From assembly GCA_041489155.1 (NCBI GenBank), contig JBGPQP010000005.1:17812-81811 (forward strand): 64,000 bases of DNA. The letters run 5' to 3'. Source of the stretch: Candidatus Aenigmatarchaeota archaeon. GTDB lineage: Archaea; Aenigmatarchaeota; Aenigmatarchaeia; QMZP01; QMZT01. Shown piece by piece: positions 1 to 64,000 of this stretch. Positions within the stretch are counted from its first letter, which is position 1, and every line of letters starts with the position of its first letter. The notes under the pieces were generated by a model that saw nothing but the letters and a program-made list of their open reading frames with translations, was not told the DNA's origin and searched no databases. A program made the translations under genes and the position numbers.

Positions 1-136
1 TTATCTGGACCCTTTTCTTTTCGTCAGCGGCCTTGTCGTAGGCTTCCTGCTTTTTTGTCTTTTTGCCCTTGCCTGCCTTTGCCGCTTCCTTTGCTTCCGT
101 CTTCGCTGCCTTTTTGTCCGCCTGCGTCTTGGCCAT
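1..136 (-). CDS. Partial CDS running off the window; Lys/Ala-rich N-terminus (MAKTQADKKAAKTEAKEAAKAGKGKK...)
   Basis: ATG at 136, open to the window edge; TATA-like TTATAAA about 25 nt upstream; not in ORF track because truncated. Confidence 0.6.
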   Translation of the reverse strand, partial: MAKTQADKKAAKTEAKEAAKAGKGKKTKKQEAYDKAADEKKRVQI

Positions 137-154
137 ATGAATAATTGAATGCCA

Positions 155-175
155 GAAATTTATAAGTTTAAAATG
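155..175. promoter_or_regulatory. Divergent archaeal TATA-type promoters
   Basis: TTTATAAGTTTAAAA lies about 25-30 nt from both ATG 136 (-) and ATG 198 (+). Confidence 0.5.
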
Positions 176-197
176 CAGGCGGCTCAAATAATTAATT

Positions 198-2675
198 ATG
201 CAACCCAAACAGGCGGCAGTCGCAGTTTCGAGCTTCTTCGCCTGCTATCTCATATTCTCTCTGTCGTTCGTTTTGGCGTACGAGATCGGGGATTTTTTTA
301 ACGGCGGCAAGGTCAGACTGGCGCTGGAGCCGGTAATGAAGATTGTTGACGACATCAAGCCGCTTACCTGCGCCTCTTCGGGTTCGTTTATTCTGCATGC
401 CTATGTCGAAAACATACCAGAATTCGACATAACGGGCATAGACGCATCGGTTTACGAAGCGTCGAACGATGTCTATTACAACGTGACTTCAGCGGTCTCC
501 TGTGGTCCGAGAACCGGCCTCATAAGCAATCAGGAATTCGCCTGCACGGTCAACGTCAAGGAGTTGCTGACCAAGCTGCCGAAATGCCCGATGGAAATGA
601 TGGAGAACGCTTTCTACCTGACCGCTGAAATCGCTTACGGCAAAAACAAGGAGAAGGTGACCGAGTCGAAAGTCCTGACGCTCATAAGGCAGGGCATAAA
701 GCCGGAGATGGAAATAGACTTCGCTGTTTCCCGTCCAGCCTACCCAGTGCCTGAAATAAACTGCGTGACTGGCAGCGAGATAGACGTGCCAGTGGTTATA
801 CGCAATGCAGAAGCCATGTTCGGCAGCATAGGCTGGTCGTATGTTGCAGGCAACATAACTTCCTCGCAGATAAGCTGCAATAAAATAATGAGCAGGGAGG
901 ACGAGGGAAGGGAGGACATATACCTCTGCATCCTGACTGTCCCCAGCACGCTGTTCCCGAAATGCGAGGACGGCACAGAAGTCACGGTCACTATAGGCGC
1001 GAGAACCAGCGAGCATAACCTCAACAGCAGCTTCACGACCGTTCTTGTTTCCGAAGAGCTCCAGCTCGCCCTGAAAGTTTCCGGCATGAAAAAGGTCGAC
1101 TGCCAGATAATAGATGAGGAAGGCACCTGCGTACCCAAAGAGCCGCAGCGCAACGTCACCGTCACCATCACGGGCAACGCGCCTGAAAGGCTGAAGGTCT
1201 TCGAGAGCAAGTACAAGCTCGGCAGCGAGAAGGAGAGCACGGTTTCCTGCAGGCAGATAAGCACCAACAGATACGAATGCGCGACTTTCGTGACCATCGA
1301 CAAGCTGCCCGTCCCTGCAAGCGTAGACGAGACTACAAATGCCTCAAGGGACCTTAGCGTCACATTCGAGGTCAAGTATCTGAATTACTACAAGAGCATA
1401 ACCTCCTCGACGGATGTTACCATGGAGGGCAAGGCGCTGGACGAGCTGATAAACACGATGAAGACACTAGACGAGGAAAATAAGTTTCTGAAGGCCCTTG
1501 AAAAACTTGTAACGGCGCTCAACAATGCGATAAAAGTTGTAGACTTCGTAAGCAAATGCTGCACGTTCCCAAGCATGATAAACCAGTTGGGGCAAAAGGT
1601 AATAGGCAAGGGTGCGACCAAAAAAACCCTCAGTGAATTCGTAAAGGATTTTGTTGAAAACAAACTGGAAGAAAAACTGCTCAAGTATTTAGGTTACGAT
1701 GTTGCCCTCAAAAAAACATTTGGCACCTATGCAAAGAAGATTTTCGAGTATTTTGCCAAGGATTTCCTGAAGAAGCTCGTTCTGGACACCATTAAACAGA
1801 TAGGCGTCGATAGCATCTGGTGCATAGCTTTGGGCGGGTCAAAGGTAATTGAAGAGCAGCAAAAGAATCTTGACAAGTTCGAGAAAGGCGAAATAAATTC
1901 AATGAATGTGCCGCAGAATTTCGGAGACTACGTGTGGGAGATGATTAAGGCCAACGCGCCGAATTGTTTTAAACAGTCCTTCTGGAACCAGTTCAAAGAC
2001 ACCACCAAGTTACTTGCATACCTTTGCATACTCGTGGGCGCTATTGTCACGTACTTCATTCCCGTTGCCATGAGTCTGATATGCAACTACTTGTCAACTG
2101 GCGCAGGAGTAATCAGCCTCGTGCTAAACGTAGCAGTGATGCTCATCTCGGTGATGACCGCATGGGATGCCTACCAACGCGTGCACAAGGCAGTCGCCCT
2201 CGCGACGGAGAGAATAAACCTGCAGACCAAGGCCAGCAACATCATGCAGGAATACGCAACTGACCTCCAGAACACCATGCAGAACTTGCTCATGAGCCAG
2301 GCGGCTGCGGCGATATTCACCGAGGCTTTCAATCCCCCGATGGAAACAACAAAACTCATATTTTATTCAGACAGGACTGGCGTCTTGGGGCAGGGCGATG
2401 ACATCTGCACCGGGGATGAGATAACCATAGAGTACAATTTCGACAAGCTCAACCAGACGAGCGGCTTCACTTCGCAGTTGGCCATGACCAATTCGCATTC
2501 GAAGACCCTGCGCTTCGACGCCCTTAACGGCACGTACGGGCCATACCAGACGGACAAGCTGCTCGGCACTGATCCCGCGAACGACCCTTCCGAGGATTAC
2601 ACCTTCACCCTCTCCTACGGGAGCAGGAGGCTGGATTACAAGCTGCATTATGTTAATCATGAATGCGTCACGTAA
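198..2675 (+). CDS. Exported/membrane protein, 825 aa: Cys-paired beta-rich domains plus helical/hydrophobic C-terminal region; paralog of the C-terminal half of the giant protein
   Basis: Hydrophobic N-terminal signal; paired Cys; colinear motifs shared with 6573..13562 (INC, WSY, CQI..D.G.C, KYL, NFGDY). Confidence 0.8.
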   Translation: MQPKQAAVAVSSFFACYLIFSLSFVLAYEIGDFFNGGKVRLALEPVMKIVDDIKPLTCASSGSFILHAYVENIPEFDITGIDASVYEASNDVYYNVTSAVSCGPRTGLISNQEFACTVNVKELLTKLPKCPMEMMENAFYLTAEIAYGKNKEKVTESKVLTLIRQGIKPEMEIDFAVSRPAYPVPEINCVTGSEIDVPVVIRNAEAMFGSIGWSYVAGNITSSQISCNKIMSREDEGREDIYLCILTVPSTLFPKCEDGTEVTVTIGARTSEHNLNSSFTTVLVSEELQLALKVSGMKKVDCQIIDEEGTCVPKEPQRNVTVTITGNAPERLKVFESKYKLGSEKESTVSCRQISTNRYECATFVTIDKLPVPASVDETTNASRDLSVTFEVKYLNYYKSITSSTDVTMEGKALDELINTMKTLDEENKFLKALEKLVTALNNAIKVVDFVSKCCTFPSMINQLGQKVIGKGATKKTLSEFVKDFVENKLEEKLLKYLGYDVALKKTFGTYAKKIFEYFAKDFLKKLVLDTIKQIGVDSIWCIALGGSKVIEEQQKNLDKFEKGEINSMNVPQNFGDYVWEMIKANAPNCFKQSFWNQFKDTTKLLAYLCILVGAIVTYFIPVAMSLICNYLSTGAGVISLVLNVAVMLISVMTAWDAYQRVHKAVALATERINLQTKASNIMQEYATDLQNTMQNLLMSQAAAAIFTEAFNPPMETTKLIFYSDRTGVLGQGDDICTGDEITIEYNFDKLNQTSGFTSQLAMTNSHSKTLRFDALNGTYGPYQTDKLLGTDPANDPSEDYTFTLSYGSRRLDYKLHYVNHECVT

Positions 2676-2686
2676 ACGATGATAGA

Positions 2687-4597
2687 ATGAAATTGAATAT
2701 CCGAAAGAAAGGGCAGGTGGAATTTGTCGTAATTGCAGCCCTGATAATCATAGCCATCGCTGTCATGATCCTTGCCTCGAGGCAGTTTGTCATCAATCCG
2801 CCTGTCACGACCGGCATACCTGACGAGGCGAAGACGATAAAAGACGCCGTAATGAATCTCATAAAGGCAGGCACCAATGACAGGCTGGCACTGATATACA
2901 ATCAGGGCGGCACCTTCAGACCAGGTTACTCCGTCAAATTCGGCATGTTCGACACGGAGGTGTGGCTGGCATGCGGCAACCAGAAAATCCCTGACGTCTC
3001 GCAGGAGATCGGCGCTGCCATACTCGATTACCTCAGGGAAAACCTGCAAGACGAGATGAATTTCTACGGTAAAAACACGCAGTTCGATTTCAGCAAATCA
3101 AGATACGAAGTGGAGATTTTCAAGGACAAGATAAGCATCCGCATATATCTGCCGACGCTGGTTGAAGCGTATGAAATGCCGCAACCATATGAAGTCATTG
3201 TCGACAGCAAACTTTATGATGTGCTCGAGCTTTCGAAAAACCTTGTAAAAGACGCGAGCGAAACCAGCTTCTTCGAGATGGTAACCCTGGCGACCATGAT
3301 TAATACCAATCCCGAAAATAAAACTTGGACGCCGCTCGCGGGCGCAAGGGCAGGTTGCGGCAACTACCTTTTCAGAACAAGGACACAGCTGCTGTCCGGC
3401 ATAAAGGAGGTTGCCAGATACACGGCTTCTCATATCGTCTGGAACAACAGGGGTCTAAGGCTCGCAGAAAACCCGTTCTATCCGCTGACCGGAGTGGGCG
3501 GCAAAGATTATTCCGACATGGATGTTATGTTTTCCTATCCCACTTCATGGGACTCAGAAATGGACAAATATTTCACTTTTTCACCGGATCCGCTGCGCGT
3601 CATACCAAAACCGCCCATACCCCTCGTACCCTTCTGCATGAGTTCCTATGCCGTGAGTTACAACCTGCGTTATCCGATAATCGTCATGGTGCATGACTCG
3701 ATCCTCAATCAATGGCTCAAATTCGGGGTCATGGTCAACATAGAAGACACCGCTCCTGGAAACTGCTCCGTGCAGATGGGCAATGCGTCGCAGTACGCAA
3801 AGCTTTGCATAAGCAACGCCAAATGCGATGCGGAAATAAAGGTCAAGAACACCACAGGAGACCTGATGCAGGGCGTTGACGTCGGCTTCTACATATGCGA
3901 CCTAGGCACCACGAACGAAAAAGGCGTGGTTGAAGGCAAAATTCCGTGCATGATAAGCGAGTTGAGCGCCTTCAAACCCGGTTACAAGAGCTATGGCGAT
4001 TTGGTATCCTCGGATGATTTGAAGGACAAGACTGTGAAGATGACAAGGGTCGCCGAGAACATATCGATATATATGAAAGGCCTTAAAACATACGCCTCAG
4101 GCGACGGTTTGGACGGCACTGACGATGACGGCAAATACGCTAACTATGCCGTTGTTGACAAGGCCAAAGACATAGCTGACCTAGGTTATGATGAATTCGA
4201 CCTGAACCTGACAACCACCATCGCCTTCTCGCCGGCCGACCCGAACTATTTTACAGGTGAGGACACGCCGCTTGTTATACTGAACTATGACAACAACTGG
4301 AATGCGGTGTCAGCGGTGAATGTTTCCGGTCTGCTGCCGATAGGATATAACATATTAGTTGCTGTAAACACGGAAGACGGTGACGACAGCCTGCCGGTTG
4401 GCTTCCTCAATACATCATACACGCTACAGGAAGGCCAGACATCGCTTTACTTTTACATACCAGTCGTGGTCAAGGGGGACGGCCTTTTTGATCTGGATGC
4501 ACCCGGCATCGACGCCAGCGAGGCCGACCAGCTGACAAACCTTGCCATAAGCACCTGCGGCGCGGCAATCAGCAAGGACGAAATCACAACTTGCTGA
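2687..4597 (+). CDS. Large class III signal-peptide (type IV pilin-like) protein, ~636 aa
   Basis: RKKG/QVEFVVIAALIIIAIAV N-terminus; start adjusted to ATG 2687. Confidence 0.8.
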   Translation: MKLNIRKKGQVEFVVIAALIIIAIAVMILASRQFVINPPVTTGIPDEAKTIKDAVMNLIKAGTNDRLALIYNQGGTFRPGYSVKFGMFDTEVWLACGNQKIPDVSQEIGAAILDYLRENLQDEMNFYGKNTQFDFSKSRYEVEIFKDKISIRIYLPTLVEAYEMPQPYEVIVDSKLYDVLELSKNLVKDASETSFFEMVTLATMINTNPENKTWTPLAGARAGCGNYLFRTRTQLLSGIKEVARYTASHIVWNNRGLRLAENPFYPLTGVGGKDYSDMDVMFSYPTSWDSEMDKYFTFSPDPLRVIPKPPIPLVPFCMSSYAVSYNLRYPIIVMVHDSILNQWLKFGVMVNIEDTAPGNCSVQMGNASQYAKLCISNAKCDAEIKVKNTTGDLMQGVDVGFYICDLGTTNEKGVVEGKIPCMISELSAFKPGYKSYGDLVSSDDLKDKTVKMTRVAENISIYMKGLKTYASGDGLDGTDDDGKYANYAVVDKAKDIADLGYDEFDLNLTTTIAFSPADPNYFTGEDTPLVILNYDNNWNAVSAVNVSGLLPIGYNILVAVNTEDGDDSLPVGFLNTSYTLQEGQTSLYFYIPVVVKGDGLFDLDAPGIDASEADQLTNLAISTCGAAISKDEITTC

Positions 4598-4659
4598 TTT
4601 TGCTCATTTTTAGACATATTGAAACGCCAAAAAGACATGCCTGCGCCTGTGTGGTACAT

Positions 4660-4673
4660 GAAAAGGTTATAAG
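4660..4673 (+). promoter_or_regulatory. BRE-TATA promoter for the second pilin-like paralog and probably the giant gene
   Basis: GAAAAGG-TTATAA 24-29 nt upstream of ATG 4696. Confidence 0.5.
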
Positions 4674-4695
4674 TGATACTATGAAATATTATTAT

Positions 4696-6570
4696 ATGTA
4701 TTCCCGCAGGAAGGGACAGGTGGAATTCATAGTCGTCGCTGCCCTGATTGTCATCGGCATAGCCGTCGTCATTCTCGCCTCAAGGCAGGCCATTATCACC
4801 CCTCCTGTTGTGACAGGTGTAACCGAGGAAGCCAAGACCGTGAGGGATTCTGTAAGCAATCTGATAAGGGCGGGCGTGAAAGAAAACCTGCAGATATTGT
4901 ATAACCAGGGAGGCCTGCTTGATGTCGGGCCTTCGATAAGGTTCGGCATGTTTGAGACGTCTATCTGGTCTTTCTGCGGCGAAACAGACATACCTGATGT
5001 TTCCAGCGAACTTAACAACGGCCTTCTCGCCTATCTCAACCAGAACCTTCAGGACAATCTCGACAGCAACGATGAGATGGAATTCTCTGGCGTAAAGGCC
5101 AAGTTCGATTTCAGCGAAGTGAGCTCCAAAGTTGAGATAATAAAGGACAGAATCGTGGTCAGGGTCAACCTTCCGACGGAAATTGGCACATACCAGGTTC
5201 AGCAGCCATACGAGGTTTCGGTGAACTCGAAACTCTATGATATCCTGGATTTCTCAAATAATTTCGTAAGCGAAGTGGGCAAGGACAAGTATTTCGAACT
5301 CTGCACGATACAAAACATGCAGCATTCAGATGCGCCGATGATGGGCGTGATTTCCGACTGCGGCAAAATCGTGCACATGACAAGGGCGCAGACCCTGCCC
5401 GTCGCTAAGGGTGTCGCGAATTATGTCATTTCTCACACCGTGTGGAACAAGCAGCCTGTGTATATGGAAAGAAATCCGCCCTGTCCGCCGATCAACAGCG
5501 TTGGCGACAAGATATATCCCGGCCTGGAGGTCGCCTTTGCCTACCCGCCGTCATGGGATTCCGAGATGGACAGGTACTTCAACATGTATCCTGACCCGGC
5601 GATATTCGTCCCGCAGCCCATAGGCTCGCTCATACCCGTCTGCATGACTCCTTACAGCATTTTCTACTCCTTCCGCTATCCTGTCATTGTTATGGTCGAG
5701 GACTCGACGCTCGACCAGTGGTTCAAGCTTGCCATGATGATCGAGATAGAGAACAACGAGCCGGGCTCATGCTTCGGCTATCTGCAGGAGGAATCAGAGT
5801 ACAACAACAGATGCAAAGAAGATGTAACCTGCGATGCCACCATAAGGGTAAAGGATTCCGAAGGTAAACCTGTGGAAGGCGTCGATGTGTTGTTTTCAAT
5901 ATGCAACATAGGCACTACAGACAGCGAAGGAAAAGTCGAGAGCAAAATACCCTGCATAATCAGCAACCTGAGGGTATACAAGGAAGGCTACAGGAGCTAC
6001 GGGGAAAGCATGCTGTCCTTCGGAGACATGGTAGACAAGAACATAACGCTGCAGAAAACCGCAGGCTCGGTGACAATCCATCTGAAGGGCCTCAGGACCA
6101 TGGCCTATGGCAGCGAGGGCGGAGGCAAATTCAGCAGTTACCAAGTCACTGAAAGCGCGAAGGATATCAGCGAGCTTAACGACAAGCTTCTGGTGCTCGT
6201 CTCTTTCACGCCGGCGCAGCCTGACCAGATGTCAAACATGGATCTCGAAATATACGCTACAAACCTCGAGGAAGAAACATACACTGATACGATAGCTTCC
6301 GAAGGCCTCCAGCCCATAAAATACAATGTCAGCGTGAGCGCCGAGGACTTCAGCAATGAAACCTCGACTTCGGTTGTAAGCCTGCTGAGCACCTCATTCG
6401 AGCTGAAGGAAGGGGAGAAGGACATTTATATTTATCTGCCGGTCGTGCTCAAGACGGAGACGGGTGATATAGAAGCTCCTGGCATAGACGTCTCGGAAAC
6501 AGGCCAGCTGACTGATGTTGCTGTAAGCCGCTGCGGCTCGGCGGTAAGCGCTACAGAAAGGTCGTGTTGA
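4696..6570 (+). CDS. Large class III signal-peptide (type IV pilin-like) protein, ~624 aa; tandem paralog of 2687..4597
   Basis: RRKG/QVEFIVVAALIVIGIAV; full-length similarity to the upstream gene (YNQGG, FGMF, SWDSEMD, KIPC, APGID); start adjusted to ATG 4696. Confidence 0.8.
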   Translation: MYSRRKGQVEFIVVAALIVIGIAVVILASRQAIITPPVVTGVTEEAKTVRDSVSNLIRAGVKENLQILYNQGGLLDVGPSIRFGMFETSIWSFCGETDIPDVSSELNNGLLAYLNQNLQDNLDSNDEMEFSGVKAKFDFSEVSSKVEIIKDRIVVRVNLPTEIGTYQVQQPYEVSVNSKLYDILDFSNNFVSEVGKDKYFELCTIQNMQHSDAPMMGVISDCGKIVHMTRAQTLPVAKGVANYVISHTVWNKQPVYMERNPPCPPINSVGDKIYPGLEVAFAYPPSWDSEMDRYFNMYPDPAIFVPQPIGSLIPVCMTPYSIFYSFRYPVIVMVEDSTLDQWFKLAMMIEIENNEPGSCFGYLQEESEYNNRCKEDVTCDATIRVKDSEGKPVEGVDVLFSICNIGTTDSEGKVESKIPCIISNLRVYKEGYRSYGESMLSFGDMVDKNITLQKTAGSVTIHLKGLRTMAYGSEGGGKFSSYQVTESAKDISELNDKLLVLVSFTPAQPDQMSNMDLEIYATNLEEETYTDTIASEGLQPIKYNVSVSAEDFSNETSTSVVSLLSTSFELKEGEKDIYIYLPVVLKTETGDIEAPGIDVSETGQLTDVAVSRCGSAVSATERSC

Positions 6571-6572
6571 AT

Positions 6573-9500
6573 ATGAGAATAAAGAATTGGCAGTTATTGG
6601 CGCTCCAGATTATAGCTGTATTTTGTTCTTATCTTATATGGAGTACCACGGGCGCCACAGCGCTCGAGATAAGGATATTCACTTCCGGCGGGCAGCAGTC
6701 GACGACGACCATACCGAAGTTCTCCGACATGATACAGAAGGAGCTGTCCTACCCGTACCAGCAGAACTACCAGTATTTGGAGATGAAGCTCTCGAGCAAG
6801 AGTGCCTCTTATGTCATAAAGAAGATTTATCTCTTCAGATGCAAGGACCTGGACCCGGTCAGCTGCATAGAGAAAGGAGTTAATCCTGTCATATCTGTCA
6901 ATCCGGGCAGCTCGAGTCTGGTTTTCGACGAGACCTACAAATGGGACGACGTCAGCTCGAACAACGTGGGCAACTTCCTGGCCATGGTGAAGCTCGACAT
7001 CGCAGGCAAGGAAGTATGGACGAGCAGCTGGGACAAGGTAACGAAGACAGGCATAAGGAATTTCTACAATGAAAACAACGACGTCGACAGGCTTGACCTT
7101 TATATCAAGGGTGCTTCAGCGGATGTCGCGACGAGCTATATTGAGAACTATTATGCCATTCCCTCCGACCAGATGAGCCGCTCCATTTTCGAGAGCGTCG
7201 GAGGCTCGGGCGTGACGAAGCTTTACGATCTTTCCGGCAACAAAGACAGGCTTGACCCATCCGGCACGGGGATCCCTTCCCTGAAATTCAGCAGTATGTC
7301 CGGCAATATTTTCAACAAGAGCACGGACACGTGGGACTTCATAATCGCTGCTGATGGCAAGGCCGGCAACCCTGTCGTTTTCTACTCGACTGAGGCCGGT
7401 CCTCCTATCACGGGCGGCGCTAAGCTTGTCATTGATGACTGGTCGCCGCAGATAGTCACGTGCTACAGCGGCGAGGTAATCAAAGCGACCATGCATGCGG
7501 AGAACGCCAGTAGCATCGGCTACTTCCAGTCTTATTATTACACTATTGATGGCGTGAAGGCTAACGAGGGCACGATGACCTGTTCGCTCGTGAGCCCGAA
7601 TGCCAGCATCTATTCCTATCAGTGCTCGATCCCCGTCGAAACCTTCCCGGCGTGCACTGCCCCGGGCACATCGACGATAAAGGTATTTTTCAATTACCAG
7701 GGAGGCGTCCAGCTCTCCGGCAGTTTTCCCGTCACGCTTAAAGCGCCGAGTCCATCGATAAGCGTGACTTCTCTTTCCCCAACGCCATTCGACTGCGGCA
7801 TAGACAACGAGATAACGGCGAAACTGCAGGTTTCAAACCCCGGAGAAGGCGCACCAGAGATGGAGTACACTTTTGACGGAGAAAATTTCAACACCCTGAC
7901 CTGCACGGGCTCCGGCGGCAGCTACACCTGCACCGTTCCCGAGAGCAGGATATGCGAGCTTGTCCAGGAGAGCCTTTCGCTCGTGTTCAAATTCACTTAC
8001 GGCGAAACGGAGGTGCTTTCCCTGCCTTCCACGATACTTGTCACCTTCCCGCCTCCCAGTGTGGGCATTGACACGGTAACGCCGCAGGCGATCGACGCGG
8101 ACAAGACCACTGCCGTGAGCGTCCTGCTGCACGTGAATTACCCTGACTTCATCACGTACAACGAAAACAATTTCAACTACAAATATCTTGACAAGCCTTT
8201 CGCGCCCGCCACGTGCACGCTCGAGACTTCCTATTCCAACATAAAGTATTACCGCTGCAATGTCGCTCTTGCAATTCCCAGCGGCAGACAGGGTGTCGAA
8301 ACTCTTGCGTTCAGGCTGGACGGCTTCGCTGAAGGCAAGCCCAAGCAATTGACAGCCAATGCCTTCTACGAAATCATGCAGCCCCCGCCCGAGCCGAGGT
8401 TCACGATAATCTCCACGTCCTCGCCGGTCGACTGCACTGCCGACAATTTCCTGACGGTAAATATCAAGGCAGAGAACGTCGACATGACTACGCTGCACGA
8501 AAAGGTGGAGTACACCACGAACAGTTCCGGCTATTACTATGCGCCGTGCACCGCCAGCGCAAATATCATGACATGCTCGTTGCCTGCAAAGGACTTGTGC
8601 GACCAGATGCAAAACGTTCTTGGGATACAGTTCAGGCATATGGTCGTAACCGCAGACAAGAACAAGACCTATTACAGCAATTCCCAGAAGGTATATTTCA
8701 ATTTGCCAGAGCCGCACATGCAGGTTTACGCGGTGAGTCCGGATTCGTTGCCGGCGGGGGCGAAGACCGCTGCGACGGTCAGCCTTTACCTGCAGTATCC
8801 TAACATGGTCGGTAGCAGCCCGGCATTCCTGTACACTTATTTAGGCAAAATCAACCAGAAGATGACGTGCACGAAAGTCTCCTCGACCGCCAACCGCGAC
8901 TTCTACGACTGCGCGAACACGAACTTCGAGATTCCTGCCGACTACTCGGAAAGCGATGTGCCGGTTGTCTTCTCGGTGCAGGGCACGACCATCTCCTTCC
9001 CGTTCACTATACCCGTGGTAGCGCTGAGCAAGATAAATCCCTGGCTAGAAATCGTTGCCTCGACCCCGTCCCGCATAGAAGTCGTCCAGGGCAACGAGAC
9101 TTCAGCTTCATTCTACGTGACGATACACAATGCCGCCGAAAGCGAGCTTAAGCATCAGGCAACAGTCATAACGAACAGCATGATAGCCAGCGGCACCTGC
9201 AAGGAGGCGGACGTGGTGTATGACTTCAACTGCGATGTCAAGATAAAGGCATCCAAGACGACGAATGTCGGCGCTAATACAGCCAACCTCACCCTGAGGG
9301 TGGAGGGCAAGAAGACATATGATGTGACGAACTCGACCACTGTTTACGTCCTCGGCGAGCAGGCGAGAGTCGACATACAAAGCGCCTCGCCGGAGACGCT
9401 TTACTGCGAGGGCAACAAGCAGCAGAACCCGGACGCCGTCAAGATCACAGCCAACGCGAAGAACGTCGCGAGTTTCACGGTCCTTGAGGAGCAGATAAGC

Positions 9501-12500
9501 TTCAATGAGCTGACCATAGACCACACCGCCAAATACTGCTCCCAGCAGGCGCAGACCATCACCTGCAATATTCCGACAGACAAGCTCTTTGAAAAGGTGA
9601 CCTGCGGCCAAGACGAGCTTGCGCCTGGCCAGGGTTCGAAGTATTATCCGCTTACCCTGACATTCCTTGTCAGGGCGGGCAACGAGCAGCTGACGATTTC
9701 AGGCACGAAGGACATATCCGTCTCAGCGAGACCGCTGGAGCCCTACCTGGACATTGTTGACAACGACATCTCAGGTGGAACGCTTCAGAACCCGATAAAC
9801 TGCCTCGGTTCCAAGTCGATAAAGCTCGGCGACAGCGGCTACGTCAGGATAATGTACGCCGACCTGCTGCACCCCGAGCCCAAGGAAGACGACCTCGTGT
9901 GGTCCTACAAGCTTGAGGCTCAGGACGACAAGGGCAAACTGACCCAGGGCACGGGCGTGTCGCCTGAAGCGAACGCGACAGTTTGCAAATTCATTACCTA
10001 TCAAAAAGTCGGGACCCATCGCATAGAAGACTATGAATGCTCCCTTTACGTGACCAGCAAGATGTTCCAGAGATGCGAGATGGGCGAAGGCACGATAAAG
10101 CTTTACGCTTCTTCCGGCACGGGTAAGAAGGCCGAGGGAGTCTTCGATATCTATGTTATAAGGGACGAGAGCCCGTACCAGATAGAGATGGAAATCCTTG
10201 GCACGCCGCCGAAGGACATAAACTGCCAGATACAGACAGACGACGGGCAGTGCACTCTCGCTTCCTATTCGCAGCTCAACGTCAGCCTGAGGATTTACAA
10301 CAGGAATGCTGACGTCGGCATCCCGGACCTGCAGGTTTACGATTTCGACGCCAACCTCACAGGCAAAACCGTCAACGCCAACCTGAGGTCGCTGGGCAAC
10401 TGCCAGAAGACTTCGCAGGAGGCCAACAAGTATATCTGCCCCTTCGAGATAGGCCCGACCATAAAGCTGCCGGACACGCCGGAATACAAGATAAACAAGG
10501 AGAACCCCGACACGCAGGAGTTCCCACCCATTTCCCTCGGCGCAGTGCAGGTCGCCGTTTACATAAAATACCTTGACAACAAGGTGCAGAAGACGCTGAC
10601 CGCGAACGACGGCACCATAACCATCCACCCGAAGCTGCTCGACAGCTACATCGACTACCTGAAGAGGCTGAAGGAGGCGCAGGACGCCTACAACAAGACG
10701 AAGGCTATCATGGTCACTGCGATAAGGTTCCTTTCCCTGTGCGCGACCTGCGTGATGGTCAACAAGTTCATGAAGGAGATATTTGGCGATGCTCCGAGCA
10801 TATGCAACAGCGACAATGACTGCACGAAAAACGACCCGAATGCCAAGTGCGTGGGCAACCAGTGCATGGGGACCACAGGAGGTCAAAACAGCACTCAGAA
10901 CCAAAATTCTGCATCTGCGTTGAAGACACAATGCGAAAATTGCATAAATGGCGGCGGATGCTGGTGCAAAAATGACAACAAATGCGGCAACACTGTCGGT
11001 TCTAACTGCGTGCAGCAAAGCCCGGCGCCATTTCTTATTTGCACTGCTATGTCTTGCGGTTCATATTATACGGCCGCTAATTCCCCGTCCGACTACCAGC
11101 CCGAGACCAGCGGAGCGAAACTAGCTGGTTCAGCTGTCGCAGCCGATTTCGCCGGTGAGAGCGGAGACGAAGGATTGTATCAGCCTGAGACGAGTACGCT
11201 AAACTTTGCATCATCAACCAGCCCCAAAGGAGATTGTGAGCGAACTGGACCCAACCCAGCTAATGGTTGTACAGTTTCATTAGAAGTGGTGATGAATAAA
11301 CCTTTCGCTGGCGATTATTTTGGTGTATATGCCCGAGCTAAATGCGACAAAATGGAAGAGGTTTCCGCACCTTTGATAAAAATAACCGATAAAAAATCAG
11401 GCACAGTCATTGTTGATGCAACTCCAAGTTCTAAATGTAGAGGCCCATGGGGCAGTAAAGACTATGAGTGCATGGTTAAGGTCAACTACCCCAAGTCCGG
11501 TGAACAGACGTTGGAAGCACAACTTTATGCTTATGAAAAAGACCAATTGTTTGGCCTAGTTACCATGCAAGAAGAAATTTATAAATGCGAAGGCGTAAAC
11601 ACGAGACTTACATTTAATGTTTTCGAGTCGGTCGATTGCAACACGTATGCGCAGAAAGTTGCAAAATCAAATGTTAAGATCTATGGCTACTGCGCCTCGA
11701 ATGACGATCAGTGCAACAATGTTTGTGCACAAAAAGGAAAAGAGGCTACTGCATCTTGGGCATGGCCACCAGACGGAAACAAATTAAAGGAATTTACAGA
11801 ACAAAATCTACCTTGTGGCGATCAAGCAGCATGTTGCGCCTGCAAGGACAAGGAGCCCGAAACCTTCGGCTCCTGCGCCGCTCCCTGCGGCAGCGAAAAA
11901 TGCTATGACAGCACGAAGGACAAATGCCCGGAAGGCAAGGAGTTCAAGGATGACTGGTGCTCCGGAGGGGCGAACATCAAATGCTGCGTTCCAACGGGAA
12001 CGCCTAACAAAAGCGGAGACGCTACGAACTCGCCGCCCCAGTGCAAGCCGCCGTGCAATAACGTCAATTCCGGCCAAGAATGCAGATGCGAAGGCTACTG
12101 TTTGTGCACTGATAGCAAAGGCGTGAAAACTTACATAGCCAAGGGCGTGAAGTGCGACGAAAATGCAGCTCCGAATGCAGCTTTACCCGCAGTAACAGGA
12201 AACGCCCCCGGAAGTGCAGGAGCAGCCGCGCCTGCGGCGCTCGACCTGACCAGCATAAAGACCCAGTTTGACAATTTTGGAGATTACTTCAGCTCAGGCA
12301 ACTGGTGGAAAGTTGTCATAGGTGCCCTGGGGATAGCACTGCTCATCCTGCTTGTCGCTACTAAACTATTCAAGTGGTTTGAGGAAAAGGAAGGAGAAAG
12401 CGAATACACCTCGGCGCTTAAATGGGGCATTAAATGGGGCATAGTATGCGGCGCGGCAGCGCCGCTCATCGAGGCAGTCTTCCCGAAGGAGCAGAAAGGC

Positions 12501-13562
12501 ACGGCAGGCGACATAAGCAACGTGCTGCAGAAGATTCTCAACTTCCCTTACAAGGTGTGCAAGTTCCTGATGGACAACCTCAGCACCATAATGATGCTGG
12601 TCAACATCTACTTCCAGTACCAAATGTTCGAGTATTGCATGAAGAACCTCGAGGACAGGGTTAGGCAGACGTATAACTATGGGGCGGCGTCTACCACCAG
12701 CGCAGCCGCCTCCCAAGCGTATAGCTCCGTCAACATGGCCAATGAGATGATGCAGTGCTTCAGCATGATGAAGGACATGACCTGCATGGCGATGGGAGCC
12801 TTCAACTCGCTTACCTTCTCGGGTCAGGGGATATTCAGCGACGGCGTTATGGAGGTAACACAGGATGGTTCAAGGAAGAAAACAGGCGACACCATTTACA
12901 ACGGGAAGCTGGAGGTAAGGGTTTCCGGCTTCTGCGAGAAGGTCGGCAGAAACGGCAAATACCAAGTCAGCATAACGGCGGTAATGGAGGACGGGACGAC
13001 CAAGGTATGTAAACCTGCTGATTATAACTGCGGCTCGAGCGGCGTCTATACTCCGTATTACACGCAGTCATATTATCCGTCGTATTATTCGTCATATGGT
13101 TCCAGCTATGGTTCCAGCAGCGGCTGCAGCCAATACATGAGCTATAACCCGAGCTCCGTCAACCAGAACATCCTTACCCTTTATATGCAGGACACCAACG
13201 ACTGGAACATCTGTGAAAGCGGAGGCACGATAAAGAAAGTGAGAATTGAGGGCCCGTGGGACCCGGTTGTGTTGAACTTCGCGAAGAAGGGAGGAACGAC
13301 GCCCACCACCAAAAAGAAATCCGGCGACACATGCGCAAATAATGTAGACTGTGAATCTGTCGTTTGTTGCTATACATCTTGGAATGACCTCACAATAACC
13401 GGTAAAAAAGTTTGCGTCAATGATCCGGTTGCATGTATATGCAAATATCCTGCCACTTCGGGCATTGGGTTATGTAAAGGGGAAGATTATAAAAATGCTA
13501 CTACGCCAACATGCGACGGAAAAGCGGAATGCCCGAACGAAAAGTATTATTGCTGCCGGTAG
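6573..13562 (+). CDS. Giant exported surface protein, ~2329 aa: repeated Cys-paired Ig-like domains, Cys-rich insert, hydrophobic helices, Tyr/Ser-rich segment, Cys-rich tail
   Basis: Signal peptide; ~100-aa repeats starting xSPxxxxC; TM-like WWKVVIGALGIALLILLVA; 7-kb uninterrupted ORF. Confidence 0.85.
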   Translation: MRIKNWQLLALQIIAVFCSYLIWSTTGATALEIRIFTSGGQQSTTTIPKFSDMIQKELSYPYQQNYQYLEMKLSSKSASYVIKKIYLFRCKDLDPVSCIEKGVNPVISVNPGSSSLVFDETYKWDDVSSNNVGNFLAMVKLDIAGKEVWTSSWDKVTKTGIRNFYNENNDVDRLDLYIKGASADVATSYIENYYAIPSDQMSRSIFESVGGSGVTKLYDLSGNKDRLDPSGTGIPSLKFSSMSGNIFNKSTDTWDFIIAADGKAGNPVVFYSTEAGPPITGGAKLVIDDWSPQIVTCYSGEVIKATMHAENASSIGYFQSYYYTIDGVKANEGTMTCSLVSPNASIYSYQCSIPVETFPACTAPGTSTIKVFFNYQGGVQLSGSFPVTLKAPSPSISVTSLSPTPFDCGIDNEITAKLQVSNPGEGAPEMEYTFDGENFNTLTCTGSGGSYTCTVPESRICELVQESLSLVFKFTYGETEVLSLPSTILVTFPPPSVGIDTVTPQAIDADKTTAVSVLLHVNYPDFITYNENNFNYKYLDKPFAPATCTLETSYSNIKYYRCNVALAIPSGRQGVETLAFRLDGFAEGKPKQLTANAFYEIMQPPPEPRFTIISTSSPVDCTADNFLTVNIKAENVDMTTLHEKVEYTTNSSGYYYAPCTASANIMTCSLPAKDLCDQMQNVLGIQFRHMVVTADKNKTYYSNSQKVYFNLPEPHMQVYAVSPDSLPAGAKTAATVSLYLQYPNMVGSSPAFLYTYLGKINQKMTCTKVSSTANRDFYDCANTNFEIPADYSESDVPVVFSVQGTTISFPFTIPVVALSKINPWLEIVASTPSRIEVVQGNETSASFYVTIHNAAESELKHQATVITNSMIASGTCKEADVVYDFNCDVKIKASKTTNVGANTANLTLRVEGKKTYDVTNSTTVYVLGEQARVDIQSASPETLYCEGNKQQNPDAVKITANAKNVASFTVLEEQISFNELTIDHTAKYCSQQAQTITCNIPTDKLFEKVTCGQDELAPGQGSKYYPLTLTFLVRAGNEQLTISGTKDISVSARPLEPYLDIVDNDISGGTLQNPINCLGSKSIKLGDSGYVRIMYADLLHPEPKEDDLVWSYKLEAQDDKGKLTQGTGVSPEANATVCKFITYQKVGTHRIEDYECSLYVTSKMFQRCEMGEGTIKLYASSGTGKKAEGVFDIYVIRDESPYQIEMEILGTPPKDINCQIQTDDGQCTLASYSQLNVSLRIYNRNADVGIPDLQVYDFDANLTGKTVNANLRSLGNCQKTSQEANKYICPFEIGPTIKLPDTPEYKINKENPDTQEFPPISLGAVQVAVYIKYLDNKVQKTLTANDGTITIHPKLLDSYIDYLKRLKEAQDAYNKTKAIMVTAIRFLSLCATCVMVNKFMKEIFGDAPSICNSDNDCTKNDPNAKCVGNQCMGTTGGQNSTQNQNSASALKTQCENCINGGGCWCKNDNKCGNTVGSNCVQQSPAPFLICTAMSCGSYYTAANSPSDYQPETSGAKLAGSAVAADFAGESGDEGLYQPETSTLNFASSTSPKGDCERTGPNPANGCTVSLEVVMNKPFAGDYFGVYARAKCDKMEEVSAPLIKITDKKSGTVIVDATPSSKCRGPWGSKDYECMVKVNYPKSGEQTLEAQLYAYEKDQLFGLVTMQEEIYKCEGVNTRLTFNVFESVDCNTYAQKVAKSNVKIYGYCASNDDQCNNVCAQKGKEATASWAWPPDGNKLKEFTEQNLPCGDQAACCACKDKEPETFGSCAAPCGSEKCYDSTKDKCPEGKEFKDDWCSGGANIKCCVPTGTPNKSGDATNSPPQCKPPCNNVNSGQECRCEGYCLCTDSKGVKTYIAKGVKCDENAAPNAALPAVTGNAPGSAGAAAPAALDLTSIKTQFDNFGDYFSSGNWWKVVIGALGIALLILLVATKLFKWFEEKEGESEYTSALKWGIKWGIVCGAAAPLIEAVFPKEQKGTAGDISNVLQKILNFPYKVCKFLMDNLSTIMMLVNIYFQYQMFEYCMKNLEDRVRQTYNYGAASTTSAAASQAYSSVNMANEMMQCFSMMKDMTCMAMGAFNSLTFSGQGIFSDGVMEVTQDGSRKKTGDTIYNGKLEVRVSGFCEKVGRNGKYQVSITAVMEDGTTKVCKPADYNCGSSGVYTPYYTQSYYPSYYSSYGSSYGSSSGCSQYMSYNPSSVNQNILTLYMQDTNDWNICESGGTIKKVRIEGPWDPVVLNFAKKGGTTPTTKKKSGDTCANNVDCESVVCCYTSWNDLTITGKKVCVNDPVACICKYPATSGIGLCKGEDYKNATTPTCDGKAECPNEKYYCCR

Positions 13563-13572
13563 ACTTTAGAAC

Positions 13573-13809
13573 TTATTTTATCATTCCCAGCTCTTTCAGT
13601 ATCTCCAGCCATGCCCAGGCCCAGATTATCGTCTCGAAACTGCGAATAAGGTCGCCTTTCTTAGCGAAGTGCTTCGAGTCCTTGACATAGGCCTTTATGT
13701 TCGCGACGAAGGACGCGTTCTTGCCGGTGATTTTTGTATCTGCCATTTCTTTCTCGATTTTCCTGGTCCACTTTTTTGTTTCTTTCTTCAGGCTGCCTGC
13801 GAGGCTCAT
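13573..13809 (-). CDS. DUF357 family protein
   Basis: 78 aa with NIKAYVKDSKHF...GDLIRSFETIIWAWAWLE pattern typical of archaeal DUF357. Confidence 0.75.
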   Translation of the reverse strand: MSLAGSLKKETKKWTRKIEKEMADTKITGKNASFVANIKAYVKDSKHFAKKGDLIRSFETIIWAWAWLEILKELGMIK

Positions 13810-13893
13810 AATTCTAATTGCCGGCAGTGATTAAATAAACCGCGCCGGCAATCGGCAAAATAAGAATAAAAAAGGCCTCGCTAATTATTATTT

Positions 13894-14244
13894 ATGTTTG
13901 AATTCCTTGGCGCGCTGGGCGGAGACCAGAACATACTGCTCTTTTTCGCGGTTTTCATAATTTTCACCATCCTTGCCTACAAGCTGGTCAAATTCGTTTT
14001 CAAGGTGCTGATGATAGGCCTGGTAGCTGCGATATTCCCGGTGGTCGGGAGCATGTTTTTCGGCCTGAACATCCCCATAAACCTGAGCAACATGATATGG
14101 TTTGCTGTCACTGGTATGGGCCTGTTCATAGCGTATTCCGCCGTCAGGATGGGCTGGAAAGCGATAAAACTCGCGCTCTCGCCGCTCAAGCTGTTCAGGC
14201 GCAAGGGCGGCAAGAAGGAAGCGCCACCGCAGCCGCAGAAATGA
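13894..14244 (+). CDS. Small membrane protein (about 3 TM), unknown function
   Basis: Hydrophobic segments and basic C-tail. Confidence 0.7.
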   Translation: MFEFLGALGGDQNILLFFAVFIIFTILAYKLVKFVFKVLMIGLVAAIFPVVGSMFFGLNIPINLSNMIWFAVTGMGLFIAYSAVRMGWKAIKLALSPLKLFRRKGGKKEAPPQPQK

Positions 14245-14296
14245 CGGCAGAGCGCCAGAGACATCTGCTTTTTAAACAGACAGGCAAATAACAATT

Positions 14297-15280
14297 ATGA
14301 TTGAGGAAGTCGAAAGAATTCTAAACGAGCGCGGTGCGCTCATACAGAAGGAAATCGAGAAAGCCATCCCCCGCGCCGGCATCCAGAACCTCCACGACGC
14401 GGTCTGGTACCACCTCGACACCGGCGGCAAGCGCATAAGGCCGGTCTTGGCGTTGCTGACGTGCGAGGCGCTGAAAGGCGACGTGGAAAAAGCGACGTCA
14501 TTCGCCGCCGCCTGCGAAATCCTCCACAACTGGCTGCTCGTGCATGATGACATCGAAGACGGCGACAAGGTCAGGAGGGACAAACCGGCAGTTTGGGTCA
14601 AATATGGCTTGGGCCATGGCATAAACATCGGCGACTTCATGTCGGAGAAGGTCTATGAGCTCGTCACCAAGTCCAACCTCGGCGAAAAGACGAAGATAGA
14701 CCTGATAAACGAAATCGTGGAGACATGCGTGAAGACGGCAGAAGGCCAGACCATGGACATGAATCTGCGGGACAACAACAACCCGAAGGAAGCGGATTAC
14801 ATGAAGATGATAGGCTTCAAGACCGCCTGGTATCTTACGCTGCCGATGGTCGGCGGCGCGGTAATCGCCGGCAGGCCGGAGCTTACCGATAAAATAAAGC
14901 AGTTCGGCATGAAAATCGGGCCCGCCTTCCAGATCGCCGACGACCTGCTCGACCTGACGAAAGGCAAAGGGCGAGGCGAAATCGGCTCGGACATAAAAGA
15001 AGGCAAGCGCAGCATCATGGTAATACACTGCATATCCAAATGCACTGAGGACGAGAAGGATACGCTCTTCGAGATTCTCAACAGACCCAGGGAGAACACG
15101 AGCCCGGCTGACATCCAGGCCGTCAAAGCGCTATTCGAGAAATACGGCTCCATCGACTATGCCGAGAAGAAGGCGAAGACGCTGGTGAAGGAAAGCAAGG
15201 CCGTAACAGCGAAGATGCCAAAGGAGCTGCAGCATGTCCTGGACCAGTTCGCAGATTACATAGTCGAGAGGAAAAAATAA
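14297..15280 (+). CDS. idsA: Polyprenyl diphosphate synthase (GGPP synthase family)
   Basis: GGKRIRP, FARM HDDIEDGD..RR, GQTMD, KTA, SARM FQIADDLLD. Confidence 0.9.
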   Translation: MIEEVERILNERGALIQKEIEKAIPRAGIQNLHDAVWYHLDTGGKRIRPVLALLTCEALKGDVEKATSFAAACEILHNWLLVHDDIEDGDKVRRDKPAVWVKYGLGHGINIGDFMSEKVYELVTKSNLGEKTKIDLINEIVETCVKTAEGQTMDMNLRDNNNPKEADYMKMIGFKTAWYLTLPMVGGAVIAGRPELTDKIKQFGMKIGPAFQIADDLLDLTKGKGRGEIGSDIKEGKRSIMVIHCISKCTEDEKDTLFEILNRPRENTSPADIQAVKALFEKYGSIDYAEKKAKTLVKESKAVTAKMPKELQHVLDQFADYIVERKK

Positions 15281-15353
15281 CCGCCCTATAGTGAAATTCA
15301 TTTCTGCAATTTCTTTTTAACAGATTTAAGTAGGGGCAAGACAAATATTTAAT

Positions 15354-16076
15354 ATGCCCAAAAAAGCAGATTTATCTTCACCTTTCAGGTCGTCGATGGA
15401 GAGGGTTTCCACAGGCATCCCGGGCCTCGACGATGAGATGGAAGGCGGTTTTGTAAAGGGCTCTGTCATTCTTGTGACAGGCGGAACAGGCACGGGCAAA
15501 ACGACTTTCTGCGGACAATATTTATGGGAAGGCCTGAAAAAAGGGGAAGCCGGCCTTTACATTTCTCTGGAGGAAGACCCCGAGGACATAAAGACCGATC
15601 TCAAGCGTTACGGCTTCGAGTTCGAGAAATACGAAAGGGAAGGGACATTCAAGCTCGTTTACCAGAACCCCTTCGAGGTTTCGGATTTGCCGTCGGCTGT
15701 TATAAACGCGATAAATTCGGTTAACGCGAAGCGGATAGTCATAGACCCTATTTCGATAATTGCGATGTATCTGAAAGACGCCGCCGTCATGAGGAAGCGG
15801 CTGTTCGAGCTCATACGCCTTCTCAAGAAAACGGGCGTTACGGCGGTCGTGACATCCGAAATCCTTGACAACGAGATAGGCGAGCGCGTCGGAGGCAGCC
15901 TGTCGAGGGACGGCGTCAGCGAGTTCGTGGCTGACGGTGTTATAGTTCTAAACCTGTTTGGCATAGGCGGGGGTATAACAAGATCAATACTGATAAGGAA
16001 AATGAGACGAACAAAGCACGGCATGGACATCTATCCGATAGAAATGGGCCCGAATGGCATCTACTTGAAAACATAG
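15354..16076 (+). CDS. KaiC/RAD55-like RecA-superfamily ATPase (single domain)
   Basis: STGIPGLD, Walker A GGTGTGKT, SLEE, RIVID, SEFVADGVI, KMRRTKH. Confidence 0.9.
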   Translation: MPKKADLSSPFRSSMERVSTGIPGLDDEMEGGFVKGSVILVTGGTGTGKTTFCGQYLWEGLKKGEAGLYISLEEDPEDIKTDLKRYGFEFEKYEREGTFKLVYQNPFEVSDLPSAVINAINSVNAKRIVIDPISIIAMYLKDAAVMRKRLFELIRLLKKTGVTAVVTSEILDNEIGERVGGSLSRDGVSEFVADGVIVLNLFGIGGGITRSILIRKMRRTKHGMDIYPIEMGPNGIYLKT

Positions 16077-16095
16077 ATTTCTTTTCAATTCGACA

Positions 16096-16608
16096 CTAAG
16101 AAACCTTTGCACAGAACTGGCAATACCTGTTCCCCTTTGCAATGCATGATACCTCTTGGCAGCAAACCCTTTTTCCGAAAAATTCAGTGAAAAACCCGCC
16201 TATCATGCCGGCCAGGATTTCATCGGCATTCTCTTTCTTGCCGAGTCTGACATACTCCGATGCGATGGGGGAGTTTTTGCAATTCACTACGACAGAGCAC
16301 TTATCGTTGCTTATTTCGATTATTTCCATGTCGCCGAAGCCCGATAAATTGATCATGTTGAGCCAGAATTTCATGCACTCGTCCTTTTCGGTCCCCATTT
16401 TTTTGGAATATTCAAAGATGCTCTTTGAGATATCCTCTCCGAATTTGTAAAGTACATCTAGTGAATTCTTGCTCTTAAGCTCTTCCCTGAGCTTCACAAA
16501 CGCCATCACTGGTCCAAGAAAAAAGTTTTTGTTGAAAATTTTGAATTCGCCGTTTCCCACGTCGACCGTTCTCGAGAACAGCAGTTTTTTGAAAAATGGT
16601 GATATCAT
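16096..16608 (-). CDS. V4R domain protein
   Basis: C-terminal EVSCIAKGNRYCQF and SGFG motif. Confidence 0.8.
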   Translation of the reverse strand: MISPFFKKLLFSRTVDVGNGEFKIFNKNFFLGPVMAFVKLREELKSKNSLDVLYKFGEDISKSIFEYSKKMGTEKDECMKFWLNMINLSGFGDMEIIEISNDKCSVVVNCKNSPIASEYVRLGKKENADEILAGMIGGFFTEFFGKRVCCQEVSCIAKGNRYCQFCAKVS

Positions 16609-16610
16609 AT

Positions 16611-17201
16611 TCAGTCATTAGTCAGCTTCAATACAAACTCGCAGAATTCGTCACCCTTCCCCTTGCATTTAGACTCCACCGATTCTATTTTTTTGCCGAG
16701 CAGCTTTGCGAAAAACGATTTGAACATGCCCAGTATAAAGAGGCATGACATTTCTTCAAAAACAGGCAGGCCGCAGCATTCGCCGCATTCCCTGAGCCTC
16801 AATATCACTTCATTGCCTTTGAAATCGCCAATTTCCAGAATGCCATAGCGGGAATTGAGCATGAACTTTTTGAACTCCCCTACTATTGTGTTACTTTCAA
16901 TGTCCTTTTTTGTCTTGGCTTTCCTGATATTCTCAAGATTTTTCGATGTTTCAGGGCACAACGGCGCATAATCGCAGTAGGCTTCACCCAAAAAATTGCC
17001 TATGAATTCACCGTTTTCCGTCATCTTCTTCCTGCATTCCTGACTTGTCAGTAAAAGAGGAACGCTCATCTGCGAAAAAATAACGTTAATCTCGTTACCC
17101 ATCTTTGGTCTCACGATGCTCATTTTGTCATGGACTATGTCGTAGTATTTCAGGAGCAAGGCGTCTCTGAAAGAATTTAGATCATCGTTTTCTTTGCCCA
17201 T
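16611..17201 (-). CDS. V4R domain protein
   Basis: ECGECC...SCLFILG...ESKCKGKGDEFCEF. Confidence 0.8.
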   Translation of the reverse strand: MGKENDDLNSFRDALLLKYYDIVHDKMSIVRPKMGNEINVIFSQMSVPLLLTSQECRKKMTENGEFIGNFLGEAYCDYAPLCPETSKNLENIRKAKTKKDIESNTIVGEFKKFMLNSRYGILEIGDFKGNEVILRLRECGECCGLPVFEEMSCLFILGMFKSFFAKLLGKKIESVESKCKGKGDEFCEFVLKLTND

Positions 17202-17202
17202 T

Positions 17203-17433
17203 TTATCCCATCCTGATTATCAGTCTCCAACTTCCATCTTCCTTCTTGACTTCTTCGACTTTTGCCCCTATTTTTTTTGCTATTTCCGGAATGCTTTTCA
17301 GGGCGTCGCAATCGGTGACTATGACTTCTAGTTCGATTCTTTTTATGCCTTTTTTCTTCAGTTCCCTGAGCTTATTGCTGACAGAAATGATAGGATAGGG
17401 ACAAACCTTTCCGCTTAAATCCAGAGTTTCCAT
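17203..17433 (-). CDS. tusA: TusA/SirA-family sulfur carrier
   Basis: LDLSGKVCPYP motif, ~76 aa. Confidence 0.85.
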   Translation of the reverse strand: METLDLSGKVCPYPIISVSNKLRELKKKGIKRIELEVIVTDCDALKSIPEIAKKIGAKVEEVKKEDGSWRLIIRMG

Positions 17434-17463
17434 GATTTTTATTTGTTGCAATCCCTATTTAAA

Positions 17464-19341
17464 TTAAAAGAACCAGCCTGCAATTTTTTCTGCAAATTTC
17501 GGATGCCTGACGGACCCGTCCCTTCCTTTATCCCTTCTGAAGTGTCTCTCAACGGTTTTATAACACCAAGGCTTTTCATAAGAACTCAGGCCGTTTTGAT
17601 GGTTGTACTCCCGAAAGGCCTCCTGAAAACCACGGAAGCCACTGCCATTACTTACATGTTCAGCGAAACCTATCGCAGACTCACTTAGCATTTTCCTCAT
17701 TTTTCTAACAGAGACTTTTCCGTTGATGCCAGGTAATTTATTTCCACCGAATATATGCCTTATATGGGCATTGTACTTGTCGGTTAGAACATCATTCTGT
17801 AAAGTTAACATTTCTCTGTACGATTGTGGATGTAGTTCTGATGGAAAGAACAGGTCGGGAGCGCGTTGATCAGCCTCCTTTATCAGGGCAGCCAGTTTTC
17901 TGCTTTTCGAATCATCTCTTTTCATGCCTCCGTAGTTTTTTGCAACAAAATTCACATTGTCCAGTATTTTTTCAACATCATCTTTCGTAGTGTCCCATCC
18001 GAGGCTTAACCTGGCGGTTCCTCTTATGTTTTCGCCGGTTATTTCTTTCAGCAGAGGATATGCGCAGTGGCAACCACTGCGCCCCTGTACCCTGTACCTA
18101 ACAGGTATGATTTTTCCTTCATATTTTCCATCAAGCAACATTGCCAGTTGGTCTGAGTGCATTTCGCCGATGTTTATGGAGAATGTCGGAACCCTGTCCT
18201 TTGGATTTCTTGGTCCGTACAATTTCAGGCCCGGTATGCTTCCAAGCCCTCTTACCATCTGCTCTGAAAGGGCCATTTCATGTTCCCTTACCCCCTCCAT
18301 GGCAATTCTCATGTACTTTCTCCTGTCGGTAGGGTTTTCAATCCTGCCTTTATGATCGTCGCCTGCGATTTTCTGGCCCATTTCAATCAGGAAATCGGTC
18401 ATTGCGCCAAGCCCTATGGCATTTCCTATGTCAGGCGTTCCGGCCTCGAACCTGTCTGGCACCGGGGCAAGGAAATAGCCGTCGGATTCTATATGCAACG
18501 GTGTGCCCCCGCCAATATCGGCAGGGCCCATTCTCTTGAGCAATTCCTTCCTTCCGTAAACTATGCCCACGTTTGGGGCAAACATTTTATGCGCAGACGC
18601 GACCCAGAAATCGCAATCCAGTTTTTTGACATCAACAGGCAAGTGCGGGGCGGCCTGTACGCCATCGACAATGACAACTGCCCCTTTCTCATGGGCCATT
18701 CTGTTTATCGTTCTTATATCGTCTATGGCTCCGGTAACGTTCGATACGTGTGTTACGGCCACGACTTTCGTGTTACCGTCTATGAGACTTTCTGCTTGGT
18801 TTAGGTCAGTGTCATAACCGGGTGTTATGCCTACCCATCTTAATTCATAGCCGTTCCTTCGTGCTTCGTCCATCAACGGCATAACATTTGAGCTGTGATT
18901 TATTTTTGAAAGAACAATGTTATCTTTGTCACTGCCATTTCCGTGTTTACTGTATTCTTCTTTGAACAAAGAATGGATTATCTGGTTCAAAGCCGCTGTT
19001 GCATTTTGCCCGACAAAAAGAATTTCACCTCTAGGATCGGCGCCGAAAAGATCAGCGACTTTCTCGTGCGCTTTGTCATATCTATCGCTGGCTTCCTGCG
19101 AACGTTGGTAAATGCCCCTGTGGACGTTTGCCTTTTTTATCGTGTTAAATTCGTCAACGGTTCTCTGTATGCGTTCCAGCATCGGTGTCGTTGCGGTGTG
19201 ATCACAATAAATATTGAGCCTGCCATTTTCCGTGTAGTTTAAGTTGCCGGACAATTCCGGTCTTACCATATCTGGTACGATGTCTGTATTGTATTTGTTC
19301 AGGCCAGCACTGCCACGTCCGACTTCCAAATTACTTGACAT
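17464..19341 (-). CDS. sufS: Cysteine desulfurase, SufS/CsdA (class II) type, with ~150-aa C-terminal extension
   Basis: ANVHRGIY, HVSNVTG, DGVQAAPH, PLP lysine SAHKM, FEAGTP, catalytic RSGCHCA. Confidence 0.85.
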   Translation of the reverse strand: MSSNLEVGRGSAGLNKYNTDIVPDMVRPELSGNLNYTENGRLNIYCDHTATTPMLERIQRTVDEFNTIKKANVHRGIYQRSQEASDRYDKAHEKVADLFGADPRGEILFVGQNATAALNQIIHSLFKEEYSKHGNGSDKDNIVLSKINHSSNVMPLMDEARRNGYELRWVGITPGYDTDLNQAESLIDGNTKVVAVTHVSNVTGAIDDIRTINRMAHEKGAVVIVDGVQAAPHLPVDVKKLDCDFWVASAHKMFAPNVGIVYGRKELLKRMGPADIGGGTPLHIESDGYFLAPVPDRFEAGTPDIGNAIGLGAMTDFLIEMGQKIAGDDHKGRIENPTDRRKYMRIAMEGVREHEMALSEQMVRGLGSIPGLKLYGPRNPKDRVPTFSINIGEMHSDQLAMLLDGKYEGKIIPVRYRVQGRSGCHCAYPLLKEITGENIRGTARLSLGWDTTKDDVEKILDNVNFVAKNYGGMKRDDSKSRKLAALIKEADQRAPDLFFPSELHPQSYREMLTLQNDVLTDKYNAHIRHIFGGNKLPGINGKVSVRKMRKMLSESAIGFAEHVSNGSGFRGFQEAFREYNHQNGLSSYEKPWCYKTVERHFRRDKGRDGSVRHPKFAEKIAGWFF

Positions 19342-19403
19342 TTTACCACTATTTAATAATAACATTTGGGTATTTAAATACCTTTCTGCCAGCTATCCGG
19401 ATG

Positions 19404-19811
19404 TTAGAACGTCATCGTGGTGTTTGCGTTTGTCGTTATCTCCAGGAACTCAGCCGCACCGACTTCCTTGTCCACGACTTCTATGAAATCGCTCATCTTC
19501 AGGCCGAATGCAGCCATAGTCGTCTTGCAGGCGTATATCTTTGCTCCCATCGATTTGGCCTGTTTTATCATTTCCTGTACAGGCGGTATGTTCATTTCCT
19601 TGAATCTTTGCGGAAGCATTTTTTCGTAGCTCTTGTAATCACTTCCCATCTTCAGGTCAGCGTTTTTCTTGATCGCATTTATCCCGAAGAACGAGAAGAA
19701 TATATGCGTCTTCATATTCATCGATGCCGCGGTCATGCCGAATATCATCGCTGAATACACCCTTTCTAACGTATCACCAGTTACGATGATTGCAACTGTT
19801 TTTGCCATCAC
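19404..19811 (-). CDS. DsrE/DsrF/DrsH-like sulfur-transfer protein
   Basis: FFSFFG, KIYACKTTM, VGAAEFL motifs. Confidence 0.85.
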   Translation of the reverse strand: MMAKTVAIIVTGDTLERVYSAMIFGMTAASMNMKTHIFFSFFGINAIKKNADLKMGSDYKSYEKMLPQRFKEMNIPPVQEMIKQAKSMGAKIYACKTTMAAFGLKMSDFIEVVDKEVGAAEFLEITTNANTTMTF

Positions 19812-19820
19812 ACATCCCTC

Positions 19821-20123
19821 CTATTCCGTCTTCAACAGTTCGTGTATTATTCTCAGTTTTTCGATGTCTATCGGCCATGCAATGTACGTGTTTCCTAGCT
19901 TTTTCATTTCAATGAGATCAATGGTTTTGAGTTTTCTGAAATGGTAGAGATATTTGGCCGACAGGCTTTTGTTTTTTCCATTCTCTCCCAATTCATTTGC
20001 GACTTCGGTTGGATTCGCTGGCCATTTGGAGCAGATGATTTTGAAGACCCTCAGCGTTAAGTCGCTAATATTCATTTCTTTTCTGTTTCTGTCGCTGATT
20101 ATCCCTTCTGCTCCGGTTGGCAT
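19821..20123 (-). CDS. Winged-HTH transcriptional regulator
   Basis: NPTEVANELG...YHFRKLKTIDLIEMKKLG pattern; divergent from cysK. Confidence 0.7.
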   Translation of the reverse strand: MPTGAEGIISDRNRKEMNISDLTLRVFKIICSKWPANPTEVANELGENGKNKSLSAKYLYHFRKLKTIDLIEMKKLGNTYIAWPIDIEKLRIIHELLKTE

Positions 20124-20130
20124 ATTTAAA

Positions 20131-20177
20131 GAATATTCCAAAACCTATATAAATGTTTATTATGGAATATTCCAAAA
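20131..20177. promoter_or_regulatory. Putative operator: perfect 12-bp palindrome TGGAATATTCCA (20163-20174) and 13-bp direct repeat GAATATTCCAAAA (20131-20143, 20165-20177)
   Basis: Seen directly; flanks TATATAAA between the divergent regulator and cysK. Confidence 0.6.
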
Positions 20178-20216
20178 TAAATTTAAAAAATTAACTGCCA
20201 TAGCTTAGTGGGAATT

Positions 20217-21137
20217 ATGGCAAAATACAGCATTTTGGATGCGATTGGAAATACGCCACTGGTAGAATTGATTAATTTAAACGGGCAGCCTGGAATTAGA
20301 ATTTTAGGTAAATACGAGGCACGCAATCCCGGCGGCTCGGTAAAAGATCGCCCAGCTTATTATATGATAAAAGAGGCAGAAGAAAATGGAGAACTCACCA
20401 AAGATAAGACAATCCTTGAACCGACGTCGGGTAACACGGGTATCGCCTTGGCGATGATAGGGGCTGCAAAAGGATACAGAGTTAAACTCCTGATGCCGGA
20501 GTGTGTTAGCAGCGAGAGGCGCAAGATCCTTGAAGCCCTAGGCGCAGAAGTTATACTCACACCCGGGGAAAAGGGTACAGATGGAGCTATCAGGAAAGCA
20601 CATCAGATTCTCGAAGAGGATCCGGATAAGTATTATATGCCCGATCAGTTCAAGAATAAAAACAATATCCTATCCCACTATGAAACAACCGGCCCTGAGA
20701 TATTCTCCCAAACCGATGGGTCTATTGACATATTCGTTGCCGGCATGGGGACAACAGGAACGCTGATGGGTGTGAGCAGATACCTGAAAGAGAGAAAACC
20801 GGGAATAAAGATTATTGGAGTCGAACCCCGAATTGGACACAAGATTCAGGGGCTTAAAAATATGGAGGAGTCCATAATTCCTGGCATATACAATCCAAGG
20901 GCATTAGATGAGAGAATAAGAATTGATGACGAAGAGGCTTTCGAAATGGCAAGATTACTGGCAAGAAAAGAGGGGATATTTGTTGGCATGTCAAGTGGCG
21001 CAGCCGTGGCAGGCGCAAAGAAGATAGCGAGAGATGCAGGCAAGGGCACAACTGTTGTTGCGCTACTGCCTGATGGCGGAGAACGTTACTTGAGTACGAC
21101 GCTGTTCAGGTCAATCTGTGCGAAGTGCCCTCCATAA
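20217..21137 (+). CDS. cysK: Cysteine synthase (O-acetylserine sulfhydrylase, CysK/CysM family)
   Basis: NPGGSVKDR, EPTSGNTG, GMGTTGT, GMSSGA, PDGGERYLST; C-terminal CAKCPP. Confidence 0.9.
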   Translation: MAKYSILDAIGNTPLVELINLNGQPGIRILGKYEARNPGGSVKDRPAYYMIKEAEENGELTKDKTILEPTSGNTGIALAMIGAAKGYRVKLLMPECVSSERRKILEALGAEVILTPGEKGTDGAIRKAHQILEEDPDKYYMPDQFKNKNNILSHYETTGPEIFSQTDGSIDIFVAGMGTTGTLMGVSRYLKERKPGIKIIGVEPRIGHKIQGLKNMEESIIPGIYNPRALDERIRIDDEEAFEMARLLARKEGIFVGMSSGAAVAGAKKIARDAGKGTTVVALLPDGGERYLSTTLFRSICAKCPP

Positions 21138-21197
21138 ATAAACATATGTTTCTTTTTACTGAACGAATTTTTATAACATAAAGCAGAATATATTATC

Positions 21198-21833
21198 ATG
21201 GGCTGGAAGGGGAATAGGAAAGCGCAAACTGAAGCCATAACGCTAGTTCTTATATCGGGCATCGTAATCGCCCTCGTCGGCTTCGCCTACACGTGGGGCA
21301 GGCCCATGATAGACAAGCGCTCGACCGTTTCGCAGTTTACTTCCGCGGTCAAATTCATGGAGGACCTCGACAAGAAAATCGTCGGCATGGCCGGCTCCTG
21401 CTCCTTCGAGGGCGCGTGCGAGGAGACGCTCGTCCTCCCTGTCGCCGGGGTTATAGCGATAGACGAGGCCAATAACACCATCACCTATACCGTCCAGGTC
21501 ACGCAGCCGCTGATAACGAAGGGCGAAGTCCTGTTCAACACGGCCGACAACGCGTCCGTCGCGAGGTACGGCGAAACGCCCGGAGTCATAAGCCTGCGCG
21601 GCGAAAGCCAGCCGGGGCAGCAGGCCATATACAATCTCGTATTCTCGCTGCGCTACAGAGAGCTGGACAGCGACGAGCCTTGGAAAGGGTACAAAATCCA
21701 GCTTCTCGAGACCCAGAAAAAAAGCGGCAACAACAAAATCATTTTTTCGTACAGCGGGCCTGAGACGCAGCAGGGCCAGGCCAGGAATAACGGCGACCTC
21801 ATTGTTTCTAAAATAAAAGTGCAGCCGCTATGA
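21198..21833 (+). CDS. Type IV pilin-like protein (class III signal peptide)
   Basis: RKA/QTEAITLVLISGIVIALVG; next to pilus ATPase. Confidence 0.75.
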   Translation: MGWKGNRKAQTEAITLVLISGIVIALVGFAYTWGRPMIDKRSTVSQFTSAVKFMEDLDKKIVGMAGSCSFEGACEETLVLPVAGVIAIDEANNTITYTVQVTQPLITKGEVLFNTADNASVARYGETPGVISLRGESQPGQQAIYNLVFSLRYRELDSDEPWKGYKIQLLETQKKSGNNKIIFSYSGPETQQGQARNNGDLIVSKIKVQPL

Positions 21834-21853
21834 GGGCGAAGGGAGCGAAGCGC

Positions 21854-22282
21854 ATGAAACGCAAGGGACAGATGATGGTTTTCGAGCAGGTCCTGCTCTT
21901 CACCATAGGCGTCATCATTCTTATGACGTCATTCACGCTTTTCGCGATGTACCAGAGCTTCTATCTTTCCTCCACATCCCAGGACCATCTCACGGAGGTA
22001 AAGGAATATGTGCTTTCCAGCATAATCATGCTTTCGGAGAACAGTGAGGCGAATTCCTCAGTCGTTCTCTCCATACCCAAAACGATAGGCAACAAATTCT
22101 ACAGGCTGCGCCTCTCGCCCGAAGGCCTCAATGTTACACAGGAACCTGAAGGCCATCTCGAGGCTTTCTCGAGGCTCCACGGGCTCAACACCACCTTTGC
22201 TTTCTCGGGGAGGGTCGACAGCGACCTGGGAAAAGTTGTGCTCTACAAATACGGCAACTCAATCGTTCTTGATGCGAAATAA
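21854..22282 (+). CDS. Type IV pilin-like protein (class III signal peptide)
   Basis: KRKG/QMMVFEQVLLFTIGVIIL; start could also be 21830. Confidence 0.75.
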   Translation: MKRKGQMMVFEQVLLFTIGVIILMTSFTLFAMYQSFYLSSTSQDHLTEVKEYVLSSIIMLSENSEANSSVVLSIPKTIGNKFYRLRLSPEGLNVTQEPEGHLEAFSRLHGLNTTFAFSGRVDSDLGKVVLYKYGNSIVLDAK

Positions 22283-22364
22283 GCGCATGAATCCTATAAT
22301 TTATAAGAGAAGGAATTCAATTATTATACGATATAACCTTATTTAGCGAGGGGCGCGGGGTTTT

Positions 22365-24155
22365 ATGAAGGTAAAAAAATTCAGGGTCTCGAAAACGCCT
22401 GCAAAGAATGAAAAGCCGGGCCAGCCTGCAAGGAAGATAATTAAAAGGCTGAAGCACGGCTACCTCATGCAGAAGGAGATGAAGGGAACACCTTACAGGG
22501 AAACGTTCGTTTTCTCCCATACGGAAAGAACACCTTCATCGCCGTCTGCCGTTGCGCCAGTTGTAGCTCCGATAATAATAAAGGAGACGCCGGGCATACA
22601 GATGGTAATCCCCAAGGAGCCCGCTCCTCTTACGACGCCGCTTTCGAGCGAGGAAAAGGAGATGCTCAGGAACATAAACATAACCTATCCCCTGATCCCC
22701 GACAAGCCTGGAAAGAACGAGAGGGTTTATGCATATGCGAGGGTCAAATGGGAGCCCAGACAGAACGAGGTAGTTTATTCCGTCATAGAACCTTACATCA
22801 CCGACAAGGACAAGGAAGTAATAGAATACGTCAAGAAAGAGCTTGAAGAACGCCTGGACATCGATTTCATGAGGCTCGGGGAAATCCGCGCCAAAGAGCT
22901 GCTGGTCAATGAGATAAGGAACATAATATCGAGAATCAAATATCCTGACCAGGGCAAGGTGGACGTAATCAGATATTATGTGCAGAGGGATATCATAGGT
23001 CTCGGAAAAATAGAACCGATGATAAGGGACAAGGACATAGAAGACATATCATGCGACGGCGATAGGATACCGCTTTATATTTACCACCGCAATCCCCTTC
23101 TCGGCTCAGTGGTGAGCAATGTCGTTTTCGGTAACACGGACGATCTTGACACGTTCGTGATGAAGCTTTCGCAGAAATGCGGCAAGTCGATTTCAGTCGC
23201 CGAGCCGCTCGTAGAGGGCTCGCTGCCGGACGGCTCCAGGGTCCACGCGACGCTAGGAACTGACATCGCTCGTCGCGGCTCGAATTTCACCATACGCAAG
23301 TTCACGAAAGCGCCTCTAACGCCTGTCCACATGCTTGAATACGGCACGATGGATTCGACGCAGCTCGCATATCTATGGCTGGCGATAGAGAACAGGAAGT
23401 CCATCCTCATCTCAGGAGGGACGGCGTCAGGCAAAACCTCGCTTCTCAACGCCCTGTCGCTCTTCATCAGACCGAGCATGAAAATCGTCTCCATTGAAGA
23501 CACGCCTGAGCTGAACCTGCCGCACCCGCACTGGGTTCCCGAGGTGGCGAGGACGCCGATATCCGAGGGCAAGAAAGCGGGAGAAGTCAGCCTTTTCGAC
23601 CTGCTCAAATCGTCCCTGAGACAGAGGCCCGATTACATAATCGTCGGAGAGGTCAGGGGCATGGAAGCTTACGTTTTGTTCCAGCAAATCGCTACAGGTC
23701 ACGCAGGCCTTGCAACCATACACGCGGCGAACCTGCCGCAGCTTATCGACAGGCTCACAACTCCGCCAATCAGCCTTCCACCCAGCCTGATACAGAACCT
23801 TGACATACTGATTTTCCTTCTGCAGGTGAAGTCAAGGGACCGCTACGTAAGGAGGGTAAACCAGATACTAGAGGTTACAGGCCTCAAGGGAGACAAGCCG
23901 TCAACGATCGAAATTTTCAGGTGGAAGCCGGTCGACGACAAGTTCGAGGCGATCGAGAAGAGCCAGACGCTTGAGCATATCGCCAGATCCATCGGCCTTA
24001 CCGAGACAAGCCTGAGGGAGGAGATGAGAACGAGAAAAGGCATCCTTGAATGGATGTGGGAGAGGCGGATGTTCGATTACAGGGAAGTTGCTAACATAAT
24101 AACAGGTTATTACTCCAATCCGGAGAGGATAATCGGCCTTGTGGAAGGGTTTTAA
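22365..24155 (+). CDS. Type IV pilus/secretion assembly ATPase (ArlI/PilB/CpaF family)
   Basis: IEDISCDG, FTIRKF, Walker A GGTASGKT, SIEDTPE, RQRPDYIIVGEVRG, TGH...TIHA. Confidence 0.95.
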   Translation: MKVKKFRVSKTPAKNEKPGQPARKIIKRLKHGYLMQKEMKGTPYRETFVFSHTERTPSSPSAVAPVVAPIIIKETPGIQMVIPKEPAPLTTPLSSEEKEMLRNINITYPLIPDKPGKNERVYAYARVKWEPRQNEVVYSVIEPYITDKDKEVIEYVKKELEERLDIDFMRLGEIRAKELLVNEIRNIISRIKYPDQGKVDVIRYYVQRDIIGLGKIEPMIRDKDIEDISCDGDRIPLYIYHRNPLLGSVVSNVVFGNTDDLDTFVMKLSQKCGKSISVAEPLVEGSLPDGSRVHATLGTDIARRGSNFTIRKFTKAPLTPVHMLEYGTMDSTQLAYLWLAIENRKSILISGGTASGKTSLLNALSLFIRPSMKIVSIEDTPELNLPHPHWVPEVARTPISEGKKAGEVSLFDLLKSSLRQRPDYIIVGEVRGMEAYVLFQQIATGHAGLATIHAANLPQLIDRLTTPPISLPPSLIQNLDILIFLLQVKSRDRYVRRVNQILEVTGLKGDKPSTIEIFRWKPVDDKFEAIEKSQTLEHIARSIGLTETSLREEMRTRKGILEWMWERRMFDYREVANIITGYYSNPERIIGLVEGF

Positions 24156-24200
24156 GGCGATTGGTTCTCCGGTTTTGCAACACATGAGCAAGGGTTCAGC

Positions 24201-25049
24201 ATGATTGAAAAATTATCTCACAGGCTTTTCGGAAAACTGGTTGATTCGTATTCTGACTATTTTGACGCCCTGGGCGCGCAGCTCAAGCAGGCAGGCATGA
24301 AGTACACGGTGGAGGAATATGTTTCGATGGTTTTATTTTATTCGCTCTTGAGCTTCGTGGTAGTAATACTAGCCGGGTCGTTTTACATCACCATCACGAC
24401 AACCCACGCCTTCTATTCCTACACGCTTTCGATAATTTTGTCCTTCGCCGCCACGGCAGGCGTGTTCTTCTTCGGCTACTACTATCCGAACATGAGGGCA
24501 AAGGGCCTGCAGGGCAAAATAAACAAGACCCTGCCTTTCACCACGATATACATGTCGACGGTCGCCGCGTCGGACATGAACCCCGCCGATCTCTTCAAGG
24601 TGGTTTCGCTCAGAGGAGGGGAGATTGGCAAGGAATGCGAGAGGGTATACAGGGACATACATATGCTCGGCATGGACGTGACGACGGCGATAACCAAGGC
24701 AGCCAACCGCACGCCGTCAGCGAAATTCTCGGAGCTGCTGTGGGGCATGCTCTCGGTTATAAGAAGGGGCGGCGACGTCGGCGAATACCTGAGCGACAAG
24801 TCAAAGGAGCACATGGCCGATTACAGACGCTCGCTGAACGATTACTCGAAGCAGATAAGCTTCTACACGGAAATTTACATAACACTTATAATCGTCGGAA
24901 CGCTGTTCTTCATCGTGCTCTCGTCAATAATGTCGCCCCTAGTCGGAGGGGACATACTTATGATGCAGACCTTCCTGGTGTTTTTCTTCATACCCGCGGT
25001 TTCATCCGGGTTCCTCGTGCTGCTGAAGAGCCTATCGCCAACGGAGTGA
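24201..25049 (+). CDS. Type IV pilus membrane platform protein (TadC/T2SS F domain)
   Basis: TM pair, T2SSF-like RTPSAKFSELL...GGD, C-terminal TMs; follows the ATPase. Confidence 0.85.
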   Translation: MIEKLSHRLFGKLVDSYSDYFDALGAQLKQAGMKYTVEEYVSMVLFYSLLSFVVVILAGSFYITITTTHAFYSYTLSIILSFAATAGVFFFGYYYPNMRAKGLQGKINKTLPFTTIYMSTVAASDMNPADLFKVVSLRGGEIGKECERVYRDIHMLGMDVTTAITKAANRTPSAKFSELLWGMLSVIRRGGDVGEYLSDKSKEHMADYRRSLNDYSKQISFYTEIYITLIIVGTLFFIVLSSIMSPLVGGDILMMQTFLVFFFIPAVSSGFLVLLKSLSPTE

Positions 25050-25053
25050 TGTC

Positions 25054-25983
25054 ATGGAAAGGGAAAGAAAAATCGTGCTGGTCTCAATCATGGTCGCCGT
25101 CTTACTCATAACCACGTTCGCCTTCCTCACCCAGGACACAGGCATCATCGTGAACGTCAGCGTGATTGCAATGTTCATCGTCATCACGCCCATTTTCCTC
25201 ATAAAATACACGGAATTCCTGTGGATAAAATCCATAGAAAAGGAGTTCCCCGCCTTCATACGCGACGTCGCAGGCCTGAAGCGTTCGGGCATAACGCTTT
25301 CCGAGGCCATAAAGATGACGACAAAAAACAACTACGGCAAGCTCACACCCGAAGTCCAGAAATTCTCCAACCGCCTGTCGTGGGGCGTCCACTTCACCCG
25401 CGCGCTTGACATTTTCGGGAAAAGATTCAAGGCCTCGAAACTGATAGCAGAGGTTCTGAGCATACTCAAGGAGTCGTATCTCTCCGGAGGCAACATCGCC
25501 ATCACCCTTGATTCGCTGTCGAGAGACATGGTGATGCTGAAAGAGATAGACGAGGAGCGAAAATCGATAGTCCGCCAGCACGTCATGATAATGTACGGCA
25601 TATTCTTCATGTTCGTGGCAATATCCATCGCGATAATTATCGTCCTCATACCGATGATGAGCCAGACGCAGACCGGAACAACAGGCGTCACGTCGCCGCT
25701 GGTCCTGGCCTTCAACAACCCCTGCGACAAGTTCTACATAATCTTCCCGTGCGCGTATTTCGACGTTGTTTGCAGCTCTTTCTCAGTTGCGGCGGGCATA
25801 GGATGCTATTATTTCGCGCTGTTCTTCACCGTCCTCCTGATACAGGCGTTTTTCATGGGCCTGATATCCGGACAGCTCGGAGAAAACTCGATTATCGCTG
25901 GCGTCAAGCACTCGCTCATAATGCTGGCAGCGGTCTTCATAATATTCATGTTCATGATAAGAAGCGGCTTTCTCCCCGTCTAA
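25054..25983 (+). CDS. Second membrane platform protein (TadB/C, T2SS F domain)
   Basis: FPAFIRDV...SGITL..A...YGKLTPEV...SWG; GLISGQLGE..GVKH. Confidence 0.85.
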   Translation: MERERKIVLVSIMVAVLLITTFAFLTQDTGIIVNVSVIAMFIVITPIFLIKYTEFLWIKSIEKEFPAFIRDVAGLKRSGITLSEAIKMTTKNNYGKLTPEVQKFSNRLSWGVHFTRALDIFGKRFKASKLIAEVLSILKESYLSGGNIAITLDSLSRDMVMLKEIDEERKSIVRQHVMIMYGIFFMFVAISIAIIIVLIPMMSQTQTGTTGVTSPLVLAFNNPCDKFYIIFPCAYFDVVCSSFSVAAGIGCYYFALFFTVLLIQAFFMGLISGQLGENSIIAGVKHSLIMLAAVFIIFMFMIRSGFLPV

Positions 25984-26029
25984 CGCCTTCGCTAGCCGGC
26001 TTATATAAAAGAGCGCTTCAATAAAAACT

Positions 26030-26869
26030 ATGGACTTCATAAACGAGTATTTTCTGAATCCCATCCTCTCGAATGGCTGGTTCAACCCGGTCAATTCGAT
26101 AGCATACGGCGTAATACTCGTAATCGCGGTTTATGGCGTTTTCAAGATGCTAAGAAAGATGAAGATACGCATAGACCGCAAATTTCTTTATGCGATTATC
26201 CCTTTCATCCTGTGGGGCTCTAGCACGCGGGTCCTGCATGACGCCGCGTATTACGGAGCGCTCACAGGAGCGCTGGGCGACTTTTATTCGCTTCCCGTAT
26301 TCCCGACTCCAGGCTCGTATTTCATCACGTTCACGCTTGCGCTAATCGTGCTTGTGATATCCATAGCCATACAGAAATACGCCGGGTTCCCTTACTGGAA
26401 AATCATGCTAGTCGCAGGCGTGGCGCTTGACATCATAAACTTTGCATTGATGCCGAGATTTTATTTCATCCCCATGCTGATGATTCTGGGAATAACCGCC
26501 CTGTGGATTGCGTTGTTCCTGCTACTGTACAAATTCTCGGAGAAGACGGGCTTCGCAATACTGAAACAGGTTTTCACCCTTGAGAACTCAGCAATCCTTT
26601 CCGCGCACATGCTCGATGCCAGCGCGACCTATGTCGCTCTCGCTTTTTTCGGCTACGCGGAGCAGCATCCCCTGCCGAGATTCCTGATAGACATGAGCAA
26701 CCCGGCGGCGATGTTCCTGCTGAAGCTCGTGGTCCTTATTCCAGTGCTTTACGTCATCGACCGCTATTCGGAGAAAGGGGAGTTCAGGAACTTCCTGAAA
26801 ATAGTGATATTCATCCTTGGTCTGGCGCCAGGTTTAAGGGATGCGATACGCCTTATGGTCGGCGTCTAG
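26030..26869 (+). CDS. DUF63 family membrane protein
   Basis: GWFNPVNS, RVLHD, TPG, AHMLDASAT, YAEQH, LGLAPGLRD motifs. Confidence 0.8.
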   Translation: MDFINEYFLNPILSNGWFNPVNSIAYGVILVIAVYGVFKMLRKMKIRIDRKFLYAIIPFILWGSSTRVLHDAAYYGALTGALGDFYSLPVFPTPGSYFITFTLALIVLVISIAIQKYAGFPYWKIMLVAGVALDIINFALMPRFYFIPMLMILGITALWIALFLLLYKFSEKTGFAILKQVFTLENSAILSAHMLDASATYVALAFFGYAEQHPLPRFLIDMSNPAAMFLLKLVVLIPVLYVIDRYSEKGEFRNFLKIVIFILGLAPGLRDAIRLMVGV

Positions 26870-26877
26870 AAGCATTA

Positions 26878-29800
26878 TTACGTGCTGCTTGCGTTTCCCG
26901 GGTGGGCCAGCAGGTATTTTGCCCAGCATACGTCCCTGAAGTTTATCAGCGTGTCCTTCTCGTCCCATTTGTTGAAAACGTATTCCGCTTTCGCTGAAAG
27001 CGTGTAGGTCTTTTTCGGGACTTTTATGTCCTTGAGACCATCAGGATAGAAGCAGAAACTCGCCTTCGATGGCGTACCAAGATCGAAACGCAATACGTTA
27101 TAGGTTCCTTCTGTCCCCGTCAGCTGTGCTCCCTGGCACTTTTCAGCACCTCCGAATTCACTCGGCACAGTAAGCCACACCTGCGCATAGTCTATGTGGC
27201 TGTTGGGGCCTTCCGCAGAGGAGATGTTGAAGCCAAGGTTGAACGGGTTGTTTTCCTTTATCGGCTGGTCGGCCGTCCCGAGACTGAGTTTTGCAGGTGC
27301 GCTGCTTATCTTCGAAGGCACCTGACCCCTTACCAGTTTGTTGTCGACGGAGAGCCTTTTCCACTCCTCCTCGCTTATGAAGTCTATCTGCAGGGTCGAT
27401 TCGGAATCATACGTGTAGGTAAGATTCGCGACAAAGGGTATGTATTTCTCCCTCGTTTCCGAGAGCTCCCTGTCGTTTACCGGGCATGGCAGCTTACCTA
27501 CGATGAACAAGTCCTTTACATCCTGCCTCTCTATTTCCATTTTGTCGAAATTGATAGTGTACACGAAGATTCTACCATAACCTGAGGTGAAGGTCATGGT
27601 TTTGCCGAAAAATGATTCAGGCGTGCTTATGTCTATCTGCCTCTGGACAGGGACCAAAGGAACCTTGTTGTATTCGAGTTCTATGTTATCAATGGTGGTT
27701 ACTATGTCGAGCCTTATGTTCCTCGCCTTGAAAGTTCCCTTGTTAGCAAGGTTTATCTGTATGGTGAACGGCTCTTCGGGATAGATAGACTGGACCTGGA
27801 ATTTGTCAATTTCAAGGCCAAAGGCTCCGGCTTTGCTTATATCATCCCCAACGAAATTACCCTCTGTTATCTGCCTCGCGTAGCACGTCGGGCATGACAG
27901 CAGAAGCCAGGACTGGCCGAATGTCGACTGCAGCTGGCCGAACATTTCCCCGAAGGGTTTCATCGCGTCGATAACTGTGTTGTGAACGCTGGGCCACCAC
28001 TCGCCGAAAAGCGCCCCTCCGAGCGTCTGAGAGCCCGGCCCAAGGCCAAACAATACGAGGGCTGTCGCTAGCATAAGTATGCCTGTGTAAGGTCTTGTCT
28101 CAGGCGGCGAGAAGAAGCCGCCGATAGCGGATATGAACCATATTGCATAGAAGACATAAAGCGAATCCCCGGTCAGGCCCCACTGGCCTGCCCATGCCTG
28201 GAACATCGGGAGCGGTATTAGAATTGTTCCCGTTGTGACCGCAAGGCCCCATATCATTATGCCTATGAATATTATTTTGTCAAGCATTTCCGCGGTTGTC
28301 AGCGTTCCTGCAAGGCCGACTCCCATTATCTGGGCGAGATTTTTGGTCTTGGTGGGCGTAGGTACGACTGCAAAGAAGGCCAGCGAAATGAGCGCAAGCG
28401 GGAAGGACTGGAAAATGCCGTTAAATATCATGAAGGGTATGACTATGAAGCCTATGAAAAATCTTATCATGCCACCCATCACCTCGTACGGGTATTCGGG
28501 GTTGTAAGAACCCGGCAGCGAGAAATAAGAAACGAAGGCGAAGCCTATGAAGAACAGTGCAGCAAAGGGGAATGAGGTCTTGCTGAAATCCCACAGGGCC
28601 CAGCCTACGAAAAAGATGCACGCAACCTTGCACGTCAGCTTGAAAGCCGCCTGGCCCGTCTTCCAGGCGTTTCCTCCGCGCCACATGGTGCCGTATTCCC
28701 TTTCCCATGCGCTCGGGACAGGTATGGCGATGAAGCCTCCGAGGCACGCGAGGCCGACTATGAACTGCCATATGCCGGTTAGAGCTGCAATGACGATGCC
28801 AAGAACGATCATGACCAACGACATGATTATGCCGGTGGTTTTGCCTGCCCTGCGGGAATATCTGGTGAGACCTCCTAAAAGAGGATTCTCTTCCATTGCG
28901 CCAACAATCCCGGGTCGCGGAGTCCTCGTAGCCCTGCCGCTGCCATGGTCGACATCCCATCTGTCGGTCCAGTCTTTATGGAGCCTGTCTTCAAATGGTG
29001 GAGGAGGAAAATGCGCCCCAAAGGCATTGCCGGGATTTTGCGTTCTTCCCAAAAATTTCGAGGGCATGTCAACAAGGGTCAATGTAACTTCCTTTCTCTC
29101 TTCCCCCGCCCTGAATGTGACGTCCACATGCCCTACCGCATCATGCTGATTGTCTTCGTCATCATAATAAAAAACCCTTGCGTTTATCCTGTAATTGCAT
29201 GCAGGATTGCCTTGTGGCATTGGAACAAGAGAGGCAGGAACATGATCGAATATGAATTGTCCGTGGTTATCCGTTTCTCCTTGGAGAACTGCCGGCGGTG
29301 GTGCCGGCAAATTGGGTGGCGGATTGATGCTTTCCAATTGCACAAAAACATGTCCTATCGGAAGGTTTTCGTTGTTGACAACCGTAACACGAACAGTAGC
29401 TTCGTACGGACCCCCTCCAACCCCACCAGGTCCAGCCCCGCCGCCATGCACAACGGTGGTTTGTCTGACATCTATACCAATCGGTCTCACTCTTCCTTCA
29501 TCTTTTCTGCCACCCCTTCCTCTACCACCGCCACCTCCACCCCCTCTAGCGGCAGCAGTAACTCTAAAAATGAAGTTTACAGTAAATCTTTGGCCTGTTT
29601 GAATGGTAAAATATTCTTGGCCAGAATCAACTGCCGGGTATCTAGCCTTCAGCACGCCGTATTGAGGACTCTCGAACTTGGCCAGCAGTTGATATCTGCC
29701 GGGAGGCACAGGGAGATTGTCAAATGGTATCGGCTTGTTAACAAGAATTTCAGGGAGATATTTGGGCTCTTCCATCACAGCGTTTACTTCCATTGGCTTG

Positions 29801-30288
29801 CTTCTGCCTATTTGTAGATATGCCCTCGCAGAAAGATAGGCAGAAGCTCCTTCTTTTTTAGGTAAAAATTCTCCTATTCCCCTACCTTCTTTCATTCTCT
29901 CTTCAAAACTTGGAACGCCTTTGTATTTGTCTTCTTTGGACCATTGCTCAAGGAATCTGTCTATTTCCCTTACGTTGTAGCCTGCCAATCTCAAAAAGTC
30001 AACAGCACTGTTTGTATCTCCTCTTCTGAAATGATATCTAGCAGCTTTTTCGTATTCCTCTTTGCTCTGTTGCTGAGCAACTGGTTCGGGTTCTGCTGTT
30101 CTGATCCTTTTCGGTGCAGTGACCTGCGTCGCAAGCATTTTAAGGCCGGGTAATGTGGCTTCATTGCCGCATCTGGAGCAATGAAAAACCCTTTCCCTTC
30201 CGCCCCATCTGTTGCGCTCTCCCCAGCCTACTTCGTCAAGTTTTACTCTTCTGTTCTCCCTTGCGCATATGGGACAATAATCAGGCAA
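26878..30288 (-). CDS. 1136-aa mosaic membrane protein: N-terminal Zn ribbon, Gly/Pro-rich linkers, beta domains, multi-TM core, CPTC, C-terminal Ig-like region
   Basis: CPIC...CSRC; GGGGGGGRGRGG; about 10 or more hydrophobic helices; TTG start with GGGGA upstream. Confidence 0.75.
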   Translation of the reverse strand: MPDYCPICARENRRVKLDEVGWGERNRWGGRERVFHCSRCGNEATLPGLKMLATQVTAPKRIRTAEPEPVAQQQSKEEYEKAARYHFRRGDTNSAVDFLRLAGYNVREIDRFLEQWSKEDKYKGVPSFEERMKEGRGIGEFLPKKEGASAYLSARAYLQIGRSKPMEVNAVMEEPKYLPEILVNKPIPFDNLPVPPGRYQLLAKFESPQYGVLKARYPAVDSGQEYFTIQTGQRFTVNFIFRVTAAARGGGGGGGRGRGGRKDEGRVRPIGIDVRQTTVVHGGGAGPGGVGGGPYEATVRVTVVNNENLPIGHVFVQLESINPPPNLPAPPPAVLQGETDNHGQFIFDHVPASLVPMPQGNPACNYRINARVFYYDDEDNQHDAVGHVDVTFRAGEERKEVTLTLVDMPSKFLGRTQNPGNAFGAHFPPPPFEDRLHKDWTDRWDVDHGSGRATRTPRPGIVGAMEENPLLGGLTRYSRRAGKTTGIIMSLVMIVLGIVIAALTGIWQFIVGLACLGGFIAIPVPSAWEREYGTMWRGGNAWKTGQAAFKLTCKVACIFFVGWALWDFSKTSFPFAALFFIGFAFVSYFSLPGSYNPEYPYEVMGGMIRFFIGFIVIPFMIFNGIFQSFPLALISLAFFAVVPTPTKTKNLAQIMGVGLAGTLTTAEMLDKIIFIGIMIWGLAVTTGTILIPLPMFQAWAGQWGLTGDSLYVFYAIWFISAIGGFFSPPETRPYTGILMLATALVLFGLGPGSQTLGGALFGEWWPSVHNTVIDAMKPFGEMFGQLQSTFGQSWLLLSCPTCYARQITEGNFVGDDISKAGAFGLEIDKFQVQSIYPEEPFTIQINLANKGTFKARNIRLDIVTTIDNIELEYNKVPLVPVQRQIDISTPESFFGKTMTFTSGYGRIFVYTINFDKMEIERQDVKDLFIVGKLPCPVNDRELSETREKYIPFVANLTYTYDSESTLQIDFISEEEWKRLSVDNKLVRGQVPSKISSAPAKLSLGTADQPIKENNPFNLGFNISSAEGPNSHIDYAQVWLTVPSEFGGAEKCQGAQLTGTEGTYNVLRFDLGTPSKASFCFYPDGLKDIKVPKKTYTLSAKAEYVFNKWDEKDTLINFRDVCWAKYLLAHPGNASST

Positions 30289-30369
30289 ACATATCCCCCG
30301 CTGTCTAGATATTAATTAATTGGACGGCAAGGTTAAAAAATAATAGAATGGCAGAAAGCAAGGGCGAGC

Positions 30370-30804
30370 CTATTTCTTCCCGAACCACAGCTTCAGCTCG
30401 GCTTCCGCCTCTTCTCTCGTTCCCGAGGCGTGGATGAGATTGTAGATGGAACGGTGTTCCTGGTCAGCTTTCTCCCGCGAATCGTTGCCGAGGTCGCCGC
30501 GTATCGTTCCTTCGTCAGCTTTCGAAGGGTCGGTCGCGCCGACTATTTTCCTCACATGCGCTACTGCATCCTTCCCTTCGAGCACCATTGCCACCACGTG
30601 CCTGTCTGCGAGATAGTCGACGAGAAGACTGAAGAAAGGCTTGTCATTGTGCATGGCGTAATGCGTTTTCACGAACTCCTTCGTCGGCGTAGCCATCTTC
30701 ATATCAGTGACCTTCAGGCCGCCTTCCTCGAACCTCTTTATTATCTCGCCTATCAGATTTCTTTCAACGCCGTCAGGCTTTATCAGCACCAGCGTTTTTT
30801 CCAT
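30370..30804 (-). CDS. ndk: Nucleoside-diphosphate kinase
   Basis: TLVLIKPDGV, GATDP, GTIRGD, NLIHAS. Confidence 0.95.
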   Translation of the reverse strand: MEKTLVLIKPDGVERNLIGEIIKRFEEGGLKVTDMKMATPTKEFVKTHYAMHNDKPFFSLLVDYLADRHVVAMVLEGKDAVAHVRKIVGATDPSKADEGTIRGDLGNDSREKADQEHRSIYNLIHASGTREEAEAELKLWFGKK

Positions 30805-30805
30805 G

Positions 30806-31462
30806 TCATTCCCTCCGAGTTTTCGCTTTCATAAATGCGCCAAGCGCTTTCTCGACGTTTTTTGTCACTTTATCGCTGCTGCCACGGGCGTCAACGTCGA
30901 CAAGTATTCCTTTATTTCTATAATATGATATTAAAGGTTTTGTCTGCTTTTCGTAGACTTCAATACGTTTTGTCAATACCTCAGCTTTCTGGTCCTCCCT
31001 CTGGTAGAGCTCGCCTCTGCAGCTGTCGCAGACGCCGCGCTTCTTCGGCGGCGAATGCTTCAGATGGTAAATCTGCCCGCAGCCTTTGCATGTCAGCCTT
31101 CCGGCCATCCTTTCTATGAGTTCTTTTTTAGAGGCGGAGAGGTTGAGAACAAGGTCGATTTTTGTTATTTTTTCAAGGGCTTCTGCTTGCGCCAGCGTGC
31201 GGGGAAAGCCGTCGAGAACGAAGCCTTTCCTGCAGTCGCTTTCGCTGAGCCTTTTTCTTATGATTGCCATAACGATGCTGTCGGGCACAAGTTCGCCGCG
31301 CTGCATGTAACTGCTGGCATCCTGGCCGAGCTGCGTTTTCCTTTTGATTTCTTCTCTGAACATGTCGCCTGTCGAGATTTTGGGTATTGAGAATTTCGCT
31401 GACAAAATCTCGGCCTGCGTCCCCTTTCCTATCCCCGGCGGACCAAGCAAAATCAGGTTCAT
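30806..31462 (-). CDS. adk: Adenylate kinase (long, Zn-LID type)
   Basis: GPPGIGKGTQ, STGDMFR, LDGFPRT, CKGC...CDSC. Confidence 0.95.
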   Translation of the reverse strand: MNLILLGPPGIGKGTQAEILSAKFSIPKISTGDMFREEIKRKTQLGQDASSYMQRGELVPDSIVMAIIRKRLSESDCRKGFVLDGFPRTLAQAEALEKITKIDLVLNLSASKKELIERMAGRLTCKGCGQIYHLKHSPPKKRGVCDSCRGELYQREDQKAEVLTKRIEVYEKQTKPLISYYRNKGILVDVDARGSSDKVTKNVEKALGAFMKAKTRRE

Positions 31463-31476
31463 TCCATGCCTCTGCG

Positions 31477-33375
31477 CTATCCTATAAATATGGGCCTCTT
31501 GGTAAGAAGCCTGGGAAGCGGCAGCGCCTTGAAGGGCTTGCCTTCCGTCTGCTTCTTTATCATGTCTACAAACGCTTTCTGCGTATGTTTCTCGACCTTC
31601 CCTGTTTCCCTTAGTCTCACAGCAAGTTTGTTTTCAGTCAGTTCCCTTTCCCCGATAACGACGGCGAAGGGTACCCATTCAATCTCCGAGTCGCGTATTT
31701 TCTTCTGGACGCTTTCTTTTCTGTCGTCAACGTCGACCCGTATCCCTTCCTTCGCGATTTCCTCGGCTATTGCTTCCGTCTGCTTCAGGAACTTGTCTGA
31801 CACGGGGATGAACCTCGCCTGCGTTGGGCAGAGCCACAAAGGAAGGATTGGGTTCTTGCCTTTGGCCGATTCCATGTGGGCCTTTTCAAGCAAAGCATAC
31901 ATCACCCTTTCTATCGCGCCTGAAGGTGAGAGGTGAAGGATGATCGGATATTTCTTCGTGTTGTCGCTGTCCATGTACATTATGCCGTAGCGTTTAGCGT
32001 TCTCGACGTCTATCTGGTCCGTCGTCAGCGCTGCTGCTTTGTCAAGCGCATCGACGAAGTTCAGGTCGTACTTGAAAATGAAGTAGAAGAACTGCTTGCT
32101 CCACATTTCGAGCAGGACCGGCTTGCCTATTTTCTTGACAACAGTCTTCAGGAAATCTCTGTTATCATCGTAGAAATCTTTCACCACCCTGAGCGCGCCT
32201 TCCAAGTTTTCGTTCAGCGGCACGCCGACGCCATTCAGGATGTCCTTCGCCAGGTCCAGGCGCGTCAGCATCTCCCCCTTCGCCTGCTCAATATCCCTGC
32301 ACATCGCATGGCAATCAGGCATGGTGAACGCGCGAAGCCTGCGAAGTCCAGCGAGCTCGCCTCGCTGCTCCACGCGGAAAGAATAGCGCGTAAGCTCGTA
32401 CATTCTCATCGGAAGATTGCGGTAGGAAATATTCGCGTCCTTCGCCATCAGGAATTGTCCGAAACACGCTGAAAAGCGCAGGAATACGCGCTTGTTGGGC
32501 GTCTCGATTGTATACTGCCTCGCAGGGAAGCGGTTCAGATAATCCTTGAGCGCAGGATGCTCGTAATCATACATTATCGGTGTCTCGACTTCCATCCCGC
32601 CGTAACCGATTACCTTCCCGGTGACATATTCTTCCAGAAGCGATTTTATCAGCCTTCCCTTGGGAAGGAAGCGCAGGTTGCCCGGGTCGCTGCCGCTTTC
32701 GTAATCCACCAGTTCGAGCTTCCTCATCAAGCGCACGTGCGGAGGCTCTTTGTCAGCGACTCTCGATTTCGCCATCTCGTAACGGGCGAATTTCTCCAAG
32801 TTATTGTGTTTCGAAAAATCGAAGCCTTTCACATTCCCTTCTTCTATGCTGAGCTTGTGCAGCTTCCCTTCTATGTCAAGCACATACCAATCCGAAGCGA
32901 GCGTCTTCTCCTTCTCGAGCGCCTTTGAAACCTCGGCCTTCGCTTCCACCACGTCGTCTGCGACTATCTCCCTTGAAAGCTCGGAAAGCGGGTGGCCCTT
33001 TACGGCGATGGTGAATCTTTTGTAATAGCCGAAAGGCGCGCGGTGAACGCTGTACTTCATTCCCTTGAGCTGGGTTTCAACTCCTTTCAGAACAGTCAGG
33101 GCGGCGGACGGCGATGAAGGCGTTTTGCTCAGATGAACATAAGGGTAAACGACGATGTTATTTGCTTTCACTTCTTTCGCTACTTTGTCTATCTCCTCCG
33201 AAGTCTTGTCTATTATGGTCTTTTCCTTGCCTTCGTCATTTTTCTCCACCGCGGAAAAAACCACCAGCACGTCCTTTACGCTGCTTACTTTCTTTTCGAT
33301 TTCCTCCGCGTTTTTAATCGCTTTTTCTTTCGGTTCCCATTCTATGAAATCCGAATGCAACAACAGGATTTTCAT
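31477..33375 (-). CDS. thrS: Threonine--tRNA ligase, archaeal type with N-terminal editing domain
   Basis: YPYVHLS, RAPFGYYK, GHPLSELSR, RFSACFGQF, RAFTMPDCH, HLSPSGAIER; SD-like AAGGTGGTGG upstream. Confidence 0.95.
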   Translation of the reverse strand: MKILLLHSDFIEWEPKEKAIKNAEEIEKKVSSVKDVLVVFSAVEKNDEGKEKTIIDKTSEEIDKVAKEVKANNIVVYPYVHLSKTPSSPSAALTVLKGVETQLKGMKYSVHRAPFGYYKRFTIAVKGHPLSELSREIVADDVVEAKAEVSKALEKEKTLASDWYVLDIEGKLHKLSIEEGNVKGFDFSKHNNLEKFARYEMAKSRVADKEPPHVRLMRKLELVDYESGSDPGNLRFLPKGRLIKSLLEEYVTGKVIGYGGMEVETPIMYDYEHPALKDYLNRFPARQYTIETPNKRVFLRFSACFGQFLMAKDANISYRNLPMRMYELTRYSFRVEQRGELAGLRRLRAFTMPDCHAMCRDIEQAKGEMLTRLDLAKDILNGVGVPLNENLEGALRVVKDFYDDNRDFLKTVVKKIGKPVLLEMWSKQFFYFIFKYDLNFVDALDKAAALTTDQIDVENAKRYGIMYMDSDNTKKYPIILHLSPSGAIERVMYALLEKAHMESAKGKNPILPLWLCPTQARFIPVSDKFLKQTEAIAEEIAKEGIRVDVDDRKESVQKKIRDSEIEWVPFAVVIGERELTENKLAVRLRETGKVEKHTQKAFVDMIKKQTEGKPFKALPLPRLLTKRPIFIG

Positions 33376-33529
33376 CCGCCACCACCTTTACCTTTATTTT
33401 TTTGTTTTAGCCGTTAATTAAACTCCCGGCTGGCCGAGAACCGAAAGAATCAGTCCGGCCGCAGACCAAGAACTAACACGTCGTAGTGGTTGTCGTAGTT
33501 GTTTTAGTCGTGGTCTTGCCGGAGTTCAT
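33376..33529 (-). promoter_or_regulatory. Structured thrS 5' leader, attenuator-like
   Basis: Mutually exclusive complementary segments overlapping the uORF (see findings). Confidence 0.65.
33473..33529 (-). CDS. Thr-rich leader peptide (uORF) MNSGKTTTKTTTTTTTTC upstream of thrS
   Basis: ATG 33529 to TAG 33473; 11 of 18 codons are ACN using all four Thr codons; TATA-like TTTAAAA about 25 nt upstream. Confidence 0.8.
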   Translation of the reverse strand: MNSGKTTTKTTTTTTTTC

Positions 33530-33552
33530 GAAAATAATTTGGTCGTCAGATT

Positions 33553-34398
33553 TTAAAAACCTTTCAGAAACGAGTAAACACATTCCGGCAGTCTTTCGCT
33601 GTAGCCGCCCTCGAGAATCGCGAAGCGTGGCTTGTTGAGATCGGCTATCATCTTTGAGATTTTCGAATACGTGTCGACCTCGAGCTTCAGCCCCGCCAGC
33701 GGATCGCCTTCGAATGTGTCGAAACCTGCTGACACCGCTATCATATCCGGCTTGAACTTTTTTATTATCTCGAGCGCGACCTCGAGCTTCTGGAGGTACA
33801 GCCTTTCGTCCGTTCCGCTGTCGAGCGGGAAGTTGTGGCAGTTCGCTTCAGAATGCTTGCCCGTTCCGGGGTAGAAATTGCCGTACTGATGCAGGGAAAC
33901 GTAAATCACGTTTTTCCTGCCAAGGAAAATGTCCTGCGTGCCGTTGCCGTGATGCACGTCGATGTCGAGGATTGCAACCTTTGCTTCCCTTCGCAGCGCC
34001 TTCACAACAGCGATGGCGATGTTGTTGAAATAGCAGAAGCCTTCGAACTTCGCTCTGCCTGCATGATGGCCGGGTGGCCGCATTAGAGAGAAGGCTTTGT
34101 CTTCCTCGAGGGCGATGAACATCGCCCTTACCGCCGCGCCCGCGGATAGCCTTGCATGGTTGTATATGCTTGGCAGCGCAGGCGTTTCGGGGTTAACGAA
34201 ATTCCCCCGTTTTATGGTGTCTATCAGTTTTGGTGTATGGACGAGGAGCAGATCCTGTCTCGTGCAGGGTTCTGGCTTTACGAATTCGAAGTTCCCGGTT
34301 TTTCCCAGAAGCTCGTACGTCCTTCGTACCCGTTCGCTCGATTCGGGATGGCCTTGCATGTCGTAATTCAGGCATTCAGGCGAAAAAACAACCTTCAT
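33553..34398 (-). CDS. Histone deacetylase / AcuC family Zn-dependent deacetylase
   Basis: HPES, RPPGHHA, GFCYFNN, DIDVHHGNGTQ, SAGFD, LEGGY. Confidence 0.95.
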   Translation of the reverse strand: MKVVFSPECLNYDMQGHPESSERVRRTYELLGKTGNFEFVKPEPCTRQDLLLVHTPKLIDTIKRGNFVNPETPALPSIYNHARLSAGAAVRAMFIALEEDKAFSLMRPPGHHAGRAKFEGFCYFNNIAIAVVKALRREAKVAILDIDVHHGNGTQDIFLGRKNVIYVSLHQYGNFYPGTGKHSEANCHNFPLDSGTDERLYLQKLEVALEIIKKFKPDMIAVSAGFDTFEGDPLAGLKLEVDTYSKISKMIADLNKPRFAILEGGYSERLPECVYSFLKGF

Positions 34399-34454
34399 TA
34401 GTATAGATTGTTTTGCATGCCAAATAATTTAACCCCTTCCATTAATCTATAGCT

Positions 34455-35768
34455 ATGATGGATCTAAGGAAGGTTTACGAATACTACTCCAGAGAGGACA
34501 TACAGAATTTCCTCCTGGAATTCGGCAAAGACAGGGAGGTTGTCGGCGTCTTCAGGAATGGCAATTTTTCACAGAGGCCGAACGTCTTGCTGTACCAGAA
34601 AGACATAACCGCCATGGTGAAGACCGGCGTAATAGAATTCCACGGCTCTCTCGAACGCTGGTCACAGCCAATGAGCCTCAGGTCTGATAATTATGAGCAG
34701 CTGAGGAAGGGATGGGATCTGATATTCGATCTGGACTGTAAGCTGTTCGAACACGGCAAGATTGCCGCCGAAGCTTTCATATGGGGCCTGAAAAAGCATG
34801 ACATACGGAGCGTGTCTGTCAAATTCACGGGAGGGACAGGGTTTCACATAGGCGTGCCATGGGAAGCGATTCCGAAGACCGTTGATTACAAACCCAGCGT
34901 GAGCCTCTATCCAGAGCTCGCGAGAAAGATTGTAATGTACCTCAGGGACTTTGTTTTCGAAAGACTGGAAAGAAATCTTTTCAAAAAATTCACAGCCGAG
35001 GAGATATCCGGCCAGATAAACAAGCCGCTAGGTAAAATTCTGACCGATGACGGCATGAACGTTTACGAGGTCGTTGATGTCGACCCGGTTCTCATTTCAC
35101 CTAGGCACCTTTTCCGCCTACCATATTCGCTGAATGGAAAGTCGTTCCTGGCGTCGCTTCCCGTCAAGCCGGAAAGGCTTGAAGGCTTTGAAAAAATGCA
35201 GGCAAGACCAGACACAGTTAAGGTGGAGAACAAGTACCTTGAGCCCGGCGAAGACGGAGAAGCAGAGTTGCTTATAGCAGAAACCATAGACTGGTTCATG
35301 AGGGCCAAGAAAAAAATTGAAGAGAGGAGCGAAAGGAGGCTGGAAATAACAAGACCCATCCCGGTCGAAAGCTTCCCGCCATGCATAAAAAACATAATGA
35401 ACGGTCTTTCTGACGGAAGAAAGAGGTCGATATTCATTCTTTTGAACTTCCTCCGCTCGTCCAAATGGACATGGGACGAAATCGAAAAATTCCTCATAGA
35501 ATGGAACTCGAAAAACAAACCCCCGCTGCGCGAGAGCTACATCCGCTCGCATCTGAGGTGGCACAGAGCAAGGAACAAGGAAGTTCTTCCGCCGAACTGC
35601 GCGAACGAGGGATGGTACAAGAATTTCGGCGTCTGTAAGCCCGATGAAAAATGCTCGAAGATAAAGAACCCGGTGAATTACGCCATAAGATCGATGACTG
35701 CCGCCAGGCAGGCGAAAGCACCGGCAGCGGGAAGAAAAAACTACAGGACAGCGAAGAAGGGGAAATAG
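34455..35768 (+). CDS. priSL: DNA primase, fused PriS catalytic domain and PriL C-terminal Fe-S domain
   Basis: WDLIFDLD, KFTGGTGFHI, RHLFRLPYSLN, then PPCIKNI...PPNC...C....C..IKNP. Confidence 0.9.
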   Translation: MMDLRKVYEYYSREDIQNFLLEFGKDREVVGVFRNGNFSQRPNVLLYQKDITAMVKTGVIEFHGSLERWSQPMSLRSDNYEQLRKGWDLIFDLDCKLFEHGKIAAEAFIWGLKKHDIRSVSVKFTGGTGFHIGVPWEAIPKTVDYKPSVSLYPELARKIVMYLRDFVFERLERNLFKKFTAEEISGQINKPLGKILTDDGMNVYEVVDVDPVLISPRHLFRLPYSLNGKSFLASLPVKPERLEGFEKMQARPDTVKVENKYLEPGEDGEAELLIAETIDWFMRAKKKIEERSERRLEITRPIPVESFPPCIKNIMNGLSDGRKRSIFILLNFLRSSKWTWDEIEKFLIEWNSKNKPPLRESYIRSHLRWHRARNKEVLPPNCANEGWYKNFGVCKPDEKCSKIKNPVNYAIRSMTAARQAKAPAAGRKNYRTAKKGK

Positions 35769-35773
35769 CGAAA

Positions 35774-35947
35774 TTACATGTAGAAACTAGGCCAGCAGAA
35801 TTTCCAGTCAATGCATTCCTTGAAGGTGCCGCCATTCGAAACGGTGCAGCAGTTCTTGCATAAGTGCTTTTGGGTATTCCGGCACAAAGCTATATCTCCG
35901 TTGTTGCTGCTTCTTTCGCATTTGTGGCACACGCGTTTTTCTTCCAT
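35774..35947 (-). CDS. 57-aa Cys-rich microprotein (8 Cys)
   Basis: MEEKRVCHKC...LCRNTQKHLCKNCC...ECIDWKFCWPSFYM; fills an intergenic gap; below the ORF-track cutoff. Confidence 0.65.
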   Translation of the reverse strand: MEEKRVCHKCERSSNNGDIALCRNTQKHLCKNCCTVSNGGTFKECIDWKFCWPSFYM

Positions 35948-36026
35948 GCGTTGACCCTAAGTTTAAAATTATACTTGAATCAGGGGTATAAATAGTTATG
36001 TTTTGCGATAAAATTTGCGCATGCAA

Positions 36027-36143
36027 TTACTTTTTCAGCTTCTCCAGCCTGACAGAGCCGCATTTCGGACAAACTTTCGTGACCGGCTCCATTATGATGG
36101 GTTTCCCTTCCCATCTGCACTGCAGACACCTGAATTTGGCCAT
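36027..36143 (-). CDS. 38-aa zinc-ribbon microprotein
   Basis: MAKFRCLQCRWEGKPIIMEPVTKVCPKCGSVRLEKLKK; CxxC...CPxCG; TTTAAA about 25 nt upstream. Confidence 0.7.
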   Translation of the reverse strand: MAKFRCLQCRWEGKPIIMEPVTKVCPKCGSVRLEKLKK

Positions 36144-36187
36144 GATTGTTATTCCTGCGCTGAATTTAAATTGTTTGGTACCTGCGC

Positions 36188-37258
36188 CTATCTCATGTGA
36201 AGCTCAACGACGTCGCAGTCCTTCAGAATGTGCCTGACTCCGACTTTCTGCTCCGGGAATTTCGCAGAATTCCCCCATATCCTTGCGTATTCAAGGTTCC
36301 TTGCGAATTCCTTGTGTATCCTTTCGGCGATTTCATAGACAGTCGAACCTTTCCTGACTATGAGCGGCTTTTCCATATCCGGCTGCTTGCCGATTCTCTT
36401 CATGTAGATTCTCATAAGGTCCATATTTTCCCATATCGCTTTCTTGAGTTCTGCCACGCCTTCGTTCGTGAACGAGGAGACTTTTATTATGTTTTTCTGC
36501 AGCCCTCTCCTTTGTTCTGCAGAGAGCAGGTCAGCTTTCGCCTGTATCACGATTGCTTTAACATAAACCCTGTTGCTGCATGTAACGTCGATGAGCCGGT
36601 CGAGCGTCAGATCCTCGCGCACGACAATCTCGGCATTGTGTATGCCCCGCTCGTTCAACACCATCTTTATCATCTTCTCATCTATGTGCTTCTGCCTGAC
36701 GCCGCTCAACTTTATCCCACCTCTCTCGGTTTTCTTCATGACCACATCGGGCCTCTTCTCGTTCAGGCGGAAGCCCGCGTCATGAAGCTCCCTTTGAATG
36801 ACGCCAAGCTGTTCGGATTTGTCTATCATTATGATCAAGAGGTCAGCGTTCCTAATGACCGAAAGTATCTCCTTCCCCCTGCCCCTTCCGGAAGAAGCGC
36901 CCGTGACAACTCCCGGGATGTCGAGTATCTGTATTTTCGCAGAATTGTATTCCATTATTCCGGGGATGACGTCAAGCGTGGTGAAATCATAATCCCCGAC
37001 CTTCGAAGCGGCGGAAGTTATCTTGTTGAGGAGGGTGGATTTGCCAACGGACGGGAAGCCCACGAGAAGGGCAGTCGCATCGCCAGTCTTCCGGACCGAA
37101 AAAGCCTTTCCCCCGGAGATTGATTTTTTGGTCATAGCCTCCTCTTTCAATCTTGCAATCTTGGCCTTCAGCAGGCCGAAGTGATATTGTGTTGCCTTGT
37201 TGTATTTCATTTTCTGCATTTCTTCCTCGATTCTAGCGATTTCCTCTTCCCTTCCCAT
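36188..37258 (-). CDS. drg: DRG/OBG-family GTPase with TGS domain
   Basis: YNKATQYH, GFPSVGKST, YDFTT, DIPG, SAKFPEQKVG. Confidence 0.95.
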   Translation of the reverse strand: MGREEEIARIEEEMQKMKYNKATQYHFGLLKAKIARLKEEAMTKKSISGGKAFSVRKTGDATALLVGFPSVGKSTLLNKITSAASKVGDYDFTTLDVIPGIMEYNSAKIQILDIPGVVTGASSGRGRGKEILSVIRNADLLIIMIDKSEQLGVIQRELHDAGFRLNEKRPDVVMKKTERGGIKLSGVRQKHIDEKMIKMVLNERGIHNAEIVVREDLTLDRLIDVTCSNRVYVKAIVIQAKADLLSAEQRRGLQKNIIKVSSFTNEGVAELKKAIWENMDLMRIYMKRIGKQPDMEKPLIVRKGSTVYEIAERIHKEFARNLEYARIWGNSAKFPEQKVGVRHILKDCDVVELHMR

Positions 37259-37299
37259 ACTGATCCCGATTTTTATTATTGGTGATATTAAATTATAAT

Positions 37300-38946
37300 A
37301 TGGCTCTGCCTCTTTTGTTCGACGTCGGCATCATAGTTCTGGTTTCAGCGGTGCTGGCATATGCTGCGCGTTTTCTCAGGCAGCCGGTGATACTCGCATA
37401 CGTCGTCGCCGGCCTAATAGTCGGTCCTGTGGGCCTTGGCATAATAACAAACACCGAAGAGATAAGCCTCCTATCCGAACTGGGCATAATCTTCCTCCTG
37501 TTCTCGATCGGCCTCGAGCTGGATTTCAGGCGCATCGAAAACGTTGGCTTCGCCACAATCATCGGCGGTTCGGTCCAGATGATACTGACGTTCGCCATCG
37601 GTTTTCTTGCTGCCACGGCATTCGGCCTGACAGGCATGCTGGGGATTTATATAGGCCTGATGATGGCCATCTCGAGCACCATGATAGTGGCGAAAGTTCT
37701 GACGGACAAGGACGAGCTCGGCACGCTGCACGGCAGGATAATGGTCGGCGTGCTCATTTTACAGGACATCGTGGCCGTCATAGTGCTGCCCATGCTTAGC
37801 CTTTACCTTTCAATGCCAGTAATATCATTTGATGTGATTGCCTGGTTCGCGCTGAAAGGCCTCGGCTTCTTCGCCTTTGCCTTCCTCGTGAACAAATTCC
37901 TTTTTCCCAGGGTCCTGGACTATGCTGCCCAGAAGCACGAGATACTCTTCATCACGGCTGTTGCCAACTGTTTCCTGTTCATAGGCCTTTCCTATGTTCT
38001 TGGCTTCACCATCGCGATAGGCGGTTTCATTGCCGGGCTTTCCATGGCGAATTTCCCGTACAACTTGGAAATAGAAGGCGAAGTCCACTCGCTCCGCGAC
38101 TTCTTCTCCATACTGTTTTTCTCAAGCATGGGCATGCAGCTCAACTTCCTGGCCATAGGCAACGCCTTGCCCTTTTTCATAACCGTCCTGCTCCTGCTGA
38201 TGTTCATTAAACCGGCAATACTGGCGGGTACATATCTTCTCTTGGGCTACGGCGGCAGGACAGCCGCATACATAGGCCTTGGCCTTGGCCAGACAAGCGA
38301 GTTTGTTTTCATAATAGCCGCAGAGCTGCTTAGGGTAGGCAGCATAACGCAGGAATTCTACTCGCTTCTCGTAAGCATGGTCGTCATCTCCATAGTAACC
38401 ACGCCTTATATGATTTCAGCAAAAAACATTTTCTACAACTTCTTTTCGCGCTTCAGAATCCCGATGTCGCATCTGATACATCCAAAAAGCATCAGGGACA
38501 TGGAGAACCCTCCCGATGCCCTTAGTAACCATACGGTTCTTTTCGGCGCCCACATGATGGGGGATAAAATAATCCATTACCTAAAGGGCAGAAGGGAGAA
38601 ACTTGTCGTTGTAGAAAGAGACCCAGAGATAGTGAAGAATCTCAGGCGCAGGGGCATATATGTCTTGTACGGCGACGCGGAAAACGAGGAGATGCTAAGC
38701 AAGATTTTCCTTGACAAGGCGAAACTGCTCGTGACGACCATACCCTATGCAGACGTCACCGCTTTCGTTGTGAGAAAGGCCAAGCGCATCAACCCAAAGA
38801 TAAGAATATTCGCGCGCGCGCCTGACAGGAGAGAGGCTGAAAGAATATACAAGGCAGGCGCCGACATTGTGATTATACCCGAATACGTCTCCGGAGACAG
38901 GTTTGTTCAGAAAATAGATCATTTTTTGAAAGAGAAAAAATTATGA
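37300..38946 (+). CDS. CPA2 cation:proton antiporter (Kef-type) with C-terminal TrkA-N/RCK domain
   Basis: ELGIIFLLFSIGLE, SSTMIV, LILQD, SEF, YGDA. Confidence 0.9.
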   Translation: MALPLLFDVGIIVLVSAVLAYAARFLRQPVILAYVVAGLIVGPVGLGIITNTEEISLLSELGIIFLLFSIGLELDFRRIENVGFATIIGGSVQMILTFAIGFLAATAFGLTGMLGIYIGLMMAISSTMIVAKVLTDKDELGTLHGRIMVGVLILQDIVAVIVLPMLSLYLSMPVISFDVIAWFALKGLGFFAFAFLVNKFLFPRVLDYAAQKHEILFITAVANCFLFIGLSYVLGFTIAIGGFIAGLSMANFPYNLEIEGEVHSLRDFFSILFFSSMGMQLNFLAIGNALPFFITVLLLLMFIKPAILAGTYLLLGYGGRTAAYIGLGLGQTSEFVFIIAAELLRVGSITQEFYSLLVSMVVISIVTTPYMISAKNIFYNFFSRFRIPMSHLIHPKSIRDMENPPDALSNHTVLFGAHMMGDKIIHYLKGRREKLVVVERDPEIVKNLRRRGIYVLYGDAENEEMLSKIFLDKAKLLVTTIPYADVTAFVVRKAKRINPKIRIFARAPDRREAERIYKAGADIVIIPEYVSGDRFVQKIDHFLKEKKL

Positions 38947-39758
38947 GCCGGGAAAGGATCGATCTAAAGACGTCAAAAGACCAGCATCTCATGACCAATC
39001 AGGAAACCATCGAAAAAATAGTAGATGCTGCATCAATAAAACGCGGAGATAGGGTAGTTGAAATAGGCGCAGGAGAAGGAGCGCTTACGAAGAAACTTGT
39101 AATGAAAGGTGCAAGGATAACAGCCATAGAAATGGACGAGAGATTCAAAGGCCCCCTTGGCAAACTGAATTACGGCAACGTGGAAATAATATACGGGAAC
39201 GCCCTCGACATAATCGACAAAATCGAATTCAACAAGATAGTTTCGAACATCCCCTATTCCATCTGCGAACCCCTTTTGAGCAAGCTCGGTGGAAGAAATT
39301 TCGACCTCGCGGTAATAAGCATCCCTGAAAATTTCTACAAAACAATTTCTTCCAGATTCGGAGAAAAAAATTATTCCGTGCTTACCATAAGAACTGAAAG
39401 TTTTTTCAGGGTCGAGTGCAAATTCAAAATCCCAAAAGGCGATTTCAATCCTGTACCAAAGACAGAATCGGTCGTCGTCGTCATAAAACCGCTCTCAAAG
39501 GCCGACTATGAAAAGGACCCCAGGAAATTCATTCTCAGGGAAATTTTTCTGCAGAAGAAAAAGAAGCTGGGCAATTCGCTAATGGAAGCCCTGATAAACC
39601 TTAACAAAAACATTTCCGGAAAAAATTTCACCAAAAAAATGGCAAGGAAAGCCATAAAGAAAATGAGGCTTGGGGCGCACCTCCTTGGCAAACGTCCTGC
39701 TCAAATGAGCAAGGAAGATTTCGGGAAAATAAGGGAGAAATTGATTATTTCGCTATGA
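38943..39758 (+). CDS. rsmA: 16S rRNA adenine dimethyltransferase (KsgA/Dim1)
   Basis: DQHLM, VVEIGAGEGALT, VSNIPYSI, FNPVPKTES. Confidence 0.9.
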   Translation: MSRERIDLKTSKDQHLMTNQETIEKIVDAASIKRGDRVVEIGAGEGALTKKLVMKGARITAIEMDERFKGPLGKLNYGNVEIIYGNALDIIDKIEFNKIVSNIPYSICEPLLSKLGGRNFDLAVISIPENFYKTISSRFGEKNYSVLTIRTESFFRVECKFKIPKGDFNPVPKTESVVVVIKPLSKADYEKDPRKFILREIFLQKKKKLGNSLMEALINLNKNISGKNFTKKMARKAIKKMRLGAHLLGKRPAQMSKEDFGKIREKLIISL

Positions 39759-40437
39759 AGGCTTCGCCTTCTGGTTGCACGACAACGCCCTGTTCCGTTA
39801 TCTTGTAAGGATGCAGCTTTTTCGAGTGGTCAGAACCGCTCATCTTCCATATCTGAATCGCGCGGGTGAAGGTGAACTCGTTCCTTTCGTAATAAAGCAC
39901 AATGACGCTGTCGGTCACGAACTCCTCGACCCCGTAACGCGAAATTCCTTTTTTTCCGGGAACTATTTCCGAAACAAGAAGCGCCGTGCAACCCAACTTC
40001 CTGAGGATCGCCGAAAGGTTGAATATCATCCTTCTCAGTTCTGCCTTGTCCCTTACGTGTATCCCCAGAGCCGAGATGGAGTCTATTACTATTCTTTGCG
40101 CTCCCATATCCCTTATCGCATTCTCAAGGACGTCGAAAACTTCTTCCACGTGGTACGGATCGTATTTCAGGAAGGCGAATTTCCCTGCCTTTTCATAAGG
40201 CTCGAAATTTATCCCGAACTGCCTTACGTTGTTCTTTATGTTCTGCGGCAGCTCCTCGAATGAAAGATATATGCCGTTTTCCTTGAATTTCGTCAGGCCG
40301 TTGTAGATGTATTGCGAGCAGATGGTGGTTTTCCCGGTGCCGCAGGTCCCGGACAAAAGAACGAGCTGACCCTTGGGAATTCCGCCATTCATTATTTCGT
40401 CAAGACCTTCTACCCCTGTTTTGACCCTTTCCATCAT
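39745..40437 (-). CDS. Second KaiC/RAD55-like ATPase
   Basis: KTGVEGLD, GTCGTGKT, SFEE, RIVIDS, EEFVTDSVI. Confidence 0.9.
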   Translation of the reverse strand: MMERVKTGVEGLDEIMNGGIPKGQLVLLSGTCGTGKTTICSQYIYNGLTKFKENGIYLSFEELPQNIKNNVRQFGINFEPYEKAGKFAFLKYDPYHVEEVFDVLENAIRDMGAQRIVIDSISALGIHVRDKAELRRMIFNLSAILRKLGCTALLVSEIVPGKKGISRYGVEEFVTDSVIVLYYERNEFTFTRAIQIWKMSGSDHSKKLHPYKITEQGVVVQPEGEAFIAK

Positions 40438-40544
40438 TGTCGATCAATCAAAAGTTTGTATACAAAAGATATGCTATCTTTCTCTATATATTGATATTGC
40501 TTTTTTATTATTAAAAACCAAAACCAGCCCGTTCCCGTTAATTT

Positions 40545-41564
40545 TCATACAAACCATTTGTTAAGACTTTCGCAGTTTCTGTTTTTAAGGGCCGAAAGCC
40601 TTTCGATGGTTTTGCCAACCCTTTCTTCCGAGAAATCAAAATCAAGCATGAATTCTCTGAGCTTTTCGAAATCAGGTTTTCTTCTTTTTATCTCAACTTC
40701 GGAAACAGGAGGCTTCATGAAGAATTCCAGTATCTCCTTCGGATCGGTTTCGAATTCCCATTTTACATCCGAAAAAATCTCTTTGAAGGCCTTTTCCTTG
40801 GCCATTTTAAGCGCAGTTTTCGGGCCGATGCCTTTGACGCCTCCCGGGTTGTAGTCCGTTCCTATCAGAATGCCTATGATTATAAGCTGCTCCTTTTCTA
40901 TCCCCAGTTGCGAAAGCGCTTGTTTAAGCTCGATTATTTCAGGCTTGACCTCAACATAATCCTCTTTCCTGGCTATTTTCCTTCTACCGCTCAAGGTTAG
41001 ATTTTTTACCATTTTATCTGCACCAAAAAGAAGCGAGTCCCAGTCCTGCGAGCCGCTTGCCCAGGCCTTTCCGGCGTTTACCATGTAAGCCGCCTGCGCT
41101 TCACCTTCGCTTGGCGCCTGGACAACAGGAATGCCCATGTGTTGAAGCAGGGTTTTCGCGCTTTCTATCATTTCTCCTGTCAGCCTCGAGGTTGCCTGCG
41201 CATATCTCCTTATAGCTTCTACATCTCCTTTCGCTCTCGCATCCTCAAGCCTTTCTTGCGCCTCCTTCTTTACCAGACTGCGCATTTCAGTCGTCCTTTT
41301 TTTGAAATGCGGCGGCGTTCCGTCGAAAACGAACACGGGATCGATGCCGTTTTCGAGAAGATTCGTGGTTCTGTAGAAAAGCCCTGAAAGATGCGATGTC
41401 ACCCGCCCCTTCGAATCCCTGAGAGGCTCGCCCGTGAACCTGTCGCGGATTATCGAAATGAACTGGTAAAGCGTATTGTAGGCATCTATCGCTATCGTCC
41501 TGCCCCTCATGTCAGCAAGCTCTATCTGTCTTCCTGAAACAATGCCTGATAGATTTACGCCCAT
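40545..41564 (-). CDS. fen: Flap endonuclease 1
   Basis: AIDAYNTLYQF, TSHLSG, FVFDG, APSEGEAQ, SQDWDSLLFG, GTDYN, PIP-like SLNKWF. Confidence 0.95.
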   Translation of the reverse strand: MGVNLSGIVSGRQIELADMRGRTIAIDAYNTLYQFISIIRDRFTGEPLRDSKGRVTSHLSGLFYRTTNLLENGIDPVFVFDGTPPHFKKRTTEMRSLVKKEAQERLEDARAKGDVEAIRRYAQATSRLTGEMIESAKTLLQHMGIPVVQAPSEGEAQAAYMVNAGKAWASGSQDWDSLLFGADKMVKNLTLSGRRKIARKEDYVEVKPEIIELKQALSQLGIEKEQLIIIGILIGTDYNPGGVKGIGPKTALKMAKEKAFKEIFSDVKWEFETDPKEILEFFMKPPVSEVEIKRRKPDFEKLREFMLDFDFSEERVGKTIERLSALKNRNCESLNKWFV

Positions 41565-41606
41565 ACTAAAAAATTGCTTCCAGTTTTAATAAAAAACTTG
41601 GAAGGC

Positions 41607-41948
41607 TTAACAGGTCGAATGGATGACAGCAACTACTCGCTTCTTGTCCGCCATGAAGCCGTTGAACATCTTCGCTGCTTTGGGCGAAAGTTCCTTATAT
41701 ATTTCGATGCCCTTGTCCTCCGCCGCTTGGTCCACTTCCTCGAGAACCTTGCATATGTTGTTCATCCCTGTGCCTATTATTATGATTTCCGGCTTTCTTT
41801 CGGCGAGTTTAAGAAATTCGCTTATGCCTATTATATGCGACTTCTCTCGGAACTCGATTTTGCCGTCCCACCATACTATCATGTCCGAGAAATAGGTCTT
41901 GCCGCTTATCTCGACTTCTCCGAACTTTACCGAATTTATCTTTATCAT
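41607..41948 (-). CDS. Mth938-like (DUF498) protein
   Basis: FG..I.GK.Y.SD, PEIIIIGTG, C-terminal HSTC. Confidence 0.85.
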   Translation of the reverse strand: MIKINSVKFGEVEISGKTYFSDMIVWWDGKIEFREKSHIIGISEFLKLAERKPEIIIIGTGMNNICKVLEEVDQAAEDKGIEIYKELSPKAAKMFNGFMADKKRVVAVIHSTC

Positions 41949-41998
41949 TCAATTCACCTTCTAATGGCACAGGTTATACCTGTATACGTTGCTGGTCA

Positions 41999-42120
41999 TA
42001 GCCCCGGGCGGATTCGAACCGCCGTCAGCCGGTTTCCCCCGATTTTGATTTTTGCTGAAGCCCTTTTCCTAAAAAGCTTCGTCCAGAGCCGGCTATCCTT
42101 GGCCGCTAGACTACGGGGCT
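41999..42120 (-). tRNA. tRNA-Gln(CTG) with a 49-nt intron at 37/38 (42034..42082)
   Basis: AGCCCCG acceptor stem, GCCGG anticodon stem, TTCGAAT T-loop, BHB motif at intron ends. Confidence 0.9.
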
Positions 42121-42244
42121 GAAGTCTTTAAGGTGTGTGCTGCCATGATACTTATTTTTGGTTTGTCTGTTTAAAATCATATTGCGCCTTTTAAATATAA
42201 GAAAACAAAACTAAACTTTAAAACAATGACTGATAGGTGTTGCT

Positions 42245-43465
42245 ATGACCCATGAAGACATACGCAAGAGAAGATTGAAAGATTTAGTCGAAGAGCTGGA
42301 AAACTTCCGAGGTCGCCACACAGAACTGGTTTCAGTCTACATCCCCGCTGGCTTCAACCTCTTCAAGGTGGTCGAGCAGATAAACAACGAAAAGTCGACT
42401 GCGCAGAACATAAAGTCCAGATCCGTGCGCAAGAATGTTTCATCCGCGCTCGAGCGGATAACGCAGCATCTTAAACTTTACAAGCAGACGCCGCCCAACG
42501 GTCTGGTCATATTTGCAGGCAACATTTCCGAGCGAGAAGGCGTTGCTGACATAGAGATATTCGCGCTCGAGCCGCCTGAACCGCTGAAACAGCGTCTGTA
42601 CCGCTGCGACCAGAAATTCGTGCTCGATCCCCTAAAGGAAATGATAAGGGAACGCGAAATCTTCGGCATAGTGGTTCTGGACAAATCAGAGGCCGACATA
42701 GGCATACTCGTGGGCAAGAAGGTAAGACATCTTAAGCATCTGGATTCCCTGGTCCCGGGGAAGACCGACAAGGGCGGTTGGTCCCAGGCGAGATACGCCA
42801 GGATTCGCGAGGGCCTGCTCAACGACTTCTTGAAAAAAGTCGGGGAAGTCGCTTCGCAGCAATTCGTTGAATTCAAGGACATGGTGGGCATAATCATTGG
42901 CGGGCCAGGGCCGACTAAAGACGCGTTCGGTAGCGGAGGCTTTTTGAGGTACGACATGCAGAAAAAAGTAATCGCCACCGTCGATATCTCTTATACCGGC
43001 GAATACGGCCTTGATGAAGCAGTTAACAGGTCAGAAGATGCCTTAAAGGAAGCCTCGATCATGAAGGAAAAGAAACTGCTGGCCAGGTTTTTCAATGAGC
43101 TTGGAAAGGACTCGGGCCTGGCGGTATACGGCCTGAAGGAAGTGCTGGAAGCGCTTAAGTCAGGTATCGTTGAAACCCTGCTGGTATCCGAGAAACTTGA
43201 CTGGGTTAAGGCAAGACTTCGCTGCCCCAAATGCGGAGAAGAAAAGGACGTTATAATGACGAGGGATAAGCTGGAAGGGATGAAGTGCCAGAAATGCAGC
43301 GAGCTTTATGAAATACTGGCCGAGAAGGATCTGACTGATGAAATAATAAAAATGGCAGAGGAAATGAGCACGAACGTAGAGATGGTTTCTAACGACACGA
43401 AAGAAGGGAACCAGCTTAGAGAGATGGGCGGAATAGGCGGGCTTTTGAGGTATAAATCCCAATAA
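42245..43465 (+). CDS. prf1: Peptide chain release factor aRF1
   Basis: GRHTELVS, NIKS, YRCD, GGWSQARY (GGQ-region variant), GGIGGLLRY. Confidence 0.9.
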   Translation: MTHEDIRKRRLKDLVEELENFRGRHTELVSVYIPAGFNLFKVVEQINNEKSTAQNIKSRSVRKNVSSALERITQHLKLYKQTPPNGLVIFAGNISEREGVADIEIFALEPPEPLKQRLYRCDQKFVLDPLKEMIREREIFGIVVLDKSEADIGILVGKKVRHLKHLDSLVPGKTDKGGWSQARYARIREGLLNDFLKKVGEVASQQFVEFKDMVGIIIGGPGPTKDAFGSGGFLRYDMQKKVIATVDISYTGEYGLDEAVNRSEDALKEASIMKEKKLLARFFNELGKDSGLAVYGLKEVLEALKSGIVETLLVSEKLDWVKARLRCPKCGEEKDVIMTRDKLEGMKCQKCSELYEILAEKDLTDEIIKMAEEMSTNVEMVSNDTKEGNQLREMGGIGGLLRYKSQ

Positions 43466-43467
43466 AA

Positions 43468-43983
43468 TCAATAAAGAAAACTGAGGATTTTTGGCTTTTT
43501 CTCGTAAATTTTCAAGACAAGTATCGGGATCGCGATGCCTATACATGTCCCTGCCAGTATGTCAACTATCCTGTGCACTTGCAGGAAGTATCTTGAAGAG
43601 GCTACCAGAAGCGGTATCAGGAACAGCGGATACGTCCATCTCTTTCGCAGCACCAGCCAGACAGGCATGAAGGCGGCAAATATAGTTGCTGCATGGCCCG
43701 AAGGGAAGGCATTGTCAGACAAGCAGTATGGATTGCAGTCTGTAAACTGGAAAATGCATGGTATGCATGGCCTGTCTGTCTGCAGCGCATTTTTCAGCAC
43801 GAGCACCGTTGCTACCGTAAGTAAAATACTGATTATGTAGATTGCAGCGAATTTTTTAAAAAGCGCTTTCTTCTCAGGCTTCAGTTTTTTTCTGAATAAA
43901 AAATACGCAAGCAGGACAAGCAGTGTTGAAAACGTCCAGATTTCCGGGCCGCCAGCAAGCGTGATGCCATACCACAAGTCCAT
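43468..43983 (-). CDS. PAP2-family phosphatase
   Basis: K...RP, FPSGH, SRYFLQVH..DILAG. Confidence 0.85.
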   Translation of the reverse strand: MDLWYGITLAGGPEIWTFSTLLVLLAYFLFRKKLKPEKKALFKKFAAIYIISILLTVATVLVLKNALQTDRPCIPCIFQFTDCNPYCLSDNAFPSGHAATIFAAFMPVWLVLRKRWTYPLFLIPLLVASSRYFLQVHRIVDILAGTCIGIAIPILVLKIYEKKPKILSFLY

Positions 43984-44023
43984 AGAAATCAATTTGATTT
44001 CTGCAAATAAAACAATGATTGCT

Positions 44024-45022
44024 TTACTGCTGCGAACCCGTGTGGATGGCTTTCAGGTCAACAGGTTCCTTAACTTCTGTTTTTCTGAAAGATTTCCTGA
44101 AAAACACCAGTCTTTTTTTAGCGCCTGGAACAGAACCTTCTACCAGGATGAATTTCTTCTTCACCTCGCCGTAATTCACAAAGCCCCCGGCTACCTTTAC
44201 GCCGTCAGCCCCTATTTTTAACAGTCTTTTGTTGAATTCTGTTCTGTTCTGGAAGCCCATCTGCCCTGCCTGCGCGATGGTGCCAGGCAAAACCCTGCTG
44301 GGTGTGACAGCACCCATGGTTCCGAGATGACGCATCTTGCCCTTGTTCTTCCTCGACCTTATCTTTATGCCGAATCTCTTGACAGGACCCTGGTAACCTT
44401 TGCCTTTGGTGACGCCTTTGACATCTATGTATTCCCCTTCAGAGAATACCTCAGAAACATCAATTTCCTTGCCGAGCTTTTCCTTCGCGTATTTCCATTT
44501 GTCCTGTATGTTGCCGGTTAGGTCCACCTCGAAAACTTCCGGCTTTTTCTTCCCAATGCCCGTTTCCCTGGGCTGCGTCTGGACGAGCAGGCGTATGTCA
44601 GCTACATCGTTTAATCTGCTGTCAAAGTTCTGGACATCAGCGGGAGGCCTTTTCGGGACGTCGAGTTTCCTTACGATTTCCCTCTTCAGGTCCTTTGTCC
44701 ATATCATGCCGATGTCTTTGTAACCGTAAGGGTCCTTACCAAAAAGTTTTATTGCGAAAACGTAAAGTGGAGGGCATTCAATGACGGAAACAGCCCTGCT
44801 TGCTTCCTGCCCGTGCGTGACGCTTTTCTTTTTGGTTTCCATGAGAATTACGTGAGTCATTCCGGCCTTGTAGCCGGCGAATTCCAGTGGTTTTGCAGCG
44901 CTTGTTTTGCCGGCAATTATTTCAAGCTGTTTCGAGTGCTTGAACCTTGGATAAATCCTTTTTGCCCTTTTCCTCGGCCAGAAAGCACGAGAACCAGCCC
45001 TTGGTTTGTGGCCTTTTGCCAT
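44024..45022 (-). CDS. rpl3: 50S ribosomal protein L3
   Basis: PRAGS...PRKRA, GYKAGMTH, TKGKGYQGPVKRFG, AGQMG. Confidence 0.95.
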   Translation of the reverse strand: MAKGHKPRAGSRAFWPRKRAKRIYPRFKHSKQLEIIAGKTSAAKPLEFAGYKAGMTHVILMETKKKSVTHGQEASRAVSVIECPPLYVFAIKLFGKDPYGYKDIGMIWTKDLKREIVRKLDVPKRPPADVQNFDSRLNDVADIRLLVQTQPRETGIGKKKPEVFEVDLTGNIQDKWKYAKEKLGKEIDVSEVFSEGEYIDVKGVTKGKGYQGPVKRFGIKIRSRKNKGKMRHLGTMGAVTPSRVLPGTIAQAGQMGFQNRTEFNKRLLKIGADGVKVAGGFVNYGEVKKKFILVEGSVPGAKKRLVFFRKSFRKTEVKEPVDLKAIHTGSQQ

Positions 45023-45025
45023 GTT

Positions 45026-45415
45026 TTACACCCTTCTGCCCCCTCTTCCTCCCGCCTTTCTCGTTGTGTCGTGAGGAACGGGCGTGACGTCTTCAATCCT
45101 TCCAACCCTCAGGCCTGCCCTTACCAGCGCTCGTATCGCAGGCTGAGCCCCTGCACCGGGAATTCTCTTCTTGTGGCCGCCCTGCGCGCGGATCCTGAGA
45201 TGAACGCCCACAAGGCCCTTCGCAAGCGCTTCCTCGGCGACTTTCTTCGAGGCCTTCATGGCGGGGAACGGCGAACCCTTGTCCTTGTCCCTGCTGGTTA
45301 TCATGCCGCCCGAACAGCGTGCGATGGTTTCAGAACCAGTAAGGTCCGTTATGTGAATGATCGTGTTATTGGTTGAAGAATATATGTGCGCGATGCCCCA
45401 TTTCTCGTCCTTCAT
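45026..45415 (-). CDS. rps11: 30S ribosomal protein S11
   Basis: [36 protein letters not shown]. Confidence 0.95.
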
Positions 45416-45882
45416 TTAGAACCACCCTTTACGTTTATCGTGTTTTCCTTTTTGACGGAGACCATGTAGGAAGGGAAAGTCGTTTTCCTCCCGTCCACGT
45501 AAACATGACCATGCACGATCCTCTGCCTCGCGTCCTTGGCACTTGTCGCAAAGCCTTTCTTGAAAACAAGCGTCTGAAGCCTTCTGTTGAGGACGTCATA
45601 CGCCTTTAGCTGCAGCACATGGTCAAGGCCCTGCTCCTTCTGTATCAGGCCCATTTCCACGAGTCTTTCCAGAAGGATTTTCGTTTTCGTTTCGTCTTTT
45701 TCCGCGATCAGGGTTCTTGCCCTTCGCCTGAAATTGCGCACGACTGCCTCCGCTCTCCATATTTCGCCTTTTTTCTTCAGGCCGAATTCTTTTGTCAGCT
45801 TGTTTTCTTCTTCCATCCTGGTCGAGTCCCAGCGTGACCTTGGTCTCTTAAGCTTTTTCTTCAGTTTTCTCATAAGCATCAC
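45412..45882 (-). CDS. rps4: 30S ribosomal protein S4
   Basis: [28 protein letters not shown]. Confidence 0.95.
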
Positions 45883-46436
45883 TTGGATTCCTTAGCGGCG
45901 GCAGCTGCCTTGGCGGCTTTCCTCTGCACACCCACAGTCCCGCCGCTTCTGAAAGAGCTTCTTGTTCTCTGCCCGCGGACGGGCTGGCCAAGCATGTGCC
46001 TTACGCCCCTGTAGGACCTTATTTTCTTCTCTCTGTCGATGTCGCCTCTCTGGGAAAGCTCAAGCTGCGAAGTGGTCATGTGAGCGACGCTGCCTTTCTC
46101 GACCGCCTTTCTTCTGTTGTACATCCAGGAAGGGATTTTGTATTTTTCAGGATGATCCATGATGTCCTCGAGCTTCTGCAGTTCGTTTTCCTTGAGCTCG
46201 GAAACCTTTCTTTCCCCGAGGCCTGAAATGTCTGCTATGATGCGGGAAAATGAGAATGAAATGCCCGGTATTTCCAGTATAGCCGAAGAAACCTTTCTGT
46301 TGCCGTCGAGATTCGTTTCCCCAAGCCTCACAACGTTAAGAAGCCTCTTTTCAGGCCTGGCGAATTTCTCTTCCTTCTTCTCCGCCTTTTCCTCTTTCTT
46401 CGCTCCCTTCTCTTTCGCTTCCTTTTCGGCAGTCAT
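45879..46436 (-). CDS. rps13: 30S ribosomal protein S13
   Basis: IPSWMYNRR, SYRGVRH..GQPVRGQRTRS. Confidence 0.95.
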   Translation of the reverse strand: MTAEKEAKEKGAKKEEKAEKKEEKFARPEKRLLNVVRLGETNLDGNRKVSSAILEIPGISFSFSRIIADISGLGERKVSELKENELQKLEDIMDHPEKYKIPSWMYNRRKAVEKGSVAHMTTSQLELSQRGDIDREKKIRSYRGVRHMLGQPVRGQRTRSSFRSGGTVGVQRKAAKAAAAAKESK

Positions 46437-46521
46437 TGAGTCACCTTGCTATACCAGTGTATGAGTATGTAAAGACAATTATATAAATGAATATTTAAAT
46501 ATTATAAGCCGGCTTCCGCGC

Positions 46522-47223
46522 CTATTCAGAACAAACGCTTGCGAGCTCTTCCGCCTTTGTCCGCATGTTTTCTGCCTGATACAGCGCTCGTCCTATTATG
46601 GCGTGCCAGTCGCTTCCCGCCGCTTTGGCCGCTTCCGTCAGGTCGCCTCCCTGGGTTATCATGCCTGGCGAATAGAAAACCGGGCTCACGCCTTTCGAAA
46701 CCAACATTTTTTTGTAGTCAGCTATGCGTTCGGGTTTGTTCCCCGGGACGACGAAATCGCGAACCCCCAGCGAGGCAGCGAGTTCGTAAATCGCCATAGG
46801 CGCAGAATTTTTTATGAAGCCGCCGTCGTTCTCAAGATATTTGGGATGCGTCATCTCGCCGCCGATTATGACACCAAGGCCTTCTTTCTTCGCGGCTTCT
46901 ATCCAAGCGCGCTCGGTCTCAGGCCCGGCCTGAGGGAAAAGAATGACAGCGTCGACGCCTTTGCATGCCCTCATGAACTTCTCGCCGGTGTCGGGTATGT
47001 CCGTCCCGGCCTTCTGGTGGTCATATATTATCGGCAGGTCTGTATGCTTTCTTATAGTTTTTATCACGCTTTTCATGCCGAATGGTATCACCAGTTCGAA
47101 ACCTATCTTGTAGCCGCCGACGCCTCTGACTTCGCAGGTTTCCTTTACCAGCTTCTCGAGCGCCTCCAGCGTCGGCAAATCACATGCCGGTATTATGCTT
47201 CTTTTGAGTTTTATTATTGCCAT
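46522..47223 (-). CDS. pyrF: Orotidine 5'-phosphate decarboxylase
   Basis: ACD, YKIG, YDHQKAGTDIPDT, SPG..TQGG, IIGRA; last gene of the pyr operon. Confidence 0.85.
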   Translation of the reverse strand: MAIIKLKRSIIPACDLPTLEALEKLVKETCEVRGVGGYKIGFELVIPFGMKSVIKTIRKHTDLPIIYDHQKAGTDIPDTGEKFMRACKGVDAVILFPQAGPETERAWIEAAKKEGLGVIIGGEMTHPKYLENDGGFIKNSAPMAIYELAASLGVRDFVVPGNKPERIADYKKMLVSKGVSPVFYSPGMITQGGDLTEAAKAAGSDWHAIIGRALYQAENMRTKAEELASVCSE

Positions 47224-47235
47224 AAAATCACCGTA

Positions 47236-47883
47236 TTATTCAAGGCCCATCTTCCTGCCCCAGTTCTGCGGATCCTTGTTCCATGCAAGCACCTTTCCGC
47301 TTTCTTCAGGGCCTATGTATTCCATTTCTTTCGCGGTTTTTATCAGCGTTGTGAAGTTGCTGAGCGTTATCAGCTCGCAGTTCGCATTGCGGAACGCGTC
47401 TTTCGCCTTTTCCATCTCGTACGTGAAAATCGCCACGCAATGATTCACGACGCCGCCCTGCGACCTCACGGCCTCTACGCCGTTTATGCTCGATCCTCCT
47501 GTCGAGACTAGATCTTCCACTATAAGGACCCGCTGGCCCTTGTCAAGCTTGCCTTCTATGAGATTCTCCTTGCCGTGCTCCTTGGTTTCCTTCCTTATGT
47601 AAATCATCGGCTTGCCGAGCTTGTCAGCCAGCCAGGCGGCGTGCGGAATCCCTGACGAGGCGATGCCTGCAACCACGTCGAATTCAAGATGCCTTTCCTT
47701 TATCAATTCTGCAAGATAGGCGATGATTTTCCTCCTTTTGTCAGGATACGACATGAGCAGGCGGTTGTCGCAATATATCGGGCTAAGTATGCCGGAAGCG
47801 TATCTGTATGGTTTCTGAGGGCTGAGAGTGACAGCCTTTATCTCGAGCAGTATTTTCGCGACGTCTTCAGCAGTTTCATTCAT
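47236..47883 (-). CDS. pyrE: Orotate phosphoribosyltransferase
   Basis: ASGILSPIYCDNR, RKETKEHG, VEDLVSTGGS. Confidence 0.95.
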   Translation of the reverse strand: MNETAEDVAKILLEIKAVTLSPQKPYRYASGILSPIYCDNRLLMSYPDKRRKIIAYLAELIKERHLEFDVVAGIASSGIPHAAWLADKLGKPMIYIRKETKEHGKENLIEGKLDKGQRVLIVEDLVSTGGSSINGVEAVRSQGGVVNHCVAIFTYEMEKAKDAFRNANCELITLSNFTTLIKTAKEMEYIGPEESGKVLAWNKDPQNWGRKMGLE

Positions 47884-49063
47884 ATTGAACCATCCTCCCC
47901 CTGTTTTTGCTTGTTATCTCGCCGTTTTTGAAAACTACGCCACCGTTGACTATCGTGACAACAGGCCAGCCTCGGAGCTCAAAGCCTTCGAAAGGCGACC
48001 AGCCGCACTTAGTGAACAGCCCATCGTTTCTTACTTTCTTTTTGAGTTTCATATCTATTATCGTCAGATCGGCGTCAAAACCCTCATTTATGAAGCCCTT
48101 GTTTTTCAGTCTGAATATTTTCGCAGGGTTTTCGCACATGGTTTCCGCAAGCCTTCTGAGTGTTGTCATCCGCCTGTTCACCGCGTCAAGCATGAGCGGC
48201 ATCCGCGTCTCCACGCCAGGCACCCCGTAAACCTCGCCGGTTGCCTTTTCCTCCAGAGTGTGCGGCGCGTGATCGCTGCCTATCGTGTCTATCGTCCCGT
48301 CATTAAGAGCGGACCATAGGCTTTTCCTATCCGCATCGCTCTTGAGGGTAGGCTTCATAATTACGTATTTGTTCTGGTTCTTTTCTGTGAGGAAAAGGTG
48401 ATGTGGCGTGACCTCTGTGAAAACATTTTTCTTTCCGTTCTGCTTTACGTAGTCTATCTCATTCTTCAGGCACGCGTGACAAAGATAGAATTTCTTTCCC
48501 AGAGAGGCGGCGATGTCAAGCGCCTTTTTCGCATTCTCGTCCTCCGCATGAAAGGTCGCAATGCGCGAGGCATCTATTATTTTTCTTATCGCGTTTTCAT
48601 CGGTTATCAGCATGTTGCCCGTCGAGGCGTTCATGAAAATTTTTACCGATGCAACGCCCTTCGCTTCTTTTATATCGTCTATGTTTTCGGTCGACGAGCC
48701 AAAATGAAAACCGAAATTCACGACTGATTTTTGAGCCGCAAGCTCGCCTTTCTCCATCAGCAGGTGGCTGGTCAGCGTGGGCGGCTTGGTGTTTGGCATG
48801 TCGATTATGCAGGTCGTCCCGCCAGCGGCAGCCGCGAAGCTTCCTGTCTGGAAATCTTCTTTGTGCGTGAGGCCCGGCTCCCTGAAATGAACGTGGGGAT
48901 CGATGGCCCCTGGCATGACGATTTTGTTTTTTGCATCGAGCTTTTCATCGCTCTGGATTTTTTTCGGGGTTATCTTTGAAATTTTGCCGTCCTCTATGAA
49001 AACGTTTTTCCTGACGAGCCTGCCTTTCAAGTAAACCCTTCCGTTTTCTATCATCAGACTCAT
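47876..49063 (-). CDS. pyrC: Dihydroorotase
   Basis: DPHVHFREPG, DMPNT, EVTPHHL, GSDHAPH; pyr context. Confidence 0.9.
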   Translation of the reverse strand: MSLMIENGRVYLKGRLVRKNVFIEDGKISKITPKKIQSDEKLDAKNKIVMPGAIDPHVHFREPGLTHKEDFQTGSFAAAAGGTTCIIDMPNTKPPTLTSHLLMEKGELAAQKSVVNFGFHFGSSTENIDDIKEAKGVASVKIFMNASTGNMLITDENAIRKIIDASRIATFHAEDENAKKALDIAASLGKKFYLCHACLKNEIDYVKQNGKKNVFTEVTPHHLFLTEKNQNKYVIMKPTLKSDADRKSLWSALNDGTIDTIGSDHAPHTLEEKATGEVYGVPGVETRMPLMLDAVNRRMTTLRRLAETMCENPAKIFRLKNKGFINEGFDADLTIIDMKLKKKVRNDGLFTKCGWSPFEGFELRGWPVVTIVNGGVVFKNGEITSKNRGRMVQYE

Positions 49064-49842
49064 TGGCATCGCCATTTTGCATATTCGCTGACCGGGACCT
49101 TCTCGCCGGATTTCAGACGGGCGAAATGCCCGAAGTCCTGCAGTTTCCTCAGCTTTTCAGAGGAAAAAACAGGACCATCTTTGCATACGCGAACGCCGCT
49201 TATTTCGCACTGGCCGCAGACACCGAAGCCGCATTTCATGTATCTTTCAAGACTGGCCTGGCATTCTATTCCATGGAGCTCGCATACCTCAAAGACCTTT
49301 TTCATCATCACCTCGGGGCCGCAGGTGTATACGGCTTCGAAATGCCTTTTTTTCAAGGCTTCTTCAAGGGCATCGGTCGCGAAACCCTTTGTACCAGACG
49401 AGCCGTCGTCGGTCACGATTTTCGCGTTCTTGAACCTTTTGCTGAAAATGATACTGTCCTTCGATCTGGCCCCGATTATCACTAGGGCGTTTTTGTTTTT
49501 CTCTATCATTGCAGCAAGGGCTGCGATGCCGCAGCCGCCCGCAACGAAGCAGGCGTTTTTCCTTTGTCCGAAGCCGTTGCCGTATGGGCCGCGGATGCCT
49601 ATTTTATCGCCTTCCTTCAGTTTGAACATGGCATTCGTGAACTTCCCGCGTTCCTCGATCGTTATGCCTGTTTCCTTTCCCATGTAAGAAAGAGAGAACG
49701 GCTTTTCATCCAGGCCCGGCAGCCAGACCATCACGAACTGCCCGGGTTTTGCATCTATTATCTTGTCCATGAAGAAGGTTTTTGCGTAAGAATTTTCACT
49801 GACTATTTTCTTGATTCTGGTCATTTCCGGAAGTTCAGCCAT
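49060..49842 (-). CDS. pyrK: Dihydroorotate dehydrogenase electron-transfer subunit
   Basis: KPGQFVM, RGPYGNGF, CGPEVMM, MKCGFGVCGQC...VCKDGPVF. Confidence 0.95.
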   Translation of the reverse strand: MAELPEMTRIKKIVSENSYAKTFFMDKIIDAKPGQFVMVWLPGLDEKPFSLSYMGKETGITIEERGKFTNAMFKLKEGDKIGIRGPYGNGFGQRKNACFVAGGCGIAALAAMIEKNKNALVIIGARSKDSIIFSKRFKNAKIVTDDGSSGTKGFATDALEEALKKRHFEAVYTCGPEVMMKKVFEVCELHGIECQASLERYMKCGFGVCGQCEISGVRVCKDGPVFSSEKLRKLQDFGHFARLKSGEKVPVSEYAKWRCQ

Positions 49843-50746
49843 GGGCCACACCTACCAGCTCATCCGCTTTTTCATACCCGTTTTTCATCAGCCATTCGCT
49901 CATTTCTGAACAGACTTTTCTGAAAACATCAAGCCCCCTGTAATAAATCCCTGACCCCATTCCTATCGCCTTCGCGCCTGCCATCATCATCTCTATCGCA
50001 TCACGACCTGTGGTTATGCCGCCTGTTCCTATTATCGGGATTTTGACGCATTCATAAACATCGTAAACGCAGCGGACCGCGACTGGCCTGAGTGCAGGAC
50101 CGGAAACGCCGCCGACCCCGAAGCCTATCACAGGCTTCTTAGCCTCTATGTTTATTATCATGCCAGGACCCAGCGTGTTCACAGCCGTTATTGCCGATGC
50201 GCCGGCCCTTTCAGCCGCCTTCGCAACCTCGCCTATGTTTTTCGTGTTTGGCGAGAGTTTCACGAAAACCGGAAGTGCCGTGTTTTTAACGACGGCCTTC
50301 GTTATCTCGAAAGTTTTCTCTGGCGTATCCTGGCCGGCTAGCGTTCCGAAGCCCGGCGTGTGCGGGCAGGAAAGGGGGATTTCTATCGCCGAAAAGCCCA
50401 TGCCTCTGATTTCAGAAACCACCTTCGCGAAGTCTTCCGCTTCGCTTCCTATAACGCTCGCGAAAACAGGTGCGCCAAGCTCCCTGATGCCAGCGAATTC
50501 CCTTTTCGCCCCGGAGACGCCGAAATTGGAATAGCCGACAGCGTTCATCATCCCCCCATCGAAAGCGATGATAGTCGGGTTTTTGTGGCCCTCCCTCGCT
50601 TCGAAGGAAAGCGATTTTATGGTAACAGCGCCTGCGCCGTTGCGTATCACTTCTGAAAGAAGAGCTTTTGATAGGCCGAGAATTCCGGAAGCAAGTACGG
50701 TCGGGTTTTTCAGCCTTATGCCACACAGTTCGGTTTCGAGGTTCAT
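49835..50746 (-). CDS. pyrD: Dihydroorotate dehydrogenase (family 1B) catalytic subunit
   Basis: KNPTVLASG, SCPH, VKLSPN, GGVSG, GTGGI. Confidence 0.95.
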   Translation of the reverse strand: MNLETELCGIRLKNPTVLASGILGLSKALLSEVIRNGAGAVTIKSLSFEAREGHKNPTIIAFDGGMMNAVGYSNFGVSGAKREFAGIRELGAPVFASVIGSEAEDFAKVVSEIRGMGFSAIEIPLSCPHTPGFGTLAGQDTPEKTFEITKAVVKNTALPVFVKLSPNTKNIGEVAKAAERAGASAITAVNTLGPGMIINIEAKKPVIGFGVGGVSGPALRPVAVRCVYDVYECVKIPIIGTGGITTGRDAIEMMMAGAKAIGMGSGIYYRGLDVFRKVCSEMSEWLMKNGYEKADELVGVAHG

Positions 50747-50752
50747 ACCATC

Positions 50753-52275
<1,523 letters not shown>

Positions 52276-52301
52276 TCATCTGTCTTTGTGGAGGTCGCGA
52301 T

Positions 52302-53450
52302 ATGAAATCGAAGGCGTTTCTGGCGTTTATAGTATTGACATTGTTGGTTGTTTTTTCAAACGGGGCATTCGCTCTGAATGAAGACCTTAGCGTAGTCCTT
52401 ACTACGCAGAACCCCTATCCAGTCGAGCCCGGGCAGGTTGTGAGCATCGAGGTATCCCTGCAGAACAACGGCTACGGCGAGGCCCAGAACATCATACTCG
52501 AAATAATGCCGAAAAGCCCGTTCACGCTGCTGCCCGGAGAGGAAAAAACAAAGACATTCTCCAGGGTACCCGCAAGGGACCACGTGACAGCGTCGTACAA
52601 ACTTTATGCTGACAAGAATGCGATATCCAGCAACTACGAGGTCGAATTCAAGTCGTACCAGACCGGTTCTGATATGCAGAAGACAGACAAGGTTGCGGTC
52701 CAGGTGCAAGGCAAGCCGAAGCTTGTTCTTGAAAAAATAGAAACCAGCCCGCAGGACATAGAGCCCGGCGAAACGGTTACGCTGGTGGCAACCATAAGCA
52801 ACGTCGGAACAGGCTCAGCATCTCTTATAGAAGCCGGCTTTGTGCCAAACACGAGCTACATAATTCCTGTATTTTCCGGCGGCCTTTATTATATCGGTGA
52901 AATAAAGGCCGGCGAGTCCGGGGAGGCCACATTCCAGATGAGCATTGACAACACGGCTGAATACAAGACATATTCGAACACCCTCGTGCTTTCATACAAG
53001 GATGAAAGCGGAGCATCGCAGGCGACGTCTTTCTCTGTCGGTCTGCCCGTCAGAGGCAAGCCGGTGATAGAAATCCTTAGCGCGAAAGTCGAAAACTCGG
53101 ATTTCAAGGTTGACATCGAGAACATAGGGACTGCGAATGCGAAGGCCCTTAAGATAGCCTTCATACAGGATAATGAAATCAAGGACTCTTCGATAGTTAG
53201 CGAGCTCCGACCAACGAAGTACAAGACCATGAGATTCAAGAATTTCCAGCCTGGAAATGCCTTGATAAACATATCCTATCTGGATGAGAGCAACAAATTT
53301 TTCAGCGAAGAATATCCTGTAAGCGTCACTGCCAGCTCTTCAGATGAAACGGCCAATGGCGGTTTGTCACCGCTTGTGCCGGTGCTTATAGTGGTGGTGG
53401 TGCTGGAAAGCTATTACGTCTGGAAACTGAGAAAGAAAAACAAAAAATAA
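52302..53450 (+). CDS. COG1361-like S-layer-domain protein with C-terminal membrane anchor
   Basis: Signal peptide, PVEPG...NNG and IEPGE...NVGTG repeats, C-terminal TM with basic tail; precedes MacB-type ABC genes. Confidence 0.75.
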   Translation: MKSKAFLAFIVLTLLVVFSNGAFALNEDLSVVLTTQNPYPVEPGQVVSIEVSLQNNGYGEAQNIILEIMPKSPFTLLPGEEKTKTFSRVPARDHVTASYKLYADKNAISSNYEVEFKSYQTGSDMQKTDKVAVQVQGKPKLVLEKIETSPQDIEPGETVTLVATISNVGTGSASLIEAGFVPNTSYIIPVFSGGLYYIGEIKAGESGEATFQMSIDNTAEYKTYSNTLVLSYKDESGASQATSFSVGLPVRGKPVIEILSAKVENSDFKVDIENIGTANAKALKIAFIQDNEIKDSSIVSELRPTKYKTMRFKNFQPGNALINISYLDESNKFFSEEYPVSVTASSSDETANGGLSPLVPVLIVVVVLESYYVWKLRKKNKK

Positions 53451-53493
53451 TATAGTTTCTGCTTAGGCTTGGAAGGTGCGGAAAGGGAAATTT

Positions 53494-54210
53494 ATGTCCA
53501 AGATATTGCTTGAGCTAAAAGACGTCTGGAAAGTTTACCAGATGAAAGGTGTCGAAACCATTGCACTCAAAGGTATAAATCTCCAGATAAAGGCAGGTCA
53601 GTATGCGGCGATAGTCGGGCCGTCGGGTTCGGGCAAGTCGACGCTTATGCACATTCTCGGCTGCCTCGATACGCCGACGAAGGGCAAGGTTTTTGTCGAG
53701 AGCAGGGACATCTCGCAGCTCAAAGACGATGAGCTGGCGCTTGTGCGAAGGGAAAAAATAGGCTTCGTGTTTCAGGCGTACAACCTGATAACCAGCCTCA
53801 ACGCAATTGAGAACGTCTCCCTTCCCATGAGGTTCAGCGGCCGCAGCAAGCAGGATGCGTTCAAGAAAGCAAAGGAACTTTTGATAAAAGTAGGGCTAGA
53901 AAAAAGGATAAACCACAAGCCAAACGAGATGTCAGGCGGCGAGCAGCAGCGAGTCGCTATCGCTCGCGCCCTTGTAAACGACCCTGATATTATTCTGGCG
54001 GACGAACCTACAGGGAACCTCGACACCAAAACTGGCAAGGAGATATTCGAGCTTGTGGAGGGTCTCCACACCAAAACTCAGAAGACGCTCATTATCGTCA
54101 CTCATGATATCAACCTTGCAGGCCGCGCCCACCAGGAGATAAGGATTAAGGACGGACAGATAGTTGGTGATTATGCTCGATCTAGCCATAAAAGATCTGA
54201 AAGAACATAG
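53494..54210 (+). CDS. ABC transporter ATP-binding protein (LolD/MacB-type)
   Basis: [31 protein letters not shown]. Confidence 0.95.
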
Positions 54211-55303
54211 GGTCAGGACCATACTTACCGCTCTAGGCATCATCATAGCCATAACCGCCATCGTTTCTCTCGGCTCCATATCAGCAGGCGTCAACGAACT
54301 TATTACATCAACAACAAGCGGTGTAGGTTCTGACACCATTTTCGTCACGAAAAAATTCGACTTTTCACAAATGTCCGGTCCCCCCACTGGCTGGGAAGTG
54401 GAAAACATCGACGAGGAACAAATCGAATCCATCCGCTCGATATCCGGCGTAAAGCGTGTCGTGCCGATAATAAGCAAAAGCCCTTCCAACATGTTCGGCG
54501 AGGTCGATGCGATAGACATGGATGAGCTTGACATTTTTGGGGCCAACGACCTGACCCTGAAGGAAGGATATTGGCCTGACAATAACGAACAGGGAGTTGT
54601 AATGGGCTATGTGGCTGCAAGCATGTTCGGCGTCACGGTCGGCGATTACATAACCCTCAACAAGAAACAGGTCGAGGTTCTGGGCATTGCTGAAGAAGGG
54701 CAGGGTTCGTACGATCTTGTTATAATCATGCCCTACAAGTATGGCGAGGAAGTTTACGACATGTCAGGCGAAGCGAATCAGCTTGCCATAGAGCCGCAAG
54801 ATCCTTCGCTCGTGAACGAGATAAAGAACACCATAGAAGACGAGCATGACGACCTCATGGCGATGACCATGGAGGACGCGGTAAAGATGGCGCAGGGGAT
54901 GACGGCGACGCTCAACGTCATGACTTTCGGCATCGGCTTCGTAGCCTCGCTGGTCGCTGGAATAGGCATCATAATAACCATGTACACCTCAGTCCTCGAG
55001 CGCAGGCGTCAGATAGGCATACTAAAGGCTGTCGGTGCCTTCAGGAGGACGATATTCAAGCAGATACTTGAAGAAGGTCTCATACTGTCAGTCGTCGGGA
55101 GCATAATAGGCCTTCTGCTTTCATTCTTTTTCGTTGACGCCCTGAACAACGTTTTGCTTGGCGGAACGAAGCTGGCTGTAATAACGCCTTTGCTTGCAGG
55201 CGGAGCAGTTGCGTATGGCATTGTGATGACCTTGCTTTTCAGCCTTTATCCTGCGTGGATAGCAGTTAAAACCGATCCGATAGACGCTATAAGAAAGGGA
55301 TGA
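54173..55303 (+). CDS. ABC permease (MacB/FtsX family)
   Basis: RTILTALGI, SVLERRRQIGILKAVGA, YPAW...PIDAIR. Confidence 0.9.
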   Translation: MLDLAIKDLKEHRVRTILTALGIIIAITAIVSLGSISAGVNELITSTTSGVGSDTIFVTKKFDFSQMSGPPTGWEVENIDEEQIESIRSISGVKRVVPIISKSPSNMFGEVDAIDMDELDIFGANDLTLKEGYWPDNNEQGVVMGYVAASMFGVTVGDYITLNKKQVEVLGIAEEGQGSYDLVIIMPYKYGEEVYDMSGEANQLAIEPQDPSLVNEIKNTIEDEHDDLMAMTMEDAVKMAQGMTATLNVMTFGIGFVASLVAGIGIIITMYTSVLERRRQIGILKAVGAFRRTIFKQILEEGLILSVVGSIIGLLLSFFFVDALNNVLLGGTKLAVITPLLAGGAVAYGIVMTLLFSLYPAWIAVKTDPIDAIRKG

Positions 55304-55307
55304 TGAA

Positions 55308-56414
55308 ATGATATTGGATATCACTTTGAAGGAGTTCGGCAGACACAAGCTGAGAACATTCCTTACAATGCTAGGCGTGACCATAGGCATATTCTTGGTG
55401 GTGAGCGTTTCATCCTTTTCTGAGGGCATCATCAATTACGTCAACAACCAGATAAGCATAACCTCAGGGTTGGTTACCGTGCACGAAAAGGGAATTCCCG
55501 GTTTCAGTATACAAAGCAGCAAGATAGACCAGGGCTTGGTCGATGACGTCAGAAGCATTTCCGGCGTGGAAAGGGTAGCTGAAATACTTTACGTGAACAC
55601 GCAGGATGTCGGCATGGTCGGAGGAGCGTCTTTGGAAAGCAAAGAAATCATAAGAGGGGTAAACATAAACGTCGAGGAAGGCAGGGAGAACGAGGATGGC
55701 CAGTACGAGGTGGTGGTCGGCAAAAATGTCGCTGAAAGCAGGGGCTACACGGTGGGCGACACGCTCAAAATCGCCGGGAAAGATTTCGAGATAGTCGGCA
55801 TACTTGAGGAAACCGGAAGGGATCAGCTTGACAACGGCATACTGACAGACCTATCAATTCTTCAGGACGTTTCTGGCGAGAAGAACATGCTGACCCTGAT
55901 GATGATACAGCCCTCGACGCCGGAGGACGCGGACAGGATAGAGCAAGAGATAAACGACAATTTCGATGAGATAGAGGCAGCGACGGACAAAAGCATGATG
56001 AACTCAGCAAACGAGATGCTATCTCAGCTCAATCTCATGACCTTCGCTTTGGGCAGCATAGCAGCTCTCATATCCGGCATAGTCATAATGAACGTAATGA
56101 TGATGGCCGTCCGCGAACGCCGCAGGGAAATAGGCATCATGAAGGCAGTGGGAGCGACGAACAGGCAGGTCTTGCTTGCAATCATTTTCGAATCTGTATC
56201 GATAAGCGCCCTTGGGGCGGTTCTGGGCGTCATCCTGAGTTTCGGTGGAGCAGCCTTTCTCAACACAGTCCTGTTAATGCCCCTAGCACTGGTCACGCCG
56301 AGGCTCGTCGCGGAGGGCATGCTCTTCGCGGTGTTAATCGGCCTCGTCTCGGGCCTGCTGCCCGCCAGGCAGGCTGCAAAGCTTAGCCCCATAGAAGCCC
56401 TGCGCTACGAGTAA
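55308..56414 (+). CDS. Second ABC permease (MacB/FtsX family)
   Basis: RTFLTMLGV, VRERRREIGIMKAVGA, PARQAAKLSPIEALRYE. Confidence 0.9.
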   Translation: MILDITLKEFGRHKLRTFLTMLGVTIGIFLVVSVSSFSEGIINYVNNQISITSGLVTVHEKGIPGFSIQSSKIDQGLVDDVRSISGVERVAEILYVNTQDVGMVGGASLESKEIIRGVNINVEEGRENEDGQYEVVVGKNVAESRGYTVGDTLKIAGKDFEIVGILEETGRDQLDNGILTDLSILQDVSGEKNMLTLMMIQPSTPEDADRIEQEINDNFDEIEAATDKSMMNSANEMLSQLNLMTFALGSIAALISGIVIMNVMMMAVRERRREIGIMKAVGATNRQVLLAIIFESVSISALGAVLGVILSFGGAAFLNTVLLMPLALVTPRLVAEGMLFAVLIGLVSGLLPARQAAKLSPIEALRYE

Positions 56415-56423
56415 TTTTTAGGT

Positions 56424-57188
56424 TTATTCTGCGACAAAAAGTTTAAGCACAAATATAACCGCTATACCAAGAATGATGGTTAGAAGCTGAACAAATGACT
56501 TTTTGGTTTCATAGGCATCCTTGTGCAGTTCTGGTATCAGGTCTGACGACGCTATGTAAATGAAGCCTCCGGCTGCGAAGGGCACCAGAAAGGCTGTCAG
56601 GTTCCCCACGGCGTAGCTTGCGGCTATAGCGACCATGGTTCCTGCGACGGCGGTTAGCGCCGTTAGAAAATTGAAGGAAAGCGCTTTCCCCCTGCTGAAG
56701 CCGCCATGAAGCAGCACGCCGAAGTCGCCTATCTCCTGCGGTATTTCATGAAGAATGACAGCGAAGGTTGTCACTATCCCGATTGGCAGGGATGCCATAT
56801 AACCTGCGCCTATTATCAGGCCGTCTATGAAATTGTGGACGCTGTCCCCGACAAGGTTCATGTAGGCAAAGGGGTGGGGATGCTTTTCGCTGGTCGGAAC
56901 GTGACAGTGGCGCCAGTGGACGGCCTTCTCCATTATGAAAAATATTATAATGCCCGCAAGAACCGAAACTGATACATTAACGCCAAATCCAAACTCTTCG
57001 ACTGCTTCAGGAAGAAGATGTATGAAGGCGCCGCCCAGCAGGCCGCCGGCCGAGAAACCCACGAGGTAAAGCAGGATTTTCGCAAGCTTTTCCTCCTTTA
57101 TCGAAATCGTGACTATGCCTATCAGCGAGATAGCGCTTACCACGAAAACGCTCGCTAACGCGTATAACCAGGTTTCCAACAAGACCAT
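56424..57188 (-). CDS. ZIP-family metal transporter
   Basis: HLLPEA, HWRHCH, HNFIDG, HEIPQE, DLIPELH; start adjusted to 57188. Confidence 0.9.
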   Translation of the reverse strand: MVLLETWLYALASVFVVSAISLIGIVTISIKEEKLAKILLYLVGFSAGGLLGGAFIHLLPEAVEEFGFGVNVSVSVLAGIIIFFIMEKAVHWRHCHVPTSEKHPHPFAYMNLVGDSVHNFIDGLIIGAGYMASLPIGIVTTFAVILHEIPQEIGDFGVLLHGGFSRGKALSFNFLTALTAVAGTMVAIAASYAVGNLTAFLVPFAAGGFIYIASSDLIPELHKDAYETKKSFVQLLTIILGIAVIFVLKLFVAE

Positions 57189-57240
57189 GCAAATTATTTT
57201 ATTTTGTGGTATAAAAGCGTCCTGTGATTTAATAATTATC

Positions 57241-58542
57241 ATGGCGAAAAAACCTGCCCAGCAGACCCTGAAACGGGAGATAAACCTGTGGGAAGCGACC
57301 CTGGCCGGAATCGGCATGATTCTAGGAGCAGGCATATATGTGCTTATAGGAAAAGCAGCGAATTTAGCAGGAAATGGCATATGGCTTTCTTTCCTTCTTT
57401 CAGCGGTAGTCGCGATTTTCACGGGCCTGAGCTACGCCGAACTCAGCTCGATTTTCCCCAAAGCCGGAGCGGAATACGTATATACAAAACACGCTTTTGG
57501 AAGGAAGTTCGCCTTCGTGATCGGCTGGCTGATTGTGATTTCAGGCTTCGTTTTTTCGGCGACTGTTTCATTCGGCTTCGCCGGGTATTTCGAAAAGCTG
57601 TTCGGTGCCCCATACATGCTGACAGCCTTCCTGCTGATAATCGTTTTGTCGTTCCTGGTATTTTACGGCATCAAGGAGTCGGTGATACTGGGCGTAATTT
57701 TTACCTTCATAGAGATGTCAGGCATCCTGATAGTGATAGCGCTTGGTGTGCCTTATCTGGGCGATATAAATTATTTTGATTTTCCCAGCTTGGGCGGCGT
57801 TTTCACGGCCGCTGCCCTGATATTCTTCGCGTACATAGGCTTTGAGCAAATCGCCCGCTTATCCGAGGAAACGAAAAAGCCCAAGGTCACCATCCACAGG
57901 GCCATGCTGCTCTCCATCGCCATAACAACGGTGCTTTATGTCCTGGTCGCCTTGTCCGCGGTTTCGATAATTGACTGGAGGGTACTGGGCGCCTCGAAAG
58001 CGCCGCTCGCAGACGTAGTTTCCAATGTTTTAGGGCCGCAGGGTTCCCTGATACTTTCAGTGATAGCCCTTTTCGCGACATCGAACACGGTTCTCTTCAT
58101 GCTCGTCGCAACATCGCGCATGATATACGGCATAGGCAAGTCATTTTCACACGAGAGCATTTTCGCCCGCGTACATTCAAAGACCCGGACACCATGGGTC
58201 GCTACGATCATTACAATGGTTTTCTCCCTGCTTGCTTTGAGCTTCGGCAAGATAGAAACAGTCGCTAACATTACAGATTTTCTGATATTCTTCGTCTTCA
58301 TCGTGATAAACGCTTCGGCGATAAAGCTGCGCTACTCAGTCAAAAGGGAAGAGCATCATTTCAAGATGCCGCTGAATATTGGCAGATTCCCGCTCGTGCC
58401 GGTTTTAGGAATAGTTTCGTGCCTCGTGCTGATGGCATATGTCAATTTCGAGGTAATGCTCTATTCCGCCCTGATGATCGTTGTCGGTTTTTTGGTAGCA
58501 GAAATCCTCGAAAAAAAGGGTATCGTGGCAAAGTTTGAATAA
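57241..58542 (+). CDS. APC-family amino acid permease
   Basis: GAGIYVL, SYAELSS.FPKAG, FFAYIGFE...SEE, SRMIYG, RTP; start adjusted to 57241. Confidence 0.9.
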   Translation: MAKKPAQQTLKREINLWEATLAGIGMILGAGIYVLIGKAANLAGNGIWLSFLLSAVVAIFTGLSYAELSSIFPKAGAEYVYTKHAFGRKFAFVIGWLIVISGFVFSATVSFGFAGYFEKLFGAPYMLTAFLLIIVLSFLVFYGIKESVILGVIFTFIEMSGILIVIALGVPYLGDINYFDFPSLGGVFTAAALIFFAYIGFEQIARLSEETKKPKVTIHRAMLLSIAITTVLYVLVALSAVSIIDWRVLGASKAPLADVVSNVLGPQGSLILSVIALFATSNTVLFMLVATSRMIYGIGKSFSHESIFARVHSKTRTPWVATIITMVFSLLALSFGKIETVANITDFLIFFVFIVINASAIKLRYSVKREEHHFKMPLNIGRFPLVPVLGIVSCLVLMAYVNFEVMLYSALMIVVGFLVAEILEKKGIVAKFE

Positions 58543-58549
58543 AATAAAA

Positions 58550-58736
58550 AGCGGAGAGTGGGATTTCCGAACTTTTTCCATTAACGCTTTTTGTTCAAGC
58601 GAAAGCTGCCGGAAAAAGGGTTAGTCGAACCCACCTATGCCGGTATCTGCTTAGTCACAGACCCGAAAGTCTCATCGTACCAGCTGTGCCTCAGCAAAAG
58701 CTGCAGCCGGCCACCTAGCCGATTGGTTATCTCCGC
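58550..58736 (-). tRNA. tRNA-Cys(GCA) with two BHB introns: 37/38 (58645..58700, 56 nt) and T-loop 59/60 (58564..58623, 60 nt)
   Basis: GCGGAGA acceptor stem, U73 discriminator, two BHB motifs; splicing yields a 71-nt cloverleaf. Confidence 0.85.
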
Positions 58737-58889
58737 TTCGCAATAATTAAATTGTGCAATAGATTATTAAAAGTAATTTTCAGATTCCGCGAAACTATTT
58801 AAGAGGGCGCAAGGTTAACTTAAATTAACCAGAATACACCCTCTCTGACATTTTGGATTACAGGACAGTAAACATAAACTGCTTGGTGA

Positions 58890-60071
58890 ATGAAAAACAT
58901 GATATTGAATCCGCTGTTAAGTCTCGCGCTGCTGCTTTTCGGGGCAAAAATAGGAGGCATATTGTTAGGCAAACTCAAGCAGCCCAGCGTAATAGGCGAG
59001 CTGGTAGCAGGCATAGTGCTCGGTCCTTCGTTGCTGGCATTAGTGGACCCAGCGAATGAATTTATCATGATAATCAAGGAACTTGGTCTTTTGTTCATGA
59101 TACTTCTCGTGAGTCTTACTATAGACTGGAAAATCCTTGAGGGGAAAGCCGAGCGTTTCAGCTGGATGGAATTGACCAGGGTCGTACTTGTCACAGTAGC
59201 GGTTTATATCATAAGCGTTTTGCTGGGATGGGACATATACACGACCGTTGTGATGGGAACGGTGATAGCGATAGCCAGCACGGCTATAGTGGCGCGCACG
59301 CTGACTGACATGAAGCTCTTCAACAGCAGCGAAGGCCAGACGCTGATAGGCCTCGAAGTCGTTGATGAAGTCGTCGCGATAGTCAGCGTAGCCATAATAG
59401 CCAACATAATGGAAGGTTCTGAAATAACGCTGTGGCCCATACTCACCATCATATTCTTGGTGGTCGGGCTTTTCGTCGTATTGAGTCGCGTGGGCTTCAA
59501 ATTTGTCAAGAGACTCACCAGTTCAATCCAGAAATACGGCATTGAAGACGCGTTGTTCGCCTTCACGCTGCTTTTCGCTTTCGTTCTAGGCAGCCTGACG
59601 GAGGGCATTAACCTAGCGTACGTGCTGGGCGTTTTCATAGCTGGAATGCTTCTCTGCAGGAGCGCACAGCATCCGATAATAACGCGCAAAGTAAAGGAGA
59701 TAGGAGAGAGCTTTTTCATCCCGGTATTCTTCGCTTCTGTTGGCTTGTCCATAAATCTCTTTACCGCATCAGAACAGCTAATTCCGATACTTATGATAAT
59801 GGGCATAGTAGTCGGCGTCAAACTGATTACGGCCATGACAGCCTTCAAACTGTTTCATTACAGCACTAGTGACGCGCTCAAACTATCGTCGGGTTTCGTC
59901 ACGCTTTCGGAAATGACGGCAGTCATAGTCGCTGTCGCTGTGACGAAGCTGGATCCAGTATTCTATGTCGGCCTCATAGCCTCGTTCGTCCTCATAAATG
60001 CAGTTTCACCACTTCTCATAAAATTCGCATTCGGACGCAAGACAAGCGTCTCCAGAAAAGGCTGGAGTTAA
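58890..60071 (+). CDS. CPA2 cation:proton antiporter (no regulatory domain)
   Basis: QPSVIGELVAGIVLGPS, STAIVAR, VVDEV, FFIPVFFASVG. Confidence 0.85.
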   Translation: MKNMILNPLLSLALLLFGAKIGGILLGKLKQPSVIGELVAGIVLGPSLLALVDPANEFIMIIKELGLLFMILLVSLTIDWKILEGKAERFSWMELTRVVLVTVAVYIISVLLGWDIYTTVVMGTVIAIASTAIVARTLTDMKLFNSSEGQTLIGLEVVDEVVAIVSVAIIANIMEGSEITLWPILTIIFLVVGLFVVLSRVGFKFVKRLTSSIQKYGIEDALFAFTLLFAFVLGSLTEGINLAYVLGVFIAGMLLCRSAQHPIITRKVKEIGESFFIPVFFASVGLSINLFTASEQLIPILMIMGIVVGVKLITAMTAFKLFHYSTSDALKLSSGFVTLSEMTAVIVAVAVTKLDPVFYVGLIASFVLINAVSPLLIKFAFGRKTSVSRKGWS

Positions 60072-60080
60072 GCTTTTGAT

Positions 60081-60101
60081 AAAACTTTTATTAAAAGTTT
60101 T
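60081..60101. terminator. AT-rich perfect inverted repeat between convergent genes
   Basis: AAAACTTTTA-T-TAAAAGTTTT. Confidence 0.45.
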
Positions 60102-61549
60102 CAGTAGGCTTTTGCAAAATAAACCATGGTCTTCGCCGGCTTGCCGCATACAACGCATTTGCCTTCCTTTGTTTCGCCTTCGATGCACCTTATTGTGGCG
60201 GTGGTTTTTTCCTTTGTTTTCTCCTCGCACTCGCTGTAACCGCACCAGTGCGCTCTTACCAGCCTTTTGTCCTGTATTAACTTCTCCAGTTCCTCGAAAT
60301 TCCTCGCGTCTTTTATGTTGGCAGACAAGAATTCCTTCGCCTTCCTGTAAAGGTTTTCCTGCATGAGGTCGAGCGCCTTCGCTAACGCGTGTTCGACCTC
60401 GCTCTCCTTCACCGGCTTCTTCTCTCCCATATCCCTTCTAACCAAGACGACCTGCTTGTTCTTTATGTCCTTTGGCCCGATTTCTATGCGTATCGGCACG
60501 CCTTGCATTTCCCACTCGTTGAACTTCCAGCCGGGCGAATAAGAATCGCGGTCGTCCAGGTGGACGCTGAATTTCGCCTCGAGCTTCTTCCTGAGTTTCG
60601 CGCTTTCTTCGAGCACTTTTTTCTTGGTGTCGTTGTCGTATATGGGTATTATAACTGCCTGAATGGGTGCGATGTTAGGAGGCAGTACAAGGCCTTTGTC
60701 GTCGCCATGCGTCATAACCACAGCGCCTATCGTCCTCGTCGTCAGGCCCCACGACGTCTGCCAGACGAGCTTGTCCTTGCCTTCCTTGTCCGTGAACTTG
60801 ATGCCGAATACCTTTGCGAAATGCTGGCCGAGTTTGTGCGAGGTTGCCATCTGGAGGCCTCGCCCGTCCGGCATCAGCGCCTCGAGCGCAATCGTGTAAT
60901 CTGCGCCCGCGAAGGTTTCGCTTTTTGATTTCTTGCCCATGATTACCGGGATTGCCATCTGGGTTTCAACGAGCTCCTTGTACTGGTTCGCGCGGAGCGC
61001 GACTTCATTTTCGCATTCCTCCTCTGTCGCGTGCGCGGTATGGCCCTCCTGCCAGAGGAATTCGCGGGTACGCAGGAACAATCTCGTCGCTTTCACTTCC
61101 CAGCGCACGATGTTGCACCACTGGTTTATGCGCAGCGGCAGATCGCGCCAGGAGCGTATCCATTTGGCGTAAGAATCATACATTATCGTTTCAGAGGTCG
61201 GGCGGAGGGCGTACCTCTCTTCGTTTTCGTCTTTCTTCTCCACCCATGCGACTTCTGGCATGAAGCCTTCGAAGTGCTCGCTCTCCTTTTGGAGGAAGCG
61301 CTCGGGGATGAAAAGAGGGAAATACGCATTCGTTACTCCGGTCGCCTTTATTTTCTGGTCGAACCAGTGCTTTATTTTCTCCCAGATGGCGAAGCCATAA
61401 GGGCGGATAATCATGCAGCCGCTTATGGGAGCGTAATCGGCAAGCTTCGCTTTCTGCACAAGCTGGTTGTACCATTCCGAAAAATCCTCGGCCTTTGGGA
61501 TGAGCCTTTCCGCTTCTTCCTTAGTCGTTTTTTCCTGCTTCTTTGTCAT
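60101..61549 (-). CDS. proS: Proline--tRNA ligase (archaeal/eukaryotic type)
   Basis: FSEWY, RPTSET, RTREFLWQEGHT, QTSWG, C-terminal FAKAY. Confidence 0.95.
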   Translation of the reverse strand: MTKKQEKTTKEEAERLIPKAEDFSEWYNQLVQKAKLADYAPISGCMIIRPYGFAIWEKIKHWFDQKIKATGVTNAYFPLFIPERFLQKESEHFEGFMPEVAWVEKKDENEERYALRPTSETIMYDSYAKWIRSWRDLPLRINQWCNIVRWEVKATRLFLRTREFLWQEGHTAHATEEECENEVALRANQYKELVETQMAIPVIMGKKSKSETFAGADYTIALEALMPDGRGLQMATSHKLGQHFAKVFGIKFTDKEGKDKLVWQTSWGLTTRTIGAVVMTHGDDKGLVLPPNIAPIQAVIIPIYDNDTKKKVLEESAKLRKKLEAKFSVHLDDRDSYSPGWKFNEWEMQGVPIRIEIGPKDIKNKQVVLVRRDMGEKKPVKESEVEHALAKALDLMQENLYRKAKEFLSANIKDARNFEELEKLIQDKRLVRAHWCGYSECEEKTKEKTTATIRCIEGETKEGKCVVCGKPAKTMVYFAKAY

Positions 61550-61645
61550 CCAGCCTCGCCTCTTAGTAATTTGTTGGTTAAGGCTAATAAATAATATCTA
61601 AAAGCACGCCTAAAATAAATTCTTTATTTTTGTCCGTATCCCGTT

Positions 61646-62086
61646 TTACCTGTGTTCCTCGTAATGTGCGTAGTCAGCAATGTGCCTGCCCCACAGATAC
61701 CTGAAGTTCCTCGATATGATGTTGGCGGTTATTTTACCGATAACCTTGCCGTTATCAACGACTGCGAGTCTTCTTATCCTTTTGTTGTCCATCAGGTCGC
61801 TCGCCGTGGTCAAGTCCTCTCTGGCGTCTATCGTTATCACAGGAGAGCTCATTATCCTTCTGACTTCAATCTCCCTGGGGCTCTTTCCGTTGGTAACTAT
61901 CTTCCTCAGAATGTCCCTTTCCGTCACTACTCCGACTGGCACGTTGCCATCAACCACAAGGGCAGAACCAGTCAGATGCTGGTCAAGAATTTTTGCAAGC
62001 TCTGATACCTTTGTATCAGGCTTTACTGTTACCCATTCCTTCATGAGATCTTTTACCTTCAAGGTCTCACCCAATATACGACGCAT
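61646..62086 (-). CDS. CBS-domain pair protein
   Basis: VKDLM, GVVTERDI, IMSSPVITI, IRRLAVVD. Confidence 0.9.
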   Translation of the reverse strand: MRRILGETLKVKDLMKEWVTVKPDTKVSELAKILDQHLTGSALVVDGNVPVGVVTERDILRKIVTNGKSPREIEVRRIMSSPVITIDAREDLTTASDLMDNKRIRRLAVVDNGKVIGKITANIISRNFRYLWGRHIADYAHYEEHR

Positions 62087-62362
62087 TCAAACTTTAAAAA
62101 CATATTCGAAGCTGGCAGTTGCGTGAAATAACATCCCAGAAATTGGTAAGGTTTAAATATACACAACCTCTAATTATATATGCTTCACGGCAAGGCGCTT
62201 TAGGTAGCGCTCTCTTTCTGTGAAGCATGGATGTGAGCTTAATTACGATAAAGTGGACGGCGTTGGAAAACGATAGTCCTCTCGACACGATTAAGTTCGA
62301 AGTAGGAGATTGTGAGAAAAGAGCGAGATTTACAAGGAGATATTATATCCCGCCAGTTTCTA

Positions 62363-63922
<1,560 letters not shown>

Positions 63923-63990
63923 TATATAAAATCTCGCCCTCTTAAAACAATTTCCTACATCAGTCATATCACATCTGCAAAGTTGGTTTG

Positions 63991-64000
63991 GGGCCGATAG
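63991..64000 (+). tRNA. Possible 5' end of a spacer tRNA (tRNA-Ala expected), truncated by the window edge
   Basis: GGGCCGATAG about 70 nt after the 16S; only 10 nt visible. Confidence 0.35.

Follow-up and report, generated by a model that had tools for sequence, protein, structure and literature searches.

What kind of surface structure is encoded by the four large genes that open a 64,000-nucleotide stretch of DNA from a Candidatus Aenigmatarchaeota archaeon (GCA_041489155.1 JBGPQP010000005.1:17812-81811; hereafter the window), and with what would it make contact? A preliminary description had presented them as a four-gene machine, in which two paralogous proteins flank two large pilin-like proteins, and had placed its source in a DPANN archaeon; it had proposed, speculatively, a hetero-oligomeric appendage or pilus-tip complex whose helical bundle brings translocators or fusogens to mind. 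We analysed the gene content, relatives, predicted folds and possible topology of the encoded proteins.

Gene content and conservation of the locus

The four open reading frames, all on the plus strand, are co-directional and abut or overlap at the start of the window. Gene A (198-2675) encodes 825 aa; a signal peptide and three Ig-like domains lead into a predicted stalk of four helices, which has six conserved cysteines, and the protein ends in a further Ig-like domain. Gene B (2663/2687-4597; 636-644 aa) has a class III (pilin-type) N-terminus followed by a large Cys-containing ectodomain, and gene C (4681-6570; 629 aa) is a tandem duplicate of B. Gene D (6573-13562; 2329 aa) encodes a signal peptide, an N-terminal domain, about nine predicted Ig-like repeats, a helical module, a terminal beta domain and a Cys-rich tail.

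A genome scan with narrow patterns only recovered 11 related loci, in records titled Aenigmarchaeota (6), uncultured archaeon (4) and Proteobacteria (1). One contig stops at A; in all 10 GTDB loci with downstream DNA (D being cut by a contig end in four, and D or A split in one each), the order is A, a single B-type gene, D. Co-occurrence of these genes is thus strict. However, no equivalent of C exists in any of these 10 loci, where B is single copy, and the conserved unit therefore consists of three genes, not the four first proposed, C being a duplicate. In the loci with split genes, D appears as two overlapping reading frames (locus L008, 14318-20025) or A as two reading frames (locus L011, 1354-3872), through either assembly error or a real break. 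The record titled Proteobacteria (WVXP01000214.1, locus L010) is probably mislabelled, as its trio and flanking genes match the archaeal loci.

The duplication itself can be placed approximately. B and C share 43% identity across 636 aligned columns. In a tree, each has as its partner one protein encoded on a 99,509-base contig; the branches are long (0.54 and 0.79) and nested among the single-copy orthologs. As far as seen in these sequences, the duplication is confined to this genome and one close relative.

The family is small. An A profile matched 32 clusters among 1.84 billion protein representatives, the distant relatives being 22-31% identical. The name Aenigmarchaeota is carried by 3 of 26 A matches, 4 of 18 D matches and 4 of 34 B matches, and one B match comes from Micrarchaeota. 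No A-family member named outside Aenigmarchaeota was seen in the narrow-pattern genome scan or among the named protein matches. Named relatives are thus almost all Aenigmarchaeota, in line with the DPANN source claimed. Judged by its sequences, the A-B-D trio is a real, conserved three-gene surface system of this lineage.

Housekeeping genes neighbour the trio in 9 of the 11 loci, and a divergently transcribed gene that weakly matches minimal nucleotidyltransferase models lies upstream of A, likewise in 9 of 11. In the window only its start is present (1-136, minus strand), and it probably belongs to the DPANN MNT-HEPN family described in PMC6393860. The flanks of the related loci end short of the positions that correspond to two blocks further downstream in the window, the pilus ATPase gene (see below) and a sulfur cluster (17203-21137; TusA, a cysteine desulfurase-like protein of 633 aa, DsrE and a PLP enzyme), the latter having a lower GC content of 42-48%.

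Several other features of the window were recorded. A KaiC-like ATPase gene faces two V4R-domain genes (15354-17201), and a second KaiC-like gene lies at 39745-40437. An orphan of 1136 aa (26878-30288, minus strand), which has no Pfam or NCBIfam match, combines N-terminal CxxC pairs and a Gly/Pro-rich linker with many hydrophobic helices and a C-terminal part that is long and rich in beta structure. A primase of 437 aa appears fused, with small- and large-subunit matches in one reading frame (34455-35768, plus strand). A pyrimidine operon (pyrB, pyrI, pyrD, pyrK, pyrC-like, pyrE-like and pyrF; 46522-52251, minus strand) is notable for a reduced DPANN genome; it is followed by genes for a CARDB surface protein, an ABC ATPase and two MacB/FtsX permeases (52302-56414, plus strand). 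A tRNA gene spanning 122 bases (41999-42120, minus strand) probably contains an intron, and an archaeal 16S rRNA gene occupies 62363-63922 (plus strand).

Paralogy and architecture of proteins A and D

The preliminary description had aligned A by eye, colinearly, with the second half of D. Profile comparison, with 26 A and 18 D sequences aligned, confirms the relationship: hhalign pairs A39-466 with D924-1405 at 99.74% probability (E 3.4e-27). BLASTP of the two proteins gives 23% identity over 265 aa (E 3e-6), and their local score of 111 was reached in 0 of 200 shuffles (mean 37). The C-terminal halves match at 94.3% (E 1e-7, against E 0.064 for the best of 20 column shuffles; 93-97% overall), and their global comparison reaches 96.7% (E 4.8e-10), with C610 and C629 of A falling on C1957 and C1996 of D; the helical part alone aligns weakly (14.6%). 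In a search of the 1.84 billion proteins, the A profile returned D-family proteins unprompted (best E 4e-14). Together, the BLASTP, hhalign and unprompted profile matches identify A, at the sequence level, as a short paralog of the second half of D, from D924 onward.

All 14 motifs quoted in favour of the alignment are present in colinear order. Colinearity holds for this order of motifs but is interrupted by a variable Cys-rich insert in D, 559 aa long here. We reject one supposedly homologous motif, NFGDY, as coincidental, because a single one of 38 A rows and a single one of 20 D rows contain it, in each case the window's own protein. The model and fold matches of A, together with the profile comparison of A and D, bear out the proposal of exported Ig-chain paralogs with signal peptides. 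No domain common to B and either A or D was detectable.

In the AlphaFold model of full-length A (mean pLDDT 70.5), a signal helix precedes three Ig-like domains, after which come a helical region and a small beta domain. The three Ig-like beta-sandwiches (residues 40-415, positions 315..1442; block pLDDT 71-90) carry conserved N-glycosylation sequons and are paralogous to D 924-1355. The helical stalk (residues 420-712, positions 1455..2333) is sequon-poor and is the least conserved part of A. It opens with a CC motif at 454-455 and a hypervariable segment; C542 and C590 follow, and a long helix then runs back. The C-terminal Ig-like domain (residues 719-825, positions 2352..2672; block pLDDT 91-97) has the C737/C823 pair and conserved sequons. 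When residues 408-825 were refolded with 43 sequences, long helices were predicted at about 420-469, 503-562, 575-620 and 622-711, followed by a confident terminal Ig domain, the stalk itself being modelled with moderate quality only (pTM 0.45, block pLDDT 43-85).

Six stalk cysteines (454, 455, 542, 590, 610 and 629) are near-invariant, and two more lie in the terminal Ig domain. Two of the six, C610 and C629, flank the turn of a hydrophobic helix-turn-helix (residues 602-655, positions 2001..2162); they are kept in 40 of 42 and 42 of 42 proteins, respectively, with a spacing of 13-22 residues in 40 relatives, and the turn carries TGG in 9 of 43 A rows. The hydrophobic segments flanking this turn, near residue 621, vary in number: at KD ≥1.6, 39 relatives comprise 3 with none, 8 with one, 21 with two and 7 with at least three. 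By the threshold that we used, the two segments equal real membrane helices in their propensity to insert in 23 of 42 and 22 of 43 relatives. Stalk helices 1 and 2 are not hydrophobic. The hydrophobic helices of A are thus internal, as had been noted, and the protein has no C-terminal anchor.

In D, about nine repeats span residues 283-1355 (7419..10637; boundaries by eye, fold predicted from sequence). Six of these match each other at 81-99.9%, and the last three match the Ig domains of A. After a CxxC motif comes the hypervariable Cys-rich insert (10788..12266), with 559 aa and 40 cysteines between C1393 and G1952 here, against 84-262 aa and 0-24 cysteines in 17 relatives; six cysteines lie in the region of D that matches A. 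The strongest hydrophobic helix (residues 1914-1932, 12312..12368) passes the threshold of an estimated insertion energy in 17 of 18 proteins and is followed family-wide by an acidic loop (net charge −9 to 0 in 18 of 18). A second helix exceeds that threshold in 0 of 18, a weak negative because the same estimate found only 4 helices in a Na+/H+ exchanger. The hairpin C1957-C1996, equivalent to that of A, is amphipathic rather than hydrophobic. A beta domain paralogous to the terminal Ig domain of A and a variable Cys-rich tail complete the protein (12828..13559), and one D relative carries C-terminal FN3/CARDB domains.

The distribution of sequons bears on the topology of both proteins. Relative to shuffled expectation, sequons are enriched in A 95-400 (1.60-fold) and A 709-820 (1.72-fold) and depleted in the helical core of A (0.41-fold). 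The helical module of D has 2 against 16 expected and its terminal domain 2 against 27 (20 of 20 below expectation), whereas 19 cytoplasmic control proteins gave a ratio of 1.07; the relatives counted are kin rather than independent tests, and the significance of these values is therefore overstated. The N-terminal domain of D (0.73) and the N-terminal half of B (0.56) are also somewhat sequon-poor. Sequons and cysteines together suggest that both ends of A and of D lie outside the cell. Avoidance of sequons in the C-terminal half of D, set against the cytoplasmic controls, suggests that this half is exported and kept free of glycan. By the positive-inside rule, cytoplasmic loops are expected to be positive, and the acidic loop of D runs against this.

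Sequence conservation points in the same outward direction. Identity is 45-66% in the Ig parts of A and 27-41% in its stalk, and 44-62% in the Ig parts of D and 33-35% in its helical parts, with the helical part as the indel hotspot. An anchored adhesin is usually most variable at its distal Ig end. This reversal favours an outward-facing helical end, and the variable, sequon-poor character of that end suggests the same, although poor identity is often seen in hydrophobic helices anyway, which weakens the argument.

Pilin-like proteins and resemblance to known systems

The N-terminus of B reads RKKG/QVEF followed by a hydrophobic helix, and KG/QVE plus a hydrophobic helix is present in both B and C. 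The class III pattern generally consists of a basic residue and G or A at the cleavage site, with a hydrophobic helix of about 20 residues behind it; KG/QxE or KA/QxE occurs in 33 of 34 B-family proteins, the remaining one being a partial sequence, which upholds the pilin-type N-termini of the first description. No pilin family model matched the B family. Weak matches to Big_1 (6 of 12) and CarboxypepD_reg (5 of 12) and a weak Ig-like segment were found, and two distant relatives of 1015-1123 aa (P0103 and P0104), one from Micrarchaeota, contain a vWA domain. Judged by language-model features, proteins resembling B exist in Nanobdellota and Woesearchaeota (score 0.96), which is no more than a lead.

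A type IV pilus locus lies 7.6 kb and eleven genes downstream of the trio (21198-25983, plus strand). It comprises a gene for a PilB3-type ATPase, two TadC/T2SSF genes and a pair of small genes for class III pilin-like proteins, and is a candidate for the assembly machinery of B and C. A scan of 54 reading frames of the window revealed no prepilin peptidase. In Nanobdellati, pilins are scattered while ATPase and platform genes are clustered (PMC13705601).

Scans of Pfam, NCBIfam, PHROGs and PADLOC returned no family that names A, B or D, PHROGs giving only scattered matches at E 0.001-0.1, and profile searches of PDB sequences gave 0, 0 and 4 chance rows. Full-length A retrieved only generic tandem-Ig proteins in fold searches. 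With A408-825, no match was obtained by phage tblastn, no usable match in the Atlas search and none at E 0.001 or better in Foldseek-PDB; BFVD gave one uninformative match (E 7e-4), and an IZUMO1 match at E 0.05 in Foldseek-PDB was taken as noise. The best VIA match of this segment was the four-pass PRPH2 (Z 8.1, rmsd 5.7, 152 aligned), a level that common arrangements also reach, followed by Ig domains and designed bundles at Z ≤7.5. We reject kinship with tetraspanins, as this Z is under the noise level for bundles and A helices 1 and 2 are not hydrophobic. No pore-forming toxin, translocator or fusogen was among the listed fold matches of A408-825; the model reached a pTM of only 0.45, so that their absence leaves room for such kinship. 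The hydrophobic hairpin, the cysteines, the scarcity of sequons and the reversed conservation point towards it, and towards a hetero-oligomer, only indirectly.

Among known systems, archaeal type IV filament minor pilins with large adhesins (PMC4858521, PMC13705601) offer a close parallel: in both, a large class III protein prone to tandem duplication is encoded with large, Cys-rich, secreted multi-Ig proteins, while the ATPase and two platform genes lie elsewhere. The trio differs in having no Pfam or NCBIfam pilin or adhesin model match, in the predicted disulfide-braced helical stalk and hydrophobic hairpin between the Ig domains of the partners, and in that these partners are paralogs whose genes stand, in constant order, on either side of the pilin-like gene. 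The DPANN CCP loci of Hamm et al. 2024 (PMC11291902), which include Aenigmarchaeota, encode helical proteins proposed for host interaction and are linked to type IV pilus genes; CCP genes adjoin the ATPase and TadC and have been likened to reovirus sigma-1. A and D are instead Ig-chain proteins in a separate operon 7.6 kb from the pilus locus, features that set them apart on the CCP descriptions. The trio was rejected as a CCP locus, since it is not adjacent to ATPase/TadC and, in other genomes, is flanked by housekeeping genes.

Adhesins with Ig repeats and S-layer proteins (for example PDB 5irb, 4e9l, 7ptp, 8qox) share tandem Ig-like beta-sandwiches with A at Z 7-8.5, but these matches are generic (5-16% identity) and cover only its Ig parts; Pfam, NCBIfam and PDB gave no sequence match of the trio to S-layer proteins or solved structures. 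Long helices with a hydrophobic hairpin, and paired components, are features that A and D have in common with helical membrane-inserting proteins (type III translocators, two-component pores of the ClyA/YaxAB type, class I fusogens), yet their module sits between Ig domains, follows Sec-type export and contains six cysteines. Type III translocators moreover need a type III context, whereas A is exported by a signal peptide in an archaeon, and no translocator HMM (SseC/IpaB/YopB) appeared among the 25 listed of the 37 families that 43 proteins of the A family matched with E values as high as 5. Class I viral-type fusogens are homotrimeric coiled coils with a C-terminal anchor, which A lacks. 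Fusexins (Fsx1/HAP2, class II) have a beta-rich three-domain ectodomain and a C-terminal membrane anchor; A was rejected as one on its architecture, three Ig domains, helical stalk and Ig domain, with internal hydrophobic helices and no C-terminal anchor.

The accessible text of the literature, including PMC6393860, PMC11329633, PMC8407114 and PMC9258230, contains no description of the trio, which supplements could list. Castelle 2021 (PMC8204110) reports an unannotated Aenigmarchaeota module 128 of 37 families; among 14 of these none has the length of the trio proteins, and the rest may include them.

Possible roles in contact with another cell

We tentatively favour, at a little under an even chance, a reading in which A, B (or B and C) and D form a pilin-anchored cell-envelope complex through which the cell touches another one, in all likelihood its host. 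Once cleaved at the class III site, B would be retained through its hydrophobic N-terminal helix, its base lying either in the membrane or in a type IV pilus as a minor or tip pilin. A and D would be exported through ordinary signal peptides, glycosylated and disulfide-bonded, and their conserved Ig chains may serve as scaffold and spacer docked on B. The paralogous four-helix stalks would pack together and point outward, presenting the hypervariable Cys-rich recognition module beside hydrophobic helices that may grip, or dip into, the target surface.

As the main rival reading, the same hydrophobic helices could instead cross the cell's own membrane, A twice and D once or twice, making the helical part a stalk and leaving the Ig chains as distal adhesin or S-layer-support arms, a possible but somewhat doubtful arrangement that fits the A data well and the D data less so. 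A two-pass anchor would accommodate the insertion-prone segments of A (23 of 42 and 22 of 43) equally well, two such segments being present in 21 of 39 relatives and at least three in 7, and a two-pass hairpin predicts the sequons at both termini; the 17 of 18 D helices over the insertion threshold and the four-pass PRPH2 as top VIA match for the stalk (Z 8.1, within the range of common arrangements) lean the same way, and Cys-rich anchored S-layer-like proteins are known in archaeal pilus loci (PMC4858521). Yet segments at KD ≥1.6 are missing altogether from 3 of 39 A relatives, while 8 have one only, and the spacing of the near-invariant C610 and C629 (40 of 42 and 42 of 42) can be as short as 13 residues. 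If D crossed the membrane just once, seven conserved cysteines, the terminal beta domain and the FN3/CARDB domains of one relative would end up in the cytoplasm, the acidic loop after its helix is unfavourable, and the supposedly distal Ig arms are the conserved part.

Entry of the A and D hairpins into the host membrane on contact, opening a conduit or fusing the cells from a pilin-like base, would make the pair a two-component translocon, pore or fusogen. Hydrophobic hairpins with a small-residue turn resemble those of type III translocators, and the Cys-bracketed hairpin of A has such a turn (TGG in 9 of 43 rows); the two paralogous helical modules are always co-encoded and strongly avoid sequons. 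Cytoplasmic bridges to hosts have been seen in Nanobdellota, in accounts that, as far as accessible, do not name the constituent proteins (PMC11420986, 10.64898/2026.06.04.730037), but the imaged bridges come from other lineages, and the A family is small (32 clusters), with none named outside Aenigmarchaeota. As the A hairpin is weakly hydrophobic or charge-interrupted in several relatives, that of D (C1957-C1996) is amphipathic, and high variability is unexpected for a pore-lining element, we judge insertion rather improbable. A further reading is that A and D are secreted as a two-component toxin or archaeocin, directed against competitors or lysing the host, in which B would play an accessory part. 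The signal peptides, the pairing of hydrophobic helical modules and the presence of a variable region would suit this, and a host-lysing DPANN lifestyle is documented (PMC11291902). Such a role seems very unlikely given the stable chromosomal site beside housekeeping genes (9 of 11 loci), the absence of a small immunity-like gene within the trio and the highly conserved long Ig chains.

Published accounts, as far as accessible, do not identify the proteins by which DPANN archaea hold on to their hosts or, in some lineages, build cytoplasmic bridges to them. The trio is conserved, lineage-restricted and takes up about 10-13 kb of a small genome, and its proposed anatomy, with a pilin-like base, Ig spacers that stay constant and a hydrophobic end that varies, lends itself to testing. 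Even if it serves adhesion only, it is a concrete candidate for host recognition in Aenigmarchaeota. Should it prove a true membrane inserter, it would represent a new kind of translocon or fusogen, with disulfide-latched hairpins borne on a giant pilin, and would supply a named genetic candidate for DPANN host penetration, in which the hypervariable Cys-rich insert would set the host range.

Follow-up and report, generated by a model that had tools for sequence, protein, structure and literature searches.

A conserved threonine-codon-rich leader ORF in a potentially switchable RNA upstream of thrS: a candidate Thr-tRNA sensor in DPANN archaea

Does a short open reading frame crowded with threonine codons, situated upstream of the threonyl-tRNA synthetase gene of an archaeon, serve to sense Thr-tRNA? 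Textbooks describe ribosome-mediated attenuation as a mechanism of bacteria. For thrS itself bacteria use other strategies, namely an operator that mimics the anticodon arm of tRNA-Thr in E. coli and a T-box in Bacillus. The genomes of DPANN archaea are minimal, and their amino acids presumably come from a host. In this study we analyzed a stretch of 64,000 nucleotides from an Aenigmatarchaeota genome (hereafter the window), for which a first-pass annotation had proposed a stalling attenuator in front of thrS. This interpretation is partly supported by our results. Judging from sequence comparison, we consider it reasonably probable that the element is a translated, leaderless, Thr-tRNA-sensing leader ORF (uORF) within a switchable RNA 5' of thrS.

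The uORF consists of 18 codons plus TAG on the minus strand, with its ATG at 33529-33527 and its stop codon at 33475-33473, 97 nt from the thrS ATG at 33375-33373 (Table 1). Eleven of the 18 codons encode threonine, eight of them in a row, and ACC, ACG, ACT and ACA are all present. The downstream gene product is a ThrRS according to Pfam (tRNA-Thr_ED at 4.4e-49, class II core, HGTP_anticodon), and orthologues were found in 41/41 relatives. The Thr-rich ORF with its synonymous codons was thus confirmed in the sequence, and it exceeds what chance would give: out of 15,675 ATG-initiated ORFs with lengths of 8-40 codons collected from the genome (1.13 Mb), it is the sole Thr-rich one, and it alone has a segment with 8/8 identical residues. 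The same 15,675 ORFs contained no cognate-codon uORF for any other aminoacyl-tRNA synthetase, where the first-pass annotation had suggested looking for some. The tRNA-Thr genes predicted by aragorn were unreliable, as the program returned 11 tRNAs without and 30 with introns, among them Thr(UGU), a questionable Thr(AGU) and some implausible assignments to 'Pyl' and 'Stop'.

Table 1. Features of the thrS leader region and its neighbours, in window coordinates.
Feature	Position	Strand	Basis or remark
Histone-deacetylase-family gene, upstream neighbour	34398..33553	-	TAA falls within box GAAAGGTTTTTAAAA
BRE/TATA-like box GAAAGGTTTTTAAAA, putative leader promoter	33551..33565	-	Overlaps last codons and TAA of the deacetylase-family gene
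Promoter-proximal element/initiator AAATTATTTTC	33530..33540	-	AA at -11/-10; pyrimidine at -1 before the A of ATG
Leaderless uORF MNSGKTTTKTTTTTTTTC	33473..33529	-	31 homologous uORFs; leaderless by promoter geometry
S1 AACUCCGGC, codons 2-4, 5' switching segment	33518..33526	-	Pairs with S2 (hairpin T) or S4 (helix P1)
P2 5' arm AGACCA-C-GACUAA, Lys/Thr codons	33504..33516	-	Predicted folds
P2 3' arm UUAGUU-CU-UGGUCU, includes stop codon UAG	33463..33476	-	Predicted folds
S2 GGCCGGA, from 12 nt past the stop codon	33454..33460	-	Pairs with S1 (T) or S3 (P3)
U-rich tract AUUCUUUCGG, P3 loop, immediately 3' of hairpin T	33441..33450	-	U-window count, terminator scan
S3 CUCGGCC, P3 3' arm	33432..33438	-	Alternative: short hairpin with S4
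S4 GCCGGGAGUU, distal S1 partner (helix P1)	33421..33430	-	Folds, RNAalifold, swap test
A/T-only box TTTAATTAA	33414..33422	-	Candidate TATA2 and/or A/U-rich tail of terminator-like hairpin
Shine-Dalgarno-like GGUGGUGG of thrS	33379..33386	-	Sequence; genome-wide SD peak at -11 to -9
thrS, archaeal-type threonyl-tRNA synthetase, 632 aa	31477..33375	-	Pfam, orthologues

We collected 31 homologous leaders and two more divergent ones. Within the family of the window (f1) the uORF precedes thrS in 15 of 22 assessable genomes (16 loci). It was also found in the sister families f5 (4/36 genomes) and f6 (2/14), and it was absent from all 60 genomes sampled from 24 other families of the class. In that sample three loci with at most four Thr codons had been flagged and were dismissed; read by eye, they overlap the tRNA-like sequence 'ACTACGGGGCT'. 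An exact-pattern search of the order was too strict, missing the window's own copy, and 11 of its 20 matches were due to chance. Among metagenomic thrS loci 18 of 40 carried the uORF, all of them within the 21 loci sharing at least 61% identity with the query. A search of sequencing runs located the locus in 15 DNA runs and in no RNA run. Since seven of the 22 family f1 genomes lack the uORF, it is dispensable. One genus (g9) is of special interest in this respect: the uORF is reduced to two Thr codons in one genome and missing from three others, two of which retain the flanking boxes only while the third has a different upstream region. This pattern suggests a leader that is decaying as a unit.

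The first-pass annotation also expected the Thr run to persist in related genomes, and this was upheld, with free variation at third codon positions. Threonine accounts for 224 of the 447 codons of the 31 uORFs (50%), compared with 5.2% genome-wide, and is encoded by ACG (79), ACA (63), ACC (49) and ACT (33). The dinucleotide AC occurs 224 times in codon phase 1-2 and only 27 and 3 times in the other phases, and pairs of uORFs of the same length differ at 173, 175 and 334 sites in codon positions 1, 2 and 3, the third being the most variable. Lengths range from 9 to 22 codons; eleven different lengths occur, and each preserves the frame between the conserved ATG and the stop, which is TAG in 30/31. 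In 28/31 leaders threonine is first encoded at codon 5-7. Besides the Thr run, conservation is limited to the first four codons, where all three codon positions are constrained since S1 is formed there, and the C-terminal end is variable (C, R, F, L, W, A). At the level of sequence, Thr codons, reading frame, promoter geometry and complementary segments are all demonstrably conserved; the latter two are described below.

The A/T run of the putative leader promoter ends 21 nt 5' of the uORF ATG. Across the genome, the peak of A/T 7-mers relative to the ATG is at -29 (341 genes), and genes with leaderless geometry have A at frequencies of 0.60 and 0.63 at -11 and -10 and T or C at 0.78 at -1. 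The element AAATTATTTTC fits this profile, and relatives carry a counterpart with CAATTAA...Y directly before the ATG. In a PWM based scoring the uORF promoter reached 18.5, compared with 12.56 for the 99.9th percentile of 323,296 random genome positions. The corresponding promoters ranked at or above the 98.3rd percentile in 27/27 leaders, and 25/27 reached at least the 99.5th. Moreover, the TATA-like box keeps a constant distance from the uORF in all 27 leaders scored, even behind a different upstream gene. We infer that the uORF ATG is the position where transcription would be expected to start from this genome's canonical leaderless promoter. The leaderless start that the first-pass annotation had deduced from the BRE/TATA-like box therefore fits the genome-wide promoter geometry.

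Segment S1 has two alternative partners, either S2 past the stop codon, in a hairpin enclosing the entire uORF, or the distal S4. As S2 can pair with S3 instead, S1:S2 (together with P2) is exclusive of both S2:S3 and S1:S4. The three-way junction of P1, P2 and P3 is the minimum-energy fold in most leaders; its closing helix P1 is predicted to sequester the 5' AUG. During folding of nascent transcripts, hairpin T formed in 19/19 type-A transcripts. It was present in 30/30 nascent leaders (dG -17.7 to -33.9), a criterion that is not discriminating alone, since shuffles also gave pairing of the 5' end with the region past the stop in 40-73%. Nascent-leader folding gave a mean z of -2.45 against dinucleotide shuffles. 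The bases of P2 change and stay complementary in the folds, as in AGACCA/UGGUCU in the window and GAACCA/UGGUUC in leader L006. Four pairings had been listed by the first-pass annotation; A, B (GGCCGG/CCGGCC) and C (AACTCCGGC/GCCGGGAGTT) recur in relatives, whereas D (AGCCG/CGGCT) is confined to the closest ones.

RNAalifold recovered P1 in the 20 type-A leaders, the largest subgroup, and reported no compensatory pairs among them because P1 and P3 are invariant there. For seven diverged leaders it recovered P3 alone, with two compensatory pairs, and S4 was left unaligned by MAFFT. Given this outcome, the covariation support rests on duplex swap tests that we devised ourselves and applied to nine hand-picked diverged representatives with 20000 permutations. 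For P3 the cognate duplexes gave -21.7 kcal/mol compared with -15.9 kcal/mol after swapping (0/20000 permutations), and for P1 -12.3 compared with -8.7 kcal/mol (46/20000), although two of the nine cognate P1 duplexes were weak (-5.9 and -4.9). Hairpin T (S1:S2) gave 173/20000. The swap tests thus lend support to all three predicted helices, P1, T and P3. The S1/S4 pairs differ between lineages, with AACUCCGGC/GCCGnGAGUU, GCACUUUGGUA/UACCAAAGUGU and GAACCCU/AGGGUUC as examples. Accordingly, the mutually exclusive pairings noted earlier correspond to a conserved, cognate-specific complementarity across diverged lineages.

Which signal could such an RNA switch control? The first-pass annotation had stated that no U-tract follows the hairpins. 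We found otherwise: a U-rich segment (at least 5 U in 8) lies within 5 nt of hairpin T, its pairing A, in the window and in 19/30 leaders. Type-B leaders have no U-tract, and a canonical hairpin-plus-U-run terminator is not present in all lineages of leaders. A scan for bacterial-type terminators returned three sites on the leader strand, compared with 0.5 +/- 0.7 in shuffles; one spans 33469..33450 and is followed by TTCTTTCGGT, another spans 33447..33423 and is followed by TTTAATTAAC. The terminator rules of archaea differ, and to our knowledge it is not established that archaeal RNA polymerase terminates in a hairpin-dependent manner.

From these elements we infer translation of the uORF, stalling and every step of the output as follows. 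Transcription would start at the A of the uORF AUG, as the geometry of the canonical leaderless promoter suggests, and a ribosome would have to engage the still accessible 5' AUG during synthesis of the leader, for S1 would later be locked, first by S2 in hairpin T and then by S4 in helix P1. A ribosome awaiting Thr-tRNA at the first Thr codons would cover S1 and the 5' arm of P2. With S1 covered, S2 could pair with S3 to form P3, and both hairpin T and the S4 hairpins next to A/U-rich stretches would be blocked. Our best guess is that free S1 leads to a hairpin beside a U-rich or A/U-rich stretch and to less read-through into thrS, whereas S1 under a stalled ribosome would allow more read-through and raise ThrRS synthesis. 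This attenuation would be superimposed on basal transcription of thrS from a promoter at the second A/T box.

The second box bears directly on whether leader and thrS belong together. A promoter-like A/T box lies 36-38 nt 5' of the thrS ATG in 25/27 leaders, with a PWM-predicted transcription start at -9 to -17 of thrS, and it holds this spacing of about 36-38 nt despite insertions that separate it from S4 (L011, L064, L066, L067). A thrS start downstream of the uORF is therefore probable, and thrS probably has a second promoter of its own there, so that it may not depend on leader transcripts. The first-pass annotation had named such a start as evidence against its proposal; the box is indeed there in most leaders, and the Thr run is conserved nonetheless. 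The motifs at convergent gene ends do not discriminate between promoter and terminator for TTTAATTAA, because that analysis was strand-symmetrised and uncorrected for intergenic A+T. It showed an A/T-only octamer in 38/70 convergent intergenic regions and enrichment of A/T palindromic hexamers (TTTAAA 6.4x). It is conceivable that thrS is transcribed from TATA2 only and that the upstream part is a short independent transcript, a terminator/insulator or small RNA, whose Thr run is a relic of a PQQ-propeller tail. The promoter scores and the conserved spacing of TATA2 agree with this, as do the terminator-like sites inside the leader and a long PQQ-propeller ORF that runs stop-free and in frame into the uORF at 14/27 loci. 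Nevertheless we regard it as unlikely. The uORF ATG, promoter geometry and Thr run are kept behind the deacetylase-family gene (at 10 loci, in a different frame and with its stop 26 nt 5' of the uORF) or behind others. Furthermore, the uORF always lies beside thrS. It never lies beside any of some 20 further PQQ paralogues encoded in this genome, and these lack both the TATA box and the Thr tail at their C-termini. Without some link to threonine it would be difficult to account for a Thr run that adjoins thrS in three families and is found in 0/60 other genomes. Finally, genome G035 has no promoter-geometry box between the leader and the next start codon; the 68-aa ORF located between leader and thrS there had no relative among the other 90 genomes of the order that were searched, so that this point is confined to G035.

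If leader and thrS act together, the output could also be translational, with a stalled ribosome opening a duplex that masks the thrS ribosome-binding site, as proposed for mycobacterial polycysteine ORFs. The two agree in architecture, both having a short leaderless ORF in which cognate codons form a run, and in the folds of L001, L051, L063 and L064 ACC-AC(N) codons complement the thrS Shine-Dalgarno sequence (GGUGGU/GUGGUC). We nonetheless consider this quite unlikely, since partition-function modelling of 26 leaders gave no consistent change of SD or AUG accessibility between ribosome states. The mean unpaired probability of the thrS SD was 0.42 in the free RNA; placing a ribosome on the Thr codons gave 0.38-0.43, and placing it at the stop gave 0.41. 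Moreover, the sequence around the SD is A-rich and mostly unpaired, and about 30 nt separate the SD from the last helix. Folding with ribosome-footprint states, which the first-pass annotation had recommended, thus revealed no accessibility switch at the thrS SD. Alternatively ThrRS might bind the structured leader autogenously, similar to the E. coli operator, with the Thr codons being secondary. A conserved three-way junction whose closing helix links the 5' and 3' parts would suit such binding. In addition, all 14 thrS leader loci of sister family f6 carry a hairpin with a 7-nt loop nnUGUAA resembling the anticodon loop of tRNA-Thr(UGU), which makes protein-RNA autoregulation of thrS plausible in this order. 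For the f1 leaders, however, this appears very unlikely: reading by eye, we noticed no anticodon-like 7-nt loop (xU-NGU-Ax) by the thrS ribosome-binding site, and mimicry leaves the in-frame ACN repeats, free third positions, conserved ATG and stop and leaderless promoter geometry unexplained. A functional Thr-rich micropeptide unrelated to thrS regulation would account for an ORF that is conserved and probably translated, but it is hardly credible for a product whose length varies as widely as described above, whose C-terminal residues are variable and in which nothing is conserved but the first four codons and the Thr run.

We therefore return to the leader ORF as a sensor of Thr-tRNA and its possible significance. 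In our literature search no described archaeal leader-peptide amino-acid sensor was found, and a 2026 cross-domain review of transcription termination contains no word starting with 'attenuat'. Tentatively, and with somewhat less than even confidence, we propose leader-peptide sensing on an archaeal leaderless mRNA, in which a single pioneer ribosome would load at the 5' AUG in the course of transcription, its delay at Thr codons 5-7 would decide between capture of the 5' end in a hairpin that turns the leader off and read-through into thrS, the A/T box would be at once the weak-hybrid part of a hairpin-assisted archaeal terminator and the basal thrS promoter, and one order would hold both bacterial thrS strategies. 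The leader indicates cis regulation of an aminoacyl-tRNA synthetase in DPANN archaea. It offers a concrete, testable locus for the regulatory use of archaeal transcription-translation coupling, and it bears on leaderless mRNAs as sensors as well as on the behaviour of archaeal RNA polymerase at hairpins plus A/U-rich signals.

Compared with known systems, the leader is closest in design to enterobacterial thrL (Rfam Thr_leader RF00506) and other classical attenuators, which likewise place a short ORF rich in cognate codons within mutually exclusive pairings and serve the economy of the same amino acid. Its short ORF is enriched in codons of the amino acid presumably sensed and conserved as codons, and, by computation, one of its mutually exclusive pairings overlaps the regulatory codons. 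The two are not homologous: Rfam returned sub-threshold matches only, with RF00506 scoring 14.5 bits where the gathering score is 55 (E = 9.7; 33422-33525, minus strand), a weak match that was probably driven by the ACN run. thrL controls biosynthesis genes, whereas the leader described here resides in an archaeon, has a leaderless ORF and would target thrS. It further differs from thrL in the additional helix P1, predicted to lock the 5' AUG, and in the probable second promoter downstream, and from classical attenuators in that hairpin and U-run are not combined canonically in every lineage. A synthetase target is known from pheM, the cognate-codon-rich leader peptide of E. coli pheST. pheM shares with our leader both the codon bias and the kind of gene presumably controlled, but it is bacterial, Shine-Dalgarno-led and coupled to an intrinsic terminator.

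The leaderless arrangement has its counterpart in mycobacteria. Canestrari et al. (bioRxiv 10.1101/834739) report polycysteine sORFs that start at the 5' AUG and contain a run of cognate codons; a stalled ribosome is proposed to remodel the downstream RNA, and the output is the unmasking of a downstream ribosome-binding site. As judged from promoter geometry, the uORF described here also begins at the 5' AUG of its transcript. The systems differ in domain of life, amino acid and target, and in our modelling no duplex sequestering the ribosome-binding site was opened by a stalled ribosome. With the thrS operator of E. coli and the Bacillus T-box the leader would share cis-acting control of thrS by the balance of tRNA-Thr and ThrRS. 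No T-box was matched by Rfam at E up to 10 in 33000-34000, and a hairpin resembling a tRNA-Thr mimic occurs in sister family f6, with none noticed by eye in the f1 leaders. If our reading is true, and with the anticodon-arm-like hairpin of f6 included, both bacterial strategies for thrS would have arisen within a single archaeal order.

Re-reading of the minus strand confirmed the coordinates, peptide, codon usage and distances that the first-pass annotation had reported for the threonine-rich uORF preceding thrS, the threonyl-tRNA synthetase gene. Across 31 leaders (29 distinct uORF sequences; start and stop codons left out) threonine accounts for 224 of 447 codons, compared with 5.2% in the long ORFs of the genome. 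All four threonine codons are used (ACG 79, ACA 63, ACC 49, ACT 33) in roughly genomic proportions, and in these leaders the AC dinucleotide falls on codon positions 1-2 in 224 cases and in the other phases in 27 and 3. The uORFs are of 11 different lengths, from 9 to 22 codons, and every one runs in frame from a conserved ATG to its stop, which is TAG in 30/31; counted from the peptides, the first threonine codon is codon 5-7 in 28/31. Among 46 same-length pairs, codon positions 1, 2 and 3 differ 173, 175 and 334 times, a purely descriptive count because the pairs are not independent. Moreover, the uORF is the sole threonine-rich case among 15,675 ATG ORFs of 8-40 codons scanned in the whole 1.13 Mb assembly, and it alone has eight identical residues in an eight-codon window. 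The remaining 69 ORFs with at least 6/8 identical residues are Ser-, Arg-, Lys-, Leu-, Ala- or Val-rich, and no further cognate-codon uORF, for which a check had been suggested, was found in this set.

Features of the thrS leader region, with window coordinates
Feature	Position	Strand	Length or sequence	Remark
Histone-deacetylase-family gene	34398..33553	minus		Pfam Hist_deacetyl 3.7e-71; upstream of uORF
Box upstream of uORF	33565-33551	minus	GAAAGGTTTTTAAAA	stop of deacetylase-family gene falls within
Spacer	between GAAAGGTTTTTAAAA and uORF	minus	21 nt	sequence reading
uORF	33529..33473	minus	18 codons, MNSGKTTTKTTTTTTTTC, stop TAG	sequence reading
Segment S1	codons 2-4 of uORF	minus	AACUCCGGC	
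Segment S2	start roughly 8-12 nt past uORF stop in most leaders	minus	GGCCGGA	position read from folds
Segment S3		minus	CUCGGCC	
Segment S4		minus	GCCGGGAGUU	
Interval uORF to thrS		minus	97 nt	sequence reading
Terminator-like hairpin	33469..33450	minus	followed by TTCTTTCGGT	bacterial-type scan
Terminator-like hairpin	33447..33423	minus	followed by TTTAATTAAC	bacterial-type scan
A/U-only box	33422-33414	minus	TTTAATTAA	elsewhere ATATATTA, ATATTTAA, TATATAG
thrS	33375..31477	minus		archaeal editing domain, class II core, anticodon-binding domain

A thrS gene is present in 41/41 relatives. In the family of the window (f1) it occurs at 16 loci in 15 of 22 assessable genomes and is absent from 7; one additional genome, with thrS at a contig end, lies outside the 22. 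Of 42 metagenome thrS loci two were dropped for want of upstream DNA, and 18 of the 40 examined carry the leader, all of them within the group of 21 loci that are 61% or more identical to the query. The first-pass annotation had made its reading depend on conservation of the Thr run upstream of thrS in related genomes, and the 27 distinct leaders left in f1 genomes and metagenomes after removal of duplicates bear this out. In the sister family f5 the leader was detected in 4 of 36 genomes examined (G035, G053, G060 and G050, the last with only 3 Thr), and 2/14 in the sister family f6 have a more divergent leaderless Thr-rich ORF (MSLSVTTTKTETTTA, MSPFDATTRNTQTITTA) 219-275 nt upstream of thrS. 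Therefore, the Thr run is an inherited, lineage-specific trait and does not reflect a compositional artefact. No convincing leader was found in 60 genomes of 24 other families of the class (0/60), where three weak flags were discounted for overlap with tRNA-like sequence. The element apparently decays as a unit in genus g9: one genome retains the RNA with only 2 Thr codons (MNSGFMIKTTMSR), and three others are without uORF, two keeping just the flanking boxes and one having a different upstream region.

One relative (G018) carries thrS twice, each copy behind a near-identical leader (C19:681-818 and C43:2108-2194), one downstream of a deacetylase-family gene and the other of a propeller gene, which may be due to mixed strains in the bin or to a duplication. 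ThrRS itself has two forms within a single family, even within one genus. The N-terminal editing domain is kept in both (58-66% identity), and the catalytic part shows just 27-28% identity in six genomes (G002:C8, G003:C7, G011:C7, G015:C16, G016:C40, G019:C29), in which the protein is also shorter (open frames 571-728 aa); five of these six keep the Thr-codon leader, G016 being the exception. Divergent from the deacetylase-family gene of the window lies a neighbour (34455-35768, plus strand) with weak primase-family matches (DNA_primase_lrg 4.8e-07; LigD_Prim-Pol 2.2e-4, under that family's cut-off).

Over the whole genome, the distribution of A/T-only 7-mers relative to the ATG has a sharp maximum at -29, and a profile of 341 genes contains TTTTWAAAA at -30 to -22, AA at -11/-10 (0.60/0.63) and T or C at -1 (0.78). 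Most mRNAs of this genome therefore appear leaderless; a smaller gene set has a Shine-Dalgarno (SD) motif at -11 to -9 plus A/T boxes around -53 to -47. The uORF and its homologues, even those with a different upstream gene, show all three promoter features, and no SD motif was seen in the sequence read upstream of the uORF. When the A of the uORF ATG is taken as the transcription start, the promoter score reaches at least the 98.3rd percentile of 323,296 random positions in 27/27 leaders, and at least the 99.5th in 25/27. It is this promoter geometry, and not a mapped 5' end, that supports the earlier idea of a leaderless transcript.

At 14 of 27 loci (L003, L004, L006, L010, L049, L053, L054, L056, L064, L066, L070, L077, L080, L098) a PQQ-like beta-propeller ORF of roughly 450 codons (...KSDYD-18 codons-) stays in frame and stop-free across the leader promoter, enters the uORF and terminates at its TAG. 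Ribosomes of the upstream gene would therefore read the Thr run too, an arrangement that may be selected or a frozen accident. Outside the window, its genome (G000) has about 20 propeller paralogues, many in head-to-tail arrays (e.g. G000:C3:391-2984, C3:73104-78371, C9:20482-25595), whose C-termini (..KSEYDTNWVMFEDVMEGEEL) reach, or pass, the SD-led start of the next paralogue.

Four segments, S1 to S4 (table), recur among the leaders. In the nascent transcript, ending ~36 nt past the stop, a hairpin T is predicted in 30/30 leaders, in which S1:S2 closes over P2, the pairing of the Thr codons with the stop-codon region. It encloses the entire uORF and has a dG of -17.7 to -33.9 kcal/mol, with a mean z of -2.45 against dinucleotide shuffles and z below -2 in 17/30. 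Most sequences, when folded as full leaders, reach their energy minimum as a three-way junction of P1 (S1:S4, AUG included), P2 and P3 (S2:S3). S1 and S2 therefore have two exclusive partners each. A further pairing proposed in the first pass, AGCCG with CGGCT, is not conserved. Formal covariation among closely related leaders is weak, P1 and P3 being invariant with 0 compensatory pairs in the 20 leaders of type A, the largest subgroup, and only P3 was recovered in diverged leaders because MAFFT failed to align S4. Therefore, we compared cognate and non-cognate segment duplexes of nine diverged representatives (20000 permutations). Cognate duplexes were the more stable for P1 (-12.3 vs -8.7 kcal/mol; 46/20000 permutations as good), T (-14.5 vs -12.4; 173/20000) and P3 (-21.7 vs -15.9; 0/20000). 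S1 and S4 have changed yet are still complementary in L082 (GCACUUUGGUA/UACCAAAGUGU) and L056 (GAACCCU/AGGGUUC) and, by sequence reading, in G035 (UACCCC/GGGGUA) and G053 (AUGCAUC/GGUGCAU); the cognate P1 duplexes of L080 (-5.9) and L052 (-4.9) are weak.

Masking of the thrS ribosome-binding site is unsupported as the output of the leader: with a modelled ribosome footprint of 30 nt placed on the Thr codons (first, middle or last) of 26 leaders, SD accessibility is alike in all states (unpaired probability 0.42 without ribosome, 0.38-0.43 on Thr codons, 0.41 at the stop). Transcription termination within the leader is possible. A bacterial-type scan returned three terminator-like sites on the minus strand vs 0.5 +/- 0.7 in shuffles, a U-rich window follows hairpin T in 19/30 leaders and is absent in the type-B leaders, and the A/U-only box of most leaders borders on a short hairpin of the S3:S4 type or on P1. 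To our knowledge, hairpin-assisted attenuation is not established in archaea. The same box stands at a constant ~36-38 nt from the thrS ATG, even with insertions between box and S4, and in 25/27 leaders it is scored as a promoter, the start falling at -9 to -17 (best of 23 placements; 95th percentile of the control, 8.6). Distance and score together indicate that thrS probably has its own proximal promoter. A thrS start downstream of the uORF had been named as evidence against attenuation, and the promoter-like box points that way, but A/T-only boxes are not exclusive to promoters here, since A/T-only octamers occur in 38/70 convergent intergenic regions. In G035, 12 nt separate the last leader helix from the start codon that follows, and this interval has no box of promoter geometry; at least in this genome the leader has to be a genuine 5' leader. 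The 68-codon ORF between leader and thrS in this genome (CxxC...C motif, L024:3390-3593) is an orphan, for which a search of 90 further genomes from the order gave no relative.

Taken as a sensor of Thr-tRNA shortage, a role that we consider fairly probable, the leader would work as follows; we hold its output step with less confidence. A ribosome would load on the 5' AUG during transcription, and from this point on we infer the course of events. If Thr-tRNA is scarce, it would wait on codons 5-8 and cover S1 and the 5' arm of P2, S2 would pair with S3, and the hairpins that need a free S1 (T, then P1 or S3:S4) could not form beside the U-rich and A/U-rich stretches. More polymerases would then read into thrS, on top of the basal proximal promoter. 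With ample Thr-tRNA, or no ribosome loaded, the 5' end would be captured, the uORF shut to further initiation and read-through low. Coupling of transcription and translation is established in archaea, as is termination by the factor FttA/aCPSF1 at U-rich RNA (in part PMC13675443). Of the first-pass interpretation, the sensor part is supported, and the output step would be the less certain part.

In f6, all 14 loci (alignment A3; L017:1436-1503, L018:1436-1503, L021:1436-1503, L121:437-504 and 10 more) have, directly before the thrS SD and ATG, a hairpin of 6 bp (GCAGYC/GRCUGC) whose loop of 7 nt reads nnUGUAA, with UGUAG at a single locus. It resembles the anticodon stem-loop of tRNA-Thr(UGU), is preceded by a second UGUAA/GGUAA motif and shows a compensatory change at one pair, where 2 sequences have AU in place of GC. 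Judged by sequence, it is a candidate for an archaeal operator of the kind found at E. coli thrS, through which ThrRS would regulate its own gene. L122 (G047) and L123 (G046) combine this hairpin with the Thr-rich ORF of leaderless geometry farther upstream, whose stop sits in the loop of ACAGC-UUAG-GCUGU and whose codons 2-3 (GUCCC) can pair with GGGAC/GGGGA ~20 nt past the stop.

No anticodon-arm mimic was seen by eye in the thrS leader of the window. Membership in Rfam Thr_leader was rejected (14.5 bits vs 55), as was a T-box identity (no Rfam match). Full-text literature searches, mostly represented by the starts of abstracts, yielded no archaeal leader-peptide amino-acid sensor, and in the FttA structure paper 'attenuat' occurs in the reference list only. 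Leader-peptide-type control of archaeal thrS would be a variant of a familiar type of regulation, in a domain where we found none described. In its proposed way of working, the leader can be likened to the thr leader of enterobacteria and to pheM, the attenuator of pheST. It does not show the RBS-masking duplex of the mycobacterial type in modelling. In its leaderless design the uORF resembles the mycobacterial poly-Cys short ORFs (bioRxiv 10.1101/834739).
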